From: Patescibacteria group bacterium | Lineage (GTDB): Bacteria; Patescibacteriota; JACMRA01 | NCBI GenBank assembly: GCA_038751365.1 | Contig: JBCDGH010000001.1 | Coordinates: forward strand, 2,851 to 66,850 | Direction of reading: 5' to 3' | Length of the DNA stretch: 64,000 nucleotides | In this document: one piece after another, positions 1 through 64,000 of the stretch | Layout of the letters: each line of letters starts with the position of its first letter | How positions within the stretch are numbered: position 1 is the first letter of the stretch | The notes under the pieces: generated by a model | What the model saw: only the letters and a program-made list of their open reading frames with translations | What the model was told of the DNA's origin: nothing | The model's database searches: none | Position numbers and translations under genes: made by a program

Positions 1-749
1 GCCTAAATCAGTGGATTGTTTCTAAGATTTTTTAAAAGTAATTTGTAAATATTATCTTGTCTATGATTAAACCTAAATTCAGTTTCTTTTAAAAAGATTG
101 GGAAATTAGACTCAGTCATACCATTAAATTTTGCTAGTCTCCGTTTTGCATAAGCCCAAAATGATTCAATGCCATTTACGTGATTCTTACCTCTAGCAAA
201 TTCATTGTGAGAATGAAATATTCGATAATGCTCATATCCATTCAATACTAGTCCATCATATGCTTTCCAGCCATCTGTATACACTTTAGAATCTTCTAAT
301 ACTTTTCCTTGAATAATAGGGAGTAATTCCTCTCTAGAACAGTGTTTAACAATTTGAGTATACACACCACCATTACGTTTTAACAGTCCAAACACTGGTG
401 TTTTACCAGCTGCTCCTCTTCCTCTTTTTCCTCTAACTCTTTTAGCTCCAAATATGATTCGTCTAATTCAACTTCACCACCAATATAGTCCTTACTTTCA
501 ATGATTGATATATTTGCTAATCTTTTTCTTAATAGAGTAAATATTCTTTCTGCCGTATTGATATGTACTCCTATGATATAGGCACATCTAGACGCAGTAT
601 TATCTGCAGAATAACACTTGAGAAGTAGTCTAAATTTAGCTTCAGAAAGTTTAGAACTTTTTATGTACTTGTTTTTCATGTCTTAATAAGGTTTATATAC
701 CATATTAAGTTATTGTTCTAGGGGAGAGCCATAATTAAAACAAAATAGA
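1..749 (-). mobile_element. IS1595-family (ISXO2-like) insertion sequence; the end downstream of the transposase stop codon runs off the left window edge
   Basis: Holds the two transposase ORF pieces (380..679 and 3..395). The neighbouring CMD-family frame only opens at 750, so the IS boundary is at or before about 749. Inverted repeats were not identified because the other end is outside the window. Confidence 0.55.
3..679 (-). pseudogene. IS1595-family DDE transposase interrupted by a 1-nt frameshift
   Basis: The N piece reads ...GGEVELDESY and then leaves the frame. Adding one A to the A3 run at 450-452 (+ strand) restores SYFGAKRVRGKRGRGAAGKTPVFGLLKRNGGVYTQIV, continuous with the C piece (DGWKAYDGL, HSHNEFARG, NGIESFW). 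Confidence 0.75.
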
Positions 750-1082
750 CCAGATGAGTACGAGAATGTTATCAACGGCTTAGCTAAACTTTCTCCTGAG
801 TTAGGTGATTTTCTGTTGGAGTTTGTGTATGGGTCTGTCTGGTCAAGATCGTATACTGAGAGCCCAACTATTGATGTTAAAACTAGAGCTCTGGTGACCA
901 TTTCCTGTTTAGCTTCTACGTCAATGATGCCTCAACTGAAGTCTCATATTGGAGGAGCTTTGAAAGTCGGGGTAAAGAAAGAAGAAATCATCGAGTCTTT
1001 GGTACATTTATCTGTTTATGCCGGCTTTCCTAAAGCAATCAATGCCCTGAAAGTAGCTCAGGAAGTGTTTAAAGATTTTTAG
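750..1082 (+). pseudogene. 5'-truncated carboxymuconolactone decarboxylase (AhpD-like/CMD) family gene
   Basis: The frame is open only from 750 (TAG at 747-749). It reads PDEYENVINGLAKLSPELGDFLLEFVYGSVWSRS...VHLSVYAGFPKAINALKVAQEVF. This is only the C-terminal part of a CMD domain, there is no ATG, and it abuts the IS. Confidence 0.6.
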
Positions 1083-1342
1083 TAAGTCGGTTATAGGATA
1101 TTATAGGCAGTTCTGAGATATAATATAAACCTATATCCATGCACTTTTTTAGTTTGTTTACCATCTCTTAGTAGCTAAAATTACTCTAATTCTATGGTTA
1201 CTTATTTTGAGTATAATGTGATATTGTAAATACCAACTTTGTCTAATTACTCTACATATAGAGGTTCAACGTTAGTTTTACTAATATAGTTTGTTAAGTT
1301 ATACTATCTCTCAATCAAAAAACAAAAACTAAAAAAATATAC

Positions 1343-1939
1343 ATGTTCGCACAAGCAAATAAACCAAAAAACAAATATGAAAGAGTCATGCCAGTACCGT
1401 CGGTTGGAGAGATAAATAGAAAAGAAGCTTCTCTAACCGAAATTTTAGATAAAATAGAGATGGTGGAAAAGCATATGTCTAAATATGCACATGACAAGTT
1501 GTTATCACAATCTCAGGAGTATAAAAATCAAAAAACTGATGTGGTAAAGATACTAAACCCAAATGCGTTTATATTTGAGGTGTTCAAGTATATAGATAAA
1601 TATGGATATACTTTTGACCTGTGGAAGTTTGATATTAAAAAAATGAGAAACATTGATCTTGCTGGTGCTGGTGATTTTACTATTGGTAAATTAGGCAATG
1701 CTTTATCAGAAAAGCTAAAAACTTACTCTGAACAAGATATTAATATTCAAATTAGTAGATATCGCGGAGATGAGTTTATGGTATTAATACCAGAAAAAAA
1801 TAGTGCTGGAGAAATAATCGATAAGCAAGAGATTATTAATGATTTCACAGCAGAAATTCAAAAAATAAGTGCAGAGTCTTATGATATAAGAAAGAGAAGT
1901 TGTAGAAAAAAACTTAGATATCCATTCCTACACTTATGA
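1343..1939 (+). CDS. GGDEF-like (diguanylate-cyclase fold) domain protein with variant RGDEF motif, lacking the C-terminal part of the fold
   Basis: FDIKKMRNIDLAGAGDFTIGKL...ISRYRGDEFMVLIPEKN matches the DxD-FK-xND-GH-GD ... RYGGDEF-hhhP layout. RGDEF lies at 1763-1777. Confidence 0.6.
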   Translation: MFAQANKPKNKYERVMPVPSVGEINRKEASLTEILDKIEMVEKHMSKYAHDKLLSQSQEYKNQKTDVVKILNPNAFIFEVFKYIDKYGYTFDLWKFDIKKMRNIDLAGAGDFTIGKLGNALSEKLKTYSEQDINIQISRYRGDEFMVLIPEKNSAGEIIDKQEIINDFTAEIQKISAESYDIRKRSCRKKLRYPFLHL

Positions 1940-1979
1940 GCTAGATGATGAAGAAAAGTTTAATAATTTAATTTATAAA

Positions 1980-3065
1980 ATGTTAACCAAAAAAACTATT
2001 TCCGACCCAGATGAGTTAACATCAGTCAAAGATGAGGTAAGAAATTCTACTGTACATGATACATTTAACGAAGGGTTTTCAAAAACACTAGAAGATAACA
2101 AAATCAAGGAAAAATTTCAAAAAATGATTAGAACAGACCCTTCGCTTGGTAAAATATTAATACCAGCAGCTAGCCTAGGAAAAAAATTTATAAGCGATGC
2201 AATTACAGCTCTGGATTTCTTAAATTCTAGTCCTTTTGTTGAGGGCGAAACTTTGTATCAAATGGGTAATATTTATGAAAAAATAGACAAGAAAAACATA
2301 CTAGCGTGTGTATCAGTTGATTTTTTATTTTTAAAATATGTTAATGGTTACAGCAATACTGAAGGTGATAGATTTATTGAGTCAATCTGGAAACTAATAA
2401 CGAACAAACTAAAAGAACCAAAATATAAATCTTTAGCTGAAAGAATTCTTTTTCATACTGATAGGTATAAACCTATTTTAAGTTTAAAAAAAAGTTTATC
2501 TTTAGGTCTTGGCTCACAAAATGAAAGGCTTTTTAATGATTTGGTTAAAGAGTTAAATGCATATGCAATGCACGATTTTGAAATCATGAATGAAGACGAA
2601 AGGATAAAAATAACTGCTCCATATGGAATTTCAAATGTAGAATCTGTGGATGCACTATCTAATAAGCCTGAAATTGAGAAAAATAGCTTTTTTAAGGATC
2701 AAGCTAATGATGCTTCTGATAATGTAAAGTATAATTTACTTCAGTCTGAAATTTTTGTTGAAACTATTATTAAAATACTATCTAACCCAGAAGAATATAA
2801 TGAAAATAAAATGGCGGATAGTAATGACAAACTATTATTTGCAATATCTGATTATTTTTTAAATTCAGCGACTAGAGGAGATGAACATTGCTCAGAAATG
2901 CTTGAATATTTATATAAAGTCCAAACTAACGAGAATTCTAATCATAATAATCTCCCCTCAGAATCAATAGCCATTGGTAAATTATTGTTTCAATATCTAG
3001 ACGCTAAAGATCTCTTAAATAAAGATCAAATAAATAAATACAAAGAATCATTTGATACTATTTAA
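1980..3065 (+). CDS. Hypothetical protein with a degenerate second GGDEF-like domain; possibly the 3' part of one gene with 1343..1939
   Basis: VSVDFLFLKYVNGYSNTEGDRFIESIWKLI resembles the first half of a GGDEF domain, and FHTDRYKPIL sits where GGDEF would be. Its frame is already open from 1890. Confidence 0.5.
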   Translation: MLTKKTISDPDELTSVKDEVRNSTVHDTFNEGFSKTLEDNKIKEKFQKMIRTDPSLGKILIPAASLGKKFISDAITALDFLNSSPFVEGETLYQMGNIYEKIDKKNILACVSVDFLFLKYVNGYSNTEGDRFIESIWKLITNKLKEPKYKSLAERILFHTDRYKPILSLKKSLSLGLGSQNERLFNDLVKELNAYAMHDFEIMNEDERIKITAPYGISNVESVDALSNKPEIEKNSFFKDQANDASDNVKYNLLQSEIFVETIIKILSNPEEYNENKMADSNDKLLFAISDYFLNSATRGDEHCSEMLEYLYKVQTNENSNHNNLPSESIAIGKLLFQYLDAKDLLNKDQINKYKESFDTI

Positions 3066-3094
3066 TGTCAGGAATAAAGTAACTTATTTTAGAC

Positions 3095-3781
3095 TTAAAT
3101 ATAATACAGTCCTATCTCCTGATCTAGAATAACCTGACCTTTTTGTACTGTTACCACACGTTTTTTTAGTTTATCCACTACTTCTTGTTCGTGAGTAGCT
3201 AGTATTACAGTAGTTCCTGAATTATTTATTTTCAGTAGTAAAGTTATAATATCGTAGGTATTCGCTTTGTCTAGCTGACCAGTAGGCTCGTCAGCAATAA
3301 GTAGGATAGGGTTGTGCGATAGAGCCCGCGCGATAGAAACTCTTTGTTTTTCTCCTCCACTTAGTTCTTTAGGGTAGTTCTTGGCTTTTTCAGGAATACC
3401 AACTAATTCTAAAAGTCTAGGTACATCTCTTGATATCTCCTTCTTACTTGCCCCAGCCACCTCCATGGCAAGACTTACGTTTTCAAAAACTGTGCGGCTA
3501 GGTAATAGCTTATAGTCCTGGAAAATATAGCCAATTCTACGTCTTAAGTAGGGTAAAAACTCAGGTTTAATTTTATCAACGCGGATGTCTTCGATCCAGA
3601 CCTCACCCTCATTATCCGGCCTCTCTTCTCCAGTTAACATTTTTAGAAGGGTTGATTTACCCGCACCAGAATGTCCGATAATAGACACAAATTCACCAGC
3701 TTCAATAGTAAGGTTAATAGATTCAAGTGATGATTGTTGCTTGTTAGAGTACTTTTTACTTACATTAACTAGGCGTATCAT
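3095..3781 (-). CDS. ftsE: Cell-division ABC ATPase FtsE
   Basis: MIRLVNVSKKY..GHSGAGKSTLLK..LRRRIGYIFQD..LSGGEKQRVSIARAL..LIADEPTGQLD is collinear with E. coli FtsE. Start moved to the ATG at 3781. Confidence 0.85.
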   Translation of the reverse strand: MIRLVNVSKKYSNKQQSSLESINLTIEAGEFVSIIGHSGAGKSTLLKMLTGEERPDNEGEVWIEDIRVDKIKPEFLPYLRRRIGYIFQDYKLLPSRTVFENVSLAMEVAGASKKEISRDVPRLLELVGIPEKAKNYPKELSGGEKQRVSIARALSHNPILLIADEPTGQLDKANTYDIITLLLKINNSGTTVILATHEQEVVDKLKKRVVTVQKGQVILDQEIGLYYI

Positions 3782-3895
3782 AATCGTTGTGATGTTAAAG
3801 TACAATACTATGGTTGTCAACGAACTTTAAGTAGTCTATAATTGACAAAGTATCAGTACATTAGTTACAACTCAAAATATTAAACAAAAAAATTT

Positions 3896-4150
3896 ATGAA
3901 TCTACTAAAATTTTATAGAAATGGTCTGAAAAATCCAAATACTAGATGGGCTTTTATTCTTTTTACTTTTCTATACTTATTGAGTCCGATAGATTTGATA
4001 TTTGATTTTATTCCTTTTTTCGGTCAGATTGATGATATTGCTTTGATATTTGTTTTCATTACTGAAATGTTTAAGATTTTAGTGCTTCGAAAGCCTAAGA
4101 AAGAACGCAAAAAGAGCTTTGTTGATGTAGCATATAAATCTAAAAGCTAG
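3896..4150 (+). CDS. DUF1232 (YkvA-like) small membrane protein
   Basis: LLSPIDLIFDFIPFFGQIDDIALI motif plus hydrophobic helices. Confidence 0.6.
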   Translation: MNLLKFYRNGLKNPNTRWAFILFTFLYLLSPIDLIFDFIPFFGQIDDIALIFVFITEMFKILVLRKPKKERKKSFVDVAYKSKS

Positions 4151-4173
4151 ACTTCTTATACCAAAATACATGT

Positions 4174-5331
4174 TTACTGGTGGTGTGAGTGCCTATGATG
4201 CTTTGATTTGGGTAAGTATTTTAAGAAAGCCGGAGGATACTTTATGAAGTAAGCACCTAGGAAAGTAGATATTGGTACGGCAATAATTAAAGTAATACTA
4301 CCAATCAAGGTTCTTACTATCTCCTCAGCAATATACTCACTATTGGCAATAACCCATATAGGTTGGTTTTGAGTTATACTGAAGGTTAGTAGCAGAGGTA
4401 ATGATACTCCAGCATAAGCTAAGGCTAAGGTATTTATAAGTGAGGCAATATGATCCTTACCTACGTTCATACCTCTTTTTATGAGACTCCACAAGTTGAT
4501 TGAGTTGTCTACATCGTGGATTTCCTCAACAATGGACACTTGTGAGATTGTAATATCATCCAGAATACCTAAAGTTCCTACAATTATCCCTGCAAGTAAC
4601 AGTCCAGTAACGTCAATAGTTCCGGACTCGTTGGCTTGTAAGTAGAAGGCTTCTTCAGTACCCAGACCGAATAGATAAGTTATATCCACCGCCCACACCG
4701 ATAACATAATAGCTATGGAAATAGTTAAGAAAGTTGCGATTAAAGAAACGGTAGTCTTTCGATTGAATCCATGCGCAAGGTACATAGAAGCAAAGGCTAT
4801 AGCTACGGAGCCTGTTAGACCTATTACAATAGGATTCTGACCTATTTGTAAATTGGGAATCAAATACCTAAGTAGTATCAAAATACTAATAATTAAGCCT
4901 AAAATTGAATTTATACCTTTCCAACCTGATACAGCTACAGTCACCAAAATCGTTAAAATAACTATCAAGTATATTGAGTCTAATCTATACTTATCTACTA
5001 CAAAATAACTTAGCTCATCTTGGAAGCTAGTTTCCATAACTATAACTCTATCTCCCTCTGCAATTTTCTGACCTTCTTGTATTCTGCCTACTTTTTCAAA
5101 GTTAACTTCTTTAAATTGCCCTTTTGAGGGTCCTTCAGTTAGCTCTACTTCTAGCGTTGCTCGATAATTTGTTTCGTCACTAATATCTACGGAAATAACT
5201 TTCCTAACATAGCCTTTATAATACTGGTTTACGTTGGGTGGAGTATTATCTTGAGCTTTAGTTTGAATACCTGTGAGTAAAATTAGCCCGAAGGTGGCGA
5301 TCAGAACAATTTTAAAAATTAGGTTTTTCAT
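4174..5331 (-). CDS. YibE/F-family multi-pass membrane protein with His-rich C-terminus
   Basis: N-terminal signal/anchor, soluble beta-rich domain, then six or more TM helices. GILDDITISQVS motif; tail KSKHHRHSHHQ. Confidence 0.6.
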   Translation of the reverse strand: MKNLIFKIVLIATFGLILLTGIQTKAQDNTPPNVNQYYKGYVRKVISVDISDETNYRATLEVELTEGPSKGQFKEVNFEKVGRIQEGQKIAEGDRVIVMETSFQDELSYFVVDKYRLDSIYLIVILTILVTVAVSGWKGINSILGLIISILILLRYLIPNLQIGQNPIVIGLTGSVAIAFASMYLAHGFNRKTTVSLIATFLTISIAIMLSVWAVDITYLFGLGTEEAFYLQANESGTIDVTGLLLAGIIVGTLGILDDITISQVSIVEEIHDVDNSINLWSLIKRGMNVGKDHIASLINTLALAYAGVSLPLLLTFSITQNQPIWVIANSEYIAEEIVRTLIGSITLIIAVPISTFLGAYFIKYPPAFLKYLPKSKHHRHSHHQ

Positions 5332-5335
5332 AAGA

Positions 5336-6226
5336 TTAGATTTTGCGAGTGTGAAGTTTGAGTAGGTTATAAAATAAATACAACACAGTTAATTTTCCTA
5401 TTCCATTAGGGCTTGGGCACAGCATTATGTCTTCTCTCATATTTGTGTAATCTACATCTCCAACCAAACTCCCATTTTCTTCACTAGTTGAAGCGTCGAT
5501 AATTATACTTTTACTCTTGATCCATTCCTTATTTACTAAATTCGGTTTACCGGCAGCTGAAACTACAACATCTCCTAATTTACAAAGCTCTTGAGGGTTA
5601 CTAGTAAATTTGTTCAGAGATATGATGCTGGCAGATCGAGATTCTAGGTATCCCAATAAAGGGCTTCCAACTAATTTCCCTTGACCAATGACCGCTACTA
5701 CTTTGCCTTGCAAATTAAGCTTTTGGCTGAGTTTATCTTCTAAATTATTGTTCACGTCAAACATATCTTTGAGGACTAAGTCAATGGCTCCAACGGTAGG
5801 ACTCAAAAATCCCTGTCGCCATAATTCATACTTGCCCTGACCTAATAGATCTATGTCCTTGTAGGTGGGAATTTGTGATACTAATTGCTCTAGGTAGGTA
5901 GGTATTGGAAGTTGAAAAATCAGACCATCGTGTGGTTTAGACTTCTCATCCCGTTGCGTCAAAATTTTGGACTTATCAACACCGTCTTGATAAAGAAACT
6001 TATTGACCTTAATGCCTAGCTTACTACCTAGTTTCTGTTTGATACCTACATATTTTGTGGAAGCAAAATCGTTTCCGACTTGTACTACATCAAGTTCTAG
6101 CTGTTTGTCTAGAGCCTTTAAGTTATTGTTTAAGTAGGTTTCGAACTGCTGTATTATTGGTTTGCTATTGTATAGCACAAACAAACTTAGACGCATTTTT
6201 TTTAATAAGTCAATTGCCTCTGGCAA
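5336..6226 (-). CDS. folD: Bifunctional methylene-THF dehydrogenase/methenyl-THF cyclohydrolase (FolD-like)
   Basis: VQVGNDFASTKYVGIKQK, GLIFQLPIP, SPTVGAIDLVLK, GKVVAVIGQGKLVGSPL, VVSAAGKP, VGDVDY and SPNGIGKLTV are in FolD order. Confidence 0.75.
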   Translation of the reverse strand: MPEAIDLLKKMRLSLFVLYNSKPIIQQFETYLNNNLKALDKQLELDVVQVGNDFASTKYVGIKQKLGSKLGIKVNKFLYQDGVDKSKILTQRDEKSKPHDGLIFQLPIPTYLEQLVSQIPTYKDIDLLGQGKYELWRQGFLSPTVGAIDLVLKDMFDVNNNLEDKLSQKLNLQGKVVAVIGQGKLVGSPLLGYLESRSASIISLNKFTSNPQELCKLGDVVVSAAGKPNLVNKEWIKSKSIIIDASTSEENGSLVGDVDYTNMREDIMLCPSPNGIGKLTVLYLFYNLLKLHTRKI

Positions 6227-6297
6227 TGCTATTTGAAAGCTAAAATGATACTTATAAGTTTCTTGACAGCTATGATCGTTCGCATATTTCTTTCAAA

Positions 6298-7488
6298 ATG
6301 ATTAAACAAATTTGCTTGTTTGCTCCAATATTACTTTGTACTATTACGTTGGTATTGTCCGGGTGGCAGAGCGTAGAAGTAAGTGCAAGTCAAAATGAGG
6401 AGGTGTATATTAGCGAAATAAATTACGCCGGTAGTCAGAATTCCCAAAATTGCAAAAAAATACCAAAAGCTAGGATAACTTGTGCAAACGATAAATGGAT
6501 TGAACTTTATAATAAATCTTCTAAACCAGTTAATCTTAATGGTTGGGTAATCCACATTGGGAGAAAGCGAGCTGACCCTGAGCAATATGCCTCAACTATT
6601 AAAATAGATCAAGATCTACTTCTAAAACCTAATTCAGCTACTGTTATTCTTAACAGTAATAAGAATTTGGTTTCTACTTTAGAGTTGGCAGGTGAGCTGG
6701 AGTATCATCGCTTGGGTTCCTTATTTGGTATTAGTAGCAATCAAGCTGGTAGTAAGTATATTAGGGTAGCTTTATCTAAAAATGGTAGCTTTATCTCAAA
6801 GATAGACATAGATAATTTAGAATTGTTAGAAAATAAGTCAGGAATTATTCAATCAAATAAAAGCAGATTCTCCATTAACTTTACATCTGGTGAGCCAGCT
6901 TTTACCAGTACCCAAAACGCATATTTTATAAACAACTATGCTACTCCTGGCACAGTAATCATACCCACAAATGAATCTGAAATAGTGAATAAGCAAATTG
7001 TAACTGCACCAAAAGTTGTTGAAAAACCTGCGCACTTGCCTAAACAAACAGTCGGAGCTGTCATAGCTGGTAAGGCAACATCAGTTCAAGCATCTACTCA
7101 GAAACAGGCACTAGTAAAAAGTCCAAAAGCTAGTTCTTCTATTCCTGTAAAGAACCCTGAACTATCCAAGCAAGTGTCTGAACCTGCTCAGCTTGATTTT
7201 ACAAGTCAAAAACTGAATATATTTAGAACTAGTCAGAACTATATCACAAAACAATTAGTAAGATCACATACAAATGTAAATGTAATTACACCAAACTATT
7301 CAATAAGTCGAATTGAGTTAGCGTCATCTAGTAGAAGATCAGGTTATCTTGAAGCTTTACAATGGCAAAGTATGTTTTTATTTCTTCCCCTTATGTTTTA
7401 CACGTATTTTAAGCATCTTAGAAACTGTCTTTCTACCTTAAATAGTCGGTTAGTATTGCTTGACAAGATCAGTCTGTTTACAAATTAA
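6298..7488 (+). CDS. Secreted lamin-tail-domain (LTD) protein
   Basis: Signal-like N-terminus; ISEINYAGS...DKWIELYNKSSKPVNLNGWVI is typical of LTD; low-complexity Ser/Pro/Lys linker; hydrophobic C-terminus. Confidence 0.6.
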   Translation: MIKQICLFAPILLCTITLVLSGWQSVEVSASQNEEVYISEINYAGSQNSQNCKKIPKARITCANDKWIELYNKSSKPVNLNGWVIHIGRKRADPEQYASTIKIDQDLLLKPNSATVILNSNKNLVSTLELAGELEYHRLGSLFGISSNQAGSKYIRVALSKNGSFISKIDIDNLELLENKSGIIQSNKSRFSINFTSGEPAFTSTQNAYFINNYATPGTVIIPTNESEIVNKQIVTAPKVVEKPAHLPKQTVGAVIAGKATSVQASTQKQALVKSPKASSSIPVKNPELSKQVSEPAQLDFTSQKLNIFRTSQNYITKQLVRSHTNVNVITPNYSISRIELASSSRRSGYLEALQWQSMFLFLPLMFYTYFKHLRNCLSTLNSRLVLLDKISLFTN

Positions 7489-7517
7489 TATTATTCAATA
7501 AGTTAGCTTAGTTCAAT

Positions 7518-7901
7518 ATGTTAAATAATCTCAAAAACGCAGGAAATCTCGTAAACAATGCTAATCAGGTGCGTCAACAACAAGCAAAGTTGCAGAAGTT
7601 GTTATCTGAAATCAGAGTTACAGGAACAAGTAAAAATGGTAGGGTAAAGGTAGTTATTACCGGTGAACAGAAAATTGTTGAGATTAACATTGATCCAGGT
7701 TTAATCACTTTTGTATACGAAAACTTCATTAAAGCAAGTAAGGACGACACAATGATGTCAAAGTCAATTATAGAGGCAGTGGATGACGCTATATCTAAAG
7801 TTCAAGGTGAAGTGGTTAAAAAAATGCAAGAGACAGGTAGTCTTGGTGATCTAATGTCTATGTTGCAGGTAGCTAGCGGATCTGATCAGAAAGCTGCTTA
7901 G
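7518..7901 (+). CDS. ybaB: YbaB/EbfC-family nucleoid-associated protein
   Basis: QQQAKLQKLLSEIRVTGTSKNGRVKVVITGEQKIVEINIDPGL pattern. Confidence 0.7.
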   Translation: MLNNLKNAGNLVNNANQVRQQQAKLQKLLSEIRVTGTSKNGRVKVVITGEQKIVEINIDPGLITFVYENFIKASKDDTMMSKSIIEAVDDAISKVQGEVVKKMQETGSLGDLMSMLQVASGSDQKAA

Positions 7902-7921
7902 ATAGTCTCATCGTTACAAGT

Positions 7922-8938
7922 TTATACGGACTGTGATTCCAAGACTTGAATTAAGGCAGGTGACTTTTCGACTTGGAATGCCCTGTAACTGCTTAGGAAT
8001 CTTTGTAGCATGCTAAATGCTACTTCTGAACCAGTTTTTTCTACGTCAGTGGTTTGTTCTAAAATACTGTCATCAGTTCCAGTTAGTAAAAAGTTATTTA
8101 CGTTAACAATTTTTCCATCTCTAATGTTTTGAAGATAGATGCTTCCAATATGCATCCCTTCTGGAGTAGTCTGAAAAATTAGGGTAATTATATCAATATT
8201 CTGAGGTTGAGGTAAAATAATTTTTTGGTCTGAGATTGTACTTTTTAGTATCTTTAGTCTATCTCTCCAGAGACTTGCTAAAGCAAAATTGGATAAGCTA
8301 ACAGCCTCACTTATCTTTGTTTGCAAAAACTCTTCTACTGAGTCGGTTTGACCGCTGAGTACTTTACTAATTTGAGCAATTTTGAGCTTGTAATCCTCCA
8401 TTGATTCTAGACCGATACAGATACCTTCACATTTTTTGATACTGACATAACTGCAAGGTCGTTTTCGGGGGTATCTCTCTTGGCAATATGGAAAGATAGT
8501 TCTCAAAGTCCTTAAAGTTTCGAAAATTCCGCTTTTCTTGGTGTAGGGTCCAAAATATTGACTGTTGGGATCAAACTTCTTTCTAACCAAAAAAATACCA
8601 GGAATTGCATCATTAGTTATTCTTACGTAGACATAGTTCTTATCGTCTTTTAATAGTATATTATACTTTGGCTGTAAATTGTGAATCAAATTTGCTTCTA
8701 GGATTAAGCTCTCGTCTTCTGATTGAACTACTGAGTACTCAATTCTGTCAATCTGGCTGATCATGAGAGTTAATCTCTCGTTATGAGGACGCCCGTCTTG
8801 AAAGTAGCTAGAAACTCGATTTTTCAAATTCTTGGCTTTACCAATATACAGTACTGAATCATCTTCAGCATAAAAGCGATAAACACCCGGTTTCTTAGGT
8901 AGGTTTTTTATAACTGACTTAAATTTATCATCAATCAT
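7922..8938 (-). CDS. UvrC-like GIY-YIG nuclease, N-terminal half only (Cho-like length)
   Basis: PKKPGVYRFY..VLYIGKAKNLKNRVSSYF..YNILLKDDKNYVYV (GIY-YIG), a Cys-rich segment and a UVR-like helix (LASLWRDRLKIL). It ends at 338 aa with no endonuclease or HhH part. Confidence 0.65.
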   Translation of the reverse strand: MIDDKFKSVIKNLPKKPGVYRFYAEDDSVLYIGKAKNLKNRVSSYFQDGRPHNERLTLMISQIDRIEYSVVQSEDESLILEANLIHNLQPKYNILLKDDKNYVYVRITNDAIPGIFLVRKKFDPNSQYFGPYTKKSGIFETLRTLRTIFPYCQERYPRKRPCSYVSIKKCEGICIGLESMEDYKLKIAQISKVLSGQTDSVEEFLQTKISEAVSLSNFALASLWRDRLKILKSTISDQKIILPQPQNIDIITLIFQTTPEGMHIGSIYLQNIRDGKIVNVNNFLLTGTDDSILEQTTDVEKTGSEVAFSMLQRFLSSYRAFQVEKSPALIQVLESQSV

Positions 8939-8996
8939 TGTCTATTAATTACAATTTATATACACTATCTTATCAAGCTAAGTTACTCCAAACGTA

Positions 8997-9386
8997 ATGT
9001 CATTAGAAAGTTTAGGAAAAGTAGGCGAAAAAATAGCTTTAGAACACTATTTAATGAATGGATACAAACTAGTAGCTAAGAATTTTCAATTTTATAGGCA
9101 GGGTAATCGCGGTAGACTGGGTGAAATTGATTTGATTATGACCAAAAAACAGGTCCTATATTTAATTGAAGTCAAAACACGTTCAAATAGCAAATTTGGT
9201 AGCCCTGTAGAACAAATCAGCAAAACGAAATTACAGCATTTATATAAAACTTATCAGTACTTTTTGCTAAAACACAAACTATATCAGAATTGGCTTTGTC
9301 AGTTTGATGTAGCTAGTGTGGAGGGTAACAAAGTTACTGTATTTCCTAACGCTTATAGCTTTGAAGGTTTAGATTATACTTGGTAG
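8997..9386 (+). CDS. yraN: YraN (UPF0102) family endonuclease-like protein
   Basis: GKVGEKIALEHYLMNGYKLVAKNF...GEIDLIM..LYLIEVKTR...SPVEQISKTKLQHL. Confidence 0.75.
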   Translation: MSLESLGKVGEKIALEHYLMNGYKLVAKNFQFYRQGNRGRLGEIDLIMTKKQVLYLIEVKTRSNSKFGSPVEQISKTKLQHLYKTYQYFLLKHKLYQNWLCQFDVASVEGNKVTVFPNAYSFEGLDYTW

Positions 9387-9427
9387 TAAAGGCTTAAAAA
9401 TTACTTTAGATGCATTTAAAGGTTGTA

Positions 9428-9661
9428 TCAACGATTTGGATTAAATGTATACCCAGACTCACAGAAAGCTATTAACTCAGGAAATTCCTCCTCTATTTGA
9501 TCTTGGTCAGATGAGTTATAAAGCTTGATACAAAATCTTTCGGAATGAGTTGTCATTGCAAGATCAGTATATACGGAAGTAGTGAAAAATAGTACAATAT
9601 TTGTAAGTAAGATAATGTTTAGCAGAATACTAACTAAGAGAAATATTTGTTTTTTGTTCAT
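9428..9661 (-). CDS. Small membrane-anchored hypothetical protein
   Basis: One N-terminal TM helix (IFLLVSILLNIILLTNIVLFF); no recognisable domain. Confidence 0.4.
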   Translation of the reverse strand: MNKKQIFLLVSILLNIILLTNIVLFFTTSVYTDLAMTTHSERFCIKLYNSSDQDQIEEEFPELIAFCESGYTFNPNR

Positions 9662-9749
9662 ATAAAAAATGATTACTGCAGATAATAGTTATCACACGAA
9701 AATACTGTAGCGTGTTTTAAGTATTTATACAAATTTTTAGGATACTGCA

Positions 9750-12578
9750 TTACGCCTTTAACTTCAGCTTTTCTACCACCTTTTTGCCTAGGCTGTCCAA
9801 AGAACCTGACCAAATTAGAGCTTCTAGACTACGTTTATTGAATCCGTTAAATTGACTAATCCTTTGCAGAAAATCTTCAATATCTATGAAATGACCATTT
9901 TGATTCCTATCTTCTATCATAAACTTAATTACATCACTACCCAGATTTTTTACACTACTAAGCCCGTAACGGATAGTGGTATTATTTTCTATAGTAAAGC
10001 TATTAAAAGATTTATTAATATCTGGTGGCAGTACCTGCAAGCCTAGTTCTTGGCATTCTTTAATTGCAGCTGCAACCTTGTCTAAATTACTGGCTTCACT
10101 GGTCATTAAAGCAGTCATAAACTCAGCAGGATAATTCGCTTTTAGATAAGCAGTCCAGTAAGCAACCATTCCGTAGTTTGAAGAGTGTGCTTTGTTAAAT
10201 CCATAGGCAGAGAAAGGGACTACCAGATTCCAAATATCTTCTGCTTGAGCTTCGCTTAAATTGGAGTGAGTCTGAGCTCCCTCTACGAATCTGATGTGTT
10301 GTGAGTCAATAACCTCTTTAATTTTTTTACCCATTCCTTTCCGCAAAACGTCTGCTTCGCCCCAGTCATAACCAGCTATTTCAATAGCAGTATATAGTAC
10401 ATCGTCTTGATATACCAAAATTCCGTAGCTCGGCTCCATCCATTTTTTCATTTGAGGAAGGTAGTATTTAATTGCCTTAGGGTTTTTCTTCCTTTTAATA
10501 TACTCTGGAATATTGACCATAGGTCCCGGACGATATAAAGCTACCATAGCCATAAGATCTTGCACTTTTGTAGGTTCAAGCTCAACTAAATATCTAGTCA
10601 TTGTAGCGCCTGATAGCTGGAACAAACCCATGGTCCTACCCTTAGCTAGAAGCTCAAAAGATTTTTCATCATGTAGATCTATATTTAGTAAGTCAATATC
10701 TTGTTTGGTTCTATCTTTAGCCAGTTGTACTGCGTTTCCCAGGATTGCTAGATTACGAATTCCCAGGATATCTAGCTTTATAAGTCCTACTTGCTCGGCG
10801 ATTTTCATGTCGTACTGACAAATAATCATCTGATGCTCACTATCCCATTGTAATGGAGCATAATCTGTCATGGCTGTGGGGGAAATAATTACACCTGCTG
10901 CGTGCGAGCTAGCGTGCCTATAATTTCCTTCAATTTTTTTACAAATATTAATTATTCTATTGACTTCATCATCCTTCTCATAGAATTCTTTTAGCTCACT
11001 ACTGGTTTCAAAAGCCCATTCAAAGGTAGTTTTGCGACCTTGCGGTGCTGTTGGGATTAGTTTAGAAAGACGATCACATTTTTTGTAAGATACTCCTAAG
11101 ACTCTACCAACATCTCGAACAGCCGCTCTGGGAAGCATAGTCCCGAAGGTTATAATTTGGCAGACTTTTTCAGCACCATAAGTTTGAGTAATGTATTTGA
11201 TAACCAAATCTCTTTTGTCGTCAGCAAAGTCCCCGTCAATATCAGGAGCTGAAGGGCGCAAAGGGTTCAAAAACCTTTCGAAAGGAATATCGTATACTAA
11301 TGGATCTAAAATATTAATACCCGTTAAGTAGCCCACCAAACATCCAGCTGCAGAACCTCGAGTGTTGATCACTATGTCATTATCTCTACAAAACTGCATA
11401 ATATCTGAAAATACAATAAAGTAGTCTGGATACCCTTTATTTACTATGATATCTATTTCTTTCTCGATTCGATTAACGTAATCTTTAATCTGTTTTTTAT
11501 CCCAGTAATCACTTGGATAGCCTAGCAATTGACTGGTGTCTGGTGATATTGACTCTGCATATTTTTTTAGTTCCGCTAGTTTTTCGTATGGAAATACAAC
11601 TTTCCACTCATTTCTACTCTTTTTTGTGGGATCAAAACGTTGAAGTAGGCCAATATAGGTTTCCCAAGTTAGCCTTAATTTAGGTTCTTGTCCGTGTGCT
11701 AGGTTAAATTTAGGAAAAAAGGCTTCACTGGCGTTTTTGTCATAATCAGCTCTTAGGTCAATATCAATCTCTGCCTCTATGTCTGAAGTATCAACTACTT
11801 CTGGAGCATACTCAAACATATGTTTTAGGTCTGATTTTGCTACCAGATCAAAGTTTCTAGTTAAGTTAATTTCTGATAATCTTACTTGATTTCTAATTGC
11901 CAGCACAGTTCTAAAAGTTTCTTCATCTTCACTATCTAAATATCTTGGAGCACAACAAGCTATGTACTTTACCCCAGATTCTTTACATAGACTAATAAGC
12001 TTAAGATTTATTTGCTTCAAGTCTTCTGAACTTATTTTTTGTTGTGGATAGGCTAGTTCAACTAGTAGGTTGTGTGCTCCGACTACTGAGCAGTACTTTT
12101 CTAGGATTGATTGTGCTTTGCTAACGTTACCTTTTTCAAGATTGTGAATTAGCTCGTGATCATTACCTGCTAGGCATACAAAGAATTTATGCTCTTCTTT
12201 GATCTGATCTAGTAAGTTGGTAAAGGTAATGTGATATGTAGGTTTTTCTTGGACAGTCCTAGCGACGGTGATTAGCTTTAATAAAGCCTTATAACCAGTA
12301 ATATCTTTGGCTAAAACAGTAATTTTACTAAAATTTTTATTTTTACCAAAAGTGTCTTGACTGTCAGAGATGTTAGGTATCTTCAAAGTTACGCCTAGCA
12401 CTGGTTTGATGTCGTTGGCTTTACAAGCGCTATAGAATTCGACTAAGCCAGAGCCAGTTTCTTCGTCAGTTAAAGCAATACTGGTGTAACCCTTAGCTTT
12501 GGCGTCTTTAACCAGTTTTTTGATTTGCGGTACTGCTGAAAGTAAGGAGTGGTGAGAATAGCTTCGACTCAGCAACAT
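9750..12578 (-). CDS. dnaE: DNA polymerase III alpha subunit (DnaE), short form
   Basis: PHP-like N-terminus; palm/fingers motifs (DIDGDFADDKRD, GTMLPRAAVRDVGRVLG, HAAGVIIS, KLDILGIRNLA, FQLSG, ALYRPGPM, QDDVLY, FNKAHS). It ends near the HhH region at 942 aa. Confidence 0.9.
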   Translation of the reverse strand: MLLSRSYSHHSLLSAVPQIKKLVKDAKAKGYTSIALTDEETGSGLVEFYSACKANDIKPVLGVTLKIPNISDSQDTFGKNKNFSKITVLAKDITGYKALLKLITVARTVQEKPTYHITFTNLLDQIKEEHKFFVCLAGNDHELIHNLEKGNVSKAQSILEKYCSVVGAHNLLVELAYPQQKISSEDLKQINLKLISLCKESGVKYIACCAPRYLDSEDEETFRTVLAIRNQVRLSEINLTRNFDLVAKSDLKHMFEYAPEVVDTSDIEAEIDIDLRADYDKNASEAFFPKFNLAHGQEPKLRLTWETYIGLLQRFDPTKKSRNEWKVVFPYEKLAELKKYAESISPDTSQLLGYPSDYWDKKQIKDYVNRIEKEIDIIVNKGYPDYFIVFSDIMQFCRDNDIVINTRGSAAGCLVGYLTGINILDPLVYDIPFERFLNPLRPSAPDIDGDFADDKRDLVIKYITQTYGAEKVCQIITFGTMLPRAAVRDVGRVLGVSYKKCDRLSKLIPTAPQGRKTTFEWAFETSSELKEFYEKDDEVNRIINICKKIEGNYRHASSHAAGVIISPTAMTDYAPLQWDSEHQMIICQYDMKIAEQVGLIKLDILGIRNLAILGNAVQLAKDRTKQDIDLLNIDLHDEKSFELLAKGRTMGLFQLSGATMTRYLVELEPTKVQDLMAMVALYRPGPMVNIPEYIKRKKNPKAIKYYLPQMKKWMEPSYGILVYQDDVLYTAIEIAGYDWGEADVLRKGMGKKIKEVIDSQHIRFVEGAQTHSNLSEAQAEDIWNLVVPFSAYGFNKAHSSNYGMVAYWTAYLKANYPAEFMTALMTSEASNLDKVAAAIKECQELGLQVLPPDINKSFNSFTIENNTTIRYGLSSVKNLGSDVIKFMIEDRNQNGHFIDIEDFLQRISQFNGFNKRSLEALIWSGSLDSLGKKVVEKLKLKA

Positions 12579-12687
12579 GCATAGATAATTTGCGATTACC
12601 TTGAAGCTGTCAAAAACTATAAACTCGGATACTAGCTAATTTTGACATAGCTTTGTTTATATGGCTGTATAAATAGGTGCATTATTA

Positions 12688-13161
12688 ATGCACAAAGATG
12701 CTATACTGATAAACTCAAAGGAGAAAAAAGTATTTACAGAAATTCTACTTGCTGGCATTTTAGTTTCTAGTACTCCAAAAATTGACGTCGTGACAAAACA
12801 AAATGTCATAGCAAATAATGAATTTAGTTCTAATCTAAACCCCAGTAGCTTGATGAGTAATAGTGATAAATGTATCACTGAGGTGGTTTGGTATCACTTC
12901 ACTACTAACTCAATAAAGTATAGATATAGGTGCTTTTTCAGTAATAAAGCTGATCGGGTGGTCACAGTACCTAAATTTTTTACCTATAAATACTTGAGTG
13001 AAAGTCAGGTAAAGACCGGAAAAGAGCTGGCAGATATTTCAGCATTTGTAAGGAAGAATTACCCAAACTCCGGAACCTACTATATTAGGGGTAAAGACAA
13101 CTATATTACGAAGGTAAACGTTCTACCTAGTAGTTTTGAACCTAAACCTTTAATAGAATAG
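12688..13161 (+). CDS. Hypothetical protein with one hydrophobic N-terminal segment
   Basis: ATG-initiated ORF followed by a clear terminator; no recognised domain. Confidence 0.45.
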   Translation: MHKDAILINSKEKKVFTEILLAGILVSSTPKIDVVTKQNVIANNEFSSNLNPSSLMSNSDKCITEVVWYHFTTNSIKYRYRCFFSNKADRVVTVPKFFTYKYLSESQVKTGKELADISAFVRKNYPNSGTYYIRGKDNYITKVNVLPSSFEPKPLIE

Positions 13162-13188
13162 AGTGTGTTCTTTAGTTTATAGTATGAC

Positions 13189-13218
13189 GGTCGTTTAATT
13201 ACGACCTTTTTTGTTTTT
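13189..13218 (+). terminator. Rho-independent terminator
   Basis: GGTCGT-ttaatt-ACGACC hairpin (13189-13206) followed by TTTTTTGTTTTT. Confidence 0.7.
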
Positions 13219-13254
13219 CACCTATTTATAAAAGGTTATTAGTAACTTGAATTA

Positions 13255-13269
13255 CCCCCCCCTTTTTTT
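13255..13269. repeat. C8-T7 homopolymer pair in the intergenic region
   Basis: The sequence attaCCCCCCCCTTTTTTTgc lies 37-51 nt upstream of the ATG at 13306. Confidence 0.9.
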
Positions 13270-13305
13270 GCTTAAAGAGGTATTTTTTATTTAAATAAGA
13301 AGTAT

Positions 13306-13860
13306 ATGAGTAATCGAACCAAATACCTACGCATAGCATACATAGTTATACCAGTTGTTACAACGCTGTTTGTCTTATTTTCTCTGTACTTAGGAGCTAA
13401 TTATCACGAGTTCAATAGCAATCAAGACTATTTTATACACCCTCTTCTAACATCGTTGTTTACTCCGCTTTATCTTACGGTTTTAGGGGTATCAGTGTAT
13501 TTAGTTTTTAGTATACTTCTACTCTTTAAAAATCAAACTCTTGGTTTGAAAAAACATTGGATAGCTTTGCCTATTATTAGCCTAGTAATAATACTATCTA
13601 CTTTTGCACTAAACAGGGATAGACAGGGATACCCTTACTGGGTTGTAGATACGGTATATTGCAATGGTAAAGTATACGATCTGATTACCTACGCACAAGG
13701 CTCAGCCATTGTCGCAGAAAGTGAAAATTTAATTTATCTTAGAAAAGTCTCAGGAGTAAATATGTCAGACCTCTTTCTCGAAGGGGGATTTAACACGCTT
13801 GAAGCGGACTGGTTCACAAATAAAGAAGTAGGGGAGAAAATAATGAGTTGTTTGAATTAG
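13306..13860 (+). CDS. Hypothetical integral membrane protein (about 4 TM) with a soluble C-terminal part
   Basis: Hydrophobic helices (IAYIVIPVVTTLFVLFSLYL, LYLTVLGVSVYLVFSILLLF, ALPIISLVIILSTFAL). Confidence 0.5.
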   Translation: MSNRTKYLRIAYIVIPVVTTLFVLFSLYLGANYHEFNSNQDYFIHPLLTSLFTPLYLTVLGVSVYLVFSILLLFKNQTLGLKKHWIALPIISLVIILSTFALNRDRQGYPYWVVDTVYCNGKVYDLITYAQGSAIVAESENLIYLRKVSGVNMSDLFLEGGFNTLEADWFTNKEVGEKIMSCLN

Positions 13861-14061
13861 TGTGCATATATTTTTTTCTAAGTTTCCTCATGCAACAATT
13901 CCTTACTAAATACATACCTCTAGCTATTTTGACTATAAACATACTAGCTCACTTCAAACTTCTTTAGACCTTACTCAAGAATAATCAGGACTTAGTTTAT
14001 TCAGACAGAATACTAACAAAATAATCAAAAAATTACTCTTAGAACCCGTCTCAAACAGACT

Positions 14062-15081
14062 CTAAACTTGATTGATTACTTCGAAACCTTTCAAACTACC
14101 TGTTATTGCAATTCCTATTACGGATTTAGATACATCAACTTGCTTTAGCTTTTTAGCTATTATATTCATTGTACTACCTGACCCTACAAAATCATCTACA
14201 AGTAAAGTTGTATTAAATTGGCGTTTTTCTGATACTACCATAGTTTTATCTGCATTAATTACTCTATCATCGAGATCTCTAATAGACTTTTGCTGAATCC
14301 TTACTGGAGTATTGAGTTTTTGAATCTTACATACTGGAAGTGGGATACTAAGACCTTTCTCTAATTCTTGCATAAACTGAGTGATACGTCGTGCTGTTGG
14401 TGGCACAAAAGCTATACTGTCAATTTTATGATTAATAATCAGATTCAGAATTTTTATTTCAACTATATCCACTACTTCGCCTATTAACTTTCTATTTTCG
14501 GTCTGCTTTGCTAAGAAAGTAAGTTCTGCTAATTTAGTCTTACCAAATCTCTCATAACTGTAGAAGTCAATAAAATATAGTCTATCTAAATACACTTCTT
14601 TAAAAGTTGTTTGTAATTTTGATGTCGCTTCAATTAGTGATTGGCTGTTTTTGAACCTGTTGTATTTTGCAACTATGTCAGCATACTGGCTAGCTGTTTT
14701 AACTTTATCTAGAACCTGACCTTTATTTTGTTGCTTTTTTATCCATTCATCAAAAGCTAGCATTCCGTAAAGTATAGTACCATTGGGTCTAGAGTAAATA
14801 AAATTCTTTTCTATCTGTTCATATAGCTCTGAGTTTAAATTTGTATTAAGCTTAGGTGTTTGCGTACCAGGTATAACATTTTCTTCAAAGCTAACTAAGC
14901 TATAATAAACTAAGGGAGGAGTACCAATTTTTTCAATTTTACCATCTGCTTCCAATTTTCTAAGTTGTTTGTGAACTGCTACGTTGGAAATACCTATTAA
15001 ATTAGCTATATCTTTAGGGCTAGCAGTACTTTGTTTGGCAATTAAATCAAGTATTTTTTTACTTGTATTAGTTTTAGGCAT
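14062..15081 (-). CDS. Winged-HTH domain fused to a ComF-type phosphoribosyltransferase domain
   Basis: N-terminus ASPKDIANLIGISNVAVHKQLRKLEADGKIEKIG (wHTH). C-terminus TLLVDDFVGSGSTMNIIAKKL (PRPP-binding loop), preceded by a ComF-like segment. Confidence 0.6.
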   Translation of the reverse strand: MPKTNTSKKILDLIAKQSTASPKDIANLIGISNVAVHKQLRKLEADGKIEKIGTPPLVYYSLVSFEENVIPGTQTPKLNTNLNSELYEQIEKNFIYSRPNGTILYGMLAFDEWIKKQQNKGQVLDKVKTASQYADIVAKYNRFKNSQSLIEATSKLQTTFKEVYLDRLYFIDFYSYERFGKTKLAELTFLAKQTENRKLIGEVVDIVEIKILNLIINHKIDSIAFVPPTARRITQFMQELEKGLSIPLPVCKIQKLNTPVRIQQKSIRDLDDRVINADKTMVVSEKRQFNTTLLVDDFVGSGSTMNIIAKKLKQVDVSKSVIGIAITGSLKGFEVINQV

Positions 15082-15238
15082 ATAATTTATGGTTTATAGT
15101 TTACAATAAACTATGTATTATGTCAATAGAATTAGATATGTATAAAAACTCACAAATATAACTAGCTAGAGTTTTTAGTAAGGTGGTCTCAAACATAATT
15201 TGACAAAATACGCTTTGAATAGCAACTATTAGTCTATT

Positions 15239-16612
15239 ATGTCAAAGCTTGTAAAATCTGAATACGAAAATGATTTAGTTTATAATATCGACTACTTAGT
15301 AGAGAAAGATGAATATCAGACTTGGAGACAAAAGCTAATCAACCAAATACTAAGTACTGTAGAAGTAACTGGTTTTAGGAAGGGTAAAGCCCCGGATGAA
15401 CTAGCGATGAAGCAGCTAAATCTAAAGAGTGTTGAAGAAACAATTTTGCAGGAGACTATATCAAAATTTGGTACTCAAGCTCTGCAGGAAGCTAAAGATA
15501 AGCTGAAAAATGAGAGTAGAGTAGTCCAGAATCAAACTATAGACTTTAACCTAGAACATACTGGACCTAGTGAAGATGGTTTTAAATTTAGATTGGTGCT
15601 AAGTTTGCTGCCTAAGATTGATCTATCCGGGTTGGAAAAAATTCAGGAGCCCCAGATTGAGAAAGATGATTTACCTCCTAGACTCTCTAAGGCAGAGTTT
15701 ATCGCTAAAGAAGAAAGCAAATTTTTGGCTTCGTTGAATGAATATCAGAAGAGCGAAGAGGTGTCTAAAATGAACGATAAAATTCAGTTAGACTTAGTGG
15801 AGGTAGTTAAAGGTCAAGACCCAAGAGATTTAAAAGATGTCACCTACACCCTAGGAGTTAGCGAACTGCCTGAGGAATTCGTGTCAGAGTTGATTGGTGT
15901 TCAGGTAGGGCAAACTAAAAATTTTGATCTGAAGGTTCCAGCATCTAATGGGAGTACGAATAAAGGTACGTCTGTAAAATATACAATCACTGTTAAAGAT
16001 CTACAGAGTCCCAAACATAGTGATATACAGGCTTTGCTAGATAATTCTGCAGAAGCTAAAAAGCAATTTGAAACCAGAGAGAAATTTAATGATTTTTTAG
16101 TTAATTATTATGACCAAGAATCAAAAGCTATTGAAGAAGACCTTAAGAAACGTAAAATAATTGAAGAGTCTTTACAGATAGTTCCAGACTTTAGTCTGCC
16201 AATTGATAAGACTGAAGCAGAGCAGGATAGAATAATGCAGGTCATGCAAGACCAAGTTAAGAACTCAGGTCAATCTTTGGGTCAAGTTTTTAAGCAAAGT
16301 GGTATTGAGAGGGATACCACCAAAAATATTGAAGATCCGATCGAGATCAAAAAAATCGTTTCCTCTTACGTAAGTAGAGAATTTAAGTGGATTTTTATTC
16401 TAAGAAGTATTTACGAATTTAAGGTAGAAGAAAAAATTAGTAACGAACAGATTGATACTGTATCTGCAGAGATGCAAAAAAAGCCAAGAGAGTACAATTT
16501 ACAAGAGGGTCAAAACTCTGAATACTATAGAGAGATTGCCTACGATAGACTAATGAGAAGTAAATCTACAACATGGCTGTTCAATCTTGCTAGTAGTAAT
16601 ACAACAAAATAG
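15239..16612 (+). CDS. tig: Trigger factor-like chaperone
   Basis: N-terminal ribosome-binding signature VEVTGFRKGKAPDEL; length and acidic/helical C-terminal region fit Tig. Confidence 0.65.
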   Translation: MSKLVKSEYENDLVYNIDYLVEKDEYQTWRQKLINQILSTVEVTGFRKGKAPDELAMKQLNLKSVEETILQETISKFGTQALQEAKDKLKNESRVVQNQTIDFNLEHTGPSEDGFKFRLVLSLLPKIDLSGLEKIQEPQIEKDDLPPRLSKAEFIAKEESKFLASLNEYQKSEEVSKMNDKIQLDLVEVVKGQDPRDLKDVTYTLGVSELPEEFVSELIGVQVGQTKNFDLKVPASNGSTNKGTSVKYTITVKDLQSPKHSDIQALLDNSAEAKKQFETREKFNDFLVNYYDQESKAIEEDLKKRKIIEESLQIVPDFSLPIDKTEAEQDRIMQVMQDQVKNSGQSLGQVFKQSGIERDTTKNIEDPIEIKKIVSSYVSREFKWIFILRSIYEFKVEEKISNEQIDTVSAEMQKKPREYNLQEGQNSEYYREIAYDRLMRSKSTTWLFNLASSNTTK

Positions 16613-16727
16613 TACCTTTATACTCTTTCCCACGATGTAAGTTAATAAATAGCCTATTTTAAAGGATTGCCAGATTTATTTTTGAACATTTGGTAGAAAT
16701 GTGTAGCTTTGCCCAAATTATAGTTCA

Positions 16728-17768
16728 TTAGCTTCTGGGTAAGAGTGGTGTATCAACGATATGCACTATACCATTACTTTGGATTACATTAGGGGTAGAA
16801 ATTACAGACACATTATCTGGAGTCTCAGATTTGACTGATACAAGACTGTCTTTAGCAATAATAGTAAGCTTCTCACCGTTTAATGTTGTAAGTTGCTGAT
16901 CGTCAGTAAAATCGCTTAGTAAATATTTACCTTGAACCACATGATAGGTCAGGAATGAAGTTAAGGTTTGTTTATTTTCAGGCTTCAGTAAGTTATCAAC
17001 TACTCCGTTAGGGAGCTTAGAAAAGGCATCATTATCAGGTACAAATACGGTAAATGGACCTACTCCCTCTAATGCCTCTGTTAATTCTGCCGCCTTTAAA
17101 GATGCTACAAAACTGGTTAGATTAGGTGTAGATGAGGTGTTTTCAACAATATTTTTACTTCTTAACATGGATGTACCACCTACTGTCGGATTAAGGTCTG
17201 GCTCAAGTATATTATCTATCAAATGGCTGATACCGTTACTGTGTTCAACATCACTATCGGAGACTTCCACATTATCGACCAAAAGTTTATCTTCGGTTTT
17301 TGATATTTTAAGATCTTGACCTTGAAGTGTAGTTAGGACTTGTCCGTCTACTAACTCAGAAGTGAGGTATTTACCAGAAACAATATGATATTTCAATATT
17401 TCTTGTAATGTATTTTTATTTTCCGTCCTTAGAAGATCATCTCTAGTCTCTACAGGTAGTTCGTTGAAAGCCGTGTCAGTTGGTGCAAAGACAGTGAACG
17501 GTCCTGATTCTCGTAGACTGGTTTTTAATTCAGCTATTTGAATTGCACTATTAAAAGTTGTTAAATTACTAGCGTCCTTGAAGTTTTCAACTATATCAGC
17601 ACCTGAAGAAATCACTGCACCACCTACTATCCTTTCTCCCACCTCTTTAGTAGTTTTATTTTCTTCTTGCGCACTATTCTCCCTGACCATAGTCGTACCG
17701 AATACTGCGCCAATAATTACAATTAGAGCAAGTATACTTGAAAAGATAATCACCTGCTTTTTAGACAT
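16728..17768 (-). CDS. Membrane-anchored protein with two fasciclin (FAS1) domains
   Basis: Two copies of GPFTVF(A/V)P.D.AF..LP ... L.YH(I/V)V.GKY ... NG(I/V)(S/V)H.(I/V)D; N-terminal TM anchor. Confidence 0.8.
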   Translation of the reverse strand: MSKKQVIIFSSILALIVIIGAVFGTTMVRENSAQEENKTTKEVGERIVGGAVISSGADIVENFKDASNLTTFNSAIQIAELKTSLRESGPFTVFAPTDTAFNELPVETRDDLLRTENKNTLQEILKYHIVSGKYLTSELVDGQVLTTLQGQDLKISKTEDKLLVDNVEVSDSDVEHSNGISHLIDNILEPDLNPTVGGTSMLRSKNIVENTSSTPNLTSFVASLKAAELTEALEGVGPFTVFVPDNDAFSKLPNGVVDNLLKPENKQTLTSFLTYHVVQGKYLLSDFTDDQQLTTLNGEKLTIIAKDSLVSVKSETPDNVSVISTPNVIQSNGIVHIVDTPLLPRS

Positions 17769-17906
17769 GGTATACAGCTGAAACCTTTTTTTAAAGCTGT
17801 CAATTGAGTAGGGATCAGGGTAGTATGCATTTATACAACTGTTATTTCAATATAACTTCGAGAGTTTGTTCTATATCAGGAAATCAAAAGAACCTTTAAT
17901 GTAGCT

Positions 17907-18107
17907 TTAAGAGTCAGTAGGGTCAGGAATATTAGAGTCTCTAAGATACCTCCAGTCTGTAGTTCTATCTTGTGGAGTCTCTTTACCTTGAGAATCTAGA
18001 GTAAGTGGATGACCCTCAAATTGTTCATTTCCAGTATACTGCTCTACTTCTGGTTTGTTTATAGTTACTTCTTGCTCTTGGTTTGTGTTTATTTTTGGTG
18101 TTTCCAT
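17907..18107 (-). CDS. Small acidic hypothetical protein
   Basis: ORF only; no recognised motif. Confidence 0.3.
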   Translation of the reverse strand: METPKINTNQEQEVTINKPEVEQYTGNEQFEGHPLTLDSQGKETPQDRTTDWRYLRDSNIPDPTDS

Positions 18108-18137
18108 TATGTCTTATTAAAGTTTTTATGTATTTAC

Positions 18138-18211
18138 TGGTTCGGGGACAGGGATTCGAACCCCGGTTAATGGCGTCAAAGGCCACTGTCCTACCACTAG
18201 ACGATCCCCGA
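18138..18211 (-). tRNA. tRNA-Gln (anticodon UUG), CCA encoded
   Basis: The reverse complement folds by hand as TCGGGGA-TC-GTCT..AGGAC-A-GTGGC-CTTTGAC-GCCAT-TAAC-CGGGG-TTCGAAT-CCCTG-TCCCCGA-A-CCA. The 7-nt anticodon loop is C-U-UUG-A-C. Confidence 0.85.
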
Positions 18212-18223
18212 TTATAATTAACT

Positions 18224-18309
18224 TGGTGCGCGAGAAGGGATTTGAACCCTCACAAGATTGCTCTCGCTGGCACCTGAAGCCAGTGTGTCTACCGTTCCAC
18301 CACCCGCGC
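18224..18309 (-). tRNA. tRNA-Leu (anticodon CAG), class II with long variable arm, CCA encoded
   Basis: The reverse complement is GCGCGGGTGGTGGAACGGTAGACACACTGGCTTCAGGTGCCAGCGAGAGCAATCTTGTGAGGGTTCAAATCCCTTCTCGCGCACCA. It closely parallels E. coli tRNA-Leu(CAG). Confidence 0.9.
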
Positions 18310-18382
18310 GATGTAACCGATGATACATAAATAATTAAAGTAAAATTCTTAAATTGTAAAGAGAGGATTTAGGTTTTATATT

Positions 18383-18411
18383 TTGACAAACGGTCTGAAA
18401 AATAGTAGATT
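18383..18411 (+). promoter_or_regulatory. Candidate sigma-70 promoter for smpB (TTGACA-N17-TAGATT)
   Basis: The -35 box is at 18383-18388 and the -10 box at 18406-18411. The ATG at 18427 implies a very short leader. Confidence 0.35.
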
Positions 18412-18426
18412 GAAGCTTAGATTTAT

Positions 18427-18831
18427 ATGAATTTAGCCAGAAATAAAAAAGCTCACTTTGATTATCATATTCTTGAATCATATCAGGCTGGCTTGTCGAT
18501 ATCTGGAAAAATGGTAAAACAGCTCAGGCAAAAACGAGTCAACATAACTGGAAAATATATAATATATCAAAAACTACAACTACAGATAATTGATTTTGGG
18601 AATGATAAGCTCAGAGAGAATGTGCCACTACTTCTAAACAAAAAAGAGCAAGCAGAAATTAGTTCAAGATTGAACGAGAAGGGTATAAGCTGTGTCGTTT
18701 TAAACATATACACCCTAGGCAGATGGATAAAAGCTGAGATAGCTATCGTGCGTGGTAAAAAGAATTTTGATAAGAGGGAAAGTATAAAAAAACGTGATTT
18801 AGAAAGAGAAGAAGCTAGAAATTTACTGTGA
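18427..18831 (+). CDS. smpB: SsrA-binding protein SmpB
   Basis: NKKAHFDYHILESYQAGLSISG..VKQLR...; size and basic C-terminal tail are typical of SmpB. Confidence 0.8.
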   Translation: MNLARNKKAHFDYHILESYQAGLSISGKMVKQLRQKRVNITGKYIIYQKLQLQIIDFGNDKLRENVPLLLNKKEQAEISSRLNEKGISCVVLNIYTLGRWIKAEIAIVRGKKNFDKRESIKKRDLEREEARNLL

Positions 18832-18925
18832 TTCCAACTTTTATTAGTATTGTTCGGCTTTGCAACGTCACAAAATTGACAAGATGAATTCACTTTTATA
18901 CTATCCGTGCTATAATTTATTATAT

Positions 18926-19231
18926 ATGAGTAAGAGTTTTTTCGCTGGTATGGAGGAAGTTTTTTCAAGGCTTATTTCTCTGGTTATTGCAATAACTTTT
19001 TTTCTAGTCTACGTTTTTGCGAAAGATAGTCAGGAGTTAAGAATTGATTGGTCTGGCACACTTTTTGTTTTGCTGATATTTTGGCTGGTATATGAGTTCC
19101 TGAGTTATGGATTATATGTTTTGTTTGTATATTTCACTAAACAAGGTAGAGATAAGACGATAACTGAGCTGAATAGTAATCCGGAAGAGGTTGAATCAGT
19201 ACTTGACCAAAACGGTAATAGTGAGCTTTAG
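18926..19231 (+). CDS. Small two-TM hypothetical membrane protein
   Basis: Start moved to the ATG at 18926 (MSKSFFAG...). Helices LISLVIAITFFLVYVF and LFVLLIFWLVYEFLSYGLYVLFVYF. Confidence 0.4.
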   Translation: MSKSFFAGMEEVFSRLISLVIAITFFLVYVFAKDSQELRIDWSGTLFVLLIFWLVYEFLSYGLYVLFVYFTKQGRDKTITELNSNPEEVESVLDQNGNSEL

Positions 19232-19254
19232 TAAATATACTAAAACCATGAATT

Positions 19255-19737
19255 ATGAATAAAGTATTTTTAATAGGAAATCTTACCAAAGAACCAGAAG
19301 TTAGAGTTACAGGAACTGGCAAAAAAGTTGTTAATTTTAGTATTGCCGTCAATGAAGGTAAAGATATGAATGGGCAAGAAATAGTCCAGTATTTTAACAT
19401 GTCAGCTTGGGAGAGACTAGCTGATATTATAGAGCAATACGTTAAGAAGGGTACAAAAGTAGCAGTGGTAGGAAGACTTCAGAATAGAAGCTGGGACAAA
19501 CCAGATGGTACTAAAGGCTATGCTACTGATGTATCTGTGCGTGAATTAGAAATTTTGACTTCAAAAGCTGACTCAGAAAGGTTAGCTGCAGCAGCCCAAG
19601 CTACAAGTAGCAACTCGTCGAATCAACAAGCTACACCCACAAGTCAAGCTGATGATAAGACTGCAAATGAAACCAAAGCAGCTCTAGAAGTACCTGAGAT
19701 TGATGTAGACAGCATCAACGTACAAATGCCGTTTTAG
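19255..19737 (+). CDS. ssb: Single-stranded DNA-binding protein
   Basis: MNKVFLIGNLTKEPEVR...FSIAVN...QYFNMSAWERLADI..KKGTKVAVVGRLQNRSW (OB fold), low-complexity linker, acidic tip ending ..DSINVQMPF. Confidence 0.85.
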   Translation: MNKVFLIGNLTKEPEVRVTGTGKKVVNFSIAVNEGKDMNGQEIVQYFNMSAWERLADIIEQYVKKGTKVAVVGRLQNRSWDKPDGTKGYATDVSVRELEILTSKADSERLAAAAQATSSNSSNQQATPTSQADDKTANETKAALEVPEIDVDSINVQMPF

Positions 19738-19832
19738 TTAAATATTACTAAAATTGCTAAAAAATTTTGGACTAGAACCTATATTTGTACTATGATTCGT
19801 TTGCTTACATATCTTCAGACAGAGGTAAAAAA

Positions 19833-20174
19833 GTGAACAGAGATGATATTGTTATACAAAGTGCCTTAGTAGACGGTCAGCCTTTTACAGGTAAGTTTGA
19901 TGCAGAGACTTTAAAATTACTTCCCTATGAAGTTTTTGTGTCGGGTAGAGCAAATGACATAGCAGCTCGGATTGGGTGGTTATGCGGTCTGAAAGTAATG
20001 CGAGGAGAGACGAAGTGTAAGAGCGCAACAATCATTATCTTACTTAGAGGTAAGGAATTTGCGGCTAGATATACTCAGGAGAATAATGGATGGTATGGAA
20101 AATTCCTAAGTGAAGATGATAAAAAAGCTATAATGAAAAGAGTTCAAAAGAGAATTAAAGAAGAGGATATATAG
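19833..20174 (+). CDS. Hypothetical protein
   Basis: I prefer the GTG at 19833 because an AGAGGT SD-like sequence lies about 8 nt upstream. No recognised domain. Confidence 0.4.
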   Translation: MNRDDIVIQSALVDGQPFTGKFDAETLKLLPYEVFVSGRANDIAARIGWLCGLKVMRGETKCKSATIIILLRGKEFAARYTQENNGWYGKFLSEDDKKAIMKRVQKRIKEEDI

Positions 20175-20262
20175 CTATTGTTTTAAAGAATCAGTATAGT
20201 TCTTTCTTGCAAATTCTAAATCTTTTATCTAGCATTTCATTTGCATTCTAGAATGAATTATT

Positions 20263-20439
20263 ATGGAGAGTATCAGGAAACTCAGAAAAGTCTGTGTCCG
20301 TCTAAATCCATTTCTTTTTCTTATTGCTCTAGGCATTCTTCTTGCTGAGCTGGTTGGTATCTTCCAACCAATCCACCCGTGGATTGAAAGTATGACGTTT
20401 ATTGTATTCATACTTTCGGTTAGTATGCTAACAGACTAG
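20263..20439 (+). CDS. Unannotated 58-aa putative two-TM membrane peptide
   Basis: Hand translation: MESIRKLRKVCVRLNPFLFLIALGILLAELVGIFQPIHPWIESMTFIVFILSVSMLTD*. It is below the 60-aa ORF-track cutoff and more protein-like than the overlapping minus-strand ORF 20229..20411. Confidence 0.35.
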   Translation: MESIRKLRKVCVRLNPFLFLIALGILLAELVGIFQPIHPWIESMTFIVFILSVSMLTD

Positions 20440-20468
20440 TAAGCAAGGCCCTGTATCTAATTCAGGGT

Positions 20469-21662
20469 CTATTTTTTTATGTTTTTAACTAATTCTAAAC
20501 CTTTTGGGTTATTCTGAGCATATTGATATATTGGCTCGAACCAGTTGGCTAAAGTCCTAGCTACTCCGTTTTTAAGATCTAGTGGGTGTAAATTACTTGC
20601 AAAATAGTCTTTCTTTAGTTCAGAATAGCTAGTATATTCTTTATCTCCTCCAAATTTTTCTGGACGGTTTACAAACACATGTTTACCAGCAGGATAGATC
20701 AAATTTTCGCACCAATTCAGTATAGGGTTGTAAGTTTGTTCTTGTTCTATTTCTTCAAGACTTTGATCTTGTTTAGGTATTGGACAATAGGCTTTTTTCA
20801 GCTTTCTAGAGATTTCTTCGAAAGAGTCATGTACCCAAACAGCTGAGTCTGGCTTAGACTTACTCATTTTTAAGTCTTCAGTAATGTCTGCGGTCATTCT
20901 GTTTTGTACATCATTGGCACTTACTCCAAGGCTCAATAAAAGCTTATGATGTATAGCTATAGGCTTTATGTTTGCCTGACCAATTTTTATTCCAAAGTCT
21001 TCATTCATACTAGGAGCTATCTCGCGCATTAACACATGACATTTCCTTTGATCGAGACCGGCATGTACAAGATGTGACTGCAAGAAAAAAGCATCTGCTA
21101 CCTGCATTACTGGATAGCATAAAATACCAAATTCTACCGACTCTCCCTCTTTTTTCCCGGCTACAGTAACTGATTTATTAACTCTGGACAGGCTAAGGTT
21201 TCTGGCAGCTTTTATCATATAATCTAGATATCTTTGTCCTTTAGAATCTCCTCTAAAGTATTCTGAGTTAGCGTCTAGGAAGTCGATTTGATCTACATTA
21301 CAGCCCACTACTCTGCAACACTCAATAAATATTGGTTTGAAATACTGCTCTGCGACCCTATGGATGGTTTCCATTTGACCATCTAGTTTGTTGTTCAACC
21401 AAGTGTGATAGTTAGCTAACCAAATTGTACATTTTACTCCAGCTTCCTGTAATTTTTTGATTTTTAGGGCTGTTACTATGCCAGTACCCAAATGTATCTG
21501 TCCGCTAATCTCAAAACCAATATAATGCCTTATTTCTTGTTTAGACTGGTTGGATTGCACTATCAGAACCTGCAATTCTGCATCAAGCTGTTGTTCATTC
21601 GAAGGTAGTATTTCTACGGTATTAAATTTAATCGCATCCTTCAGTTTTTGGAGATCATACAT
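20469..21662 (-). CDS. tyrS: Tyrosyl-tRNA synthetase, archaeal/eukaryotic type
   Basis: [15 protein letters not shown] (HIGH region), KMSKSKPDS, and a C-terminus [36 protein letters not shown]. The C-terminus is nearly collinear with M. jannaschii TyrRS [36 protein letters not shown]. Confidence 0.85.
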   Translation of the reverse strand: [397 protein letters not shown]

Positions 21663-21669
21663 ACAACAT

Positions 21670-22662
21670 TTACAAAACTTCTACGGACTCTATTCTAACA
21701 TCTTTACTAGGTCTAGTTAAGCCTGGGCTATCATCACTTTCTACAGGGTCAACTTGGTCTGAAATATAATCTAACACCTCGAAATCAGAATCATCAACTA
21801 CTCCAAATACAGTATAATCTGCTGGTAGCTGGGTGTCTTCAAGAGTAATGAAGAATTGGCTGCTCGCCGAATCAGGGCTGTTAGTTTTTGCCATTAGAAT
21901 AAGACCCTTTCTGTAAGTGACATTACCGGTTTCTTTGTCAAAATTTTCATAAAGGCTCGGTGCTCTGAATTCAGGCTCATTTATAATTTCTGAGCTACCA
22001 GCTTCTGCATCGGAACTTACTTCTGGTTCAATTATCCAAAGTTCGTCTACTAAGGGTTCTCCTGTGGCTGTCTCTCCTCCACTACCATTTCCACTAGGAT
22101 CACCACCTTGAATTACTGCAAAATTTTCTTGCTCAACTATTCTATGGAAAAGCATATTGTCGTAATAGTCACGATAAGCAAGTCTAACAAAGTTTTCGAC
22201 TGTTTCTGGAGCCCATTCTTTTTCCATGCTGATCTGTAACTTTCTTTCTTCTTGATCGTCTATAGAAATAGCCATTTCCACTTCAAACTCATTTCTTGAG
22301 TCCAAATCTAGTTCAGCAGATTCTTGAGCTAATCTGTCTTGATTTTCTTCTCTACTCCTAGCTTGTTCTGCCTCTACCTCTTTTTGCTCTCTAGCAGCCT
22401 TTGCCTCATCAGTTTGATCCGTAATGTAAGGGATTAAGACTAAACTAATACTGAAAGTAACCGCAATTGCTACAAAAGCTGATATTAGGGCGACTAGCTG
22501 ACTTGGTTTTATCCACTTTCTAGATTTCGAATCATTAGTAACGTTGTTAATGTTGACTTCAGGTTCAGAAGTTGCTGAATCAATGGGAGGAAGCTCTACC
22601 ACTGTCTTTTTCTTTTTGGAAACAGTTTTCTTTAATTTATTTGACATAAACTGGTTTGACAA
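21670..22662 (-). CDS. Membrane-anchored cyclophilin-type peptidyl-prolyl isomerase
   Basis: TM helix (VALISAFVAIAVTFSISLVLIPY), charged coiled segment, then APETVENFVRLA..FHRIV..FAVIQGGDP.G.G.GG...LILMAKT..DSASSQFFITL. Confidence 0.8.
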   Translation of the reverse strand: MSNQFMSNKLKKTVSKKKKTVVELPPIDSATSEPEVNINNVTNDSKSRKWIKPSQLVALISAFVAIAVTFSISLVLIPYITDQTDEAKAAREQKEVEAEQARSREENQDRLAQESAELDLDSRNEFEVEMAISIDDQEERKLQISMEKEWAPETVENFVRLAYRDYYDNMLFHRIVEQENFAVIQGGDPSGNGSGGETATGEPLVDELWIIEPEVSSDAEAGSSEIINEPEFRAPSLYENFDKETGNVTYRKGLILMAKTNSPDSASSQFFITLEDTQLPADYTVFGVVDDSDFEVLDYISDQVDPVESDDSPGLTRPSKDVRIESVEVL

Positions 22663-22860
22663 TAATACCTTGAGGCAATATTATTCCTACGAGTTCGTCA
22701 AGGGCTTTATATTAGTGTACACACAATACTAAATTATAACCTGTATAGGTTAAGATGTAAATGCAGAGTAAACATCAAAGAGTCCGTTAGTGTTTATATA
22801 AAATATAGTTATTTTCAAAATTATTTTCTTATAGCCTGAAAAAAGTTAATTCGTTTACTC

Positions 22861-25059
22861 ATGCCAAAAAAAACTATAGCCGAAACCCTAAAATCTAATT
22901 CCAAACCTAATGATAATATCAAGAAAGGCACTAAGAAGTCTTCTGCAGAAAGAAAAAGGTTAACTATTGGATCAGCCAAGGTTTCAAAAGCCAGAGTCCC
23001 CAAAATTACAAAAATTTTTAAGAACAAGCCTACTACCGAAAACACCAACTCTCTTCGTAGGAAAAGTAAGCCAGAAGATCAAAAGACTCGTGATACCGAG
23101 CGCAAAGAAGGTAAAAAAGGTGATTTTCTAGACTCTCCAAGAGAAGCCAAACCGAACGAACTTGTCACTCGTAAAGGTATTCTTGGGTTAAATCTAGTAT
23201 CAACTGCTGATTTGAATAGGAAAATTGCTCTTGATGATAATTCTATTGAGCAAAGAGGTAGTCGAAGGTACAGAGTTACTGAAGACGGAGTCCGTATCAA
23301 AATGAAAAAAGTCACCAAGCAAAGGACTAATAAGAATCATGGTAAGACTTTGAAAAAATTTATCGAGAATGACAGCTCACTCTACAGTGTGTTTCAATCA
23401 CAACCAGTTTCTTTTCAGTCAAAAGTTGTGGAAATGATTAAGCAGGGTATAACCCGTGGCTTTGTGACAGAGGATGAAATCTTGTATATCCTTCCTTTAC
23501 CTGAGGAAAATATCGATCTCCTAGAAGATATCATGGACTTGTGTGAAGATAGCGGTGCTCCTATCAGTTTTGATAACACTTTAGACAACTTATGGAGTGT
23601 GCTTGAAGATGAAGAAGAGCTTAAGAGGCAGGAGCGTGAACTAGCAGAAAAGCTAACTGGAAGTTTGGCTGGTGATGTAGGAGGTGAGGAGTTAAAAGAT
23701 GACGCTGTTCAGAATTATATTCGAGATATATCTAGATACCCTCTTTTGAATAAAGAAGAAGAGGTAGAGCTCTCAAAGCGTATTGAACAGGGTGATCAAG
23801 CAGCTAAAAGAGAATTAAACAATGCTAATTTGAGATTAGTAGTTCATGCAGCCAAAAAATACATGGGTCGCAATTTGGCTTTTCTTGATTTGATTCAAGA
23901 GGGTAATATTGGTTTGCTTAGAGCTGTAGAAAAGTTTGATTGGCGTAGAGGTTATAAGTTTTCTACTTATGCTAGTTATTGGATTGAGCAAAGTATTAGA
24001 AGAGCCCTTGCTGATCAGAGTAGACCAGTGCGCTTACCGGTACACGTTGAAGAGAAGTTGAATCGTTATCGTAGAGAAAAAAGAATGCTGATTGACGAGC
24101 TAGGTAGGGAACCTACAGATGATGAATTAGCAGATAAATTGGAGGTAGATTTAGATACTATATTTTATTTTAAGCGTATCAGTCAGGATACAGTGTCTAT
24201 TGATACTATGGTTGGTTTTTCCGAAGATAGTGACACTCAGCTAGTTGAGATGATTGAAGACGAAGCTACTGCCCAGCCCGTTGACGAAGCTTCAAATAGA
24301 GTCCTGAGAAGTCATATTATTCGTATTATCGATGATTGTCTGGAACCAAGAGAAAAGAAAGTTATTTTACTTAGGTTTGGTCTTGATGGTACAGGTATTG
24401 CCCACACCCTTGAAGAAATAGGAGAGGTGTTTAATGTCACACGTGAAAGAGTTAGGCAGATCGAAGAAGTTGCCTTGAACAAAGTTCGTCAACACGTAGA
24501 CAGTTTTAAGTTAGTTGACTTTTTGGAAGGTTTGAATCCACAGACTTTTGCACCGAGTAGTTTTAGAAGAGATGAAGGTAAAATTACTGATGTACCACTT
24601 AATAAGAAAATTAATATTGAGAATGTAATCGAGATTGTTACTAATCAGATAATATCAAAGACATGTAGCTTGTACTTCTTGAGAGGTGAAATGGGTGCAG
24701 GCAAGACTACCTTAGTCCAAGAAATCTGCAAAAAATTAGGTACTTCGACTCAAGCTTCATCACCGACCTTTTCTCTGCTGCAAAAATACCAATTGAAGAA
24801 GTCGTCTCAAGCAGCCAAAGCAGGAAACTATGACGAAGTAGCTCACATGGATTTGCATCGCCTAAAGTCTGTTACAGAAGTTGATCTTGGTTGGATTGAG
24901 GAAGAGATGGTTAACGTTGGTAATATTGTGTTTGTTGAGTGGCCCGAGAAGCTTCTAAAGAAGCAAGCTTTCATCCAATTTATGGGTAGAAAGTATCTCA
25001 TTATTGAATGTAAAATCGGTAAGAAAAAAGACCATTACTTTAGAATTAGAGAGAATTAG
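22861..25059 (+). CDS. rpoD: Primary-type sigma-70 factor (RpoD-like) with basic N-terminal extension, fused in frame to a C-terminal TsaE/YjeE P-loop domain
   Basis: Sigma regions: [79 protein letters not shown]. Then, from about 24628: [43 protein letters not shown] (TsaE signatures). Confidence 0.85.
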
Positions 25060-25065
25060 CAAACT

Positions 25066-26196
25066 ATGAATGTTTTAGTGTATTATGCTCCATTCGGTGG
25101 TGGGCATAAGGCAGCATCTAAAATTTTACTTGAGATAGCCAGTCAGTGTAAAGCAAACAATTTACAGCTTAAAGAGTTTGATATTACTCAAAATACTGGT
25201 ATAGTCACTAGCTTAATTTCTTTGTTTTATAGAGGTGTAGCTACTAAGTACACTAGGTTATGGGCGATCACGTTTTACCTTACTCAAAATAGGCTAGTTA
25301 TTAATGTGCTACAACTACTATTAGCTATAAAGCTAATACCTGGAATTACAGACGCCCTAAAAAAACATAAGCCAGATTTGATTATTACTACGTACTTTAT
25401 TGGCTGGTTTTTGAAGCATGCTAGTAAGCTAATGGGTTCAAATATCAAAATCATCACTTTAGTTACTGACCCTTTTGACGTTCATCCAGTATGGATAAAT
25501 AGCTCAAGTGATATGTATATTTTTGAGAGTCAAAAAGCCTTTGCAGAAGGTTGCAAATTAGGACTATCTGAGTCTACAGCTCGTATTATTAGTCCGTTAG
25601 TAAAGAGTCAGTTTAGTAGAATACCTAAAGCTGCTAATATCACAAAGTATAAAGAGAGCTTTGATTTGCAGAATAATTATAGAACAATTTTATTAGTGGG
25701 CGGTGCAGAGGGGCTTAAAGACGGAGATAGAATCATGATAGAATTAATTAAACGCTATCAGAATGTAAATATAGTAGTAGTATGTGGTAAGAATCAGGTT
25801 TATAGGGAAAAATGTGATAGCATAAAAGCTAGTTACTTCGCTACTAACGTATTAGTAATTGGTTATAGTACTCAGATGTATGAATTGATGAGTATAGCAG
25901 ATCTTGTTATTACAAAAGCTGGTCCTGGAATTATATTCGAAGCTGTGAGTTTAAGAAAGCCAATTTTGGTTAGTAGTTATTTGTGGAGACAGGAGCTAGG
26001 TGTAAAGGAGTATATCGTTGAGAATAGCTTGGGGTATTATACTCCTGACATTTCGCAACTACTTCAAAAAGTAGATTTAGTTTTGTCCAACCAGCATGAA
26101 CGACAAAAAATTCAAAGTGCTTACTCTGATCTTAATTTTCAACCTGGTAATAAACAAATGGAAGCTATACTCGAGGATCTAAGTACAGATTATTAG
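25066..26196 (+). CDS. MGDG-synthase/UgtP-like glycosyltransferase (GT28 family)
   Basis: MNVLVYYAPFGGGHKAAS N-terminal motif and C-terminal ITKAGPGIIFEAVSLRKPILV. Confidence 0.65.
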   Translation: MNVLVYYAPFGGGHKAASKILLEIASQCKANNLQLKEFDITQNTGIVTSLISLFYRGVATKYTRLWAITFYLTQNRLVINVLQLLLAIKLIPGITDALKKHKPDLIITTYFIGWFLKHASKLMGSNIKIITLVTDPFDVHPVWINSSSDMYIFESQKAFAEGCKLGLSESTARIISPLVKSQFSRIPKAANITKYKESFDLQNNYRTILLVGGAEGLKDGDRIMIELIKRYQNVNIVVVCGKNQVYREKCDSIKASYFATNVLVIGYSTQMYELMSIADLVITKAGPGIIFEAVSLRKPILVSSYLWRQELGVKEYIVENSLGYYTPDISQLLQKVDLVLSNQHERQKIQSAYSDLNFQPGNKQMEAILEDLSTDY

Positions 26197-26249
26197 CAAC
26201 CTAAATTCTCTCTTGCCAAAAAAAGAAAAATAATTTAAATTTATATTGT

Positions 26250-26278
26250 TTGACATTTTGCCATACTCAGAATATTCA
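26250..26278 (+). promoter_or_regulatory. Candidate sigma-70 promoter for the clpC-like gene (TTGACA-N17-TATTCA)
   Basis: The -35 box is at 26250-26255 and the -10 box at 26273-26278, about 40 nt upstream of the ATG at 26318. Confidence 0.35.
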
Positions 26279-26317
26279 TGGCACAGTATTCAACATTGAA
26301 ATCAAAGGAAATTAAAT

Positions 26318-28825
26318 ATGTCAGCTTTACCAAAATTCGATAACCGTGCAAAAAACGCTTTAGCTGTCGCTCAGCAGATAGCTATCCAGCTAGGTCACAA
26401 CTATATAGGTAGTGAGCATTTACTTTTTGGCATTTTATCACAACCACAAGACGGTCTCCCTTTTCAAATGGCATTTATAGATAATGTCTCCAACCAAGAA
26501 TTGTTAGAGATTATAAAAAAGCAAGGTATGGAAAAGACTGGTGACTCTAAAAAATCTACACAAGGTAAACACGTGTTGCTACCTGAAATTACTGATGAAC
26601 TACAACTTTGTTTAGATAATGCTATTAAAATTGCTGAAAGCTTTAGCTATAATTATATCGGTATCGAGCATCTGATATTCGGAATTCTGGAAACCTCAGA
26701 CTCAAATGGTCAAAAGCTTATGAATCTTACTGATTCAAGTAGTAAAAAGCTTAAAGATATTCTGAATTCCATATTTAATTCTTACAATCAAGGAGCAAAG
26801 AGTGATGATCCTAAGTTTAGCGGCAAGCAATCCAAAAGCAAAAAACAAAACTCAGCCTTGGAGTATTTCACGATTAATTTGAACCAGAAGATTGCTAACG
26901 AAACTGACTTTAGTATCATTGAAAGAGAGAAAGAGGTAGATAGGATGATACATATACTTAGTCGAAAAAATAAAAATAATCCAATTATTATTGGCGAGCC
27001 AGGAGTGGGCAAGACTGCTTTAGTTGAGGGCTTAGCTAAAAGGATCAATTCCCGTAAAGTTCCTGAATGGCTTTTGGATAAGAAAATTCTAAGCCTGGAT
27101 GTAGGTAGCCTGGTTGCAGGTTCAGTGTTTAGGGGTGAGTTTGAACAAAGAATTAAAGCTATTCTTGAAGAAGTGGTAGAGGCAAAAGATGTAATACTTT
27201 TTATAGATGAATTACATACAGTAATTGGAGCCGGTGGTAGCGGAAACCATTCAGGACCAGAAATGGCAAATATTCTTAAACCTTCTCTTGCTAGAGGTGA
27301 AATAAGTGTGATTGGAGCTACTACTGAAGATGACTTTAGAAGTTCAATAAAGAAAGATAAGGCTTTTGAAAGGCGTTTTCAGCCTGTAAGAGTGGAAGAG
27401 CCAGATCTTAGTCAAACAGTCAATATTCTTAAAGGTGTAAAAGTGATGTATGAAAATTATCATAACACTTTATTTCCTGACGAGCTCTTGCCTACCTTAG
27501 TTGAACTAGCTGACAGATTCATGCCTGAAAGACATTTTCCAGATAAAGCAATTGATTTATTGGATGAGACTTTAGTCAGATGTAGAGTTGTTGCTAATCA
27601 ACAGGTTACTGGAAATAAGAAAAGCGAAAAAAACTGGTCTGAGATAGAAAAACAAATCCTAGACCTAATTAAACAAAAAAATGAGGCTATATTAAACCAT
27701 AATTTGGAATTGACTCAAAAGTTTGAAGAAGATCAAAAGAAATTAGAAGAAGAGCTGGCTGTATTGAACGTCAAGAACAAAGAGTCAAAAAAAGCTAGTC
27801 TAGCTACTAAAGAAATGCTTGAAAAGGTTGTCTCGGAGATGTCAGGCGTGCCCATAGTGCGAATTAGCTCAAATATTTATACTCAAATTAAATCACTCAA
27901 AGATAGTTTAGACAGACAAATTTTTGGTCAAGACGAAGCTACTACGGAGATTACCAGTGCTCTGAAGCGGGCTTATTCTGGGGTGAATGTTAATAAAGGT
28001 CCTATAGCTAGTTTTTTACTATTGGGTCCTACGGGAGTGGGTAAAACTGAGATTGTTAAAGTACTGACCTCTGAGCTCTATGGTGATCCCAACAAATACC
28101 TGTTAAAGCTTGATATGAGCGAGTTTAGAGAAAAACATCAAATGTCTAGATTGCTTGGAGCTCCTGCAGGCTATGTTGGTTACGAAGACGCACCTCAGCT
28201 TACTGAGTTTTTAAGGAAGAAACCTTATTCAGTTATTTTGTTTGATGAAATAGAGAAAGGTAATCCAGAAAATCTGAATATATTACTACAAATGCTTGAA
28301 GAGGGTCAGATTACCGACGCAAAGGGAAATAAAGTTAGTTGTGAACATGCCTTGATTTTTATGACTTCTAATTTGGGTAAAAATCAACTCAATAAATTTG
28401 CTTCAAAGCTAGGATATGTAGACTTAGTGGATGAATCAGAAGCTACTTATGAGTCTCTAAAAAAGCAGGTTTTAGAGCAGGTGGAAAAGTCAATTAAACC
28501 TGAGGTATTAGGTAGGTTGACAGGTAAAATAGTATTCAGACCTATAAGCAAAACTATCTTAAGGCAGATTATTTATAAAGAGTTAAATCTTTTACAGAAG
28601 CACTTGCTGACTCAATCACGCAGTGTTAGCTTTAAAGAAGAGGTGGCAACCCATCTAATCGAAATTGCTAGTGAGAAACTGGAGTATGGAGCAAGAGAAG
28701 TAAAAGCTTTAATTGCTAGAAATGTACAAGACCCAATAGCTGAATTTTTACTTGATAACCCAAAATCTACCAACTTCGAAGTCAGCGTCAAGGACAAGTC
28801 TGTAAAGGTTAGAAATAAGAGATAG
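26318..28825 (+). CDS. Class III Hsp100 AAA+ ATPase (ClpC/ClpB-like, short middle domain)
   Basis: Two Clp_N repeats; Walker A GEPGVGKTA and GPTGVGKTE; FIDELHT; RFQPV; LLFDEIEK; a coiled middle region of about 70 aa. Confidence 0.85.
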   Translation: MSALPKFDNRAKNALAVAQQIAIQLGHNYIGSEHLLFGILSQPQDGLPFQMAFIDNVSNQELLEIIKKQGMEKTGDSKKSTQGKHVLLPEITDELQLCLDNAIKIAESFSYNYIGIEHLIFGILETSDSNGQKLMNLTDSSSKKLKDILNSIFNSYNQGAKSDDPKFSGKQSKSKKQNSALEYFTINLNQKIANETDFSIIEREKEVDRMIHILSRKNKNNPIIIGEPGVGKTALVEGLAKRINSRKVPEWLLDKKILSLDVGSLVAGSVFRGEFEQRIKAILEEVVEAKDVILFIDELHTVIGAGGSGNHSGPEMANILKPSLARGEISVIGATTEDDFRSSIKKDKAFERRFQPVRVEEPDLSQTVNILKGVKVMYENYHNTLFPDELLPTLVELADRFMPERHFPDKAIDLLDETLVRCRVVANQQVTGNKKSEKNWSEIEKQILDLIKQKNEAILNHNLELTQKFEEDQKKLEEELAVLNVKNKESKKASLATKEMLEKVVSEMSGVPIVRISSNIYTQIKSLKDSLDRQIFGQDEATTEITSALKRAYSGVNVNKGPIASFLLLGPTGVGKTEIVKVLTSELYGDPNKYLLKLDMSEFREKHQMSRLLGAPAGYVGYEDAPQLTEFLRKKPYSVILFDEIEKGNPENLNILLQMLEEGQITDAKGNKVSCEHALIFMTSNLGKNQLNKFASKLGYVDLVDESEATYESLKKQVLEQVEKSIKPEVLGRLTGKIVFRPISKTILRQIIYKELNLLQKHLLTQSRSVSFKEEVATHLIEIASEKLEYGAREVKALIARNVQDPIAEFLLDNPKSTNFEVSVKDKSVKVRNKR

Positions 28826-28981
28826 GTACTTCGAAAGTATAATTTTATCTAATACTACGAATAACTATACCCACACACTCTATATACTTTAAATATATCA
28901 AGATTTTAGGTTATTTGCCTATAAACTTTTTCTGATATATACTAACCAAAACATAAGCAAACAAAGATAAAAACTATAATT

Positions 28982-29704
28982 ATGTTTAGTCTATTCAGCA
29001 AAAGTAAGGAAGACAAAGACGACCTTCCTGAAGCTATTACTCAACCAGAATCTACAGAAAATGACTGGAACAAAAACTTGTCTTGGTCTGGTGAGGATTC
29101 TAAGAAAGTCTATGTTGGCAATTACGCTAAAGATGCAGATCATGAGCAAATCACTGCTTCAGCTAACCTAGCATCTAACTCTAGTCGTATTTATACTACA
29201 TTACCAAAAGATGACACAAATTTAGTCATTTTGGTTAAGAAGATGGAGAATTTTCCCAAGCCGGAAGATATTTCTAGAAAGAGAGAGTATTATAATACAA
29301 ATGTGAAAAAATTAGAACAGGCTAAAAAAGCTCTAGTAGCTCTAATGCATGGTATGCATGATTCGAACGCCTCACTTACACTGGCATACACTACAATTGA
29401 TTCTGATTTGAGACACGCAATTGTCGAAGAAAGAAGCTTTGAGGCTAAGCTAAAAATGGAAGCGCAATCAATTGAAGATCTGATCGATCTGTTTAAAAGT
29501 AGTTCAGACTATTCCAAAGTGCTACATTTAGCAAAGATGTACGGCTTTGAAGTAAAACAAGACATTTCTACAAGCAGCTCCTCTTCAACTGCCGAAAAAA
29601 GAAAGCCAAAATCGCTATCTACGGAATCAGCTGAAATACTTAAGCAGGATTTTACAGATAATATTAACGTTAAAGTTAAGAAAAAACCTCTCGTAGCACA
29701 CTAA
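28982..29704 (+). CDS. Hypothetical protein (N-terminus MFSLFSKSKEDK)
   Basis: ORF with no recognised domain; first gene of a same-strand block following clpC. Confidence 0.5.
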   Translation: MFSLFSKSKEDKDDLPEAITQPESTENDWNKNLSWSGEDSKKVYVGNYAKDADHEQITASANLASNSSRIYTTLPKDDTNLVILVKKMENFPKPEDISRKREYYNTNVKKLEQAKKALVALMHGMHDSNASLTLAYTTIDSDLRHAIVEERSFEAKLKMEAQSIEDLIDLFKSSSDYSKVLHLAKMYGFEVKQDISTSSSSSTAEKRKPKSLSTESAEILKQDFTDNINVKVKKKPLVAH

Positions 29705-29717
29705 ACTAGTCTAAATT

Positions 29718-30347
29718 ATGTTCGACTTCTTTCACAAAAATAAAAACAAAAATACAACTACCGTAAACCCTTCTCAGTATGCGAATCAGCAAGCACAAAT
29801 CCAAGATTCCTCTCAAACTCAGCCTACACCCCAAAGCTATAGCCAAGCTCCTTACAAACAACTACCTAATTTGCCAGTTACTCCCCCTGCAAGTAATCCG
29901 AATACAATTCAAACCCCGTATCAAAATAATTTTCAAGCCAAGGTTAATACTCAAGCTGCGAAAGTAGATCCTAATAGTAGTCTCACTTCAACTGATAACT
30001 CCCAATCTGTACACGCAGCAGCCGAAAACATTGAGAAGATTTTTAATGATCAAGAGATTCAGACGCTACAGTTTGTTAATCATTTGGTATTAGCTATTAC
30101 TGGATATAGCCCTTTTGATATTGATATTAGTGAGAGGGAAAGTGTAGTTAATAATTGTGTGCAAATATTTAGTGATTATTTAACAAAATACGTAGAGTTA
30201 CGATATGGCACTCAAGATGCAACTAGACTCAAAGCAAGTCAAAAGTTCTCTGATACCAATGTCTTTAGTAAGTTTGCTGAATTGGGTCCTAAGTTTGATG
30301 AGGCTTATAACTCATTTATGACTCTTGTGGAGCAACAACCTATTTAA
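29718..30347 (+). CDS. Hypothetical protein, Gln/Pro-rich N-terminal half (N-terminus MFDFFHKNKNKN)
   Basis: The gap to the upstream ORF is 13 nt. Low-complexity Q/P/T segment, then a helical C-terminal domain. Confidence 0.5.
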   Translation: MFDFFHKNKNKNTTTVNPSQYANQQAQIQDSSQTQPTPQSYSQAPYKQLPNLPVTPPASNPNTIQTPYQNNFQAKVNTQAAKVDPNSSLTSTDNSQSVHAAAENIEKIFNDQEIQTLQFVNHLVLAITGYSPFDIDISERESVVNNCVQIFSDYLTKYVELRYGTQDATRLKASQKFSDTNVFSKFAELGPKFDEAYNSFMTLVEQQPI

Positions 30348-30421
30348 GGAAAAGTGATATTCATAAGAAGCTCACACACACAAGATCAAAAAACTAAAAC
30401 AAAAACAAACTAAAAACAAAT

Positions 30422-33118
30422 ATGTTCAAATATCAGGCTAGTAGTAAATTTATAAGAGACAAGGTTGCCTTTTTGCAAGAGAGCGTTCCTAAACCAGTTA
30501 GCTCAGGAGTGCAAAAACCCGGTGAGTCGAGCTCTATAGCTCTTAGGAAAAAGCTAGAAGCTCAAAGATCACAGCTCAAAAATGAAGTTCAAACTAACTC
30601 AAAATCCATTAGAGAAGAACAAATACCAAGTCAGTACCAAGTCGTTGACCAAACTCCAGAATCTGGTATTCAGCCTAATATTGAAGCTGTAAGCTCCACT
30701 GAGCAACTAAATCAAACGATAAAAGCACAAATACAGTCTCTCAATAAAAGCCTAGAAGCTACTGATAATAATGTCCGAGCTAAGGTTTTTGAACAGGTAC
30801 AGCAGCAAATAGCTAATCTACAGAGTGGAGGTATAGAGGAACAAAAAATAACTGAAGCGATTACAGAGGAAAAGAAAAAAAATAAAGAAAAAGGTCTAGG
30901 TTTTTTGAAAGGGTTGAAAGATAAGGCTAGCGGTTTATGGAGTAAATTACTTCCTAAATTGCCACTTACTCCTAATCAGGTTAAAGTTTTAGGGTTGGCA
31001 ACAACCGCTGCTGGACTGGGATTATTGGCAGTTTATGGCTCTCCCCTTTTAGCAATACATTTAACAGGAAGCACTATGGCAGCAGGTACTTTAGGTTCTT
31101 ATACTCTTGGTGGTCTAGGAACTGGATTCTTAGGCACCTCAGCAGCAAGTTTAGCTGCAGTCCCATATGCTTCAGCATTTGCCACAGGTGTAGGAGCTGC
31201 TACTACAACCGTTGGTGGTATAGTTGCTGCCTTTAAAAATAAAATTGCTCTCAAAAATCCAGAAAATAGTTCTCCGGCTTCAGTATCTGTTGAAGAACCT
31301 GTTGCTCAGCCTACTACGATGTCCCAAGCTGTTGCAAACACGCCTTCACCAGTAGAACCAAATACTCCTCCAAGAGTGGTAGTTCCAACTCAGGAACGAT
31401 ATCAAGCTCAGTCTAATTTAAGTATTGGTAGAGAGAAACTAAAGCCTAAGAATTTAGAAAAATCAATCAATATTCCTCTTGGGTTTGAATCAAATGATGT
31501 TTTAGAGTCTCTGAATATAAATATTTTACCAGTAGGCGCTAAAATTGCTCTAAATGTAACTGTTGATGGTAAAAATGCTAAAACTAATGCAACAGTAGTA
31601 AAGGGTGTGGATGGTCAAAATATTCTAAAGTTGCCTATAGCAGAAAACGCTTTTGTTAAGATTTCATCCACTAATGCTGATAATAAAGTAGAAACAGGAG
31701 TGGTATCCAAAGGACAAGATTTTGTACTTACTTACGAGGACGGGCAGAAATGGCAAATAACTTTAAATAGCTTCGAAATTCAAGAAAAAGCAAAACCTGT
31801 AAGTGGAGAAGCTAGTGTAGCAATAAACACAGACACGCCTGAATTTAAGGAAATAAACAATCTAGATAAAGTCGAAAAGAGTTTATTCGAATATAAAAGC
31901 TCTCAGGGAGATATTAAAAATCAAGTTGAAGCTATTAATAAATCAATCAAAATACTTAATGATTCAGGTTTAGACACAAAAGACTTGAAAGAAAAGCAGA
32001 AGAATTTAGAGCTCAAGACTCAGCCTTTAAGAGGGCAAGTAATTAAAGACATTGTACCTATAGCTAGTGATCTCAATAAAGCCATTTCTATCAAAGCTGA
32101 GGATAGGACAGAAGTTCAAAAGCAACAAGCCAAACTATACAATGACTTACAACAAGAAGGGTTTATAGTCGGAGGTGGTACCAAACAGAACGATGCTGCA
32201 ATGATAAGTGAGTCTCCAGCTATTATTGAGAAAAAAGTAGTAGAGCCTGAATCAAAAGAGGTTACAGAAAGTTCAGTAGAGCAGAAAGAGTCGGGAACAC
32301 CTAATGTCAAACAAACAATACAGAACTTCGAACTACTTAAAAATACTTTTGAAAATGAGAATGAAGCTCTGAGTAAAATGGTAGATGATACTATCGAATC
32401 TCTGGATGAATTAGCCAAACAGCAAGATCCCAAAACTAGCACTAACGAAATTCTAGGTTTACCTGAGACGGATGGTATTGCTAAGAGAGAAGATCTAGTG
32501 AGAGCAAGCCTACTATTTGGAGATATAGCTGAAAGTAAAGTACAGGACCCTGAATTAAAATTTCTCACTCAAACTAGTCAATCTTTTGAGGAAGGTGTAA
32601 AAAGTAACCCTTCAACTAAGATTTTAATTGGTTATAGAGGGGCTGGCTATGACAACTTACATAGACTAGTAGAGAACTTATCTCAGGCTAAGCTATTTAT
32701 GAAAATAAAAGACACAAATGATAAAATTACTGAATTAAATAAAAATAAGGAATTAGGTAAAGACATTGGTCGCGATCAACTACTAGAAATAAGCTTAGAT
32801 ATTCTTAGTGGTGATCCTGTGGATATATCTAGTGATATTATTCAGATGCTTGTGGAGAAAAAGCCGTCTCTAGTAAGCTTTTTGACAAAGCAAAACCTTG
32901 AAGATTTGTATAATAATAAATCTAATTTATACTCATATGAAAGAGATGAGCTGTTAAAGCTCCCTGAGTATATCTCTAAACTGCTTCAGAATGAGAGTTT
33001 TGATGAAATACCTGATCCTGACCAAAGCCCTACAAAGAACACAGAAAAATCAAAAGTCACTAACTTAGAAGAATTTAAAAAGAAAAAAGAAATAAAAGAA
33101 CCTATCCAAGCAGCTTAG
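30422..33118 (+). CDS. Large (898 aa) coiled-coil membrane protein with a Gly/Ala-rich hydrophobic segment
   Basis: Coiled N-terminal region. Segment LGLATTAAGLGLLAVYG...GTLGSYTLGGLGTGFLGTSAASLAAVPYASAFATGVGAATTTVGGIVAAF lies at about 30977-31247. A beta-rich middle part and a long helical/acidic C-terminal part follow. Confidence 0.6.
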   Translation: MFKYQASSKFIRDKVAFLQESVPKPVSSGVQKPGESSSIALRKKLEAQRSQLKNEVQTNSKSIREEQIPSQYQVVDQTPESGIQPNIEAVSSTEQLNQTIKAQIQSLNKSLEATDNNVRAKVFEQVQQQIANLQSGGIEEQKITEAITEEKKKNKEKGLGFLKGLKDKASGLWSKLLPKLPLTPNQVKVLGLATTAAGLGLLAVYGSPLLAIHLTGSTMAAGTLGSYTLGGLGTGFLGTSAASLAAVPYASAFATGVGAATTTVGGIVAAFKNKIALKNPENSSPASVSVEEPVAQPTTMSQAVANTPSPVEPNTPPRVVVPTQERYQAQSNLSIGREKLKPKNLEKSINIPLGFESNDVLESLNINILPVGAKIALNVTVDGKNAKTNATVVKGVDGQNILKLPIAENAFVKISSTNADNKVETGVVSKGQDFVLTYEDGQKWQITLNSFEIQEKAKPVSGEASVAINTDTPEFKEINNLDKVEKSLFEYKSSQGDIKNQVEAINKSIKILNDSGLDTKDLKEKQKNLELKTQPLRGQVIKDIVPIASDLNKAISIKAEDRTEVQKQQAKLYNDLQQEGFIVGGGTKQNDAAMISESPAIIEKKVVEPESKEVTESSVEQKESGTPNVKQTIQNFELLKNTFENENEALSKMVDDTIESLDELAKQQDPKTSTNEILGLPETDGIAKREDLVRASLLFGDIAESKVQDPELKFLTQTSQSFEEGVKSNPSTKILIGYRGAGYDNLHRLVENLSQAKLFMKIKDTNDKITELNKNKELGKDIGRDQLLEISLDILSGDPVDISSDIIQMLVEKKPSLVSFLTKQNLEDLYNNKSNLYSYERDELLKLPEYISKLLQNESFDEIPDPDQSPTKNTEKSKVTNLEEFKKKKEIKEPIQAA

Positions 33119-33371
33119 TAAGTCGATAAATCTGGTAAGCGTCAAATTTTAGTGTAAAATTATATCGTAAATTAGTCTAACCTCTCCCTATAAGATATCC
33201 TAAACAATTTAACTTCATTTATATGAGTTGAGCGCAGATTATTGACCAACTATAAAATTTATGCTTTTTTTAGTCATTGCAGCGTTTCGTTGCAAGTAGA
33301 TTTACAGATCAATCTAGAGAGATTATCAAGGACAATCAGATGATAATAATTACCAAGAATGGATTACTGCA

Positions 33372-34499
33372 TTGGAAATTTTAGAAAACGGAGATAGTAA
33401 AAAGTTTCTAGAAGTTTCAAAAAGAATGCTCGATTTAACAAATCAATTCGACATTTCATTTTTTGAAGCTATAAATAAAGGCTTAACTGATTCCGATTCA
33501 CTTAATAGGTGGATATTTTCGCTTGATCCAAGTTATAATAATTTGGTAATATGGTTTGCTCCAGTAATGCTCAATAATTCGATTAAATATGTTTGGATGG
33601 TTGGTAAATTTGATAGAGAAGTGCTTACTGTACGTAAAATGATAGATAACGCTTATCCAAAATTTAAATATAGTAGCTTACTTAGCTGCCCTGTTTTACC
33701 TCCATATCTAGGATATGTATCTACTATTGCAACCTCAACTTGGCAAGAAACATTAGATACAACAGGATCTGGAGAAGATTTTGCGATATTTCAAGTTTCT
33801 TACAACGGTGCAGACGATAGAAAAGATATAGACCAACTTATGGTTTTGAATTCTAAGTACTTAGTTTCATCAATTCTTGACACAGAAACAGCATTAACAA
33901 AAGTTTGTGATGAAAGCACGTTAGACTACATAAAGACAAGCGTGTTTCCAAGACTTAACTTGTTAACTAAACTGCATACTGAACTTCATAACATTGCTCA
34001 CTTTTGTGGAGATTGGATTTTTGACGAAACAAAGGATATTCACGAATACGAGGCAATAGAGGAGTACAGAGCTTGCTTAGGTGCCATTTTTTTATCGAAA
34101 TATACTAGTCTAGATAAAGATACTCGTATTGCATTCGCAGTTCTTGTTGTAATAACTCGCATTTTTAAATATGGACTAGAAGGTATAAACAATACCGAGA
34201 AAACTAGACAAGTAATTCGAGAAATTACTGTAGCTATTTTCTTTTTGGAAGACTTATTGCTGAGTAAATCAATTGAGATAACTTTGCAAGGTAAAGGTGA
34301 GGTTCGTTTTAGTATAAACTTAGAACTACTATTGGATAGTATAGACCAATCACTGAACAAAATATGCAAATATGAAAGTGAAAACAAGGCTATAGGAAAA
34401 TCGGCGCTGGTACGTTTTGCAGTTAATGAGTACTCTCGAGTTTATCCAAACAAACAGCTATCCGAAAAAGCTTATAGTTTGTACAAAAAAATTTCTTGA
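33372..34499 (+). CDS. Hypothetical protein (375 aa)
   Basis: Long ORF. The start is uncertain: TTG at 33372 or ATG at 33426. No recognised domain. Confidence 0.5.
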   Translation: MEILENGDSKKFLEVSKRMLDLTNQFDISFFEAINKGLTDSDSLNRWIFSLDPSYNNLVIWFAPVMLNNSIKYVWMVGKFDREVLTVRKMIDNAYPKFKYSSLLSCPVLPPYLGYVSTIATSTWQETLDTTGSGEDFAIFQVSYNGADDRKDIDQLMVLNSKYLVSSILDTETALTKVCDESTLDYIKTSVFPRLNLLTKLHTELHNIAHFCGDWIFDETKDIHEYEAIEEYRACLGAIFLSKYTSLDKDTRIAFAVLVVITRIFKYGLEGINNTEKTRQVIREITVAIFFLEDLLLSKSIEITLQGKGEVRFSINLELLLDSIDQSLNKICKYESENKAIGKSALVRFAVNEYSRVYPNKQLSEKAYSLYKKIS

Positions 34500-34583
34500 C
34501 TATACTTAAATTAGGTGCTTATATCTAGATTAGAGTAATTTATTTACAGTTACTCTGATAGTATAGAAATAGTAGAGGTTATC

Positions 34584-34730
34584 ATGACAAAGCAAAAAAC
34601 CATTGAGTCTTTAACACCTTTCGCAAAAGAAGTGAAAAGCAAAGACTCAAAGTTCAAGAGTGGTAACTTGTTCACTTCCGCTAACCCGGTAAAAAGTGAT
34701 GCACCATTAAATCCAAGTCAGTCAATTTAG
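34584..34730 (+). CDS. Unannotated 48-aa peptide gene
   Basis: AGAGGT SD 4 nt before the ATG. Hand translation: MTKQKTIESLTPFAKEVKSKDSKFKSGNLFTSANPVKSDAPLNPSQSI*. A strong terminator follows directly. Confidence 0.5.
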   Translation: MTKQKTIESLTPFAKEVKSKDSKFKSGNLFTSANPVKSDAPLNPSQSI

Positions 34731-34753
34731 TTTCTGAACACTCTCATCTAATC

Positions 34754-34789
34754 TTAACTATAGCCACACTAATTCTTACGAGAATAGTG
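34754..34789 (+). terminator. Rho-independent terminator
   Basis: CCACACTAATTCT / AGAATAGTGTGG stem (one bulge) followed by a T7 run. Confidence 0.75.
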
Positions 34790-34916
34790 TGGTTTTTTTG
34801 TAGATTAAAAAGTTTACTGAAAAAAGTCGATAAGAGCATTGTTTTAGATTTTGCATTATAGATATGACGCTTCTCTTAAATTTGCAAACAAAATAAATTC
34901 AATTCAAAACCTAAAT

Positions 34917-35684
34917 ATGAGTATAATTAGAGCTCAAAACTTGAATCGAAGTTTTAGTATTAAAGTTAAAGGTCAGAAGGATAAATTAAGTATTCAAGCT
35001 CTTGATAAAATCAACTTAGTAGTTACTAAGCCTACCATATTAACAATAGTTGGTGCAAACGGTGCAGGTAAAACAACTTTAATTAAGTTAATGCTTGGCT
35101 TAATAAAGCCTACATCTGGTAAAATATTAGTATTTGATCAACTTCCTGAAAAAAGAAACCAAGCTTATCTAAAAAATATAGGCTTTGTCTCAGGCCAAAA
35201 GAGAATTCTGAATCAAGACCTTACCCCGTTTGATTCTATATATGTTAGTTCATTATTTTATGATATCAGTTCAGACGAAATCATTAAAAATTTCGACTAT
35301 TTTTGCGATGTTTTTAGCGTTCAACACAGAAAAAATGTTCCGGTAAGGAAGCTATCACTCGGTGAAACAATAAAATTTGAAATTATTGCTTCTATAATAC
35401 ATAAACCTAAAATTTTGTTTCTCGACGAACCTACAATTGGGCTAGATTTTGAAGCCCAGGAGTCAATAATAGAGATTCTGAAAACTTATCACGAACAGAA
35501 CCAAAGTACGATCGTTTTAACTTCACACTACATAAAAGACATAAAGTCTCTTTCCAAAGAGTTGCTTATTTTAGAAAAAGGTAATTCTATATACTCTGGT
35601 AGTTACTTAAACTTTTTAAACTCTAATAACAGTAACAGTGAATTTATCAAGAAATTCAAAAGTGAACTGAATAAATATGACTGA
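34917..35684 (+). CDS. ABC transporter ATP-binding protein
   Basis: Start moved to the ATG at 34917 (MSIIRAQNLNRSF). Motifs GANGAGKTT, LSLGETIKFEIIAS and ILFLDEPTIGLD. It overlaps the next ORF by 8 nt. Confidence 0.8.
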   Translation: MSIIRAQNLNRSFSIKVKGQKDKLSIQALDKINLVVTKPTILTIVGANGAGKTTLIKLMLGLIKPTSGKILVFDQLPEKRNQAYLKNIGFVSGQKRILNQDLTPFDSIYVSSLFYDISSDEIIKNFDYFCDVFSVQHRKNVPVRKLSLGETIKFEIIASIIHKPKILFLDEPTIGLDFEAQESIIEILKTYHEQNQSTIVLTSHYIKDIKSLSKELLILEKGNSIYSGSYLNFLNSNNSNSEFIKKFKSELNKYD

Positions 35685-36495
35685 AATAATTAAATATGAG
35701 CGGATATTAGGCAAGACCCTATATAAGTGGTTTGCACTGTTATACTTACACTTTAAATCTTTTGCTAACTATAGGGTTAATATAGTTTCATATTTGTTTA
35801 GCCAGTTTTTAACTATAGCAGGAACACTGATCATTTGGTACTACAGCATAAGTAACGGTGTTGAAAGTATAGAATTTAAAGAGATAGTCAGTTATTATCT
35901 TATCGGTCAAATATTTTTAATAAAAATTACTCCACAGTGGTCTATCTCTGAAGATATACAGTATGGAAACTTTTCTAATAAGCTTCTTAAACCAGAAAGT
36001 GTATGGATAAGTTACATAGTAGAAGACCTAGGTGTTAACCTATTTACTAACTTCATTAAAATTATACTATCAGTTGCAGTGGCGTTAATATTTTTTAGCT
36101 ATATAGTATTACCTTCAAATCCGTTAACTTATTTGTTGTTTTTAGTTTCGATTTTGTTAGCCTTTATAATTTCTATATTAATCAACTTTATTTTTAGTTT
36201 TATTACTTTTTATGTAGTTAACTCTCATGGAATTTTGGAGTTACTTGGTCAGGCTCAAAGATTTTTTTCTGGATGGCTCTTTCCGTTAGATATAATTTCA
36301 CTTACAAGAATATTTACATTTTTACCTTTTGCATTTACATACTATTATCCAGTACAGATCTTCTTAGAAAGACAGACAATTGAACAATCGGTTCAGAATT
36401 TAGGTTTTGGATTTTTGAGTATTTTTATTTTGTTTTTTGTATGTCACTCAATTTATCACAATGGGTTAAAACAATATGAAAGTATAGGACTTTAA
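35677..36495 (+). CDS. ABC-2 type transporter permease
   Basis: Six hydrophobic helices, translationally coupled to the ATPase; overall ABC-2 membrane-subunit architecture. Confidence 0.6.
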   Translation: MTEIIKYERILGKTLYKWFALLYLHFKSFANYRVNIVSYLFSQFLTIAGTLIIWYYSISNGVESIEFKEIVSYYLIGQIFLIKITPQWSISEDIQYGNFSNKLLKPESVWISYIVEDLGVNLFTNFIKIILSVAVALIFFSYIVLPSNPLTYLLFLVSILLAFIISILINFIFSFITFYVVNSHGILELLGQAQRFFSGWLFPLDIISLTRIFTFLPFAFTYYYPVQIFLERQTIEQSVQNLGFGFLSIFILFFVCHSIYHNGLKQYESIGL

Positions 36496-36681
36496 AACTA
36501 GAAGGTAAAAGATTATTGACCCCTAGGGAATGTTATGCTATGTTTAGCGTGCAATTTACAGGTAAATATAAGTGGTGAATAACAAGCCTCAAGAAGCTAT
36601 CTCTGAGTTTGAACTAAATTTTCAGCTTGAGTCTACTCTTTACTTGAATAATTTGAAAAAAGTAAAGAGAACTTTGATGAA

Positions 36682-37824
36682 TTGGCAGTTAAACTCTTTA
36701 ATGAGTACTGTTGTACTAAAAAACGTTCTAAGCCAAAGAATGAAGTTTATGTTCTGATAAGTGCAGCTTCTCACGAAGAAGGAGAAAATATTGGAAGAAC
36801 ATTAAAATTACTTGAGGAGCAAAATATAAACCAAGATGAATATTTGATAGTTGTATTTTGTAACAAGCCATTCAACGCTATAGACATTACGACTAGCTAT
36901 ATTGATCAAAAAATTTGTAACCTGATTAACATTGGTCATAGTTGGAGTAAAGAAGAGTTACCAATGGTAAACATGGGAAGGGTAAAAAAAGTAAACGCCG
37001 ACTTTGCTATGCTGCTAGCTGCATCTCATAACGCCTTAGATCCAATTTTTATTAGCCTGGATGCGGACATTATAAATTGCTCTAAGTCACTGGTTGAGAC
37101 TTACACTAGAATGTTTAGATCAAATGATCAACCTTTCTCAATTTTAGGTAAAGTTGATTGGGATAAGTATGAAATTAACGATCTCTTTAGGGTTGGTATT
37201 AGAATATTTCAGTACATTGATGCTTTCGATAGACACGCAGGCAGCACCAGCAATAATCTCTTAGCAAAGTTTCCGCGTGTAATTGAGTCCAATGGGTGTA
37301 ATTTTGCATTTAAAGGTTCAGTATATTGCAAAGTAAACGGCTTTGACCCCAAACAAGATTTACAAAATTGTATAGTCGGTTGTGAAGCTGATTTTGGTTA
37401 TCGTTTACAAGATATATACCACCCTTATCAAGCTATGAAATATGGAGGTAAAGGAACTTATGTCGTAACATCAAGTCGCAGAGGTGTAATTACATTCAAT
37501 AATGGGCTTGCTCCACATGAAATGTGGCGTTCTTGGGGAAAGCTTGGTAGTGAAGGTCGAAAATTAGAAATTTTAAAACCTTTCAAGGCAAGCCAAGATC
37601 CTGTTCGATTTCAACTAGAATCAGAGAGGATCTTCAATAGAACAATTTCATCCAATTTTGGTGAAAACTGTCTGACAGGTTCACAAAAAGAAATTTACTC
37701 TGAATTAGTGAAAAAACTAGCTTTGTTAATGGGGTTCAAGGTAGAAACAAAATCTTCATATGTAACAATAGTTAATGTGGATAAGATTCTACAGAGACTT
37801 AATGAGTTATTAATTAGAGAATAA
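36682..37824 (+). CDS. GT2-like glycosyltransferase (putative)
   Basis: VYVLISAASHEEGENIGRTLKLLEEQ...YLIVVFCN and SLDADII (DxD-like). The only in-frame start is the TTG at 36682, so the N-terminus is uncertain. Confidence 0.45.
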   Translation: MAVKLFNEYCCTKKRSKPKNEVYVLISAASHEEGENIGRTLKLLEEQNINQDEYLIVVFCNKPFNAIDITTSYIDQKICNLINIGHSWSKEELPMVNMGRVKKVNADFAMLLAASHNALDPIFISLDADIINCSKSLVETYTRMFRSNDQPFSILGKVDWDKYEINDLFRVGIRIFQYIDAFDRHAGSTSNNLLAKFPRVIESNGCNFAFKGSVYCKVNGFDPKQDLQNCIVGCEADFGYRLQDIYHPYQAMKYGGKGTYVVTSSRRGVITFNNGLAPHEMWRSWGKLGSEGRKLEILKPFKASQDPVRFQLESERIFNRTISSNFGENCLTGSQKEIYSELVKKLALLMGFKVETKSSYVTIVNVDKILQRLNELLIRE

Positions 37825-38169
37825 TTTTCTAATTAACCATATTTGTAAATTTACAGCCTTTGTATCAATATGGGGGCTTTTTTTATGTTTGGTTGTGACT
37901 AATGCTTTCTATACTCAAGTGAAGCTATTGACTTTTTAACCCAATGGAACTCCCCGTACGTAAGTGCAGGGGTTGTCTATTTAAATTAAATAATCTTAAC
38001 CATGAACACAATTATTCTAGCTTTAACCTACGGATTTGTACATTACAAAAGTAATTCATCTACCTATTCCAGACTTACTTTCAACAGCTGGTTGATTGTC
38101 ATAATCTTTTTTTGTGCAAGATCGAAATTATTGAAGTTTATTTTTTATCTTATCTCGCATCTGTGTTAC

Positions 38170-39078
38170 TTATTTCTGACAGACTTTGCAATATACAGTT
38201 GTTCTGCCTGCTAGCTGTATTTTCTCTAAAATAGTACCACAAACAAAACATTTCTCTCCTCCTCTACCGTACACCTTATGCTCATGAGCATAGTTACCTC
38301 TGCTACCGTCCGCTAGCAAGTAATTGGCTACTGAAGAACCGCCTAGCTGAACTGCTAAGGGTAAGATACGCTTGATAGCATTATACAAGGATTCTATCTC
38401 AGCTTTTTTTAGTGATTTTATAGTTCTCATAGGGCGTACGCCAGCTTCAAAACAAACCTCGTCAGCATAAATATTTCCTAGTCCTACAACTGCTTTTTGG
38501 TCTAAAAAGACTTTCTTCAATACTCCAGTGCGTAGTTTAAGTTGAGTTCTAAAACTTTCTAAACTAAAATCTTCGTCTAAAGGTTCTAAACCAAGAGTCT
38601 TGAAATGCTCAGCTTTGTCCATGTCTACTTGAGACGGATAGTATAATAAATAACCAAATTGCCTAACATCGTTATAAAACAAAGTACCATTATCGAGCTT
38701 CAGAATAACATAACTATGTTTATTCGGTAGTTTGCTTTCACTATCTTTGATTGGGTGACCTCCCCAAATAGGTTTTTTGCCACTAGAATCATGATCTCCT
38801 TGAAAAACTAGCTGACCAGTCATTTTCAAATGTACAAGTAGTAAACCATTATTATCTAAATGAAATATTAGGTTCTTTGCTCTTCTGGTAATATTAGTTA
38901 TTTTGGAGTCTGTTAAACCTTCGATAAATTCCTGTGTCTTTACTTTTGATGATTTTCTGGCTGTACCTGAGGATGAAACTAGTTTAGGGAGCAAAACTTC
39001 TACATTCTTAATAGTCTGTCCTGTTACATAGGGTAACAAACTTCGTCTTAAACTTTCTACTTCAGGTAGCTCTGGCAT
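38170..39078 (-). CDS. mutM: Formamidopyrimidine-DNA glycosylase (Fpg/MutM)
   Basis: Start set at MPELPEVE (39078). C-terminal zinc finger CFVCGT....GRTTVYCKVCQ. Confidence 0.85.
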   Translation of the reverse strand: MPELPEVESLRRSLLPYVTGQTIKNVEVLLPKLVSSSGTARKSSKVKTQEFIEGLTDSKITNITRRAKNLIFHLDNNGLLLVHLKMTGQLVFQGDHDSSGKKPIWGGHPIKDSESKLPNKHSYVILKLDNGTLFYNDVRQFGYLLYYPSQVDMDKAEHFKTLGLEPLDEDFSLESFRTQLKLRTGVLKKVFLDQKAVVGLGNIYADEVCFEAGVRPMRTIKSLKKAEIESLYNAIKRILPLAVQLGGSSVANYLLADGSRGNYAHEHKVYGRGGEKCFVCGTILEKIQLAGRTTVYCKVCQK

Positions 39079-39173
39079 ATAATTATATTTGCTATAAGAT
39101 ATGATCATAGTCAAATAAAGATAGTAAATATGTACAAATTGACTACTATTCAAGATTGCGTTTTTAGATATAT

Positions 39174-39989
39174 ATGAGTTCGAATGAATACACTGAGCTA
39201 AAGTCTGCCTCAGTTTGGATTTTTAGGAAATATTTAGATTTAGAAAAAATTTTAGATGATAGCTTAGAAAGTTATGAATTGAGTCATAGTGTAGATTCTC
39301 TGTATAAATTCTTATGGGATTACTATGCTAATTGGTATGTAGAGTATCTCAAGACAGACGATACTCAGCTTAATTTCTCCAAAGAATTGTTTAAGCAATA
39401 TATTGTTACACTATCACCATATTTACCTTTCGAGACGGAAGTCTTGTGGTCAGAGTTTTTTAAGGAAACCACTTTGCTAGCAAAAGAAATCAAGGACTAT
39501 AATTGGTCAAAACACGTGTTAGAGCTTTTAAATAAAAATCTAGATAAAGCAGATGAATTTGAGAACGTAATTCAATTCATTGAAAGTCTTAGGTCTATGA
39601 GAGGATTGTTTGCTATAGACCCAGCTAATTACATCCAGCTTTTTAGCACTGATTCGGTTCTTAACCAATATTCTGAGTTCATTAAATTGGTTGGGCGAGC
39701 CGAAATTGTGAATCAGGAGCGAGAGAATTTGTATACGATTCATAGTGGTCAAATAGTTTGTACAGTAAATATTTTTGAATACATAAAAGACCGTCAAGCT
39801 GAAATTGTAAGAACCCAAAAAATTATTAAGAGCTTAAGCAAGCAAATAGTCAGTCTTGAAACACAACTGAATAATCAAAAATTTATTGAAAAGGCGGAGT
39901 CCGAAGTCATCCAGGAGAAAAGGCAGAGTTTAACTGATCGTCAAATGGATTTAAAACAGCAAGAAGATAAGCTAAAAGTTTTAAATTAG
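39174..39989 (+). CDS. Stand-alone ValRS C-terminal fragment (anticodon-binding domain plus C-terminal coiled coil)
   Basis: SASVWIFRKY..SYELSHSVDSLYKFLWDYYANWYVEYLK..LSPYLPFETEVLW aligns with E. coli ValRS [46 protein letters not shown]. The tail NNQKFIEKAESEVIQEKRQSL resembles [20 protein letters not shown]. An in-frame TAG at 39165-39167 precludes any upstream extension. Confidence 0.75.
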   Translation: MSSNEYTELKSASVWIFRKYLDLEKILDDSLESYELSHSVDSLYKFLWDYYANWYVEYLKTDDTQLNFSKELFKQYIVTLSPYLPFETEVLWSEFFKETTLLAKEIKDYNWSKHVLELLNKNLDKADEFENVIQFIESLRSMRGLFAIDPANYIQLFSTDSVLNQYSEFIKLVGRAEIVNQERENLYTIHSGQIVCTVNIFEYIKDRQAEIVRTQKIIKSLSKQIVSLETQLNNQKFIEKAESEVIQEKRQSLTDRQMDLKQQEDKLKVLN

Positions 39990-40150
39990 AGGTGAAAATA
40001 ATTGTTTAAGATTTACGACTTTCACTTAGATATACTGCCGATTAGGTTATCTCAAGTGTTGACTTATTAAACATACTGTGCTTCATTCACACTACTCTAT
40101 CAATATTGGTAGATAATTCGTAGTACCTAATAAAATAAGAGGAAAATCAG

Positions 40151-40723
40151 ATGAGATTCTCTTCAGAAGAAGTAAACGAAATCAAATTTGCTGATGGTAG
40201 TGATCTTAGTATTGGTGAATTTACGCATAGTGAGGAGGTTACACTCCCAATTCTGATAGTAGCCGCTTGTAGAGTGAAGCCACATCCATATTTATTAAAT
40301 CAACATGTTACGCTCGATCTAATAAGCCAACATGGTGAATGGGGTAAATCCAATATAATCAGGTTAGAGGAAAAGGTAAATATTGATGATAAAATACTGT
40401 TTCAAATTAGACCTGGGCAAAAACACCCTTCCCATGTAAGCAAAAAAGAGCCAGAACGAACATCTTTAATATATCTCGAATTTGATAAAATAAACGATAG
40501 TTCTTATGAGCTTAGAGCAGCTTATCCACGGTCAAAATACGATCCTGGAGAAGAGCCGATATCTCCACATATTGATCCGTTTTGTGAAGAAGGGAGGGTA
40601 GAAAGAGATTTGTGTTTAGAGAAATGGTGTAATTATGCTTATCCATATAACAGCGAGGTAGATAGTTTTACTTCCTCATGGAAAGAAGTTATTAATGAAT
40701 ATGGTGATGAATATCATTGGTAA
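40151..40723 (+). CDS. Hypothetical protein
   Basis: AAGAGGA SD 8 nt upstream of the ATG and a hairpin/T-run downstream. No recognised domain. Confidence 0.5.
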   Translation: MRFSSEEVNEIKFADGSDLSIGEFTHSEEVTLPILIVAACRVKPHPYLLNQHVTLDLISQHGEWGKSNIIRLEEKVNIDDKILFQIRPGQKHPSHVSKKEPERTSLIYLEFDKINDSSYELRAAYPRSKYDPGEEPISPHIDPFCEEGRVERDLCLEKWCNYAYPYNSEVDSFTSSWKEVINEYGDEYHW

Positions 40724-40748
40724 TCCTTGCGATTAGTTTTTCTTTTTG

Positions 40749-40785
40749 ACTGTCTTTCTTTATATTGAAGGCAGTTTTCTTTTAT
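40749..40785 (+). terminator. Probable intrinsic terminator
   Basis: ACTGTCTTT / GAAGGCAGT stem (two G-U pairs), 9-nt loop, then TTTCTTTTAT. Confidence 0.4.
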
Positions 40786-40848
40786 GGTGGGTTAATACTG
40801 ATAACTAAATCTTGTATTTATTCAGTTCTTATTGACAAAAGCCATTGA

Positions 40849-42828
40849 ATGCTTGATTTTTCGGGTATGTCAACAAACTATGGAGCGTCAAATATCACTG
40901 TACTTGAAGGTTTAGAAGCGGTGAGAAAAAGACCTGGAATGTATATCGGAAATACAGGCAAGGAGGGTCTACATAGATGTCTTGGAGAAATTCTGGATAA
41001 CTCTGTAGACGAATATATGGCTGGGCATGCTACTACCATAAAAGTATTAGTACGAAATGACACTTCCATTTTAATTAGTGATGACGGCAGAGGAATACCT
41101 ACAGATATTCATGCCAAAACTGGAAAAAGTGCTGTCGAGACTATAATGACAGTTTTACACGCAGGCGGAAAATTTGACCAGGCTAATTATCAGTTTTCAG
41201 GAGGATTGCACGGTGTAGGCGCTAGTGTAGTTAATGCTTTATCAGAGAAAATGCAGATTTGGGTACTCAGAGATAAAAAAGTACATTACATACCCTTTTC
41301 CAAAGGTAAGGTAACGGCTAAAATGATCGACTTTGAGTCAGATTTATTAGCTAGTAAATTTCCTGAGATTATAGAGCATTTAGTTTGGGACAAGTCAGGC
41401 ACTGTTACTACTTTCTGGCCTGATAAAACTATGTTCGAAACTACATCTTTTAATGTTAAAGAGATTGAAGAGAATCTTAAACAAACTGCTTATCTAAACA
41501 AAGGTATTAAAATTATTTTTGAAGTCGAAGCAGCAGACGGCACCAGTAACTTGCAAGAATTTTGTTACCCTAAAGGTATCTTTACTTTTTTGGAAGATGT
41601 GACTAAAGGTGAAAGCTTACAGACACCAATTATCCACCTAGAAGCTAAAACAGATAACTTTCAGATGGAACTAGCCATGACATACAGCAGTGACTATAAC
41701 GAAAGACTGTTTGCTTTTACTAACGGAATTATCAATCCAGAAGGTGGTGCTCATGTAACCGGTTTTAAATCCGCTTTGACTAAGTTAATCAATAACTATG
41801 CTTCATCCAAGAATTACTTCAAAAAAGACGAAAGATTTACAAGCGATGATCTGAAAGAAGGGGTTAGAGTAGTCTTATCTATTAAGATGACTGATCCACA
41901 GTTTACTTCACAGTCAAAAGTAAAATTAGGTTCAACTATAGCTAGAACAATTACTGACAGGATGGTTACTGAGAGATTAGGTACTTTTTTAGAAGAAAAT
42001 CCTAGTGTGGGAGCTTCTGTAGTACAAAAAGCCCAGCTAGCTATGAAAGCACGCTTGGCAGCTAAGTCTGCACGGGATAATATTCTCAGAAAAGGGGTGT
42101 TAGACAGTATGGCACTACCTGGAAAACTAGCAGATTGTAGTGAAAAAGATCCCGAAAAAAGTGAAATATTTATTGTAGAAGGAGATTCTGCGGGAGGAAG
42201 CGCAAAACAAGGTAGAGATAGAAATACTCAAGCAATTTTACCCCTCAGAGGGAAAGTTTTGAACACAGAAAAGGCAACTTTAGATAGAATCCTTAATTAT
42301 GAAGGCATTAAAAACATGATAATTGCTTTTGGTACTGGTATCGGCGACAAATTTGATATTGATAAATTACGTTATCACAAAATTGTACTGATGACAGATG
42401 CTGATGTAGATGGTGCTCACATAACTACGCTTTTATTAACTTTCTTGTATAGATATATGCCCGTCTTGATCGAGGATGGTTACATTTATATGGCTAGACC
42501 ACCACTTTATAAGATACAATGGGGTAAAAAATTTGAGTACGTTTACTCCGATGTGGAAAAGGAAGCTCTACTTAAACGAGTAAATTCAGCTAATCCGGAT
42601 AAAGACATAAAGTTTGAGATTCAAAGATATAAAGGTTTAGGGGAGATGAACCCCGAGCAACTATGGGAAACCACCATGAACCCAGTTTCAAGAATGTTGT
42701 ACCAAGTTACAGTAGGCGAAGCGGCTATTGCTGATAAAGTATTTGAGGATCTTATGGGAAGCGAAGTAGAACCTAGGAAGAAATTTATTGATGAAAACGC
42801 TATCTTTGCTGATGTAGACATGGTTTAG
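40849..42828 (+). CDS. gyrB: DNA gyrase subunit B
   Basis: LEGLEAVRKRPGMYIG, EILDNSVDE, GGLHGVGASVVNALS, EGDSAGGSAKQGRDR, PLRGKVLN and LMTDADVDGAHI. The start may be the ATG at 40867 instead. Confidence 0.9.
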   Translation: MLDFSGMSTNYGASNITVLEGLEAVRKRPGMYIGNTGKEGLHRCLGEILDNSVDEYMAGHATTIKVLVRNDTSILISDDGRGIPTDIHAKTGKSAVETIMTVLHAGGKFDQANYQFSGGLHGVGASVVNALSEKMQIWVLRDKKVHYIPFSKGKVTAKMIDFESDLLASKFPEIIEHLVWDKSGTVTTFWPDKTMFETTSFNVKEIEENLKQTAYLNKGIKIIFEVEAADGTSNLQEFCYPKGIFTFLEDVTKGESLQTPIIHLEAKTDNFQMELAMTYSSDYNERLFAFTNGIINPEGGAHVTGFKSALTKLINNYASSKNYFKKDERFTSDDLKEGVRVVLSIKMTDPQFTSQSKVKLGSTIARTITDRMVTERLGTFLEENPSVGASVVQKAQLAMKARLAAKSARDNILRKGVLDSMALPGKLADCSEKDPEKSEIFIVEGDSAGGSAKQGRDRNTQAILPLRGKVLNTEKATLDRILNYEGIKNMIIAFGTGIGDKFDIDKLRYHKIVLMTDADVDGAHITTLLLTFLYRYMPVLIEDGYIYMARPPLYKIQWGKKFEYVYSDVEKEALLKRVNSANPDKDIKFEIQRYKGLGEMNPEQLWETTMNPVSRMLYQVTVGEAAIADKVFEDLMGSEVEPRKKFIDENAIFADVDMV

Positions 42829-42844
42829 ACCAAAGCTATTTTTT

Positions 42845-43300
42845 ATGAATGAAGGTTCTGGAGCTTTTTTATTATTTTCAAACGGTCTTGTGGGTCTGCA
42901 GTTAAAAGATAATTTAGACTACCTATCTGACAAGTGGTGTGTATCGGCTTTTGGTGGAGGTTTTGAGCAAGGTGAAGATCAGCTAACGTGTTTAAAAAGA
43001 GAGCTTTACGAAGAGTTACAAATAAAGAATGTAGCTGATAGTCAGATTGTTAAGGTGGGAGACTATGAAGCTAAACTTAAAGAAAATCAAATTGTTTTAG
43101 CTCATCAGTTTATTATTGTCGGTTTAGATATGAACCTTCTTAAACCCTCTGAAGGAAATCTATGTATTATTGATCCAAATAGTAATATCAACGGTGAAAA
43201 TTTAAGAATTGGTGAAATTGCTGAACACTATTATTACGACACTATTAAGATGTGTATCTCACTTCACAAAAAATATATTCTAAACGGTTCCTATAAATAA
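42845..43300 (+). CDS. Nudix hydrolase
   Basis: Nudix box GGGFEQGEDQLTCLKRELYEELQI. Confidence 0.7.
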   Translation: MNEGSGAFLLFSNGLVGLQLKDNLDYLSDKWCVSAFGGGFEQGEDQLTCLKRELYEELQIKNVADSQIVKVGDYEAKLKENQIVLAHQFIIVGLDMNLLKPSEGNLCIIDPNSNINGENLRIGEIAEHYYYDTIKMCISLHKKYILNGSYK

Positions 43301-43304
43301 GACT

Positions 43305-44546
43305 TTAGTTGATATCCGCACACTCTTTACCTACCTCACATACAAAGACTCTTTTGGGTATTCTAAAGTCAATATAGCTTATTTGACCAGTCTCTAGCTT
43401 GTCTTCAATTGAGTTGTTTCTAATGCTTGTGTTGATAACCGATTTAATCCTTTTAAGCTGGTTGTCGCTGGTCATGGCTGTTGAATCGAATAATAATCTA
43501 ACCCCACTCGCCGTTCTGATTTCTACATCAGTATCAAGTAAACTTGGTAGAGAAGTCCTGCTCAAAGAAATATTTAGCTCTTCAAATACACCCCATAGCC
43601 AAGCAACAAACCAAAACCTGTTTAGTTGTTCAGTGTTTTCTTCTAACGGATAGTCTTTGAGGCTCATACCTGATCGGTCAAAAGAGATAATTCTATCTAC
43701 TTCCACTACGTTTTCTCGCAAATTTAAATTATCTTCTGTCAGCACCTTGCCTTCTTGGCTAATTCTCCAGTATTTTTTTTCTGTGTTTTCTACAACCCCT
43801 AAAGTAATTAGAATAGGTTCGGTAGTAATTTTTAATGATACTTTGTTTGGCCAGTTTCGCTCTACTACATCTACCGATTTTATTTCTGGTACAAATCTTT
43901 TAGCTTGCTGAGTCAAAATATAATCGTTGATATACCAGTAGCTATTACTTGGCAAAACTCCAAAAGTCTTCGATTGCCTGATATTTTGAATTAGAGAATT
44001 AACCTGCTTATCATTTAAGTAAGATTTATCTTCAAAAGACACTGCATAGGATTTAACCAAAAAAAATCTATCAAAAAAAGAAATGTAAGCAAAACCAACA
44101 AAAGAACTAAAAATTACCAGCAGGGCCAATATTTTGTTAAAGTATTCGAGTAATCCCCATTTAATGACATAAAATTTTAGATTTTTCCAAATATTTCTGA
44201 AGTCAAATATGTTAGTACTTCTGCCGACTAAATTTAGATTCTTGTAACCAAAAGAAAACTTTTTCGCTGAACCTAGTTTAATCTTATTTTTAACTTTGTC
44301 TTTAATTAGATGATCGTTGTTTGGTTTAAATACTTTGAAATTGTCATTTTTTTTGCTAAAACTACTTTTTTTGCTAAGCCCAGGTCGGTAATAAGGGCTA
44401 CGATTTGATTTTATACTGTTTAGGTCTTTATACTGCTTACTTATAGTAAGTTTATGAAATATTCTGGCAAAAAAACCTTTGCCACTAGCTCGGGACGCTA
44501 ACTTCTGAGAATAGCTTGATGCTTTCTTGGAGTTAGTAAAAATCAT
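43305..44546 (-). CDS. FtsQ/DivIB-like cell-division protein with extended basic N-terminus
   Basis: Single TM (ILALLVIFSSFVGFAYISFF), then POTRA-like segments (VKSYAVSFED..., VPEIKSVDVVERNWPNKVSLKITTEPILITLG). Confidence 0.5.
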   Translation of the reverse strand: MIFTNSKKASSYSQKLASRASGKGFFARIFHKLTISKQYKDLNSIKSNRSPYYRPGLSKKSSFSKKNDNFKVFKPNNDHLIKDKVKNKIKLGSAKKFSFGYKNLNLVGRSTNIFDFRNIWKNLKFYVIKWGLLEYFNKILALLVIFSSFVGFAYISFFDRFFLVKSYAVSFEDKSYLNDKQVNSLIQNIRQSKTFGVLPSNSYWYINDYILTQQAKRFVPEIKSVDVVERNWPNKVSLKITTEPILITLGVVENTEKKYWRISQEGKVLTEDNLNLRENVVEVDRIISFDRSGMSLKDYPLEENTEQLNRFWFVAWLWGVFEELNISLSRTSLPSLLDTDVEIRTASGVRLLFDSTAMTSDNQLKRIKSVINTSIRNNSIEDKLETGQISYIDFRIPKRVFVCEVGKECADIN

Positions 44547-44574
44547 ACACTAATTTATATTATCTTACCCTTTG

Positions 44575-45717
44575 TTAGTCAACTATGCCGTACTCAGACC
44601 ACCAATATTTGAAGCTGTCATTCTCAATGTGCTTTCTTATCTGATCCATCAAATCAAAATAAAATTCTAAATTGTGGAGTGTTGCTAATCTATATGCAAG
44701 TAATTCTTTTGCCCTAAATAGATGGCATAAGTAAGCTTTAGAGTAGGTTTTTAGTATATTAAGTTTTGAATTTGGATTGATGGGGCTAAAATCAAACAAA
44801 AAAGCTGAGGAGGTTATATTTATTTTTTTATAGCTTTTATTAGAGGTTTTGACTAATAGAGAACCGTGTCGCGCATTCCGAGTTGGGTAAACGCAGTCAA
44901 ACATATCTATCCCTCTAGCTACCATTTCAACAATATCTTTGGGAGTGCCTACGCCTAATAAGTGTCTAGGTTTGTACTCTTCAAGAATTTCAGTTTGGGC
45001 TAGCACTTGTGAATACATTATTTCCTGAGGTTCACCCCCATTTGCTACACCACCTATAGAGTAGCCAGGTAAATCTAGCTCCATCGTTAACCTAGCAGAC
45101 TCCTTTCTGAGGTGAGTAAACTGAGCTCCTTGAGGTATGCCAAATAACAAATTTTGATGCAAATACTGTTGACGTAATAATTCAAAAGCTATTTTGCTTC
45201 TTTTTGCCCACCTGTATGTGCGTTCCATAGCTTTTTTGGCTTGTGACTCGCTTACTTCAGCCGCTAATGCTTGATCCAAAACTAAAGCAATATCTGAGCC
45301 CAAGATAGTTTGAATTTTCATAGATTTTTCAGGACTCAAAAATTTGGTGTCACCGTTTTTAGGTACTCTAAATCTAACTCCCTCTTCGCTAAACTTGCTT
45401 ATTTTACTTAGACTAAAGGCTTGGAAGCCTCCTGAATCAGTTAAAATTGGTTTTCTCCAGGTATTAAAGCTATGCAAACCTTCAGCTTTCTGCAATATTT
45501 CTAAGCCAGGTTGTAACCACAGATGGTAGGTGTTGCCTAGGATTATCTGTGCACCTAATTGTTGCATTTCATCCATAGATAATGACTTTATACTACCCAG
45601 TGTCCCAATTGGCATAAATACAGGAGTTTTGACAGTACCATGGGGTAGTTGTAACATTCCTCCACGTGCTTTTGTAGTCGAGCAAGTATAATCAATGTCA
45701 AAAATTTTTCTAGCCAT
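44575..45717 (-). CDS. tgt: tRNA-guanine transglycosylase (queuine tRNA-ribosyltransferase)
   Basis: ARGGMLQLPHGTVKTPVFMPIGT, LGNTYHL, TDSGGFQ, GIPQG, GYSIGG and CVYPTRNARHG. Confidence 0.9.
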   Translation of the reverse strand: MARKIFDIDYTCSTTKARGGMLQLPHGTVKTPVFMPIGTLGSIKSLSMDEMQQLGAQIILGNTYHLWLQPGLEILQKAEGLHSFNTWRKPILTDSGGFQAFSLSKISKFSEEGVRFRVPKNGDTKFLSPEKSMKIQTILGSDIALVLDQALAAEVSESQAKKAMERTYRWAKRSKIAFELLRQQYLHQNLLFGIPQGAQFTHLRKESARLTMELDLPGYSIGGVANGGEPQEIMYSQVLAQTEILEEYKPRHLLGVGTPKDIVEMVARGIDMFDCVYPTRNARHGSLLVKTSNKSYKKINITSSAFLFDFSPINPNSKLNILKTYSKAYLCHLFRAKELLAYRLATLHNLEFYFDLMDQIRKHIENDSFKYWWSEYGIVD

Positions 45718-45774
45718 CTTAACTTAAGATTCAATAATCCCTTTATTTAGTCAAAACGATAGCTTATAAATCAA

Positions 45775-47505
45775 TCAGAATTCGAGATATAATCTTCTTG
45801 ATTCAAGGTTGGTTAGCTCAGCACTATCTTCAATATACAGCTTTAAAAAATTAATTAGATCATTTAGAGAATCTACTGCAATCTCACTACCACTTTGATA
45901 GGCTGAAATCTGTGAGTTAGGGTTAAGGTTGTTTGCCTGCATTATTACTCTAAGCTCGTCTCGTGCCCTTAGTCTTTCATCAGTATTTTGCCTTATAAAT
46001 TCAATACTATTTTCTAGATTGCGAGCGAAGATTACTTGATCTCTACTATTTACAAAGTCTGTGTTTATCACTATGCCAGCTAAAGGGAATTCGTTGAAGA
46101 TTGAATCGCTAGCTAGAGTTTGGTCTGGGTTTAGTCGTTGTTTGCCAACAATATTTTCGAGTTCGGTGACATAAGGTTCAATCATTAAAAGTGTATGAAT
46201 ATCACCTGAGGAAAATGCTTGAGTAAGGCTGTTCGGATCATTACTAGTAACATATTCAATTGAGCTAGTGCGTACTTTTTTGTTGAACAAAAATAAATCG
46301 AGACCTTGCTTAATTATGGGATTGTTCGGAAAATAACCTACTTTTTGGTTATTGGTATCACTGAGGTCATTAACGCTTTGACTCTGGCTAATTAAAAAAA
46401 GGTTAGGGTGGTTAGGTAATTCAATGATTTGAGATACAATTTTAAGGTTTTTTGACTTGATAGCTCCACTGATTACATTTGGCATATCGCTGTAGCCGCC
46501 AATATAACCTTTCTCAGCCAAGATCGTATCCATTACTTGAGCCCCTGATCCCAGATACTTTATTTTTATAGGAAATTCCGAGTTAAATTTCTCTTGATAT
46601 ACAATTAAAGGTAGGTTGGCTGTAGCTCTATATGTAAATACTGTAAAACTTTTTGAATCACTCATTTCATGGTTATAAAAACTAAATATTATACTAAACA
46701 ATAAACTCAATAAGACTAACACTGCACAGCTAATTTTTAGCTTAGACCATCTAAGCCTACTTAAATAGTTTGCTAGTGTATATTCAAAAATAAAGGCTAA
46801 AAAAATAATCAGAACTACATAAGTATACAAAAAATCTGTTCTAAAAGTCTGTTGAAGCTGGGCTATTCTGACACCAAAGCCAAATTCAGCACCAACTATA
46901 ATTTCGCTGATAATACCTACACCAAAAGCCCAAATAACAATACTTGGGATTATCCGATAAGATAGTAGTAAAGTTATTGGTAAAATAAAGTGTTTAAACC
47001 TTCTAGTTTTTGTAAGATTCCATGACTTTTGTAGGTTTTGATATTGCCTTTCTTCTTTGTTGATTGTAACTATCAAGTAATTTAAATATAGAAATAAAGT
47101 AGTTAGGGAAATAACCGCAATCTTAGTTTGTTCACTAATTCCAAATATTAGGATAGATATTGGGATCATGATTGGCGCGGGCAAATATCTTAGTACTTGT
47201 TGAATTCTGCTGATAATGAAGTGAGCTTTAGGTACAAGGGTAGTCAGAAAAATAAGTAGATAAGAGATAATAATTCCTAAAGATATACCTATGACTATTC
47301 TGGTATAGCTAAATGTAAGGTCTGCTACGAATATCTTTAAAAAATCTGTTGTTCTAACACTCTGTAGAATCAAGCTAGGGCTCGTAAAAAAACTATGATT
47401 AACTAAATTGACTACAGATAATAATTCCCAAAGTAGTAATGTTAAAGACCAAAAAATGAAATTTTTTACTGTCCCGTTTAGATAGTTTTGGTATTTCAGT
47501 TTCAT
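45775..47505 (-). CDS. ABC transporter permease (NitT/TauT-like) fused to a C-terminal periplasmic substrate-binding-like domain
   Basis: About 6 TM helices with an EAA-like loop region, a further TM, then a soluble domain of about 300 aa. The ATPase gene lies 2 nt upstream. Confidence 0.6.
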   Translation of the reverse strand: MKLKYQNYLNGTVKNFIFWSLTLLLWELLSVVNLVNHSFFTSPSLILQSVRTTDFLKIFVADLTFSYTRIVIGISLGIIISYLLIFLTTLVPKAHFIISRIQQVLRYLPAPIMIPISILIFGISEQTKIAVISLTTLFLYLNYLIVTINKEERQYQNLQKSWNLTKTRRFKHFILPITLLLSYRIIPSIVIWAFGVGIISEIIVGAEFGFGVRIAQLQQTFRTDFLYTYVVLIIFLAFIFEYTLANYLSRLRWSKLKISCAVLVLLSLLFSIIFSFYNHEMSDSKSFTVFTYRATANLPLIVYQEKFNSEFPIKIKYLGSGAQVMDTILAEKGYIGGYSDMPNVISGAIKSKNLKIVSQIIELPNHPNLFLISQSQSVNDLSDTNNQKVGYFPNNPIIKQGLDLFLFNKKVRTSSIEYVTSNDPNSLTQAFSSGDIHTLLMIEPYVTELENIVGKQRLNPDQTLASDSIFNEFPLAGIVINTDFVNSRDQVIFARNLENSIEFIRQNTDERLRARDELRVIMQANNLNPNSQISAYQSGSEIAVDSLNDLINFLKLYIEDSAELTNLESRRLYLEF

Positions 47506-47507
47506 AG

Positions 47508-48206
47508 TTAATTCTTGAACCCTTTTTTATGAATTTGTAGTCTTGAGTCGTTTTTATGACTAAAGTTAAATACGTCTCCTGGTAATAAATCTAAGATCAT
47601 TGGGTTATGAGAAATGGAAATTAGCTTGAATTTGTACTTTTTTTGTTCTTGTAGCAGCCAAGTGGCAATTTCAGCTATCGTGCTTTGATCAAGTGCTGAA
47701 AATACCTCATCAAGTAACATATATTTTGGTTTGCTTAGCATTTCTCTAAATAGTATAAGCTTTTGAAGCTGACCTCCGCTGAGATTGTAAGCGTCATGAT
47801 ATTCTTCTGATGCGAGGTTTATATCCTTTAGCTTTACTTTAATTAATCTGTTTAGCCAATGTAATTGCTCACATATTTGGGACAGGTTATAGAGATCCTT
47901 GATCCTGGATGTGCCTGTGGCTAACATTAGATTCTTTTCAATACTGCACCACCAGAGCCAACTTTGTCTGTAGTTTTGATCTATATAAGAAAAACTCGTG
48001 TTTTGTGCCTTTAAATCCTCCAGAATAAATTTTAGAAAGGTACTTTTTCCTACTCCATTTTCACCCCAAAAATGATTAATATCACTTTCCAAATTAATAC
48101 TGAGATGATCTATTATCAAAGAAGGTGAAAGGTCTATAAAATATGGTCCAAAATGAGTAGTTAACGTTTTTTTGTGATTCATATATCTTAAAGCCAGTTT
48201 TATCAA
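47508..48206 (-). CDS. ABC transporter ATP-binding protein (divergent)
   Basis: GENGVGKSTFLK (Walker A), LSGGQLQKLILF (signature), MLLDEVFSALD (Walker B). Confidence 0.7.
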   Translation of the reverse strand: MIKLALRYMNHKKTLTTHFGPYFIDLSPSLIIDHLSINLESDINHFWGENGVGKSTFLKFILEDLKAQNTSFSYIDQNYRQSWLWWCSIEKNLMLATGTSRIKDLYNLSQICEQLHWLNRLIKVKLKDINLASEEYHDAYNLSGGQLQKLILFREMLSKPKYMLLDEVFSALDQSTIAEIATWLLQEQKKYKFKLISISHNPMILDLLPGDVFNFSHKNDSRLQIHKKGFKN

Positions 48207-48914
48207 CTATGATTCTTGTTTTTTTGAACCTTCAAATTTGACTACGAGATCTGACTTCTTTGTGCTTTGAATTAATATTTTGGAATTCTCTAAAACTATA
48301 TCTACGTTTAAAACTATAGGAGATTCTTCTGTCGCTTTAGGAATATTTATACCTAGTGTCTCAAGGTCATTAAGTAACTTTAATTTATTCTCAGGGCTCA
48401 CTCTTTGCCCACCTACTTCAAAATCTACTTCAAAATACGTACTCACAAAGTCAGAGCTGTTTTTATCAGTATTAGTCTCTATTTTGCCTTCTATCATAGA
48501 TAGCACTTTCGGATATTGATCATCAATTTTAAGACTTTCAAAACCAAGTAAATCTAAGTCTAAACCACTCGCTTCAAACCTGAAATCTTTATTTTCTTTA
48601 ATTTTTAGCTCACTCTTTGGAAATACTATCGCGTTTGTAATTAAACTTGCTCTGTTACCTACATAATGACCAGTAAAACTATTCGATGATGTGTCGATAG
48701 GGCTATTAATGCTTGGTAGACTGACAGCTTTCTCAACAACTGTATCATCTTCATTGACTTTAGTTTCTAATTCAGTGTTTGTTTCCGTATTATTATTTCT
48801 CTGACTTTGCCAAAAAGCTACTGTACCAACACCCAATATCGAGGTTAAGACTATTGCAATTACCAAGAAGTAGATACGTTTTTTGTTATAAGTTATTAGC
48901 TTACCCAAATTCAT
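48207..48914 (-). CDS. Membrane-anchored hypothetical protein, paralog of 48972..49700
   Basis: N-terminal TM. The segment GHYVGNRASLITNAIVFPKSELKIKENKDFRFEASGLDLDLLG...DDQYPKV parallels the neighbouring gene. Confidence 0.55.
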   Translation of the reverse strand: MNLGKLITYNKKRIYFLVIAIVLTSILGVGTVAFWQSQRNNNTETNTELETKVNEDDTVVEKAVSLPSINSPIDTSSNSFTGHYVGNRASLITNAIVFPKSELKIKENKDFRFEASGLDLDLLGFESLKIDDQYPKVLSMIEGKIETNTDKNSSDFVSTYFEVDFEVGGQRVSPENKLKLLNDLETLGINIPKATEESPIVLNVDIVLENSKILIQSTKKSDLVVKFEGSKKQES

Positions 48915-48971
48915 GATCAGATAGTAATAACTTAATTAATATCCGGTCAAGCTTTGGAAATAGGTGTTTAT

Positions 48972-49700
48972 TTAGATATTCTTCCTACCAAAAAAATTAA
49001 AGATATACACTGCATCAGTGTTGTTATTTATGTTGATGGTGTTGTTGATAGTTTCCAGTGAAGCCTGAGTGTAGATTGGCAAAGTAGATGTTGGATTAGG
49101 TATTATCAAACCGGCTATTTCTAGGCTTTTTTCAAGATTGCTTCTAACATCACTCTCCACAACAGTACCGTTGAGAAAAAATTCAGTTTCAATTTTATTA
49201 ATTGTTATTTGCATAGTTTGCTCAGAATCAGAAATAAAACTGCCAAACATAACCGCGTTGACAGTGGGGTACTGGTTATTTACTGCTAAAGCAGGATTAT
49301 TTAGGATTCCTAAGTCAAAACCAGAACCTGTATAAGTAAATGATGTATCATTAGAGATAGATAATCTGCTTTCTGGAAACTGAATATTTGAGTTCAAAAA
49401 GCTTGATTTGACACCAACATATTCGCCATTAAGAGTAGGTTGAACTAAATCAATTTCCGGTGTTGTAACCTCAACTTCAGACTGCTTATTGGTGTAGTCG
49501 ACCTCGGGTGATGATAAGGATTGCTTGAATTCTGAATAGTCCTCAGGCTGAAATTCTTGGGTAGGAAAATTATCAAAAGAAGCCTTAGCTTGAGATTGAT
49601 AGTAGGAAAAAAATATTACCCCAGTTACTACTAAAGTCGACAGTATTGCTGCAAAGGCGAACCAATTCCTACGCCATATTGTTTTATTTAGTAAGTTCAT
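48972..49700 (-). CDS. Membrane-anchored hypothetical protein, paralog of 48207..48914
   Basis: N-terminal TM. The matching segment is GEYVGVKSSFLNSNIQFPESRLSISNDTSFTYTGSGFDLGILN...NNQYPTV. Confidence 0.55.
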   Translation of the reverse strand: MNLLNKTIWRRNWFAFAAILSTLVVTGVIFFSYYQSQAKASFDNFPTQEFQPEDYSEFKQSLSSPEVDYTNKQSEVEVTTPEIDLVQPTLNGEYVGVKSSFLNSNIQFPESRLSISNDTSFTYTGSGFDLGILNNPALAVNNQYPTVNAVMFGSFISDSEQTMQITINKIETEFFLNGTVVESDVRSNLEKSLEIAGLIIPNPTSTLPIYTQASLETINNTININNNTDAVYIFNFFGRKNI

Positions 49701-50061
49701 AGCAATTTTTGTTTTTTTATTTGGTTTATCAATTTTATTTAAGTAGAAAGTTTGTGCTTTATTTTAGTAAATGTCAAAAATTTTTATAAAGCTTGCTCGA
49801 GTATGATTATGAATTAAGTAGCAAAAAAGTATTTTTTAATTACTATTCTATTTGTACTTCCAACTCTTACTACTATACTTTTAATAATTGAGTAAATAAC
49901 TAAGTTGCTAGGATTAGTTGGTGCGAAAGTTTGAATAAGTTAGTATGAGAAGAGGTGTACAATTACTAAATTATAATCGGCAAGAATAGGGTGTGGGCTG
50001 TGCAACTGTTTTGACAAAGCAAGAACAAAAGCTTTAGCTACGATTATAAGTTTTGCACATT

Positions 50062-51930
50062 ATGAGCAACAATCAAGTTAATCCTTATAAGGATATAGAA
50101 GAAAAATGGCAGAAGTCTTGGTATGATAACAACATCTACAGAGCAATAGATGATGATACCACAAGAGAGAAAAAATATATATTGTTGGAGTTCCCTTATC
50201 CATCTGGATCGAATCTTCATATAGGTCACTGTTTTCGGTATACCTTACCTGATGTGTACTCTAGGTTTTTGAGGATGAAGGGTTATAATGTGTTATTTCC
50301 GATAGGTTGGGATGCTTTTGGTCTACCTACTGAAGAATATGCTCGAAAGACTGGTATAAATCCAAAATTAGTCACAGAAACAAATGTAAACAATTTCCGA
50401 GACTCGCTTAAAAGTCTTGGATTCGGATTTGATTGGAGTAGAGAGTTTGCGACTTCAGATCCAAGTTATTATAAGTGGACTCAGTGGATATTTGGCGAGC
50501 TTTATAAGAATGGACTGGCTGAGCAAAAGCAAGTTGAGCTATGGTGGTGTCCAGATCTAAACACAGTCCTTGCAAATGAAGAGGTGATTGAGGTAGATGG
50601 TCGAAAAGTTAGTGAAAAAGGTGAGTATCTGGTGCAAAGGAAAAAAATGCTACAGTGGGTTTTAAAAATGCCAGAATATGCTGAGGAATTACTTAATGGT
50701 CTTGAGCAAACCAACTTTCCAGAATCGATTAAAGAAATGCAGCGAAATTGGATTGGTAAGAGTGAAGGTGTCGTGGTCAGATGGCATCTTGCTAAATTTC
50801 AAACTGAGATTACAAATCAGACCCAAGAAGAGATACCTAGTTTTTCCGAAAACCCTGAGCAAATTAATCACGAGTTAGAATTTGGTGAAAGAGGTTTGGC
50901 TATTATAAAAATAAAAGAGATCGGAGAGTTTGTTATATACGATAAAGCTTTAAGGAATGACTTTAGAACTCGATTTCCTGGTGGTCATCTTGATCCAGGT
51001 GAAAACTCGCTTCAGGCGGCTATAAGAGAAGCTAGGGAGGAAACAGGACTGACAAATTTAGAATACTTAGGTTACTTAGGTAGTTCTCACGGATTTTATA
51101 ATTGGGGTGTAGATTCTTCACAAATCATCCATAAATTAGATCATTTTCATTACTTTGAGTGCTCTCTAAAAGACTGGCATGCCCGCAAAGATGGTCAAGA
51201 AAGCCATATTAATTGTTTTCTAGCCTCACCTGATTATGTAAATGAACATGCAGTATCCCAACAGGTTGAATGTTTGAGTAGAATTCCTGAAGTAAAAGCA
51301 AAATTTGAGAAAAATACGCTTAAAACTTTTACTACTAGAGTAGATACTATCTACGCTGCGACATTTTTGATACTAGCTCCTGAGCACCCAATGGCACTTG
51401 AGATAACTTCGCCTGAGCTTAGAGCCCAAGTCAGTGATTATATAAGTAAGTTCAAGAATCAAAGTGAGCTTGATAGGCAAATCAATAAAGATAAAACTGG
51501 AATTTTTACTGGAAATTACGTGATTCACCCACTTACTGGTGATAGAATACCGGTTTGGGTTTCAGATCTAGTAATCGCAGGCTATGGTACAGGGTGTGTT
51601 ATGGCTGATGCTCATGACGAAAGAGATTATGAATTAGCCGAGAAATACGGTATCCCTTTAAGGGAGACTATTAGCCTTGGAGATGATGTAGATAGAGAAT
51701 TTAAGAAAGTAATTGTTGAAGACGGGGTATTGTTTAATTCTGCTGAGTTTTCTGGTCTTAATTCTGTTGAAGCGAGGATAGAAATTACAAAAAAACTACT
51801 CAAAAACGGGTTCGGTAATACTCAAACTAATTACAAGTTTAGAGATTGGGTCTTTTCAAGGCAGCGCTACTGGGGTGAGCCTTTCCCATTTGTATATTCT
51901 AAAGTAGGAAGCAACACTGACTACAATTAA
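50062..51930 (+). CDS. leuS: Leucyl-tRNA synthetase, N-terminal fragment (HIGH half of the catalytic domain plus CP1 editing domain) with an inserted Nudix-like domain
   Basis: PYPSGSNLHIGH, WDAFGLP, QRNWIGKSEG, TTRVDT, GTGCVMADAHDERDYE and SRQRYWGEPFPFVY, followed by 10 aa and TAA. Start set at the ATG at 50062. Confidence 0.85.
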   Translation: MSNNQVNPYKDIEEKWQKSWYDNNIYRAIDDDTTREKKYILLEFPYPSGSNLHIGHCFRYTLPDVYSRFLRMKGYNVLFPIGWDAFGLPTEEYARKTGINPKLVTETNVNNFRDSLKSLGFGFDWSREFATSDPSYYKWTQWIFGELYKNGLAEQKQVELWWCPDLNTVLANEEVIEVDGRKVSEKGEYLVQRKKMLQWVLKMPEYAEELLNGLEQTNFPESIKEMQRNWIGKSEGVVVRWHLAKFQTEITNQTQEEIPSFSENPEQINHELEFGERGLAIIKIKEIGEFVIYDKALRNDFRTRFPGGHLDPGENSLQAAIREAREETGLTNLEYLGYLGSSHGFYNWGVDSSQIIHKLDHFHYFECSLKDWHARKDGQESHINCFLASPDYVNEHAVSQQVECLSRIPEVKAKFEKNTLKTFTTRVDTIYAATFLILAPEHPMALEITSPELRAQVSDYISKFKNQSELDRQINKDKTGIFTGNYVIHPLTGDRIPVWVSDLVIAGYGTGCVMADAHDERDYELAEKYGIPLRETISLGDDVDREFKKVIVEDGVLFNSAEFSGLNSVEARIEITKKLLKNGFGNTQTNYKFRDWVFSRQRYWGEPFPFVYSKVGSNTDYN

Positions 51931-51983
51931 TATTATAGGAAACAAGAGTTTACTTTCAGATAAAGAAAGTGTATGATAATTAG

Positions 51984-52253
51984 TTATTTTTTGGCTTTTA
52001 ATTTATGGTTTGAGGGTTTAATTTCTTGTTTAGATTCTTTATTCTCTTTAGTCCAATTAGTAAGCTCAAGGAATAATTCTTGAAGTCTTTTATATTCTTG
52101 AGGGCTAGATTTTGGATCGATACTCCTAATCTCACTTTTGAGATCACTTAAAATAATAGCTTTAAATCCTTGGTCTGAGTGAGCAAAGGAATTATTACCA
52201 CCTAAAGCATCGGTGATATATTTGATTAACGATGTGATTTCAGATCCAGGCAT
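51984..52253 (-). CDS. Hypothetical protein (89 aa)
   Basis: ORF only; located between the two leuS pieces on the opposite strand. Confidence 0.35.
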   Translation of the reverse strand: MPGSEITSLIKYITDALGGNNSFAHSDQGFKAIILSDLKSEIRSIDPKSSPQEYKRLQELFLELTNWTKENKESKQEIKPSNHKLKAKK

Positions 52254-52420
52254 ATTTTTGTTTTGGTGTTTTTTATCTGCTTGGATAAATAGTATATTAT
52301 ACTATGTAACTTTTAGCAACAAACTTTTGTTGATTATTCAGATGGGCTTAAAAATAATCACAACACGTGTTTTATCGTTTTTTCTGGACATTATGCAATC
52401 TATTCAAGTATAGATTTTTT

Positions 52421-53044
52421 ATGAAAATTTCAATTATTTGTTCAAGCCATAGAATCGCTTCTCAATCTAGTAAAGTAAGTTCGTTTCTAGAAAATATTTT
52501 AAAAAATAACAGTGTAGAAACTTACCTACTCGAACTCGCCAAAACTCCTTTAGCCTTTGCATACGCTGACGGTTATGCGGATAGCAACTACTCAAAAAAA
52601 ACAGAGGAACTCTTAAACCAAATTTTACCTCAGTTGGATAGTTCTCAAGGATTCGTATTTGTTGTTCCTGAGTGGTCAGGTATGGCTACGCCCATGTTAA
52701 AGAACCTAATCTTACATTTAAATCACGAATTAGCCCACAAGCCAATACTACTAGTTTCGATATCAGCTAGTCGTGGAGGAGCTTTTCCTATTGCAGAATT
52801 ACGCCTCTCAGGCTACAAGAATGCGCTATATAATATAATCCCAGAGCATTTGATTATTAGAAATGTTAATGATGTTCTTAATAGTAGCGAAATCAATGAG
52901 CAAAAATACGGTCGTGCAGATACTTTTATCAAAAAAAGAATTAACTTTGCTTTAGATTTGCTTTTAAAGTATTCAAGGGCTCTAGAAATAGTTAGAGAGG
53001 ATGGTCTACCTTTATTTGAGTTAAGTGAAAATGGAATGTCTTAA
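52421..53044 (+). CDS. NAD(P)H-dependent FMN reductase-like flavoprotein
   Basis: MKISIICSSHRIASQSSKV.., VFVVPEWSGMATPMLKNLILHL and KPILLVSISASRGGAFPIAELRL fit the FMN_red pattern. Start moved to the ATG at 52421. Confidence 0.6.
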   Translation: MKISIICSSHRIASQSSKVSSFLENILKNNSVETYLLELAKTPLAFAYADGYADSNYSKKTEELLNQILPQLDSSQGFVFVVPEWSGMATPMLKNLILHLNHELAHKPILLVSISASRGGAFPIAELRLSGYKNALYNIIPEHLIIRNVNDVLNSSEINEQKYGRADTFIKKRINFALDLLLKYSRALEIVREDGLPLFELSENGMS

Positions 53045-53167
53045 GATTTGTAAACAAGTTACTTACTTTTAAAGATTATTTGTGTTGATGGTTGGAAGTG
53101 TAGATGGTATATTTGATTATATATCAAAGATAATCTAAAATTATTAGAATCAGGTTAAAAATAATCG

Positions 53168-53404
53168 ATGGAAAATAAAAATAAAAAGCTAGTTCTGAGA
53201 AAAGAAAAGCCCTTGAGAAGGTCTAAGTTTCATGATGTAATCATTAGTTACTTAGCTAAAGAAATGGCTAATCTTAATATTCATTCTAAAGGAGGTGCTA
53301 CAGCTAACAAAACCTCAGTCGAAGATATAAAGCTAATTAGTGATTTTAAACCCAGTCTAGATTTGCTTGATACATTAAAGCGATTAAAAGATACTTCCAG
53401 TTAG
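53168..53404 (+). CDS. Hypothetical basic protein (78 aa)
   Basis: ORF only. Confidence 0.3.
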   Translation: MENKNKKLVLRKEKPLRRSKFHDVIISYLAKEMANLNIHSKGGATANKTSVEDIKLISDFKPSLDLLDTLKRLKDTSS

Positions 53405-53514
53405 CTTAATAAGTAGAATTTTTGATATTTAAATACAAAATACAGTTCAGATTTAGGGTTTGACTTTATTGGAAAGTATTACTAGGTTTGGATAATAGTT
53501 AAATCAAATTAATT

Positions 53515-54681
53515 GTGTCTAAATCTAAAATTGAAGCTAAGAAAACAACTAAAATTAATGAAGAGTCTTATCTAATTAAATTATTAGAGAGAGATGAACT
53601 CCCTTTAGAACTCCCTGATATCGAAAATTTTGAACCTTCAGCAGATGGTAAATCTCCCTTAGCAAAGACTGATTGGGTAGTTATTAAAGATGAAGAGGGT
53701 AGAAAAATTGGTATGCACGAGGCAGATACTATGCCAACTTGGGCAGGCTCTAGCTGGTATCACTTGAGATTTACAGATCCTAAGAATTCTTCTGAGTTCG
53801 CTTCTAAACAAAAGCTACAATACTGGCTCCCAGTGGATCATTACTTTGGTGGTAGTGAGCATACTACAGTTCATTTACTATATTCACGGTTTTGGCATAA
53901 GGTTTTGTATGAGCTTGGTTATGTAACGACTCCAGAACCTTTTCAGAAACGTACAAACGGCGGTGTTCTACTGGCTAGTGACGGAACTAAAATGAGTAAG
54001 TCTAAGGGTAATGTAATTAATCCAAAAGATAAATTAGATATCGTTGGTGCGGATGCTTTGAGACTCTATATTAGTTTCATTGGTCCATATGAGGCTACTG
54101 TTTCTTGGCAAGATGGTGGTTTGATCGCCTGTAAAAAGCTTGTCGATAGCCTATTTAGATTGTATGGAAAAGTTGATAAGTCGAATGCTAGTGATAGTGA
54201 CAAGAAAACTCTAGTTATTTACAATAAGATGTTGAAAAAAGTTACTGAATTGTATGAGAATCAGAAAATCAACGTGGTAGTAGCTGAAATCATGACCTTT
54301 GTGAATCATCTTAAGTCGATTGATGTTATTTCAGGTAGTGTTTGGTTAGGATTACTTCAAGTATTAGCACCATTAGCTCCTCATATAACAGAAGAACTGT
54401 GGTATAGATTCCATGAAGAGTATGATCATGAAGACTACACCAAATCTATACATTTGAGCTCTTGGCCTGAATATAATGCTAACTTAGTCAAAGATGAAGT
54501 GGTAACAATTGCTGTTCAGATAAATAGTAAGGTTAGAACAACTTTTGAGGCTCAAGCTGATACAGACGACGATGCTCTATTCAATCAAGCTAAAGAGGTA
54601 GCTCAAAAATGGCTTGAGGGAAAAAATATCAAATTCTTTAAAGTCGTTAAGAACAAGTTAATTAGTATTGTTGCTGATTGA
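53515..54681 (+). CDS. leuS: Leucyl-tRNA synthetase, C-terminal fragment (KMSKS half of the catalytic domain plus anticodon-binding and C-terminal domains)
   Basis: LPLELPD, DTMPTWAGSSWYHLRF, WLPVDHYFGGSEHTTVHLLYSRFWH and KMSKSKGNVINP. GTG start at 53515; in-frame TAA at 53500-53502. Confidence 0.85.
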   Translation: MSKSKIEAKKTTKINEESYLIKLLERDELPLELPDIENFEPSADGKSPLAKTDWVVIKDEEGRKIGMHEADTMPTWAGSSWYHLRFTDPKNSSEFASKQKLQYWLPVDHYFGGSEHTTVHLLYSRFWHKVLYELGYVTTPEPFQKRTNGGVLLASDGTKMSKSKGNVINPKDKLDIVGADALRLYISFIGPYEATVSWQDGGLIACKKLVDSLFRLYGKVDKSNASDSDKKTLVIYNKMLKKVTELYENQKINVVVAEIMTFVNHLKSIDVISGSVWLGLLQVLAPLAPHITEELWYRFHEEYDHEDYTKSIHLSSWPEYNANLVKDEVVTIAVQINSKVRTTFEAQADTDDDALFNQAKEVAQKWLEGKNIKFFKVVKNKLISIVAD

Positions 54682-54713
54682 GATTAATTTTAGATGCTAT
54701 TTCTCTCTTTGAT

Positions 54714-54980
54714 CTAGATTGTATCTTGCGCATCTCCTTGTTGAGCGTTTTGATTTGGGGGTGTGCTGTCGCCGGGAGTAATTTTCAAATCTTCTAGTTT
54801 TGGAGCTTCTACACTGTTTAGTTCTACTTCTGGCTCCTTGGTGTTGTTCTGATCTCTATCATCCATAGCCGCAGCTAAAGCAATGATAACCAAAATTACG
54901 AAAATCAGAATTATCCCAGATACAATGAATACATTTTCTTTTCTGGTAGTCTTTTGATCTTTGGTTTGTTTTTTAGGCAT
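54714..54980 (-). CDS. Small single-TM hypothetical protein
   Basis: Basic N-terminus, TM helix (VFIVSGIILIFVILVIIALAAA), acidic tail. Confidence 0.4.
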   Translation of the reverse strand: MPKKQTKDQKTTRKENVFIVSGIILIFVILVIIALAAAMDDRDQNNTKEPEVELNSVEAPKLEDLKITPGDSTPPNQNAQQGDAQDTI

Positions 54981-55232
54981 ACTCGTTGTAATAATTACAA
55001 TGCAGTGTCATTATATTACACCTTTTAAATTTTGAAAAGTTTTAAAGGGCTAACTTTCACACTAGCTAATTATCTTTTTGTAACTTAAATATATTTTAAG
55101 CTCAGTTTATAGAGATAGTTTTCTTCTTTTTTCAAAGTGCGGAATTTTAAAAACTGGTATAGTTTTACAGTAATGTAATCTTACGCATAATTGTAGTTAG
55201 AATAAATTAGAAAATGGTAAGTAAATCAAATT

Positions 55233-56213
55233 ATGTCGTTAATTGACAACTCCTATTTAGAAAAGAAAATCAAAATTTGGTACAAGGAAAAATTTCAAAA
55301 AAAGATTGACTCAATCAGTCTTTTATCTGGAGGTCAGTCTAATCTTTGCTATTTAATCAACAATAACTATGTACTGAAAGTTTACAAGCCTAAGTATTCC
55401 TATGCAAAAAAAGACCAGGAAAAGTATTTTGATACTGCTAGAGAGTTTCAGCCTAAACTTAATAAAAGTGGATTTACTCCTAAAATAACCCAAGTATATG
55501 TAGATGATGACATATTAGAAGCAAACGTAATATTAATGGAGTATATTGCAGGTAAAGATTTGTCTATAACTTTATCAAAATGTAGTGAAGATTTTAAATT
55601 TAATACTGGGCAAGAAATTGGCTCAATACTGAAAGCTATTTATCAGAGTGAGACTATATCAAATCAAAGCTATAATACTCAAGAGCTTTTAGATACTACT
55701 AAAAGACATTTAGCAATAGCTATAGAGAGAGGTGTAATACCGCAAAATATTCTGATCAAATCGCAAGAATACATAGACAACTATATTCCAAGAAATATTT
55801 CGGAGGATTTTGTACTAGTGCATGGAGACGCTCATTTGGAGAATTTTATAAAACAGCAAAGTAAATTGTTTGTGATTGATTTTGATTTATGTAGCATGGC
55901 ATTAGCTTTTTTTGAAACTAGAATGTTACTGCATCTAGCCTTTATGCCAGCTAATTTAGTATCCGAGGAATTAGAAATTTATTACCCTGAAGGTTCGATG
56001 CTTATTTTAGTTAGTGGGGTTATTGAGTCTTATCCTGAGATACTACCACATAAGTACTTTAGTGAAATAAAACTGATAGCTCTTACTGAAATCTTAGGTA
56101 AATTTGACTTGGATGAATCGGTAGTTGACCGGATTATTCCAATAAGAAGAGCTAGCTTTATGTTTGATCAAATTTTTAACCAAAGTGCTCTGGAAAATCT
56201 ATTAAATCATTAA
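55233..56213 (+). CDS. Aminoglycoside/choline-kinase-like phosphotransferase (APH family)
   Basis: Catalytic loop LVHGDAHLENFI and metal-binding VIDFD. Confidence 0.65.
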   Translation: MSLIDNSYLEKKIKIWYKEKFQKKIDSISLLSGGQSNLCYLINNNYVLKVYKPKYSYAKKDQEKYFDTAREFQPKLNKSGFTPKITQVYVDDDILEANVILMEYIAGKDLSITLSKCSEDFKFNTGQEIGSILKAIYQSETISNQSYNTQELLDTTKRHLAIAIERGVIPQNILIKSQEYIDNYIPRNISEDFVLVHGDAHLENFIKQQSKLFVIDFDLCSMALAFFETRMLLHLAFMPANLVSEELEIYYPEGSMLILVSGVIESYPEILPHKYFSEIKLIALTEILGKFDLDESVVDRIIPIRRASFMFDQIFNQSALENLLNH

Positions 56214-56228
56214 TATACCCTAAGATTT

Positions 56229-56300
56229 TAGTTTATCTAGCCGCAAATAGTGTTTGAATATGTGATGAAGATATGATTTAAACAAACAAATTCTGAGTAT
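56229..56300. repeat. Left copy of an imperfect direct repeat flanking the AbiE pair
   Basis: 56229-56284 aligns without gaps to 57788-57843 with 42 of 56 identical positions (hand count). Shared blocks are TTATCTAGC and GATTTAAACA at identical 42-nt spacing, followed by ATTC..AGTAT. Confidence 0.6.
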
Positions 56301-56323
56301 TATGTTGCAGATGAGGACAAAGG

Positions 56324-56352
56324 TTGACAAGTTTGACAATATACTTCATAAT
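56324..56352 (+). promoter_or_regulatory. Candidate sigma-70 promoter for the AbiEi/AbiEii pair (TTGACA-N17-CATAAT)
   Basis: The -35 box is at 56324-56329 and the -10 box at 56347-56352, about 30 nt upstream of the ATG at 56384. Confidence 0.4.
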
Positions 56353-56383
56353 TGCGTAGTATTCTTACGCTTTTTGATGTACT

Positions 56384-56956
56384 ATGCAAAGAGATAAACT
56401 AGAACTTCTTTTAGAAAAAACTCAAACCGTCTTTGACATTAAGGAGTTGGCAGCGGCTTGGGATTATTTAGATTACAAAAAAGTAAAAGAACTTGCAAGA
56501 TACTATAGTGGCAAACAAAAACTACTCAGAGTAGCTCACGGTTTGTACTCCACCACCGACAAGCCAAAAATTCTAGAAGTAGCTCAAAAACTACAAACTC
56601 CTTCATATATTACTTACCACACAGCCTTAAGTATCCACGGTATCAATTTTCAGTTTTATTCCAATATTCATTGTTTTTCCAAACGAAAAAAGGAGGTGGT
56701 GGTCTTGGGGCAAAAAATCATCTATCATCAAACAAAACTAGAAACTTTATTTAATCCACTTGGTATTGAAAAAAAAGAGGGTTACTATCTAGCCTCTCTC
56801 GAGCGATCAATATGTGATAGTCTGTATCTTTCCCCAGGTCTTGCCTTCGATAACCTAAAAAACATCAATTCTGAAAAGATTCTGGAAATAAGCCAGATTT
56901 ACGGGAATAAAAGGGTGGAAAGGGAAATTTTGAAGATCGTCAAATATTTAGACTAA
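56384..56956 (+). CDS. AbiEi-like antitoxin (type IV TA/abortive infection)
   Basis: Sits immediately upstream of an AbiEii-like gene. It has the size and LLRVAHGLYS-type motif seen in AbiEi proteins. Confidence 0.5.
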   Translation: MQRDKLELLLEKTQTVFDIKELAAAWDYLDYKKVKELARYYSGKQKLLRVAHGLYSTTDKPKILEVAQKLQTPSYITYHTALSIHGINFQFYSNIHCFSKRKKEVVVLGQKIIYHQTKLETLFNPLGIEKKEGYYLASLERSICDSLYLSPGLAFDNLKNINSEKILEISQIYGNKRVEREILKIVKYLD

Positions 56957-56991
56957 CACAAATTATTATTAATGAACAATTTCATTATTCT

Positions 56992-57675
56992 ATGCTCAAC
57001 CAAAAAACTCATGAAACCCATTTACGTAGGCTTTTATCCAGTATTTACTTAAGCAGAGATTTGCAAAATATTTTAGCATTTAAAGGTGGAACTAGCCTAT
57101 ACATGTTTTATAATCTTGATAGATTTTCTACTGATTTAGATTTTAATTGTTTGACTGAAAATTTAGGTGTGGAGACCTTAAATAAAATTTTTCAGGATTA
57201 TCACATTCAAGACTATTACAACAAAAGAAATACTTGGTTTTGGCTACTTTCTTACCAAAAAGCTCAGATGAAAATTAAGGTGGAAGTCAGTAAAAGAGAC
57301 TATCCAGATACCTACGAAACAAAAGATCTGCTTGGTATTCCAATTAAAGTCATGACGAAAGAGTGTATGTTTGCCCACAAGCTTTGCGCCATTACAGATA
57401 GATCAAAACTACAAAACAGAGACTTATATGATACCTTGTTTATGCTCAAAAATAACTTTGAAATAAAGCAGGAAATTATTAAACTTAGAACTGGTAATAC
57501 CTTAAAAGAATATTTAGAGCACCTAATTGAATTCATTCCCAAAAACATTAAAACTAATCATATTTTAGACGGACTTGGAGAAGTGCTTACCGAAAACCAA
57601 AAAGATTGGGCAAAGTCTCAGCTTCTGCCGCTTTTACTTATGGAAATTCAAAATAGGTTGAGAGAAATCTCATAA
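56992..57675 (+). CDS. AbiEii/AbiGii-family nucleotidyltransferase toxin (DUF1814)
   Basis: AFKGGTSLYMFYNLDRFSTDLDF matches the KGGTAL...R.S.DLDF signature. Confidence 0.65.
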   Translation: MLNQKTHETHLRRLLSSIYLSRDLQNILAFKGGTSLYMFYNLDRFSTDLDFNCLTENLGVETLNKIFQDYHIQDYYNKRNTWFWLLSYQKAQMKIKVEVSKRDYPDTYETKDLLGIPIKVMTKECMFAHKLCAITDRSKLQNRDLYDTLFMLKNNFEIKQEIIKLRTGNTLKEYLEHLIEFIPKNIKTNHILDGLGEVLTENQKDWAKSQLLPLLLMEIQNRLREIS

Positions 57676-57785
57676 ACCTTAAGTACAAATTTAGGCGAGT
57701 TAACATGAGTGTGGGTATAACAACAAAACTCGGGATAAAGTTACTCTAAATCCAAAACTAGATCCTCAGCCTTATATGTTAAAAT

Positions 57786-57855
57786 TGTAGCTTATCTAGC
57801 TACAAAAAGTATTTTTAAATGAGGTTAAGGCAAGATTTAAACAGATTCCTAGTAT
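57786..57855. repeat. Right copy of the imperfect direct repeat flanking the AbiE pair
   Basis: See the left copy; the two copies are offset by 1559 bp. Confidence 0.6.
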
Positions 57856-57857
57856 GC

Positions 57858-57885
57858 TTGACATTTTCTAGATTAACTATAGAAT
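57858..57885 (+). promoter_or_regulatory. Candidate sigma-70 promoter (TTGACA-N16-TAGAAT) giving a near-leaderless transcript
   Basis: The -10 box ends at 57885 and the ATG is at 57895. Confidence 0.4.
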
Positions 57886-57894
57886 TTTATATTA

Positions 57895-58464
57895 ATGAAC
57901 TATATAACATTTGATATAGAAACTTACAGTCCGTCAAACTCTAAGCGCATAGATACTAACGAATTTAGAGTAACTGTAGTAGGTGCGTATTTTAGTTGGA
58001 TCGATAAATATATTGCTTTTTTAGAAGATGAAGTAAAGGATTTTTTAGATGTTTTGAAAGAGGCGGAGTTAGTGGTCGGATTTAATCATATTTGGTTTGA
58101 TTTGCCAGTTTTGCAGAAATACTCAACGTATAATTTATTCCAACTCACGAACTATGATATAATGGTTGAGTTTGAGAAAAAGGCAGGTTTCAAAGCCAAG
58201 CTTGATGATTTGGCTAAATCTAATTTAGGAGCAAAAAAAACTGACACCTACGAGTCTTACAGTAAATATCATGAACAATGTAAATGGTCTGAGTTAATTG
58301 ATTATTGTATGAATGATGTTAAGCTTACTGAAGATCTGTTTAAAATAATTCGAGGTGGTGGTGAATTGCTGTATGATGATTCATTACAAGTTAAAGAATT
58401 TGTACTCAATCAACCAGTTGGAAAGAAGGTTACTCTCGAAGCTCAGCCAGACAGTATATTCTGA
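57895..58464 (+). CDS. DEDD-type 3'-5' exonuclease (RNase H-like fold)
   Basis: ITFDIETYS (ExoI), GFNHIWFDLPVL (ExoII-like) and YCMNDVKLT (ExoIII-like). Confidence 0.55.
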   Translation: MNYITFDIETYSPSNSKRIDTNEFRVTVVGAYFSWIDKYIAFLEDEVKDFLDVLKEAELVVGFNHIWFDLPVLQKYSTYNLFQLTNYDIMVEFEKKAGFKAKLDDLAKSNLGAKKTDTYESYSKYHEQCKWSELIDYCMNDVKLTEDLFKIIRGGGELLYDDSLQVKEFVLNQPVGKKVTLEAQPDSIF

Positions 58465-58466
58465 TC

Positions 58467-58494
58467 TTGACAGAAACATAAATAGAGCTATAAT
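58467..58494 (+). promoter_or_regulatory. Consensus sigma-70 promoter upstream of rpoC (TTGACA-N16-TATAAT)
   Basis: Perfect -35 hexamer at 58467-58472 and perfect -10 hexamer at 58489-58494, about 145 nt upstream of the rpoC ATG. Confidence 0.55.
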
Positions 58495-58639
58495 TAGGCG
58501 AGTGCTAAGCGAACACAATAAGATTCAGCCAAGACTGTAAGATACGACCTTCTCGAAAGGTGCATTTTGTGTTGTTACATATTAAAAATAGTAGCTTAAG
58601 TTCATATTAAAGAAAGTATTCAATTTTCAACTGTTATTT

Positions 58640-61600
58640 ATGCCTTACGTAGCCATTCCAAGTAATTTAAAAAATGTAGATTCTGTAAGCTTAGAGCTCC
58701 TGTCTCCCGAAGAGATGTCAAAGATGAGCTATGGTGAAGTTTTAACAGCTGAAACCATCAATTATAGAACAGGTACACCTCAAATGAATGGCTTATTTTG
58801 CCAAGCAATATTTGGACCCATTAAAGATTGGGAGTGTGCATGTGGAAAATATAAGAGGTATCGTTACTCCGGTGTAATCTGTGATAAATGTGGTGTTGAA
58901 GTAACTCATTCCTCTGTACGTAGAGAGCGTATGGGTCATATTACTCTAGCTGCACCTTGTGTTCATCCGTGGTTCTTAAGAGTTATCCCTTCGCGTGTAG
59001 CATTGCTGCTCAATATGAAGGCGGCTGATATAAGCAGAGTCACTTACTTTTCTGCTTACGTTATCACTGAGATTAACGAAGATATCAGGGAGGAATACTT
59101 ATCAAAAATTGAGAAAGAAGCTTTGAATAGAATAAAGACAACCAAATCTGATTACGACAAAAAATTTGATGAACTTTCAAGGCAATATCAGATAGATAAG
59201 TCTAATGGTAAGCATGATCCTGAGCATCTTAAGACAAAATATGAGACTGACAAAGAAATTCTTAAATCTCAGCAAGCTGAAACCGTGTCGCGTATTGAAA
59301 CAATTTCTGAAGTAGCTAAAAAAGAGTTAGCTGCTTTAAACTACTGTGATGTCATAACTGAAGTCATGTATCAAGAGCTAGCTCAGAAGTTCGGACCAAC
59401 TTTCAAGGCAGAGATAGGTGCTGAGGCTATAGAGAGTTTGCTTAAGAAAATTGACTTGGAGGCTTACTATACTGATCTTAAAGATAAAATGATTAATAGT
59501 AAGGGACAAGCCAAAAAGAAATATTCTAAAAGATTTAAGCTTGTAAAAAGTTTCTTACACAACAAGGCTAGACCTGAATGGATGATTCTAAGGAGGGTAA
59601 TGGTCTTACCACCAGATCTTAGACCAATGCTTCAGTTAGACGGTGGTAGATTTGCTGCTTCTGATCTGAATGAACTATATAGAAGGTTGATCAATAGAAA
59701 CAATCGTCTTAGAAAACTGATTCAGATTGGTGCTCCAGAAGTAATTCTTAGAAACGAAAAAAGAATGTTGCAAGAAGCTATAGAGGCTCTAATTGATAAC
59801 TCTGCTAGAGGTGGAAGACAGGTTATGGCTTCTACAGGAGCTAAGAGACCTCTCAAGTCTTTAACTGATATTCTTAAAGGTAAGCAGGGAAGATTCAGGC
59901 AGAACCTTCTGGGTAAGCGTGTAGACTATTCAGGGCGTTCGGTGGTAATTATTGGTCCTCATCTCAAATTAGATCAGTGTGGACTACCTAAAGAGATGGC
60001 TTTAGAATTATTCAAACCCTTTTTGATGGGTAGAATAGTTACCAAGTCTGAGCAAGGTCTTCTAAGTGAGGAAAATCAGGCGTTTAACGTTCACTCAGCT
60101 CGTAGATTAATAGAAACCAAAAAGCCAATCGTTTATGATATCTTAGATGAAGTTATCCAAGATAAGTTTGTGCTACTTAACCGCGCTCCTACATTGCATA
60201 GACTATCTTTCATGGCTTTCAAGCCTGTGTTAGTAGAAGGTAAAGCGATTAGGCTGCATCCACTTGTCTGTAAAGCATTTAATGCTGACTTTGACGGTGA
60301 TCAAATGGCTGTTCATCTCCCAATAACGGTTAAAGGACAGGAAGAAGCTAAGCATCTAATGGTTTCCACTAAGAATCTACTGAAGCCTGCTAGTGGTGAG
60401 ATTATAATGATTGGTGACTATCAAGATGTAATGCTTGGAGTGTACTACCTTACTAGAGAGAACGAATTGTCCCAAAAGCCTAAAGTTTATGCTTCTGAAG
60501 GTGAAATGATGATGGCTTTTGATAATGGAAAGATAGGCTTAAACGATTTGGCTAAAGTTAGGATTAGTAAAGGGTTTGAAAAACCTACCGTAATAGAAAC
60601 TACTGCAGGTAGGATTGTATTCAATAGGTGTTTTCCTGAAGATTATAAGTTTATAAATCATACACTATCCAAGAAAGCTTACGGGCAGCTGGTGAATAGT
60701 ACTTTCTTTGATTTGGGTCAGGATATAATGGCTAAATGTTTAGATAAGCTAAAGGATGTTGCTTTTGAGTATGTTACTCGTTCAGGTATTTCGATGTCAT
60801 GTTATGATTTAGTGAGTCCTGATGGTAAGCATGAGCTATTAAGCGAAGCTAGAGATAAAGTAAGTAAAATTCAGGCAATGTACGAAACTAAAGGTTTGTT
60901 GACCGAAAAAGATAGGCATAGGCAGATCGTTAACGTATGGAGGCAAGCTTCTGAAGAAATAGCTAAAAGATCAGAGGAATATCTTGATACTGAAGGCAAT
61001 GCTGGAATGATGATTAAGTCAGGTGCTAAAGGTAATATATCTCAGTTAAACTTGATGGTTGGAATTAGAGGGCTATCTGTAGATGCTGGTGGTAGAACAA
61101 TTGAGCTACCAGCTCAGCACGGATACTTAGAAGGATTGACTGGTCTGGAGTACTTTGTGGGTATGAAAGGGCAGAGAAAAGGTCAGGCTGATCTCGTGTT
61201 GAAGACTGCGGATGCTGGGTATTTGACTAGAAGATTAGTTGATATTGCTCAGAATATGATTATCATGGCTGATGACTGTGGTACTCAGGAAGGTATTCTG
61301 TACACCAAAGAAAATGATAACAAGATGGGTAAGACTATGCTTGAAAGGGTCTATGGTAGATACCTACTAAAAGACGTAGAAGATGTTAATGGGAAGGTGG
61401 TAGCTCACAAAGGTGCGTTACTAGATAGGCAACTGATTTCAGAATTAGAGAATTACGATATCGAACAGTTGTGGATAAGAAGTTCTACAAAATGCAATCT
61501 ACCTAGAGGTATATGTCAGAAATGCTATGGTATTGACTTTAGTACTCATCAACCAGTTAAACTAGGTATCACTGTGGGTATAATAGCTGCTCAAAGTCTT

Positions 61601-62599
61601 GGAGAACCAAGTACTCAGTTAACAATCAGCTCTAAGCACAGCTATGGTGTAGTTACTAAGTCAGATATTACTACAGGTTTACCACGTGTAGAAGAAATAT
61701 TTGAGGCTAGAGTACCAAAGTATATCGCACCCATGGTTACCGTTGATGGTGTCGTTGAAAAAGTAACTGGAAATATCGATGATGGATACGAAGTTACTAT
61801 ATCAAGTAAAGATTCAGTATATAATTTTGATTATAATGCTCAGAGTGATAATTTACTTGTTGACGAGGGTGCTGAGGTAACTAACAAAGATACTTTATTT
61901 ATTCAGTCTACTGGTGAAGCTGTAATGGCAAACGTCAAAGGCAAATTAGAAACTGTTGGGAATCAATTAGTAGTTAGGCAAACTGCTCCAGAAGTAGTTA
62001 CTTACAAGACTATTCCGGGGGTGTCAGCAATTGTGAAAGAGGGTGATAAGGTTAAAAGAGGTCAAGCGGTTGCCGAAGGTGCTCTAGATTTACAGAGCTT
62101 ATTAGACCTTGTAGGGTTGGATTCGTTGCAAGAGTATGTTATTAGGCAATTAACTGATATTTATGTATCTAATGGTATTACAGTTAATGAAAAACATATT
62201 GAAGTCATTATCAAGCAGATGTGCAGTAGGGTACAGATCGTTGATCCTGGCGATAGTGACTTTATCAATGGAGATCTTATTGGTTACTCAGTAATTGCTA
62301 CTCAAAATAAGCATCTTGCTAAGCATGACAGAAAGCTTATTTCTTTCAAGAGAGTTGTTACCGGAATTTCTAAAGCTTCGCTCTCTACAGAATCATTCCT
62401 ATCAGCTGCTTCATTCCAGGAAACTGCCAGAGTATTGGTAGAAGCTGTAATTAGTGGTCGACGGGATAATCTTCTTGGTCTAAAAGAAAATGTGATTCTT
62501 GGACAGCTAATTCCTGCTGGAACAGGTTTTGATGAGAATAAAGTTCTTCAAGCAGAATTACAAGAGGAGTTTGAAGAGCTGGAAGTAATTGACGACTAG
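58640..62599 (+). CDS. rpoC: DNA-directed RNA polymerase subunit beta'
   Basis: Zn-binding CACGKY..CDKCGVEV, NADFDGDQMAVHLP (catalytic triad), and bridge-helix and trigger-loop regions. It is an uninterrupted 1319 aa. Confidence 0.95.
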   Translation: MPYVAIPSNLKNVDSVSLELLSPEEMSKMSYGEVLTAETINYRTGTPQMNGLFCQAIFGPIKDWECACGKYKRYRYSGVICDKCGVEVTHSSVRRERMGHITLAAPCVHPWFLRVIPSRVALLLNMKAADISRVTYFSAYVITEINEDIREEYLSKIEKEALNRIKTTKSDYDKKFDELSRQYQIDKSNGKHDPEHLKTKYETDKEILKSQQAETVSRIETISEVAKKELAALNYCDVITEVMYQELAQKFGPTFKAEIGAEAIESLLKKIDLEAYYTDLKDKMINSKGQAKKKYSKRFKLVKSFLHNKARPEWMILRRVMVLPPDLRPMLQLDGGRFAASDLNELYRRLINRNNRLRKLIQIGAPEVILRNEKRMLQEAIEALIDNSARGGRQVMASTGAKRPLKSLTDILKGKQGRFRQNLLGKRVDYSGRSVVIIGPHLKLDQCGLPKEMALELFKPFLMGRIVTKSEQGLLSEENQAFNVHSARRLIETKKPIVYDILDEVIQDKFVLLNRAPTLHRLSFMAFKPVLVEGKAIRLHPLVCKAFNADFDGDQMAVHLPITVKGQEEAKHLMVSTKNLLKPASGEIIMIGDYQDVMLGVYYLTRENELSQKPKVYASEGEMMMAFDNGKIGLNDLAKVRISKGFEKPTVIETTAGRIVFNRCFPEDYKFINHTLSKKAYGQLVNSTFFDLGQDIMAKCLDKLKDVAFEYVTRSGISMSCYDLVSPDGKHELLSEARDKVSKIQAMYETKGLLTEKDRHRQIVNVWRQASEEIAKRSEEYLDTEGNAGMMIKSGAKGNISQLNLMVGIRGLSVDAGGRTIELPAQHGYLEGLTGLEYFVGMKGQRKGQADLVLKTADAGYLTRRLVDIAQNMIIMADDCGTQEGILYTKENDNKMGKTMLERVYGRYLLKDVEDVNGKVVAHKGALLDRQLISELENYDIEQLWIRSSTKCNLPRGICQKCYGIDFSTHQPVKLGITVGIIAAQSLGEPSTQLTISSKHSYGVVTKSDITTGLPRVEEIFEARVPKYIAPMVTVDGVVEKVTGNIDDGYEVTISSKDSVYNFDYNAQSDNLLVDEGAEVTNKDTLFIQSTGEAVMANVKGKLETVGNQLVVRQTAPEVVTYKTIPGVSAIVKEGDKVKRGQAVAEGALDLQSLLDLVGLDSLQEYVIRQLTDIYVSNGITVNEKHIEVIIKQMCSRVQIVDPGDSDFINGDLIGYSVIATQNKHLAKHDRKLISFKRVVTGISKASLSTESFLSAASFQETARVLVEAVISGRRDNLLGLKENVILGQLIPAGTGFDENKVLQAELQEEFEELEVIDD

Positions 62600-62831
62600 C
62601 CATTATAGACGTCATCTACTATTATGATGTAAAGCTCTTTATCACTTAAGACCTTGTATAGAACAGTGGAGGGTATTCAGGAAAGTGCTACGAGATTAGT
62701 AAAATCTTCTAAGGTTTTAGATACTTTATCTGTTCTTGAAACAAAAAACTTTGTATATATTTACACAGACTTAACCATGGCAAAAGAGATATCGATGTAC
62801 ATCAGATATATGAATCCTTTAAGTGCTGGTG

Positions 62832-64000
62832 CTATTTAACTACATTAACTTTTCCGATATTCTTTCTAGATTTATATAGTAAATAAATACTTCCGCTGAT
62901 TAAGGAGCTTACTACCAATATAAAGAAAGTTGCTACTCCGCCTGAGCGTGCAGTTGTAGGGGAGTTGACTGTATCTGCAGTTACTACAAATGTAGATGCA
63001 GGAGGGATGGTAGCTGTATACTTGCTACTACCTAAACTAGTCACATTGGTTTCTACTCCTGGAGAGTCACAACTGTAGGCTTTTACGTTTGTTACGTTAT
63101 CTGAAAGTGAGAAAGTAATCTTAACATCTTTTATTTTGGACTTATTTGCTCCAAAGTCAAAGCTAGTAGCTAGTCTACGGACTCCTGTGACGTTTGAAGT
63201 ACAAGTACCATTAGAATCTAGTAAATTATAAGATATGTTACCATTACTAATCTGATCTTGCAAGGTTATTTCGAATTTTGATATACCGCCTACTGGGTTT
63301 TCAATAGTTTTTGTATCGCCTGCGTTACCAGAAATAACGTATGATTTAGTGGTATTAGTAAGGGTATTGTTTGATGAAGTGTTAGAAGAGCTGCTTGAGG
63401 ATGAAGAACTTGCTGATGAGCTAGAATTAGCGTTAGTATTACTAGTTGAGCTGGATGTTGTAGATGAAGTTGTACTGGTATCACTGCTTGTACTGCTAGA
63501 ACTGCTATCATTACCACTAGTACTTCCTGATGTGGTAGATGTATTGTTGATTAATAGGCTGGCTGTAGGCGAACTTCCTAATGATGTCGGAACTTCCTTA
63601 GCACCAGCTGAACTTCCAGTAGTTGGTACATTGGCACAAGAAAGTTTGGCTGAAGATGTATTATTATCGTTAATAGTGCAGTTTGGGGAGACTGTAGAAT
63701 CTGGCACTGTGACAGTTAAGCCTGTTGTTGGAAGGGAGTAACTATTATTAGAATCTCCAGTAAGTGGGTAGTTACAAGTTGTTACAGCCCCTACATCTAC
63801 CGGGTCACAAGTTCCCATAACTAAATTAATTGCTGAAATAATTGTCGGGTCAGGTGTTGTGTCTAAAGCATTAATCTGTAGTTGTGCTGTAGGCGAATTT
63901 CCTAATGATGTTGGAACTTCCTTAGCGCCAGCTGAACTTCCAGTAGTTGGTACATTGGCACATACAATCTTTGTGTTATCGGGTAGTGTACAATTTGGAG
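62832..64000 (-). CDS. Repetitive Ser/Thr-rich surface protein with C-terminal TM anchor; 5' end lies beyond the right window edge
   Basis: The minus-strand frame stays open from 63998 through the M at 63818 (hand translation PNCTLPDNTKIVCANVPTTGSSAGAKEVPTSLGNSPTAQLQIN...). It has a poly-S/T stretch and ends GGVATFFILVVSSLISGSIYLLYKSRKNIGKVNVVK. Confidence 0.7.
   Translation of the reverse strand, partial: PNCTLPDNTKIVCANVPTTGSSAGAKEVPTSLGNSPTAQLQINALDTTPDPTIISAINLVMGTCDPVDVGAVTTCNYPLTGDSNNSYSLPTTGLTVTVPDSTVSPNCTINDNNTSSAKLSCANVPTTGSSAGAKEVPTSLGSSPTASLLINNTSTTSGSTSGNDSSSSSTSSDTSTTSSTTSSSTSNTNANSSSSASSSSSSSSSNTSSNNTLTNTTKSYVISGNAGDTKTIENPVGGISKFEITLQDQISNGNISYNLLDSNGTCTSNVTGVRRLATSFDFGANKSKIKDVKITFSLSDNVTNVKAYSCDSPGVETNVTSLGSSKYTATIPPASTFVVTADTVNSPTTARSGGVATFFILVVSSLISGSIYLLYKSRKNIGKVNVVK
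63562..63962 (-). repeat. Intragenic tandem module with 324-bp (108-aa) period
   Basis: The 77-nt cores at 63562-63638 and 63886-63962 differ at only 3 positions (hand count). They encode CANVPTTGSSAGAKEVPTSLG.SPTA. Confidence 0.85.

Follow-up and report, generated by a model that had tools for sequence, protein, structure and literature searches.

Sigma factors and TsaE are among the best-conserved proteins of bacteria and are usually separate from one another, and a stretch of DNA from a Patescibacteria group bacterium in which one gene appears to encode both raises the question of whether the two are truly joined and, if so, what the joined protein does. Within this stretch of 64,000 nucleotides, the whole of which is referred to here as the window, positions 22861–25059 of the forward strand form a single open reading frame of 732 codons with no internal stops, closed by a TAG codon at 25057–25059. 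The window has a GC content of about 36%, from which around 7% of random codons are estimated to be stops, so that, by simple arithmetic from composition, a frame of this length would be expected by chance with a probability of about 1e-23. The predicted protein is identical to NCBI MEM1311864.1, from a metagenome-assembled genome named 'Patescibacteria group bacterium', and its computed mass of 84.0 kDa agrees with the figure of about 84 kDa given in an earlier, sequence-only reading of the locus. That reading had described an uninterrupted 732-amino acid frame holding three parts, namely a basic N-terminal region, a sigma-70 block and a TsaE domain, and this was borne out by the translation and by domain profiles. 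The two sigma motifs it had quoted (one of 11 residues, the other TRERVRQIE) lie in frame in the sigma part, as do the TsaE motifs further downstream.

The simplest objection to such a protein is that two neighbouring genes were joined by a sequencing error, a mis-assembly or the wrong genetic code. When the same fusion was sought in related genomes, 21 of 23 at the species level proved to have a continuous frame of 714–812 codons covering both parts. All 120 homolog clusters listed from JGI, ENA, Logan and NCBI were fusions of 703–780 amino acids with 57–100% identity. In all, more than 120 fusion clusters come from independent metagenomes in these four data sources, and every carrier belongs to one tight Patescibacteria clade. 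Disturbed copies of the gene do exist and lend the objection what substance it has: locus L009 has a frameshift, L001 and L002 run into contig ends that are chimeric or GC-rich, and P0243/P0245 are a split pair. So does P0249, a different and non-recurring fusion of sigma to adenylate kinase. Against this, the breaks lie within the sigma part, at contig ends or at chimeric joins, and none falls on the junction of sigma and TsaE, which shows no stop or frameshift in the species genomes with the joint frame or in the listed clusters. Counting TGA as a stop also leaves the frame open, which excludes an alternative code as its source. An artefact is thereby effectively refuted, and a lineage-wide, conserved sigma–TsaE fusion is real.

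Several of the irregular copies were followed individually. The shorter frame of L009 is due to one frameshift, which lies within sigma region 2.4/3.0 and away from the junction. Short proteins consisting of region 4 and TsaE (P0005, 245 amino acids, and P0008, 279 amino acids) were rejected as a separate small architecture. At L002 the GC content falls from 55–60% to about 40% close to the end of homology, and its TsaE-region sequence recurs in a full-length 728-amino acid fusion at L018, while at L001 sigma region 3 continues upstream in frame and then meets a GC-rich contig end. The sigma–adenylate kinase protein had raised the prospect that P-loop enzymes are attached to sigma factors more widely; a dedicated search yielded no second example, and P0249 is a singleton and possibly an artefact.

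The sigma part of the protein is complete. Regions 1.2, 2, 3 and 4 occupy residues 281–544 (23701–24492, forward strand), where the Pfam models fall in collinear order at 281–314 (53.9 bits), 321–388 (70.6 bits), 398–475 (54.6 bits) and 492–544 (55.5 bits), all above cut-offs of 22–25 bits. The canonical block of regions 1.2 to 4.2 described earlier is therefore present, and region 1.1 can be added to it, at residues 186–258 (23416–23634, forward strand). The Pfam match to region 1.1 (PF03979) is marginal (24.7 bits, the cut-off being 22.5), and AlphaFold2 predicts a confident helical domain at residues 181–240. Across the clade, regions 1.2–4 retain 75–95% identity to the window sequence, with 95% for region 2 and 90% for region 4. 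The PDB search returned SigA and RpoD structures at E-values of 7e-79 to 1e-62, against 1e-58 for RpoS. The alignment with SigA (8x6f_E) runs to residue 367 of 368, the native C-terminus of that protein, so that the sigma tail can be placed at residues 545–557 (24493–24531, forward strand), a stretch of 13 residues in which the pattern LxDFLxG is invariant in the clade.

Whether this is the primary sigma factor, as had been claimed, is a point on which the evidence is divided. The presence of region 1.1 and the best matches to SigA and RpoD speak for it, and the curated NCBIfam models for RpoD speak against it, since the equivalog cut-offs were missed (PRK05658, 359 against 555; PRK09210, 340 against 572), as was that of TIGR02393 for the RpoD C-terminal part (284.5 against 354). 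It is conceivable, then, that the fusion carries an alternative, group 2-like sigma and that a canonical rpoD resides elsewhere in the genome, the more so as RpoD proteins of about 410 amino acids occur in other Patescibacteria. We consider this rather improbable, given not only the PDB matches standing well above RpoS and the presence of region 1.1, but also the conservation of regions 2 and 4, the lack of a second sigma within the window and within up to 10 kb on either side in the other clade loci, and the JGI annotation of the fusion as 'RNA polymerase primary sigma factor'. We suspect that the NCBIfam models may represent such divergent lineages poorly, and the sigma part is likely a primary, group-1-type factor and the housekeeping sigma of the lineage. 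Compared with SigA and RpoD (8x6f_E and 7ckq_F), with which it shares regions 1.1, 1.2, 2, 3 and 4 and the tail in collinear order, the fusion scores below the equivalog cut-offs and has two additions, a basic extension of 180 amino acids at the N-terminus and a C-terminal part of 175 amino acids made up of a spacer and TsaE. None of the solved or described primary sigma factors that were found carries an enzyme domain after region 4.2.

The N-terminal extension (residues 1–180; 22861–23400, forward strand) is specific to the clade. It had been described as a Lys/Arg-rich region of about 170 amino acids, which fits the 27% of lysine plus arginine and the pI of 10.5 calculated for residues 1–180. 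All members of the clade have kept it, with E-values of 1e-35 to 1e-66. Residues 1–115 are predicted by AlphaFold2 to be mostly disordered, and residues 115–148 to form a small helix and three strands at a pLDDT of 66–74. This folded segment lies within a conserved core at residues 96–153 (23146–23319, forward strand), which was recognized by invariant columns in the clade alignment and is represented by two stretches, of 15 and 25 residues. No Pfam or NCBIfam family was matched by the N-terminal 180 amino acids, and no PDB relative of the conserved core was found (E-values of at least 0.2). In an exhaustive search, the best-scoring alignment began upstream of about residue 140 only within the fusion family and in P0361, and the latter was discarded as a relative since its match is merely an Ala/Lys low-complexity similarity.

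Between sigma and TsaE, a linker of about 50 amino acids had been proposed. A linker does exist, and part of it turned out to be the native sigma tail, in which DSFKLVDFL aligns with the last residues of SigA (8x6f_E), leaving a true spacer of about 28 amino acids at residues 558–585 (24532–24615, forward strand) that is predicted by AlphaFold2 to be disordered. The sequence of the spacer is variable, with 35% identity across the clade, and yet the distance from the sigma tail to Walker A is fixed at 48–53 amino acids in 122 proteins. A constant tether length in the face of free sequence drift suggests that the geometry of the domain relative to sigma matters. The AlphaFold2 model has no defined packing between the domains (pTM 0.30).

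The C-terminal domain (residues 586–732; 24616–25056, forward strand) belongs to the TsaE (YjeE/YdiB/UbK) family of P-loop ATPases by profile, fold and motifs. PF02367 is matched at residues 600–700 with 81.7 bits against a cut-off of 26.6, and the C-terminal 179 amino acids on their own reach 72.7 bits with TIGR00150, whose cut-off is 60.1, so that the domain does fit the TsaE profiles on which its identity had been staked. By sequence, its PDB matches are 9zw5 (the best), 1htw and 6n9a_E. The model of the domain has a pTM of 0.79, and in a fold search the top six PDB matches were all TsaE, YjeE or YdiB, with a probability of 1.00 and target-normalised TM scores of 0.57–0.60, followed by a gap of about 1e4-fold in E-value. 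The signature motifs were found in frame on the forward strand as had been reported: Walker A (GEMGAGKT) at 24685–24708, Switch I (SPTF) at 24760–24771, Switch II (HMDLHR) at 24844–24861 and the EW motif, with the Walker B/EW glutamate, at 24937–24942. A census of full-length fusion proteins recovered Walker A (GxxxxGK[ST]), Switch I (SP[TS][FY]) and EW in 122 of 122 each, and Switch II (H.D..[RK]) in 121.

The fused domain shares with TsaE, YjeE and YdiB (1htw, 5np9, 6n9a_E) both profile cut-offs, the fold, Walker A, Switch I, the His, Asp and Arg of Switch II, and EW. It departs from them in being the C-terminal domain of a sigma factor instead of a free protein of about 150 amino acids, and in two features of its own. 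The Switch II consensus of canonical TsaE is HxDx[Y/F]R (PMC6614819), and the fusions do not conform to it: the residue at the Tyr/Phe position is in no case Tyr or Phe, being His in 110 of them, Gln in 8, Asp in 2 and Lys in 1, whereas among the 107 nearest stand-alone TsaEs it is Tyr in 104. The other feature is an insertion of about nine amino acids between Switch I and Switch II that is found clade-wide. By its sequence, the fused TsaE is a divergent subtype. In Thermotoga maritima TsaE, the Y82A substitution abolishes ATPase activity, and the residues of the signature motifs are required for ATPase activity, for multi-turnover t6A synthesis and for contact with TsaD (PMC6614819). One lineage, P0011, has gone further: it has kept the fused domain, but EW and both Switch motifs are lost and PF02367 fails to recognize it, which hints at a role that has no need of TsaE catalysis.

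The surroundings of the gene offer a few further clues. Its sole conserved neighbour, found at this position in 12 clade loci, is a divergently transcribed cyclophilin-type peptidyl-prolyl isomerase (PF00160; 21670–22662, reverse strand) whose hydrophobic N-terminal segment resembles a membrane anchor. A promoter-like TTGACA-17-TATTAT, with 11 of 12 consensus matches, occurs at 22656–22684 (forward strand) in the region between these two divergent genes, upstream of the fusion; the regional total of such sites is not above the shuffled expectation, and the site is a consensus match only. Within the fusion gene, no internal promoter, terminator or conserved internal Met or other start for a separate TsaE was found, which argues that TsaE is not made separately, and no stand-alone TsaE was found in the window or in about 0.35 Mb of clade DNA. 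As for its partners in t6A synthesis, TsaD is encoded in clade loci L007, two genes from the fusion, and L014, a few kb upstream of it. Both proteins score 191–194 bits with PF00814 and have canonical catalytic motifs as well as the Asp that pairs with TsaE Arg83. This proximity is not conserved, TsaD being absent from the window and from most loci, and a search of the window and of the clade loci with their flanks found neither TsaB nor TsaC/Sua5. Of two metagenome scans made with the clade TsaD to recover tsaB or tsaE neighbourhoods, neither was informative: the first found nothing, and the other led to a single close locus, L087, whose 10 kb contain no TsaE, TsaB or fusion gene. A pre-fusion state, with rpoD and tsaE as adjacent separate genes, was also sought; the closest stand-alone TsaEs are from Bacteroidota and lie beside a PorX-type gene and not beside a sigma gene.

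The functional meaning of the fusion is something we infer, and the reading we favour, with a probability of roughly 0.55, is that of a bifunctional polypeptide in which the housekeeping sigma carries a flexibly tethered, active TsaE that serves TsaB–TsaD. The fusion probably arose once, when tsaE became attached by its 5' end to the 3' end of a sigma gene, and both domains are complete end to end. Residues from about 186 to 557 would act as a complete group-1-type sigma-70, directing RNA polymerase to −35/−10 promoters independently of TsaE. The ATP form of the TsaE domain would dock into the TsaB–TsaD cavity, presumably its ancestral role, where hydrolysis of ATP would return the t6A37 threonylcarbamoyl-transferase to a state ready for another turnover. 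The fusion having been kept since it arose, TsaE would be made only within sigma, with a 1:1 tie between the amounts of the two. The retention of the residues for ATP binding and hydrolysis, and of the Switch residues that contact TsaD, argues for such a protein, and the loss of the Switch II Tyr/Phe, the insertion, the motif loss in P0011, the fixed length of the tether, the missed RpoD cut-offs and the failure to find TsaB or TsaC near the gene all argue against it. Some of these same features would also fit a tethered TsaE that had been kept as an ATP-dependent physical link between sigma and the TsaB–TsaD complex. For a single cavity, tRNA competes with TsaE, whose binding is ATP-dependent (PMC6614819); because ATP-bound TsaE docks in a cavity shared with tRNA, sigma could be sequestered by TsaB–TsaD, as an anti-sigma-like checkpoint reporting on ATP and the load of unmodified tRNA, or could recruit the t6A transferase to RNA polymerase close to where region 4 sits, by the RNA exit channel. 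The fixed tether with its drifting sequence, the occurrence of two clade-specific additions (the fusion and the N-terminal extension) in the same protein, the nearness of TsaD in L007 and L014 and the P0011 domain, retained without catalytic motifs, are all in keeping with a link of this kind. Contact of TsaB–TsaD with sigma or with RNA polymerase is, on the other hand, hypothetical, the AlphaFold2 model shows no defined packing, TsaD proximity is not general, and the full set of catalytic motifs is equally explained by plain TsaE function, so we hold a physical link to be unlikely. Marginally more doubtful again is the stronger form of the idea, that the tether makes the sigma/RNA polymerase holoenzyme an ATP-dependent partner of TsaB–TsaD and so couples transcription initiation mechanically to the modification of the tRNA anticodon loop. 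Sigma might then be held on TsaB–TsaD during a shortage of ATP or of tRNA substrate, or the t6A machinery might be delivered to sites of tRNA transcription. If true, sigma would be regulated in a new way, through an appended enzyme domain, and in minimal cells.

A further alternative takes the domain to be something other than a t6A ATPase, namely a nucleotide sensor or a protein kinase of the UbK type, with sigma or RNA polymerase as the target that it gates or modifies. UbK belongs to the same protein family as TsaE, and the physiological relevance of its kinase activity is debated. The closest stand-alone relatives of the fused domain lie directly downstream of a PorX-type gene (Response_reg plus PglZ), and the divergence of the fused subtype at Switch II, together with its insertion, could also be taken to favour a changed activity of this sort. 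For the TsaE-family proteins YdiB, UbK and UbK1, autophosphorylation has been reported, as has phosphorylation of the response regulators RprY and PorX, and the best PDB match, 9zw5, which was deposited as TsaE, is cited in the paper reporting the crystal structure of Porphyromonas gingivalis UbK1 (PMC13241743). The fusion thus shares with UbK1 the four signature motifs, the match to 9zw5 and, through its nearest stand-alone relatives, the PorX neighbourhood; it differs in that its tie to a transcription protein is covalent, whereas that of UbK1 is one of gene neighbourhood, and in having no Tyr82. This Tyr, in the HxDxYR motif, is one of the reported autophosphorylation sites, and its absence from the fusion clade tells against a kinase, as does the presence of TsaD in the clade, which implies that TsaE function is needed there. 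Kinase and t6A ATPase require the same motifs, so sequence cannot separate the two, and on balance we regard a kinase or sensor as improbable, more so than the group 2-like sigma considered above, and continue to prefer the bifunctional sigma and TsaE.

The sequence-only reading had stated that no example of such a protein was known to have been described, and our searches of the literature are consistent with this: no description of a sigma–TsaE fusion was found, and it is apparently undescribed. Fusions of t6A components as such have precedents in the archaeal Kae1-Bud32, the TsaC/HemK of Mycoplasma and the YrdC-Kae1 arrangement of TobZ and HypF (PMC4615747, PMC9654439). Like the sigma–TsaE protein, these place a t6A component inside a fusion; with the exception of TsaC/HemK, they join components of the same or similar reactions, and none involves a transcription factor. 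Sigma is mentioned in neither of the two t6A reviews (PMC4615747, PMC9654439). A covalent fusion maintained across a lineage amounts to a 'Rosetta-stone' signal that transcription initiation and t6A tRNA modification are functionally linked, and it provides a natural construct with which to approach the unsettled question of what TsaE/YjeE/UbK proteins do beyond resetting TsaB–TsaD. Kae1 and KEOPS were first described as associated with chromatin and transcription, and the E. coli tsaD gene adjoins the rpsU-dnaG-rpoD operon.

The carriers of the fusion are tiny, uncultured Patescibacteria/CPR bacteria, and their sigma–TsaE sequences are already in public databases under partial automatic names, with NCBI calling the protein 'TsaE' and JGI a 'primary sigma factor'. 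Since each pipeline names one side of the protein, surveys of gene content in Patescibacteria could wrongly score rpoD or tsaE as missing.

The fusion gene (22861-25059, forward strand) is a single open reading frame of 732 codons closed by a TAG stop in the window, and since about 7% of random codons are estimated from composition to be stops (window G+C about 36%), a frame of this length is far beyond chance (order 1e-23). All the motifs quoted in the sequence-only reading were found in this frame. Pfam places sigma-70 regions 1.1 (residues 186-258, marginal), 1.2 (281-314), 2 (321-388), 3 (398-475) and 4 (492-544) ahead of a TsaE domain at residues 600-700 (PF02367, 81.7 bits; gathering threshold 26.6), and the C-terminal 179 residues alone passed the NCBIfam equivalog TIGR00150 (72.7 vs 60.1). 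The 84.0 kDa product is deposited at NCBI as MEM1311864.1, under a MAG labelled "Patescibacteria group bacterium". It is called TsaE by NCBI, its relatives are called "RNA polymerase primary sigma factor" by JGI, and public fusion sequences bear automatic names that each cover half the protein.

That such a fusion is an artefact has a negligible probability. A query with region 4 and TsaE recovered a dozen proteins with both from four data sources, and a GTDB scan of one genome per species, using an alignment of the sigma tail, spacer and TsaE, gave full-length matches in 23 genomes, all low-GC Patescibacteria-type MAGs with inconsistent NCBI labels, one of them a complete 1.27-Mb chromosome. 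The claim that no break separates sigma from TsaE held up, with a frame of 714-812 codons carrying both signatures in 21 of the 23. At L022 the contig end cuts the gene, and at L009 (complete chromosome OY969926.1, around 9430-9550) there is one frameshift within sigma region 2.4/3.0. Positions 1-1270 of L002 are a chimeric join to an esterase contig of 55-60% GC (GCA_043787155.1, JAYVVK010000046.1), the protein region being intact in L018, and positions 1-125 of L001 are a GC-rich foreign contig end (ERZ28573549 scaffold_4354). A full-length search returned at least 120 clusters (90% identity); those listed were all fusions of 703-780 aa and 57-100% identical, and a number of them came from contigs 0.8-1.16 Mb long. 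An alternative genetic code is not the source of the long frame, as TGA was scored as a stop in the scans.

When HMMER was run exhaustively against 1.84 billion representatives of 50% identity clusters, it found one full-length fusion representative and two fragments before the score fell from 970 to about 340 bits, below which the matches were to the sigma core alone. This makes the family a single, fairly tight clade, and no independent sigma-TsaE fusion was seen among the best 150 representatives. Across 21 genomes, identity to the window sequence was 0.49 for the N-terminal extension, 0.65 for region 1.1, 0.85 for region 1.2, 0.95 for region 2, 0.75 for region 3, 0.90 for region 4, 0.80 for the sigma tail, 0.35 for the spacer and 0.56 for TsaE.

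The N-terminal extension (22861-23400) is strongly basic, residues 1-180 being 27% Lys+Arg with a pI of 10.5, and these first 180 residues match nothing in Pfam or NCBIfam. It is conserved inside the clade (E 1e-35 to 1e-66) and holds a strongly conserved core of about 55 aa (23146-23319) with many invariant Lys, Arg and Gly. Neither Pfam and NCBIfam nor the PDB gave a relative for this core, which seems confined to the fusion clade; that it binds nucleic acid or RNAP is a guess. Only in the fusion family and in one other protein, P0361, does the best-scoring stretch start upstream of about query residue 140, which suggests that the extension and the C-terminal TsaE together mark out the clade sigma. 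The match of P0361 is of low complexity.

The sigma part aligns with solved SigA/RpoD (E 7e-79) up to residue 367/368 of 8x6f_E, and for this reason the conserved 11-residue stretch following region 4.2 belongs to the native primary-sigma tail and not to a linker. A spacer does precede TsaE, but part of the roughly 50-aa linker first proposed is this tail, leaving a true spacer of about 28 residues (558-585; nucleotides 24532-24615). Only 35% identical, the spacer nevertheless keeps the distance from sigma tail to Walker A at 48-53 residues in 122/122 proteins. In a full-length AlphaFold2 model, built from an alignment of 50 family members, confidence is high for the sigma core and region 1.1, pLDDT is 85-91 in the TsaE domain (about 580-732) and below 50 in the spacer, residues 1-115 are disordered for the most part, and residues 115-148, part of the conserved core of the extension, form a small helix and three strands (pLDDT 66-74); with an overall pTM of 0.30, the model defines no fixed inter-domain packing. 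A second model, of tail, spacer and TsaE, reached a pTM of 0.79, and the top six PDB matches of that model were TsaE/YjeE/YdiB (probability 1.00, target-normalised TM 0.57-0.60), including TsaE of the T. maritima TsaB2D2E2 complex, beyond which the E-value rose by about four orders of magnitude and generic AAA+ proteins followed.

The reading we favour, at a probability of roughly 55%, is of a bifunctional protein in which the housekeeping-type sigma of the lineage carries, on a flexible tether, a TsaE that is catalytically competent and works for TsaB-TsaD in the making of t6A37. All 122 full-length fusion proteins have Walker A, Switch I (SP[TS][FY]) and the EW motif, and 121 have Switch II (H.D..[RK]). 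In T. maritima, Thr42, Ser61, Asp80 and Glu108 are required for multi-turnover t6A synthesis, Phe64 and Arg83 pass on the reset signal, Arg83 pairs with TsaD Asp11, and TsaE and tRNA have one cavity on TsaB-TsaD in common (PMC6614819). TsaD is present in two clade genomes, L007 and L014 (PF00814, about 190 bits), and that of L007, two genes away from the fusion gene, has IETSCDET (with the Arg83-pairing Asp), HLHGH, DDAAGESFDK, GGVSAN and GDNAVM. Conserved motifs and the presence of TsaD together favour a working TsaE, as judged from sequence. Ahead of the domain the 122 fusion proteins share no conserved internal Met, so that TsaE seems to be produced solely within the sigma polypeptide. The fusions also depart from other TsaEs in three ways. 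At the Switch II Tyr/Phe position, where mutation to Ala abolishes ATPase activity in the T. maritima protein (PMC6614819), they carry His (110), Gln (8), Asp (2) or Lys (1), and of the 107 nearest stand-alone TsaEs 104 have Tyr. Switch I and Switch II are 24 aa apart in the fusions as against 15 aa in stand-alone TsaEs. In one lineage, P0011 (see below), the domain has lost Switch I, Switch II and EW together with the Pfam match. Canonical TsaD is about 340 aa long, and the TsaDs of L007 (5072-6226, reverse) and L014 (3106-4485, reverse) have 384 and 459 aa, the latter with low-complexity insertions rich in Ser/Thr/Pro. In both, the loop that is canonically SGGH (S134GGH137, PMC6614819) reads SGGN.

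That the tether is itself functional, with ATP-dependent coupling of sigma or RNAP to TsaB-TsaD, is possible though unlikely. The fixed tether length speaks for it, as does P0011, a 397-aa JGI fragment whose domain is degenerate yet retained: SPTF has become SKSY, HxDLHRL has become EITLDPI and EWPEK has become ENPDK, PF02367 no longer matches, and the P-loop alone is left of the TsaE motifs, which suggests that in this lineage the fused domain may have a role without need for catalysis. It is quite improbable that the sigma part is an alternative rather than a primary sigma, a view compatible with the other readings. No second sigma, stand-alone TsaE, TsaB or TsaC was found in the 64-kb window or within up to 10 kb per side in relatives. 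Of two metagenome scans for neighbourhoods of the clade's TsaD, one gave no match and the other a single close locus (L087), whose 10 kb carried neither TsaE nor TsaB nor the fusion gene. We doubt still more that the fused domain works on the transcription machinery as a kinase of the UbK type or as an ATP switch. The nearest stand-alone TsaEs, from Bacteroidota (L083-L086), have a PorX-type response regulator gene (Response_reg + PglZ) directly upstream or with one gene in between, the same neighbourhood as that described for the TsaE-family kinase UbK1 (PMC13241743).

The bifunctional protein would have arisen by end-to-end gene fusion, probably once, and then been kept; a pre-fusion state with rpoD beside a separate tsaE was not found among the nearest stand-alone TsaE loci. 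The 8 million full texts searched hold no description of a sigma-TsaE fusion, and the fusions covered in two comparative reviews of t6A (Kae1-Bud32, TsaC/HemK, and YrdC-Kae1 in TobZ and HypF) differ from that of the clade in that none includes a sigma (PMC4615747, PMC9654439). What is new is the domain architecture, in which two familiar families are united and the TsaE belongs to a divergent subtype; the system is not categorically new.

The sigma-TsaE junction is without a terminator-like sequence or strong promoter. Upstream of the gene, the divergent intergenic region contains a promoter-like sequence close to consensus (TTGACA-17-TATTAT). The sole conserved neighbour is a divergent cyclophilin-type PPIase (21670-22662, reverse), in the same position in 12 clade loci, which from its basic N-terminus and hydrophobic segment appears to be membrane-anchored. 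An MGDG-synthase/GT28-like glycosyltransferase (25066-26196, forward), a downstream neighbour common only to the window and its closest relative L003, starts 7 nt past the fusion stop codon and is thus probably co-transcribed. The sole Rfam/ARAGORN matches in the window are adjacent tRNA-Gln(TTG) and tRNA-Leu(CAG) genes (18138-18309, reverse).

Outside the fusion family, the top-scoring full-length sigma, P0249, joins a complete primary sigma (r1.1-r4) to a C-terminal adenylate kinase domain (PF00406, 99.5 bits). A targeted search turned up no other fusion of this kind, and the singleton may stem from an error of assembly or gene calling. Among near sigma-70 relatives, P0291, P0282, P0327, P0384 and P0390 continue past region 4 for about 100-580 aa without a Pfam match, and in P0251, P0366 and P0390 segments of region 3 and/or region 4 are seemingly duplicated.

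Follow-up and report, generated by a model that had tools for sequence, protein, structure and literature searches.

Results

The locus of valS-C

The window analysed here, a stretch of 64,000 nucleotides from a Patescibacteria group bacterium, carries on its forward strand a 271-aa ORF (valS-C) that begins with ATG and has an intact frame; its coordinates include the stop codon. The following features were assigned at this locus:

39174..39989, + strand: valS-C, very probably the tail subunit gene of a two-gene ValRS (Pfam, NF004349, AlphaFold2 model, fold matches)
39216..39608, + strand: helical anticodon-binding domain, residues 15-145 (Pfam PF08264 Anticodon_1, profile positions 3-135 of 148)
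39795..39977, + strand: C-terminal coiled-coil tRNA-binding arm, residues 208-268 (Pfam PF10458 Val_tRNA-synt_C; model helices 207-233 and 243-270)
39139..39144, + strand: TTGACT, a -35-like hexamer and candidate for the gene's own promoter (comparison of relatives)
39165..39167, + strand: in-frame TAG (sequence)
38170..39078, - strand: mutM/fpg, divergent neighbour, listed as context and not as part of the enzyme (Pfam)

The original prediction, made from the sequence without database searches, had assigned this ORF to the anticodon-binding domain and coiled coil of ValRS, and profile searches confirm this. Besides the matches to PF08264 (E 1.3e-15) and PF10458 (E 2.6e-8; 34.4 bits against a cut-off of 25.9), the NCBIfam valS equivalog NF004349 aligns with valS-C at profile positions 587-859 of 860 (E 5.3e-32). 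Assignment to another class I synthetase, which the prediction had named as an outcome that would speak against it, did not result: the ileS profile scored far more weakly (E 1e-5), and the anticodon-binding domain was best matched by valS, not by ileS or leuS, profiles. The profile match aligns to residues 621-858 of T. thermophilus ValRS (1gax). This enzyme (1gax_A, E 9e-8) and the C-terminal domain of P. aeruginosa ValRS (4xkz) were also the best PDB fold matches (Foldseek) of the AlphaFold2 model of valS-C, which reached a pLDDT of 93.5 and a pTM of 0.84. As the domain in 4xkz was crystallised by itself, a ValRS tail fragment can fold alone. Judged by its sequence, the ORF is the helical anticodon-binding domain plus the C-terminal coiled coil of ValRS.

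The surroundings of the ORF are as predicted. The in-frame TAG closes the frame two codons 5' of the valS-C ATG, and the upstream neighbour on the opposite strand is mutM/fpg, with Fapy_DNA_glyco, H2TH and zinc finger domains in Pfam. Its likely ATG lies at 39078, with the protein beginning MPELPEVE, which leaves a divergent intergenic gap of 95 nt to valS-C; no ValRS catalytic body adjoins. The order of mutM and valS-C is kept in the closest metagenomic relatives (65% identity; loci L119 and L120), with gyrB further downstream. The contigs nearest to this lineage come from JGI samples 3300082793 and 3300080907. Two further ORFs in the window, one of 190 aa between valS-C and gyrB (40151-40723) and one of 380 aa upstream of mutM (36682-37824), had no Pfam match at E 0.1.

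TTGACT begins exactly 35 nt before the A of the valS-C ATG, and TTGAC occurs 35-40 nt before the ATG of the C-terminal piece in 7 of 15 genomes with a split valS, from 5 genera. Set against a chance expectation of 2.2% per upstream interval, this gives a binomial P of ~1e-8, a value that has to be read in the light of the kinship of these genomes, which are not independent. A scan for consensus promoters and terminators called nothing next to valS-C, TTGACT included, and a Shine-Dalgarno sequence is absent between TTGACT and the ATG. We infer from these signals that valS-C probably has its own promoter and a leaderless or near-leaderless mRNA.

The catalytic body of ValRS is encoded on another contig

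In the genome that holds the window (G000; 1.15 Mb in 64 contigs, 88% complete), a PF00133 search returned four loci: IleRS (contig C5), LeuRS in two frames (C1), a 505-aa frame (C22) and a 959-aa ORF (C28). The LeuRS matches are distributed over two distinct frames, one of 626 and one of 392 aa (G000:C1:52954-56952), which confirms the earlier statement that the window contains, with leuS, a second fragmented class Ia synthetase.

The ORF on C28 (P0002) is the body of ValRS. It matches NF004349 with 490 bits at profile positions 26-583 and contains a HIGH-type motif (..HAGHAF..), the CP1 editing domain (..GTGALKITP..) and KMSKS at residues 882-886. Its TAA stop comes about 10 residues past the helix '..NKLWNVARF', and 36 nt further on a YgjP-like metallopeptidase gene begins. 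By alignment, the break corresponds approximately to residues 595-600 of T. thermophilus ValRS, 73 residues past KMSKS, and lies in the loop that follows the first helix in the helical anticodon-binding domain; this helix is missing from the domain in valS-C and is supplied by the N-terminal piece. Since the NF004349 matches end at 583 and resume at 587, the pieces abut on the profile; together they cover positions 26 to 859, each with its own start and stop, without overlap or gap. Taken singly, the pieces score 490 and 111 bits and stay below the curated valS cut-off of 704, as expected for an enzyme that is split and carries insertions.

Body and tail lie on different contigs. The original prediction had proposed looking for a complementary valS that ends just after KMSKS, and C28 provides it; its remark that no catalytic body is adjacent was likewise borne out, while the label 'orphan' is misleading, because the partner gene exists, though unlinked. 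Neither a whole valS, the other gene that it had proposed looking for, nor a second tail was found by PF00133 and PF08264 searches of this 88% complete assembly, in which PF08264 occurs only three times, in LeuRS-C, IleRS and valS-C. G000 also encodes tRNA-Val(GAC) and tRNA-Val(UAC), both with A35, C36 and A73. A35 and A73 are the main valine identity elements of tRNA-Val (PMC9976931), so that a body without an anticodon reader would be expected to be a poor and unspecific enzyme.

P0002 further contains a nested Ham1/ITPase module (PF01725, E 2.7e-13) at residues 40-229 (L001:868-1437), between the N-terminal helix and HIGH. G000, G001 and close metagenomic kin are the only ones observed to have Ham1 within ValRS. 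Ham1 modules of relatives (about 48-50% identical) are nested in ABC-F ATPases, in AspRS together with Nudix and GNAT, in phosphoglycerate mutase and in 6-phosphogluconate dehydrogenase, and Ham1 is a free 225-aa gene in G018 and G022.

The same break recurs in relatives

We compared 25 further genomes from this family, 14 of which have the tail in a short frame of 265-330 aa and the rest as part of a long frame, so that about 15 genomes of the family have the same break in the same loop. In every split genome with an assembled end of the N-terminal piece (12 of 15), this piece stops 0-13 residues past the same helix, and the frames of the C-terminal piece open 7-15 codons before the next conserved helix ('..SAS.WIL..'). 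Relatives with a whole valS have a variable linker of 10 to 80 residues at this position, indicating that the break sits in a length-tolerant loop.

The closed 1.27-Mb genome of the relative G018 contains the same two valS pieces, 5.3 kb apart, and no other valS. G022, G012, G008 and G018 have both halves on the same strand at a distance of 1.8 to 5.3 kb; what lies in between varies and includes genes for a YgjP-like peptidase, a PIN toxin and an amine oxidase as well as unknown genes. Each half has its own contig and different neighbours in G000 and its congener G001. A search of 5.8 billion proteins yielded 63 stand-alone homologues of the tail, 41-65% identical and nearly all 259-300 aa long (range 202-359), of which 62 contain the Anticodon_1 domain. 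The ORF is thus conserved and not degraded, which answers the earlier question about its state in relatives. Clusters of short proteins with Anticodon_1 plus Val_tRNA-synt_C occur in the ESM Atlas in many phyla; they are probably mostly contig-end fragments and were not counted as split genes. A search of genome contigs for related loci returned only an unrelated whole ValRS of Acholeplasmataceae, at 25% identity.

Several genomes showed other irregularities of valS. In G025, from a neighbouring family, valS lies in three pieces on the same strand with other cut sites (G025:C25:28418-36748; L082, L126), one cut being at about residue 818 of P0002, before '..TDFEKFYPT..', and with about 4 kb between pieces 2 and 3. 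In G014, a single in-frame TAG (L083:2809-2811; G014:C49) replaces the conserved Glu of '..ERSKT.IEPLISEE..' in an otherwise whole valS; a sequencing error, a recent nonsense mutation or the beginning of a fission could each explain this. Besides its tail, G021 has another tail fragment that is broken (G021:C8:2419-2622), a 74-aa frame with one TAA that is 59% identical over residues 8-75, and G010 has two copies of the C-terminal part of the body on different contigs (G010:C12:2-643 and G010:C42:1178-2509); strain mixture or duplication may underlie these two cases.

Both pieces are under purifying selection and are predicted to fit together

For the congeneric split pair G018 and G022, the method of Nei and Gojobori gave dN/dS values of 0.159/1.40 (about 0.11) for the tail and 0.144/0.93 (about 0.15) for the body, with dS near saturation, indicating that the tail is as constrained as the catalytic body. 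In the ValRS tree, the split lineages showed no branch lengthening.

Residues 250-959 of the body were modelled together with the tail in three runs, alongside three controls. The complex scored 0.78 in the three runs, against 0.01 for the best control. Of 80 solved complexes, 58 attain this score mark, as do 2 of 110 mismatched pairs; both counts are only rough guides here, since custom alignments were used. At least 96% of contacts are common to the runs, with a partner pLDDT of at least 86 and 105 interface contacts, and the predicted interface places residues 279-291, 901-915 and 936-954 (the last helix) of the body against residues 31-107 of the tail. As the modelled geometry is that of whole ValRS, the model may owe the pass to solved structures that it has memorised. 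The prediction therefore speaks to likeness to whole ValRS and not to binding, and the pass is expected from that likeness.

History of the split

A tree of GyrB alone was too poorly resolved to count fissions and was replaced by a species tree of RpoB, RpoC and GyrB (2943 columns; 23 of 29 inner branches with SH-aLRT of at least 95). On this tree, the split state needs at least five changes, as three sister-group relations illustrate: G002 (whole) pairs with G008 (split), G007 (whole) with the split genomes G012, G004 and G019, and G011 (split) with the whole genomes G009, G006 and G020. The ValRS tree itself needs four changes. A single origin of the split state was rejected on both the species tree (p-AU 3e-33) and the ValRS tree (p-AU 0.0016).

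All outgroups are whole at the break site, and the simplest reading is therefore that this loop was cut four or five times independently; alternatively, re-fusion of the pieces or an exchange of valS alleles among lineages may account for the pattern. The gene behind the body bears on this question. A YgjP-like gene (PF01863) follows the body piece in three non-sister split lineages, G000/G001, G018/G022 and G012 (here with one gene between), at these positions:

L001:3666-4214, YgjP-like gene behind the body
L073:2475-3020, YgjP-like gene behind the body
L069:4515-5060, YgjP-like gene behind the body
L070:4145-4690, YgjP-like gene behind the body
L071:5277-5900, YgjP-like gene behind the body

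In the whole genomes and the other split genomes examined, the YgjP-like gene is located elsewhere, in G007, G009, G016, G002 and G005 on other contigs than valS. This recurrence does not fit well with independent fissions. An ancestral position of ygjP downstream of a whole valS was rejected, none being found within 1.5 kb of any whole valS examined. We regard it as quite possible, if somewhat short of probable, that the loop after the first helix is a recurrent site of fission, which was cut independently four or five times or was cut and rejoined, and that the gap then widens until the halves are unlinked.

Nested modules and apparently split gyrB genes in the family

Five split genomes carry a serine-hydrolase (alpha/beta) domain between '..DTWFSS..' and '..TDFEKFYPT..' of ValRS (G008, at L072:603-3176, and G013, G021, G024 and G010), and the whole ValRS of G006 (L026) contains a GNAT acetyltransferase domain. 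The nesting of modules such as Ham1, Nudix, GNAT and serine hydrolase in synthetases of this family points to unusually loose architectural constraints on translation enzymes in these reduced genomes. The gyrB gene also appears to be split in G006, G020 and G009, with residues ~9-228 and ~231-590 in separate short frames:

G006:C15:56578-57666, short gyrB frame
G006:C12:43090-43752, short gyrB frame, on a different contig from the preceding one
G020:C6:8267-9334, short gyrB frame
G009:C6:42027-42695, short gyrB frame

Discussion

We consider it highly likely that the ORF at 39174-39989 is the small, anticodon-binding subunit of a conserved ValRS that is encoded by two unlinked genes. This reading, which the original prediction had offered as one of three options under the name of a trans-acting subunit of a split ValRS, is supported by the complementarity of the pieces, the lack of a whole gene in the sequence searched, conservation and purifying selection, and the ValRS fold. 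Separate expression, assembly and activity of such an enzyme can be pictured as follows. Each of the two genes is probably transcribed and translated on its own. The product of the larger one, a subunit of 959 aa, comprises the nested Ham1/ITPase module, the Rossmann catalytic fold with HIGH and KMSKS, the domain for CP1 editing and the stem-contact region, and ends with helix one of the anticodon bundle; the small subunit of 271 aa contributes the remainder of this bundle and the C-terminal coiled coil. In a non-covalent assembly of the two chains, the bundle of the small subunit (31-107) would take up the last helix of the large one (about residues 936-954), and the normal architecture of ValRS would thereby be rebuilt; the complex would then charge tRNA-Val via the usual A35 and A73 identity elements.

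Alternatively, the tail could be a free-standing tRNA-binding or regulatory protein apart from ValRS, in which case the truncated body would charge tRNA alone or with another partner. Such a role would be compatible with the ability of an isolated ValRS C-terminal domain to fold alone (PDB 4xkz) and with the unlinked halves and differing neighbours in the genus of G000. The distribution of the pieces is strictly complementary, however, in that the body is cut in the same loop wherever a stand-alone tail is accompanied by an assembled end of the N-terminal piece (12 of 15), and none of the genomes with a whole valS has an extra intact tail. Moreover, the body has retained the bundle's first helix, which would lie exposed without a tail, body and tail share a large predicted interface of 105 contacts, and valine identity depends on the anticodon base A35 (PMC9976931). 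With a partner body at hand, the free-standing protein that the original prediction had listed is not needed, and we regard it as improbable.

That a whole valS is hidden in the unassembled 12% of G000, with the two pieces being redundant leftovers of a duplication, might be entertained for a genome that is 88% complete in 64 contigs. Yet the closed genome of G018 and 13 other split genomes show only the pieces, and both pieces are under purifying selection in the G018/G022 pair, making this a very improbable explanation.

The remaining option of the original prediction, a decaying remnant of a formerly whole valS, draws on the fact that the ORF covers only one third of ValRS, and short remnants do exist, as the 74-aa frame with its TAA in G021 illustrates. 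The frame of valS-C, by contrast, is intact over 271 aa, has 63 intact homologues at 41-65% identity and a high-confidence fold model, and is the only source of a ValRS anticodon-binding domain that the PF08264 search of G000 returned; together with the dN/dS of about 0.11 for the tail in the split pair, this conservation refutes decay, which we take to be extremely unlikely.

Split inteins rejoin some split essential genes, such as cyanobacterial dnaE, and RNA trans-splicing could likewise turn two valS products into one chain; but an N-intein of ~100 aa and a C-intein of ~35 aa would find no room at ends that lie 0-13 (N-terminal piece) and 7-15 residues (C-terminal piece) from the homologous helices and carry no extra residues, and searches of both junctions for introns or other RNA families in Rfam were without matches and so gave no sign of intron-based joining, which renders a rejoined chain hardly credible.

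A conserved ValRS of two separately encoded subunits would mean that a living lineage can keep catalysis and anticodon recognition separate, both in its genes and in their expression. To our knowledge, ValRS has been taken to be a single-chain monomer throughout bacteria, and we know of no natural case of separate encoding of these two functions other than the LeuRS of Aquifex, all further examples being fragment complementation in the laboratory. A search of the full-text literature returned no description of a natural split ValRS, nor of split synthetases in Patescibacteria/CPR. What is added here are the unlinked halves, the Ham1 module nested in the partner and a formal test of the number of state changes. 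On the practical side, such genes pass for truncated or missing ones in genome annotation and in completeness estimates, and phylogenies that use valS as a marker mis-handle them. The patchy occurrence of whole and split forms in close relatives offers matched pairs in which the cost or benefit of fission can be tested, and, if the loop is indeed a recurrent fission site, the family would represent a natural, replicated experiment on an essential single-chain enzyme becoming a two-subunit one.

The proposed mechanism, non-covalent reassembly of fragments, has a laboratory precedent: MetRS and IleRS fragments cut in surface loops by the Schimmel laboratory in the early 1990s reportedly reassemble non-covalently into active enzyme. 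Unlike these constructs, the two-gene ValRS is a natural and conserved gene arrangement. With T. thermophilus ValRS (1GAX), it shares the domain order of HIGH, CP1 editing, KMSKS, anticodon-binding domain and coiled coil, as well as the identity elements of tRNA-Val, but differs from it in the break of the chain near residues 595-600 (1GAX numbering), in the nested Ham1/ITPase module that precedes HIGH, and in having its genes on different contigs. The alpha-beta LeuRS of Aquifex aeolicus, the established precedent in nature, is a class Ia synthetase that is encoded by two genes and forms a heterodimer, in which one chain bears the active site and the other the tRNA-binding parts (Xu et al. 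2002, as cited in PMC2377443). Here, too, there are two genes. The present case differs from Aquifex LeuRS in that it concerns ValRS in another lineage, with a break after the first helix of the anticodon bundle, 73 residues past KMSKS, and in that the split, known here from genes and a model, is patchy within one family instead of being fixed in the lineage.

Follow-up and report, generated by a model that had tools for sequence, protein, structure and literature searches.

A probable two-subunit leucyl-tRNA synthetase, split between its Rossmann-fold halves, in a Patescibacteria bacterium

Our analysis of sequences and predicted structures indicates that in an uncultured Patescibacteria (CPR) bacterium, leucyl-tRNA synthetase (LeuRS), the essential enzyme for leucine charging, is probably a naturally split, two-subunit enzyme of the bacterial type; we estimate the probability of this reading at about 0.8. 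The window, the 64-kb stretch of DNA that we analysed, carries the pieces as separate genes read with the standard genetic code (Table 1). leuS-N runs from an ATG to a TAA stop (its ORF is also given from position 50053), while leuS-C starts with GTG and stops with TGA. The genes lie 1,584 bp apart, and the first of the three genes in the gap is antisense to leuS. This layout agrees with the preliminary description, which had placed three ORFs and about 1.58 kb between the halves.

Table 1. Features of the split leuS locus in the window, and layouts of related loci
Feature	Position	Strand	Evidence or layout
leuS-N (alpha-like piece, 622 aa)	50062..51930	+	Pfam, PDB alignment, NCBIfam, conserved columns
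HIGH signature H53-I-G-H56	50218..50229	+	H53, G55, H56 invariant in alignment A1
NUDIX insertion, aa ~241-419	50782..51318	+	Pfam PF00293 E=4.9e-12, Nudix box, AlphaFold, Foldseek
CP1 editing domain PF13603	51307..51798	+	Pfam E=7e-50; TTRVDT aa 424-429; HDERD D519, D522
leuS-N C-terminal tail, RQRYWGEPFPFVYSKVGSNTDYN + stop	51859..51930	+	FVYSK, predicted last beta-strand
89-aa ORF converging on leuS-N	51984..52253	-	No family match (Pfam, NCBIfam)
NADPH-dependent FMN reductase PF03358, 207 aa from ATG	52421..53044	+	Pfam
78-aa ORF, gene status uncertain	53168..53404	+	ORF call
leuS-C (beta-like piece, 388 aa)	53515..54681	+	Pfam, PDB alignment, NCBIfam, conserved columns
Conserved hairpin strand TTKINEESYLIKLL	53545..53589	+	leuS-C residues ~11-25
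KMSKS K159-M-S-K-S163	53989..54003	+	KMSK invariant columns, final S nearly invariant
Anticodon_1 domain of leuS-C	54199..54567	+	Pfam
L002			N 620 aa, minus-strand ORF, FMN_red, ORF, C 386 aa
L029			Partial N, minus-strand ORF, Ser_hydrolase, C 385 aa
L001			N 1046 aa, minus-strand ORF, Ser_hydrolase, C 383 aa
L024			N 850 aa, 2.9 kb of minus-strand ORFs, C 428 aa
L027			N 923 aa; C-piece absent from whole 15-kb locus
L043			Hydrolase-C fusion standing alone; upstream neighbour divergent
L044-L047			Hydrolase-C genes; N-piece absent within 8 kb

The earlier claim that these two ORFs are collinear parts of a LeuRS was borne out by Pfam, TIGR00396 and PDB alignments. The tRNA-synt_1 profile (414 positions) is shared out between the pieces, with positions 1-226 matched by leuS-N and 295-411 by leuS-C; leuS-N also matches the LeuRS editing domain (PF13603), and leuS-C also matches Anticodon_1. 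Against the NCBIfam model TIGR00396 (leuS_bact, 843 positions), leuS-N scored 552.7 bits (E=1.4e-165), which alone exceeds the 548.4 cutoff, and leuS-C scored 299 bits (E=5.8e-89), with its best stretch at positions 440-569. By these scores, the LeuRS match of both pieces is far beyond chance. Alignment to solved structures placed leuS-N on T. thermophilus LeuRS residues 4-233 and 243-440, while the leuS-C alignment began at residue 448. Since one piece ends at residue 440 and the other starts at 448, the pieces are collinear, with the break at about 441-447. No other LeuRS match was found in the 64-kb window.

leuS-N contains the first Rossmann half with HIGH, CP1 with a NUDIX domain inserted, and a return strand ending in RQRYWGEPFPFVYSKVGSNTDYN, followed by TAA. 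Its ZN1-like region lacks zinc ligands. The HIGH motif and CP1 editing domain that had been noted in this ORF are supported by the PF13603 match and by invariant columns of alignment A1. The NUDIX insertion, which the preliminary description did not mention, sits where the chain enters CP1; in T. thermophilus LeuRS numbering, it falls between residues 233 and 243. The PF00293 match spans residues 302-369, and an intact Nudix box, GHLDPGENSLQAAIREAREETGL (residues 308-330, nucleotides 50983-51051), fits the pattern G-x5-E-x7-REUXEEXGU. AlphaFold modelled the domain with a pLDDT of 79, and the Foldseek matches were MutT, Ap4A-hydrolase and RppH folds. By its box and predicted fold, the insert belongs to the NUDIX hydrolase superfamily.

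leuS-C comprises, in order, a Lys-rich head, the hairpin strand TTKINEESYLIKLL, LPLELP, the second Rossmann half, KMSKS, Anticodon_1 and a C-terminal domain. Although its first ~25 residues had been described as non-conserved, residues ~11-25 are conserved across the clade and are present in one-piece relatives too. The leucine-specific domain is absent, as it is from the minimal LeuRS of M. mobile (PDB 3ZIU; PMC3643597), the best solved-structure match of leuS-C (E=2.4e-67), and ASDG here aligns with the GKDG tetrapeptide there. However, the M. mobile enzyme is one piece and lacks CP1, while CP1 with its editing residues is kept here. No Shine-Dalgarno sequence precedes the leuS-C GTG; a loose SD-like motif was found for only 7 of the 46 ORFs in the window.

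Whether related genomes share the split point had been raised in the preliminary description. The identical break occurs in at least six independent assemblies and in about ten 50%-identity protein clusters, with 53-76% amino acid identity among the break-sharing assemblies. In several of these clusters, over 8 kb separates the genes for the two pieces. N-pieces stop just past RQRYWGEPFPxxYxK (1-9 residues past FP.xY.K in seven), and C-pieces open just before TxIDxxxYxIxLL..LPLELP, with at least eight beginning just before the conserved strand. Two separate genes, the arrangement of Aquifex-type alpha-beta LeuRS, were found in the window and in L001, L002, L024, L027 and L029. One of the L044-L047 hydrolase-C proteins is present on 11 contigs. 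In a long-read contig, L026, leuS is fragmented by apparent frameshifts, and further broken genes are present.

Comparison with relatives identifies the break site as a hot spot for in-frame domain insertions (Ser-hydrolase, HAD, Ham1). L025 encodes a one-piece LeuRS of 1042 aa with a Ser_hydrolase domain in frame exactly at this site, P0005/L028 and P0283 carry a HAD domain there, and P0275 carries Ham1+HAD. In relatives, the hydrolase gene is either fused to the C-piece or adjacent to it, and the hydrolases encoded in the gaps of L001 and L029 are homologues of those that occur in frame or as fusions. Across the clade, extra modules (NUDIX, Ham1, HAD, Ser-hydrolase) occupy at least four internal sites of LeuRS. 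The preliminary description had overlooked that the break is such a hot spot. A more far-reaching interpretation, which we put forward tentatively and consider rather unlikely, is that the LeuRS of this clade is a modular platform whose post-CP1 hairpin recurrently captures, fuses and splits genes, with the attached hydrolases functionally coupled rather than passengers. These "house-cleaning" hydrolases (one to three NUDIX domains, Ham1/ITPase, HAD and Ser-hydrolase) could, for example, dispose of Ap4A, non-cognate adenylates or mischarged esters, or clean up salvaged nucleotides. The two-gene enzyme of the window would then be a snapshot of a continuing cycle of fission and fusion from which new multi-domain synthetases arise.

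In an alignment of 29 LeuRS that includes the window's, HIGH, TTRxDT, D519 and D522 of HDERD, and KMSK are invariant, and the final S of KMSKS is nearly so. This pattern bears on the idea that the pieces are no longer LeuRS, with leuS-N acting as a trans-editing or NUDIX protein, leuS-C as a tRNA-binding factor, and another enzyme carrying out leucylation. The pieces do carry additional enzymatic modules, and isolated CP1 domains can edit alone, as reported for the A. aeolicus editing domain in work cited in PMC2377443. However, HIGH in leuS-N and KMSK in leuS-C are both invariant, which is unexpected unless the halves still build one adenylation site. Together with the lack of another LeuRS in the 64-kb window, this makes separate jobs for the pieces improbable.

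Substitution patterns indicate that selection on both pieces has been strongly purifying after the split. For both halves, pS was 0.70-0.88 (saturated), versus a pN of 0.15-0.23 in the closer comparisons and of 0.29-0.32 against L024; the two finite dN/dS estimates were both about 0.11. A decaying leuS, broken by the insertion of foreign genes and backed up by a working one-piece copy at another locus of the genome, is in our view very unlikely. Although unrelated genes (the FMN reductase and small ORFs) do separate the halves, both ORFs are intact and their catalytic and editing residues invariant, in line with the earlier statement that neither half has internal stops or motif decay. Moreover, pN remains far below pS, the identical break persists across lineages, the window contains no second LeuRS match, and a neighbor-joining tree gives the split forms no longer branches than their one-piece relatives. 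One-piece forms are interspersed among split forms in this tree, such that re-fusion is possible and single or multiple origins of the split both fit. The recurrent break, purifying selection and invariant residues thus support the earlier suggestion of a functional two-piece LeuRS.

The genes in the gap argue against joining of the halves into a one-piece enzyme after transcription or translation, whether by intron, trans-splicing, intein or translational bypass. The rRNA genes of CPR genomes are known to contain self-splicing insertions. However, Rfam detected no family in 51700-53700, even at E<=1, and no intron family in the whole window at gathering thresholds, and Pfam detected no intein or homing-endonuclease domains in either leuS piece or the gap ORFs. 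The minus-strand 89-aa ORF is kept in L002 (53% identity, E=1e-31, pN 0.28 versus pS 0.81). The FMN reductase is an ordinary free-standing gene, as all 29 homologues found have lengths of 191-219 aa and lack a LeuRS fusion. (The 78-aa ORF has no family match in Pfam or NCBIfam and no detectable homologue in related loci.) Since the partner gene is also absent within 5-8 kb in L027 and L044-L047, joining is highly improbable. Least credible of all is an assembly or sequencing artefact, in which a chimeric contig or frameshifts mimic a split: MAG contigs can be chimeric, and L026 shows apparent frameshifts, but independent assemblies of different samples (NCBI, JGI, ENA and Logan data) have this same architecture, the window and L002 are syntenic in their flanking genes and share conserved genes in the gap, and a genuine TAA or TAG closes the N-piece in five genomes.

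To return to the two-subunit LeuRS, AlphaFold2 modelling of an artificial concatenation of leuS-N and leuS-C gave a pTM of 0.73; confidence was low only in the NUDIX insert and over ~10 residues where the two sequences had been joined. Target-normalised TM-scores against E. coli, N. gonorrhoeae and T. thermophilus LeuRS were 0.75-0.84; the concatenated model has a canonical LeuRS fold. Since the modelled chain was fused rather than two chains, this result shows compatibility rather than association.

We propose that HIGH and the first half of the Rossmann fold come from leuS-N, together with CP1 for editing and the inserted NUDIX hydrolase, while leuS-C would bring the rest of the Rossmann fold, the KMSKS motif, the anticodon-binding domain and the C-terminal domain. 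As a conserved opposite-strand gene lies between the halves, their separate transcription is most likely and their separate translation obligatory. The two proteins would then associate non-covalently. At the surface, FVYSK (the last strand of the N-piece) would form a complete hairpin with TTKI and ESYLIKL (the first strands of the C-piece), and packing of the Rossmann halves against each other would restore a single active site. The predicted product is a heterodimeric alpha-beta LeuRS that both charges and edits.

As to the direction of evolution, we infer that the gene most likely broke at the edge of an inserted Ser-hydrolase domain. The break falls in a clade-specific enlarged hairpin that would be prone to in-frame domain insertion. 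Relatives exhibit one-piece forms with an in-frame hydrolase, hydrolase-C fusions, a separate hydrolase gene beside the C-piece, replacement of the hydrolase by other genes (FMN reductase in the window), and two genes that are fully unlinked.

The alpha-beta LeuRS of Aquifex aeolicus (Xu et al., 2002, JBC 277:41590; Ma et al., 2006, Biochemistry 45:14809; as cited in PMC2377443, PMC3643597 and PMC4975002) is likewise a bacterial-type enzyme made from two genes, with HIGH and CP1 in the alpha piece and tRNA-binding domains in the beta piece. It works as a non-covalent heterodimer, which here is predicted from sequence. As the preliminary description had proposed, the breaks differ. In Aquifex, the split interrupts a leucine-specific domain of very large size beside KMSKS (PMC3643597), while here it falls ~130 residues earlier, between the Rossmann halves in the hairpin after CP1, such that the whole second Rossmann half travels with the beta piece. 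The leucine-specific domain is absent here, and unlike in Aquifex, the split is tied to domain insertions. The pieces are 622 and 388 aa here versus 634 and 289 aa in Aquifex.

Class I synthetases cut between the Rossmann halves can reassemble into active enzyme. Reportedly, Shiba and Schimmel in 1992 and Burbaum and Schimmel in 1991 split E. coli IleRS and MetRS in or near CP1, and the fragments complemented. Such reassembly is the mechanism that we propose here; however, those fragments were laboratory constructs, while the present split is natural and evolutionarily maintained. Natural split synthetase genes include those of Nanoarchaeum equitans and the split pheT of Altiarchaeales (PMC4975002). 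There, too, an essential translation enzyme of small-genome, uncultured lineages was fissioned at a poorly conserved, insertion-prone site, with the split common to the clade, but those cases concern another enzyme and another domain of life and lack inserted catalytic domains. An unrelated catalytic domain is also built into the class Ia synthetase of NCBIfam NF040702 ([quoted passage not shown]), where it is appended; the modules here differ in kind, occupy several internal sites and are coupled to gene fission.

To our knowledge, the split site reported here has not been described before, and the only natural two-subunit LeuRS described is that of Aquifex, which has been regarded as a relic. 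With a second, independent split site, natural breakage of class I synthetases would be seen exactly where fragment complementation predicted it. This site lies between the Rossmann halves, and within a CPR lineage it is both conserved and common. The enzyme could provide a natural system for studying split active-site assembly and a phylogenetic marker for a Patescibacteria subgroup. The break point and the in-frame hydrolase insertions would also offer a concrete case of domain insertion and gene fission/fusion feeding each other. Finally, the public labels of the pieces are "NUDIX domain-containing protein" and "class I tRNA ligase family protein". As these labels miss LeuRS, automated assessments of completeness or metabolism may count leuS as absent or as duplicated, and identification as a split LeuRS would correct the annotation of both.

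The split leucyl-tRNA synthetase (LeuRS) is a real feature of the window. Both ORFs lie exactly where the preliminary description had put them, with 1,584 bp between leuS-N, encoding the N-piece, and leuS-C, encoding the C-piece. An in-frame stop lies four codons upstream of the GTG start of leuS-C. In Pfam, the N-piece matches positions 1-226 of 414 of tRNA-synt_1 plus the LeuRS editing domain, and the C-piece matches positions 295-411 of 414 plus Anticodon_1. With the NCBIfam equivalog model leuS_bact, the score of the N-piece alone exceeds the whole-protein cutoff (552.7 vs 548.4 bits), and the best stretch of the C-piece covers profile positions 440-569 of 843. Alignment to the solved structure of T. 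thermophilus LeuRS places residues 4-233 and 243-440 in the N-piece and begins the C-piece at residue 448. Because of these placements, the pieces are collinear. The split site is in the short hairpin after the RQRYWGxPxP strand and, as proposed earlier, comes after CP1, the editing-domain insertion, has rejoined the core. No further LeuRS match was found within the 64-kb window. The genetic code is standard: TGA serves as a stop and uninterrupted ORFs reach 1,335 codons, ruling out genetic code 25. Public annotation does not recognise the split leuS as such. It starts the N-piece no earlier than an internal GTG (MEM1311885.1, 385 aa, 'NUDIX domain-containing protein') and labels a protein identical to the C-piece (MEM1311889.1, from the MAG 'Patescibacteria group bacterium') 'class I tRNA ligase family protein'.

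Features of the split leuS locus and other genes of the window
Feature	Position	Strand	Remarks
Lamin-tail-domain protein	6298-7488	+	upstream part of window
GIY-YIG domain protein	7922-8938	-	338 aa; upstream part of window
Double-fasciclin protein	16728-17768	-	upstream part of window
RpoD-TsaE fusion	22861-25059	+	732 aa
Large ORF	30422..33118		898 aa; no Pfam match
Large ORF	33372..34499		no Pfam match
Large ORF	36682..37824		no Pfam match
gyrB	40849..42828		
Free-standing NUDIX protein	42845-43300	+	151 aa
ORF upstream of leuS-N	48207-48914	-	hydrophobic N-terminus
ORF upstream of leuS-N	48972-49700	-	hydrophobic N-terminus
leuS-N	50062..51930	+	622 aa; stop TAA; ORF tool extends start to TTG at 50053
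NUDIX insert of leuS-N	50782-51318		aa ~241-419, ~180 residues
89-aa ORF	51984..52253	-	converges on leuS-N; 53% identity to L002 counterpart, E=1e-31
NADPH-dependent FMN reductase	52421..53044	+	FMN_red; ordinary
ORF78	53168..53404	+	no family match, no relatives
leuS-C	53515..54681	+	388 aa; GTG start; stop TGA
190-aa ORF	56384..56956		no Pfam match
AbiEii toxin	56992..57675		
3'-5' exonuclease/RNase_H_2 gene	57895..58464		
rpoC	58640..62599		
Large ORF	62832..63818		no Pfam match

The N-piece carries a NUDIX insert that the preliminary description had missed. It sits at the entry to CP1, between T. thermophilus LeuRS residues 233 and 243, matches PF00293 in Pfam (E=4.9e-12) and contains the Nudix box in perfect form, GHLDPGENSLQAAIREAREETGL. 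Its top sequence match is the A. aeolicus Ap4A hydrolase and, modelled along with the inserts of relatives, it is predicted to adopt a generic MutT/Ap4A-hydrolase/RppH-like NUDIX fold. Relatives carry one to three NUDIX domains, NUDIX plus Ham1, or a Ser_hydrolase at this site, and also possess a further NUDIX site inside CP1, near N-piece aa 538-549. The Nudix boxes are intact in all of them. A free-standing NUDIX gene directly follows gyrB, so NUDIX genes occur in this genome on their own as well as within leuS. The leucine-specific domain is absent from the window enzyme. The C-piece reads GGVLLASDGTKMSKS there, with its ASDG aligned to the GKDG tetrapeptide of M. mobile LeuRS, the best PDB match of the C-piece (PMC3643597). 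The head of the C-piece had been called non-conserved. This holds for the Lys-rich first decapeptide and not for the following TTKINEESYLIKLL, which is kept in every split and every clade one-piece relative; its counterparts include RTVDIDGELYQVKLL in P0128 and YTEIDGDFYRIKLL in P0005. The hairpin is enlarged in this clade, with ~43-69 residues from RQRYWG to LPxLP vs 25-26 in most bacteria. As the N-tail and C-head of the window together make 51 residues, nothing was lost at the break.

Both halves are under selection. Between the window and four related loci (L002, L029, L001 and L024), synonymous differences are saturated (pS 0.70-0.88), and nonsynonymous differences (pN) in both halves stay at 0.15-0.23 for the closer loci and reach 0.29-0.32 for L024. 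Saturation of dS precludes a numeric dN/dS for most pairs; the finite estimates are ~0.11. In a 29-sequence alignment that includes one-piece LeuRS, H53, G55 and H56 of HIGH, the TTRxDT editing motif, D519 and D522 of the HDERD editing motif, and KMSK are invariant, and the final S of KMSKS is nearly so. In a neighbour-joining (NJ) tree, split forms do not have longer branches than their one-piece relatives. Together, these data show that two conserved, selected, collinear genes jointly hold every LeuRS module and signature. We infer, with a probability of roughly 80%, that the two polypeptides would associate non-covalently into an alpha-beta LeuRS, their Rossmann halves packing together and their terminal strands completing the hairpin, and that the assembled enzyme would both charge and edit, with the NUDIX module as an active passenger or partner. 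The conservation and the distribution of motifs speak against two proteins with separate functions, which we consider unlikely. They likewise contradict a pseudogene with an intact copy elsewhere, a still less probable reading; the search for such a copy covered the 64-kb window.

A structure model is consistent with an alpha-beta LeuRS. AlphaFold2, run on an artificial N+C concatenation with an alignment of 28 one-piece homologues, gave a pTM of 0.73, with low confidence only in the thinly aligned NUDIX insert and ~10 residues round the artificial junction. Strands are predicted at 610-614 (FVYSK), 633-636 (TTKI) and 639-645 (ESYLIKL). Target-normalised TM-scores against E. coli, N. gonorrhoeae and T. 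thermophilus LeuRS were 0.75-0.84. The model shows the pieces to be compatible with a nicked LeuRS fold; being single-chain, it addresses compatibility rather than two-chain association. Fragment-complementation experiments on class I synthetases in the laboratory predict a split such as this one.

In its mode of working, the proposed heterodimer would resemble the alpha-beta LeuRS of A. aeolicus. According to PMC3643597 and, as PMC4975002 cites it, Ma et al. 2006, that enzyme is split inside the leucine-specific domain. The window LeuRS does not have this defining split, in agreement with the earlier statement that the two break elsewhere. Analogous gene splits occur in nature in pheT of Altiarchaeales and in genes of Nanoarchaeota (PMC4975002). 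In the literature searched, of incomplete coverage, we came across neither a LeuRS broken at this position nor, in CPR/Patescibacteria, one decorated with NUDIX, HAD, Ham1 or Ser-hydrolase.

We characterized the DNA between the pieces. The minus-strand ORF differs from its L002 counterpart with pN 0.28 and pS 0.81 and, judged by this comparison, is a real gene. The next gene, earlier described as FMN-reductase-like, is indeed an NADPH-dependent FMN reductase; its 29 database homologues (191-219 aa) all stand alone, with no fusion to LeuRS among them. Searches of Rfam and Pfam found no RNA family, intron, intein or homing-endonuclease signals between the pieces, which contradicts joining by RNA or protein splicing and makes it very improbable. 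A repeat search of the gap found no flanking repeats marking a mobile element. A 14-nt, 86% inverted match over the N-piece stop (51923-51936) and the C-piece start (53503-53516) is probably chance in such AT-rich DNA, and two short direct-repeat pairs upstream of the FMN_red and ORF78 starts (52205-52359 and 53096-53166) may be promoter-like elements. In this AT-rich DNA, a promoter/terminator scan performed no better than on shuffled sequence. Since an opposite-strand gene stands between the pieces, one mRNA for both is unlikely, and leuS-N and leuS-C must be translated independently. A loose Shine-Dalgarno-like motif precedes only 7 of the 46 window ORFs of at least 140 aa, and initiation in this organism is apparently largely independent of Shine-Dalgarno. 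Thus, the missing motif before the leuS-C GTG, a start kept in L002, is uninformative.

The same break recurs in assemblies obtained independently from other samples, which leaves an assembly artefact scarcely credible. In L002 (JGI), an N-piece of 620 aa is followed by a minus-strand ORF, FMN_red, a 211-aa ORF and a C-piece of 386 aa; the pieces are 76% (N) and 70% (C) identical to those of the window. Upstream, the two loci share NMT1-like, ABC ATPase and two membrane protein genes and, downstream, the exonuclease paired with rpoC. L029 (ENA) has a partial N-piece, a minus-strand ORF, a Ser_hydrolase of 190 aa and a C-piece of 385 aa. L001 (Logan/NCBI, 157-kb contig) has an N-piece of 1046 aa with three NUDIX domains, a minus-strand ORF, a Ser_hydrolase of 192 aa and a C-piece of 383 aa. 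In L024 (Logan), 2.9 kb of minus-strand ORFs separate an N-piece of 850 aa with NUDIX+Ham1 from a C-piece of 428 aa, and in L027 (ENA) an N-piece of 923 aa has no C-piece in the whole 15-kb locus. Seven distinct N-pieces end 1-9 residues past FP(F/I/V)(E/V)Y.K, at TAA or TAG stops.

Not every fragmented database leuS counts as a natural split. L026 (P0095, ENA contig_58118) was rejected: its pieces overlap in adjacent frames on a long-read contig where leuS, lepA and an ABC ATPase all fall into overlapping fragments, which looks like frameshift error. The C-half-only entry P0087 results from an internal start miscalled within what is a one-piece ORF of 1042 aa (L025). P0112, P0045, P0102 and P0288 are likely similar and were left out of the split count; 'C-half only' entries starting MVHCEKC.. 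are unreliable. Scans of genome and metagenome contigs with over-specific back-translated C-piece patterns gave nothing beyond distant one-piece LeuRS belonging to unrelated phyla.

The break point is where other Patescibacteria LeuRS carry whole in-frame domains. L025 has a Ser_hydrolase (PF06821) between ...WGEPIPLVHCEKC and ...LPLELP; P0005 (L028) and P0283 (1610 aa) have HAD, P0275 has Ham1+HAD, and P0080 and P0277 have ~160-aa inserts that match no Pfam family. The free-standing hydrolases encoded immediately before the C-piece of L001 and L029 share homology with these in-frame inserts and with the N-terminal domain of P0009 (L043), a stand-alone gene in which Ser_hydrolase is fused to a LeuRS C-piece. 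A stop directly precedes the ATG of P0009, and the neighbouring gene upstream lies on the other strand. A search with the C-piece head against 1.84 billion cluster representatives yielded six more such clusters (P0276 and P0278-P0282), all starting M.P(K/N)(V/I)(I/V)F(I/V)P; several of them carry additional NUDIX or HAD domains inserted after the catalytic core and before the anticodon domain. In L044 (P0282) and L045-L047 (P0279, present on 11 contigs), no N-piece lies within 8 kb of the hydrolase-C gene. LeuRS of the clade (P0275-P0287) reach 1,610 aa, with NUDIX, Ham1/ITPase, HAD, Ser_hydrolase or GNAT at at least four internal sites. In P0284, an IS200-like Y1_Tnp match lies N-terminal to a LeuRS fragment, possibly a hint to the route by which inserts arrive.

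Every intermediate state is thus represented: relatives have a one-piece enzyme with the hydrolase in frame, an N-piece with a hydrolase-C fusion, an N-piece, separate hydrolase gene and C-piece, or unlinked genes, and the window has other genes in place of the hydrolase. It is about an even call whether fission started at the border of the inserted hydrolase domain; no Ser-hydrolase remnant is detectable in the window gap. Among the closest relatives, ~10 split and ~5 one-piece clusters are intermingled. The NJ tree of C-parts groups the window, L002 and L029 at 100%, and these with L001 at 85%. Its deep support is weak, and the pattern may reflect one fission, several fissions or re-fusions.

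Just upstream of leuS-N lie two minus-strand ORFs of similar size; this position is occupied in L002 by minus-strand ORFs of 241 and 244 aa without a Pfam match. In the region 55233-62599, rpoC has no preceding rpoB. Upstream of it are an APH-like kinase, an AbiEii toxin, with a 190-aa ORF in antitoxin position, and the exonuclease gene. An unusual RpoD-TsaE fusion contains full sigma-70 regions 1.1-4 at aa 186-544 and, at aa 600-700, a C-terminal TsaE, the t6A-biosynthesis ATPase.

Follow-up and report, generated by a model that had tools for sequence, protein, structure and literature searches.

A Nudix domain nested in the editing domain of a split leucyl-tRNA synthetase from Patescibacteria

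The leucyl-tRNA synthetase (LeuRS) encoded in the window, i.e., the whole 64-kb stretch of DNA from an uncultured bacterium that was analysed, is split into two fragments, and the presence of a real Nudix domain within the CP1 editing domain of its N-terminal fragment (N-fragment) was confirmed (Table 1). We favour, with moderate confidence, the explanation that the insert is a genuine, selected and predicted active Nudix domain, captured in a permissive loop and acting independently of LeuRS chemistry.

Table 1. Positions of the split LeuRS, the parts of its Nudix insert and the intervening genes in the window.
Feature	Position	Strand	Description
LeuRS N-terminal fragment CDS	50062..51930	+	622 aa from ATG 50062; TAA stop
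Linker, poorly conserved, Q/E/T/N-rich	50788..50877	+	from first editing strand to Nudix domain
Nudix fold core (ORF residues 276-408)	50878..51276	+	PF00293, AF2, Foldseek
Nudix box GHLDPGENSLQAAIREAREETGL (ORF residues 311-333)	50983..51051	+	read from sequence
C-terminal helix of the insert	51277..51312	+	directly into returning beta-strand TLKTFTTRVDT
Rest of CP1 editing domain	51313..51807	+	PF13603 positions 19-184; TTRVDT and GTGxVM...HDERD intact
Conserved 89-aa gene between LeuRS fragments	51984..52253	-	no Pfam match
NADPH-dependent FMN reductase family gene between LeuRS fragments	52421..53044	+	PF03358, 70.2 bits
78-aa ORF between LeuRS fragments, putative gene	53168..53404	+	no PADLOC match
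LeuRS C-terminal fragment CDS	53515..54681	+	388 aa, GTG start; TIGR00396 positions 440-843

The ORF at 50053..51930 (+ strand) was open throughout, without interruption. Its mechanical start is TTG at 50053, and the likely start codon is ATG at 50062, matching ortholog P0001, whose N-terminus was found to be MNNNQTNPYKEIE. The encoded N-fragment contains the Rossmann N-half with the HIGH motif, the Nudix insert, the CP1 editing domain and a RYWGEPFP segment; in the order of the chain, MQRNWIGKSEGVVVRWH is followed by the insert, LAKFQ...KAKFEK, and then by NTLKTFTTRVDT. The insert comprises 175 in-frame residues and covers exactly 50788-51312 of the window, which are the boundaries and the approximate length given in the original prediction.

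Alignment with the LeuRS of T. thermophilus revealed the flanks of the insert to match residues 4-233 and 243-440 of that enzyme, with approximately 9 T. thermophilus residues standing against approximately 179 residues of the N-fragment at the insertion site; in P0011, a close relative without the insert, the 7 residues EGKDIVL are found there. Pfam tRNA-synt_1 covers N-fragment residues 18-235, and PF13603, the profile of the LeuRS editing domain, aligned with residues 419-582. Within the CP1 editing domain, the insert follows the first beta-strand and precedes the TTRxDT strand. It had been predicted to lie at the entrance to the editing domain; it does lie at the start of this domain, but just inside its Pfam-defined extent, following the first strand instead of preceding it.

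The GC content of the insert (0.36-0.38) equals that of its flanks, and a search for direct or inverted repeats flanking it, as the signature of a mobile element, gave only short matches at chance level. An Rfam search over 49000-56000 yielded no match, implying that no intron, T-box or other RNA element is present in that region. An intein or homing endonuclease was rejected, since NUDIX was the only Pfam match in the insert, with no Hint domain, and since the insert begins with Leu and ends with ...FEK followed by N-T, lacking His-Asn and splice-junction residues. In the NCBI record (MEM1311885.1), only a 385-aa 'NUDIX domain-containing protein' starting from an internal GTG is annotated, which leaves an annotation gap, as the public record calls the gene by no other name. 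The automatic annotation of JGI names both domains, LeuRS and Nudix.

Derivation from a metagenome-assembled genome, the short NCBI annotation and a view limited to 64 kb of the genome could all be reconciled with an assembly chimera, or with an N-fragment pseudogene accompanied by a normal LeuRS elsewhere in the genome. Such an artefact or decay is hardly credible, however, considering the uninterrupted reading frame and the recovery of the same architecture from independent JGI, ENA and Logan assemblies (P0001-P0005), with the gene order around the LeuRS fragments kept in L001 and L002. The N-fragment also scored above the equivalog cut-off of TIGR00396 leuS_bact (552.7 bits versus 548.4). 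Comparison with L002 gave dN values of 0.145 in the Nudix core, 0.111 in the catalytic half and 0.193 in the editing part, with synonymous differences saturated at about 0.8-0.87. At nonsynonymous sites, the Nudix core has diverged as little as the LeuRS parts, and strong purifying selection acts on all parts of both sequences compared.

The Pfam NUDIX profile PF00293, a search that had been proposed together with the original prediction, matched the N-fragment with 46.4 bits (E 4.9e-12; gathering score 21.1) and the insert alone with 49.0 bits (E 8.1e-13). The Nudix box, G-HLDPG-E-NSLQAAI-RE-A-R-EE-T-G-L, fits GX5EX7REUXEEXGU exactly; this pattern had been called correctly, with its position (50980-51048) being one codon off. 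The putative catalytic REx2EE corresponds to R325, E326, E329 and E330. Orthologs share the insert, and an alignment of 11 embedded and free-standing homologues revealed the G, E, RE, EE and G of the box to be invariant. The insert is very probably catalytically active as a pyrophosphohydrolase.

Structure prediction with AF2 folded the insert as a Nudix domain (pLDDT 84.3, pTM 0.82) with the alpha/beta/alpha sandwich of this fold. Profile, motif and predicted fold thus bear out the claim of a complete Nudix domain inside LeuRS. The core is 76.7% identical to that of ortholog L002. In the linker, which includes a semi-conserved YPxFxxKPExID segment, identity to the ortholog was 52% at a dN of 0.40, and pLDDT fell below 50 at model residues 247-256. 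At the other end, the AF2 secondary structure shows a helix (H408-418) that is immediately followed by a strand (E419-424). According to this model, the Nudix domain would be tethered N-terminally by a flexible linker of approximately 30 residues and C-terminally by a helix running straight into the returning strand.

A Foldseek search with the Nudix model returned 432 PDB matches at E<=0.001, with a probability of 1.0 to Nudix hydrolases; the best 50 of the 432 were all Nudix enzymes, with TM values of up to 0.76. The top match was the Aquifex Ap4A hydrolase 3i7u (E 5e-7, TMt 0.76), followed by the Thermus Ap6A hydrolase 1vc8 (TMt 0.75), a C. elegans Ap4A hydrolase, RppH and MutT. The Ap4A hydrolase 3i7u also ranked first in the single-sequence search, and the profile search placed MutT on top; Ap4A hydrolase, MutT and RppH are separated by small margins in structure and sequence, all being approximately 20% identical to the insert. 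With these small hydrolases (Aquifex aq_158, 3I7U; Thermus Ndx1, 1VC8; C. elegans, 1KT9; and those of E. coli) the insert has in common the fold, the Nudix box, a similar size (130-160 residues) and an acidic character, but, apart from the low identity, it differs from them in having its own conserved motifs (FGERG, LGSSHGFYNW and HKLDHFxYFE) and in being embedded in another enzyme.

To trace relatives of the insert, its sequence was used alone in a word-index search, which found only three proteins, and the family was revealed by an exhaustive profile search. Three free-standing homologues, P0121, P0122 and P0123, show 51-56% identity to the insert in the domain alignment (59%, 55% and 57%, respectively, in local BLASTP). 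None of them has an RNA-binding extension, and the gene of P0121 is found on a contig of 19 kb, with no LeuRS in its vicinity. Free-standing and embedded Nudix copies interleave in a rough neighbour-joining tree. A scan of GTDB species representatives gave one close relative genome only, the rest being generic Nudix boxes, and no close relative was present among the matches listed for a metagenome scan, which were likewise at the level of generic Nudix boxes. A free Nudix gene within the window (42845-43300) was rejected as the donor of the insert, as it has no similarity beyond the box.

The enzyme belongs to a wider set of Patescibacteria LeuRSs that have three insertion hot spots, one of which has turned into a conserved gene fission; between one and four Nudix domains are found at these sites, as well as Ham1, HAD, alpha/beta-hydrolase or DUF559 modules. 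In related LeuRSs, the first loop (PF13603 position ~16-20) is occupied by one Nudix domain, by two to three of them, by Nudix plus Ham1, by an alpha/beta-hydrolase or by DUF559, and the second loop (position ~145) by further Nudix domains, so that some enzymes carry up to four. Ham1 and HAD, which are inserted alongside Nudix, likewise hydrolyse nucleotides, in line with a small-molecule substrate. Taken together, the free homologues, the unrelated hydrolases in the same loop and the multiple Nudix domains favour a tethered autonomous enzyme and disfavour a module integrated into LeuRS chemistry; they suggest capture of an autonomous hydrolase by a permissive loop.

Similar Nudix domains were also found in HisRS, in AlaRS and in a class I aminoacyl-tRNA synthetase with GNAT (fragment P0149), and furthermore in a GatA-like amidase, RNase PH, an RpoC fragment and a 2H-phosphoesterase+kinase protein. 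This recurrence in enzymes handling tRNA or RNA exceeds what a passive hitch-hiker would predict and hints at a real link to aminoacylation or RNA.

One such link would be an Ap4A/ApnA hydrolase acting in concert with the synthetase to destroy the dinucleoside polyphosphates arising from attack of ATP on enzyme-bound Leu-AMP; with this activity placed at the synthetase, alarmone output would be controlled at its source. HisRS and AlaRS, among the hosts of similar Nudix domains, are known Ap4A producers, and Ap4A/Ap6A hydrolases are the best single-sequence and fold matches. In addition, the conserved F, Y and W of SHGFYNW, 15-18 residues past the box, appear from the sequence alignment to lie where ApnA hydrolases have the specificity tyrosine of the X-loop, which is found downstream of the Nudix box and stacks on adenine (PMC5389931). 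The lead over MutT and RppH is slight, however, with MutT coming first in the profile search; copies of the domain exist away from LeuRS; and the same loop hosts Ham1, alpha/beta-hydrolase and DUF559, which are unrelated to Ap4A. We therefore regard this coupled function as rather doubtful. Turnover of Ap4A as such, one of two roles suggested for the module in the original prediction, is plausible. The other, proofreading of the aminoacyl-adenylate, is chemically unlikely, because aminoacyl-AMP is an acyl-phosphate mixed anhydride and known Nudix hydrolases cleave diphosphate linkages.

With a pI of 5.2 and a net charge of -12, the Nudix domain is strongly acidic, as are most of its homologues, and in this it is unlike an RNA-binding surface, which favours a small-molecule substrate; the positively charged surface of the RppH type was not found, with charge serving only as a proxy, and NCBIfam RppH models reached 25 bits versus a cut-off of 116. 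These data bear on the idea that the host enzyme holds an RNA from which the domain strips a group of the nucleotide-diphosphate type; candidates would be the triphosphate of a 5' end, an NAD or Np4A cap, 3'-pyrophosphate added by a toxin, or ADP-ribose at the acceptor end of tRNA. An RNA-directed activity would conform with the RppH structures among the top fold matches, with the nearly exclusive occurrence of related Nudix domains in RNA-handling enzymes and with the location of the insert on the domain that binds the CCA end of tRNA. It is nonetheless quite unlikely in view of the acidic character, the 5' monophosphate borne by mature tRNA and the free-standing homologues without an RNA-binding extension. 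PADLOC gave a match at the level of the Nudix box only (E 1.7e-4), implying no link to a defence system, which also argues against an RNA substrate.

For the captured, autonomous hydrolase, the following course is proposed. The insert may have come from the free-standing Nudix gene family of the same Patescibacteria lineage. It lies, in frame, in the first beta-hairpin loop of CP1, equivalent to T. thermophilus residues 234-242, which is a permissive and solvent-exposed site. Using the usual metal-dependent hydrolysis of Nudix enzymes, it would most likely act on free nucleoside polyphosphates of the Ap4A/NpnN or non-canonical NTP type, and this action would be chemically independent of aminoacylation and post-transfer editing. 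Coupling to LeuRS would come about only via proximity or co-expression, e.g., by clearing Ap4A made by the synthetase or by cleaning the nucleotide pool.

The LeuRS itself is not a single polypeptide. Its two fragments are approximately 1.6 kb apart, with two or three other genes in between, and the two-fragment arrangement is conserved in L001 and L002. The split point lies directly after RYWGEPFP (T. thermophilus residue ~440), about 130 residues upstream of KMSKS. The C-fragment, whose start codon (GTG) and N-terminus are shared by L002, comprises the second catalytic half with KMSKS as well as the anticodon-binding and C-terminal domains; it has no leucine-specific domain, only ASDGT being found ahead of KMSKS. 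Among the intervening genes, the 89-aa gene has a clear homologue and the FMN reductase family gene an ortholog at the equivalent places in L002, and a small minus-strand gene is also present between the LeuRS fragments of L001. In an alignment of 48 sequences, the T, R and D of TTRxDT and both D of HDxRD were invariant. The retention of the synthetic (HIGH, KMSKS) and editing (TTRxDT, HDxRD) motifs implies a bifunctional enzyme made from two polypeptides.

As the N-fragment has to pair with a C-fragment that is encoded separately, a non-catalytic role could also be envisaged, with the Nudix fold serving as a nucleotide-sensing or structural module, e.g., in LeuRS regulation or fragment assembly, comparable to the non-enzymatic Nudix domains of some regulators; proteins with a non-enzymatic Nudix fold do exist (PMC5389931). 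This role is very unlikely, however, since no catalytic residue of the Nudix box varies among the embedded and free-standing copies, unsplit LeuRSs (P0012, P0134 and P0128) have a like insert, and close relatives such as P0011 function without it.

Compared with bacterial LeuRS (T. thermophilus 1H3N/2BYT, E. coli 4AQ7/4ARC; Foldseek E ~1e-37), the protein has the same catalytic core with HIGH and KMSKS, the T-rich and Asp motifs of editing and the anticodon-binding domain, but it differs in the 175-residue Nudix domain in the first CP1 hairpin loop, in consisting of two polypeptides and in lacking the leucine-specific domain. The alpha-beta LeuRS of Aquifex aeolicus is likewise made of two separately encoded subunits. 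That enzyme is split within the leucine-specific domain, and no Nudix domain has been reported for it (PMC3643597), whereas here the split follows RYWGEPFP and the leucine-specific domain is absent, so that the enzyme is not of the Aquifex type. A curated class I synthetase with an extra catalytic domain is IleRS with a GNAT acetyltransferase domain (NCBIfam NF040702), but both the synthetase and the added domain are different, and the match was confined to the shared core (56.9 bits versus a cut-off of 1999). In NMN adenylyltransferase/ADP-ribose pyrophosphatase (NCBIfam NF003790), Nudix is joined to a nucleotide-handling enzyme in one polypeptide; the match to the protein of the window was weak (E 0.0029), and the domains of that enzyme are arranged end-to-end with a known metabolic link, in contrast to the Nudix domain nested in a loop of the host domain. 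A description of a Nudix domain in the LeuRS editing domain was not found in the literature searched, including a 2017 survey of the Nudix clan, in agreement with the expectation that such a LeuRS had not been described.

A wider reading would take the nested hydrolases as a built-in, nucleotide-level layer of quality control or repair of the aminoacyl-tRNA synthetases of Patescibacteria, which we consider unlikely. The modules, Nudix in the present enzyme and Nudix with Ham1, HAD or alpha/beta-hydrolase in its relatives, would act beside the site that holds the CCA end of tRNA. There, they would clear synthetase-made Ap4A or aberrant adenylyl compounds, or free the acceptor end of tRNA from toxin-added pyrophosphate or ADP-ribose. 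A common function centred on tRNA would then account for the related Nudix domains in HisRS, AlaRS, another class I synthetase, a GatA-like amidase and RNase PH.

Few enzymes have been studied as thoroughly as the aminoacyl-tRNA synthetases, whose extra domains, described mainly in eukaryotes, have led to the discovery of new functions time and again. Here, a bacterial LeuRS carries a second, apparently active catalytic domain nested in its editing domain. If the modules are coupled to aminoacylation, they would represent a new kind of synthetase-linked quality control of nucleotides or tRNA. If they are uncoupled, they would offer a ready map of insertion-tolerant sites for LeuRS engineering and provide a clear natural example of how host-dependent bacteria with small genomes pack housekeeping enzymes into the permissive loops of essential proteins.

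The Nudix domain is housed in a LeuRS N-terminal fragment gene whose two ends both resemble bacterial LeuRS, with tRNA-synt_1 at residues 18-235 and the CP1 editing domain (PF13603) at residues 419-582 according to Pfam, and a score of 552.7 bits against the NCBIfam profile TIGR00396 (cut-off 548.4). The original prediction of a Nudix insert of about 175 residues was confirmed: the insert comprises exactly 175 residues, preceded by ...NWIGKSEGVVVRWH and followed by NTLKTFTTRVDT..., and passed the NUDIX profile. Its flanks align to T. thermophilus LeuRS residues 4-233 and 243-440, and the closest relative without the insert, P0011, has seven residues at the insertion point. As PF13603 profile positions ~1-18 precede the insert and positions 19-184 follow it, the insert formally resides in the loop of the first β-hairpin of the editing domain. 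The LeuRS retains the HIGH, KMSKS, TTRxDT and HDxRD motifs, and the model of the whole N-fragment agrees with solved bacterial LeuRS structures.

A Pfam search, a structure prediction and an inspection of the catalytic residues, which had been proposed as checks, all supported the Nudix assignment. The insert scored 46.4-49.0 bits against the NUDIX profile (cut-off 21.1) and contains a perfect Nudix box, GHLDPGENSLQAAIREAREETGL, at a position that had been predicted to within one codon. Modelled alone with AlphaFold2, it adopts a Nudix sandwich fold (pLDDT 84.3, pTM 0.82). The prediction for the complete N-fragment (pLDDT 81.2) shows it as a separate domain, entered through a low-confidence linker, and its last helix passes without a break into the returning strand. 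Across 11 aligned homologues, both embedded and free-standing, the Nudix box keeps its G, E, RE, EE and G without exception; an Arg upstream and a His and a Phe downstream are likewise invariant.

Features of the split LeuRS locus, cargo of related LeuRSs at three recurrent loop positions and other hosts of related Nudix domains (P, homologous proteins; L001 and L002, syntenic loci from other assemblies; L003, contig with free-standing P0121)
Feature	Position	Strand	Protein or remark
leuS-N ORF	50053-51930	+	uninterrupted; probable start ATG 50062
Nudix insert	50788-51312		175 residues
Nudix box	50983-51051		
NCBI record of the window gene	50773-51930		MEM1311885.1 (P0006)
leuS-C	53515-54681	+	GTG start
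Region between LeuRS halves, window	51931-53514		
Region between LeuRS halves, L001	13142-14489		
Region between LeuRS halves, L002	11864-13854		
Intervening serine hydrolase gene, L001	13863-14441		PF06821
Small free-standing Nudix gene, window	42845-43300	+	
Small free-standing Nudix gene, L002	2917-3342		
Tandem Nudix gene, L003	8001-8900		P0121
MTS/PrmA-type methyltransferase gene, L003	8867-9733		
One Nudix domain	site 1		P0012, P0134, P0128, P0137
Two or three Nudix domains	site 1		P0003-P0005
Nudix + Ham1/ITPase domain	site 1		P0007, P0129, P0133
α/β serine hydrolase	site 1		P0008; GHSLGG elbow intact
DUF559 endonuclease-like domain	site 1		P0065
Further Nudix	site 2		P0002-P0005, P0061, P0131, P0151, P0231
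HAD hydrolase	site 3		P0133
Related Nudix fused to or nested in HisRS			P0146
Related Nudix fused to or nested in AlaRS			P0144
Related Nudix fused to or nested in class I synthetase with GNAT domain			P0149
Related Nudix fused to or nested in GatA-like amidase			P0145
Related Nudix fused to or nested in RNase PH			P0142
Related Nudix fused to or nested in RpoC fragment			P0226
Related Nudix fused to or nested in 2H-phosphoesterase/kinase protein			P0212
Related Nudix fused to or nested in methyltransferases			P0152, P0171, P0173

The GC content is unbroken across the insert, no repeats flank it, and no RNA elements were detected with Rfam in window 49000-56000. Orthologs with the same insert were found in independent JGI, ENA and Logan assemblies (P0001, 75% identity; P0002-P0005), and the gene order shared with the window runs gyrB, small Nudix gene, unnamed gene (a weak POTRA match in the window), tgt, unnamed gene, ABC ATPase, two small genes and leuS-N. 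The small Nudix gene, located directly downstream of gyrB and syntenic in L002, has only the Nudix box in common with the LeuRS insert (BLASTP E 0.47). Codon comparison of the window with L002 revealed synonymous differences to be saturated (0.8-0.87), with a nonsynonymous divergence of 0.145 for the Nudix core, between those of the catalytic half (0.111) and the editing part (0.193), and of 0.40 for the linker into the Nudix domain. We conclude that purifying selection acts on the insert about as strongly as on LeuRS itself.

In related LeuRSs, cargo domains are spread over three recurrent loop positions, namely the window's insertion position (site 1), the loop at PF13603 position ~145 (site 2) and the position just after RYWGEPFP (site 3). 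Site 1 is promiscuous, its cargo differing among related LeuRSs; up to four Nudix domains are present (P0005, a 1046-aa N-fragment), and the 1610-aa P0133 combines two Nudix domains with Ham1 and HAD. At site 3, directly after RYWGEPFP (T. thermophilus residue ~440), LeuRS is split in the window, L001 and L002, and unsplit relatives carry in-frame insertions there (in P0133 a HAD domain, in P0129 an additional segment). The halves are separated by two or three unrelated genes. Two other assemblies share this arrangement, the small minus-strand gene and the GTG start of leuS-C. A further intervening gene encodes an FMN reductase both in the window and in L002, and in L001 a serine hydrolase. 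The Pfam family of the latter recurs in-frame at site 1 of unsplit P0008 (residues 262-420), which may indicate that a given cargo can exist in both forms, within the LeuRS reading frame or as a gene of its own between the halves. The split site differs from that of the Aquifex αβ-LeuRS, which is split within the leucine-specific domain (PMC3643597); this domain is absent from the window LeuRS, whose C-fragment has only ASDGT ahead of KMSKS, and likewise from Bacillus subtilis and Mycoplasma mobile LeuRS (PMC3643597).

The simplest reading of the sequence relationships is that the insert derives from a captured free-standing Nudix gene. Three free-standing proteins, P0121, P0122 and P0123, are 51-56% identical to the insert across the domain alignment (local BLASTP identity 59%, 55% and 57%, respectively), and no LeuRS lies near P0121 on its 19-kb contig. 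Both P0121 and P0122 are tandem proteins, in which a generic Nudix precedes a Nudix of the insert's type, a pairing also present inside LeuRS P0003 and P0004. Searching 1.84 billion representatives exhaustively with a profile yielded 99 proteins at E<=1e-10, among them further free-standing proteins of 150-320 residues, and embedded copies occur in at least 11 LeuRS clusters (50% identity). In a rough neighbour-joining tree, the window Nudix clusters with P0001-P0005, and embedded and free-standing copies intermingle. Members of the close lineage are rare, a close homologue being present in only one of 185,579 GTDB species representatives. The P0121 gene overlaps the start of the downstream MTS/PrmA-type methyltransferase gene, and an R3H-domain gene comes next; the profile matches also include fusions of Nudix to methyltransferases (P0152, P0171, P0173).

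No description of a Nudix-bearing LeuRS or other aminoacyl-tRNA synthetase was found in literature searches combining these terms, in line with the original remark on LeuRS, and a 2017 survey of the Nudix clan does not mention synthetases. JGI automatic annotation labels some relatives 'leucyl-tRNA synthetase/ADP-ribose pyrophosphatase', and NCBIfam includes a model for IleRS with a GNAT domain, so that class I synthetases with an added catalytic domain have some precedent. For the window gene, NCBI records only a 385-aa 'NUDIX domain-containing protein' that begins at an internal GTG (MVRWHL...); the N-terminal 240 residues and the LeuRS identity are missing from this entry.

Among solved structures, the insert is closest to small Nudix enzymes whose substrates are free nucleotides or the 5' ends of RNA. 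In the fold search the best match was Aquifex Ap4A hydrolase (TMt 0.76); the other top matches included Thermus Ap6A hydrolase (TMt 0.75), C. elegans Ap4A hydrolase, RppH and MutT. Aquifex Ap4A hydrolase ranked first in the single-sequence search and MutT in the profile search, and the identity of ~20% to all solved neighbours is too low for assignment to a Nudix subfamily. With a pI of 5.2 and a net charge of -12, the Nudix domain is strongly acidic, which argues against its binding RNA directly. Ham1 and HAD domains, as co-inserted in relatives, are nucleotide hydrolases. Taken with the structural neighbours and the acidity, this co-insertion favours a tethered, autonomous pyrophosphohydrolase, predicted to act on free nucleoside polyphosphates, which may be Ap4A/NpnN or non-canonical NTPs. 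Proofreading of aminoacyl-adenylates by the Nudix domain, as proposed earlier, is unlikely because aminoacyl-AMP contains no diphosphate linkage, the bond on which established Nudix chemistry acts. Fusions to other hosts involve the same broad Nudix type in representative-library proteins, which are predicted gene models in which frameshift fusions are possible. Judged from these sequences, the enrichment for tRNA- and RNA-handling hosts appears to exceed what a purely passive model predicts, and this keeps alive hypotheses in which the Nudix domain would be coupled to its host enzyme.
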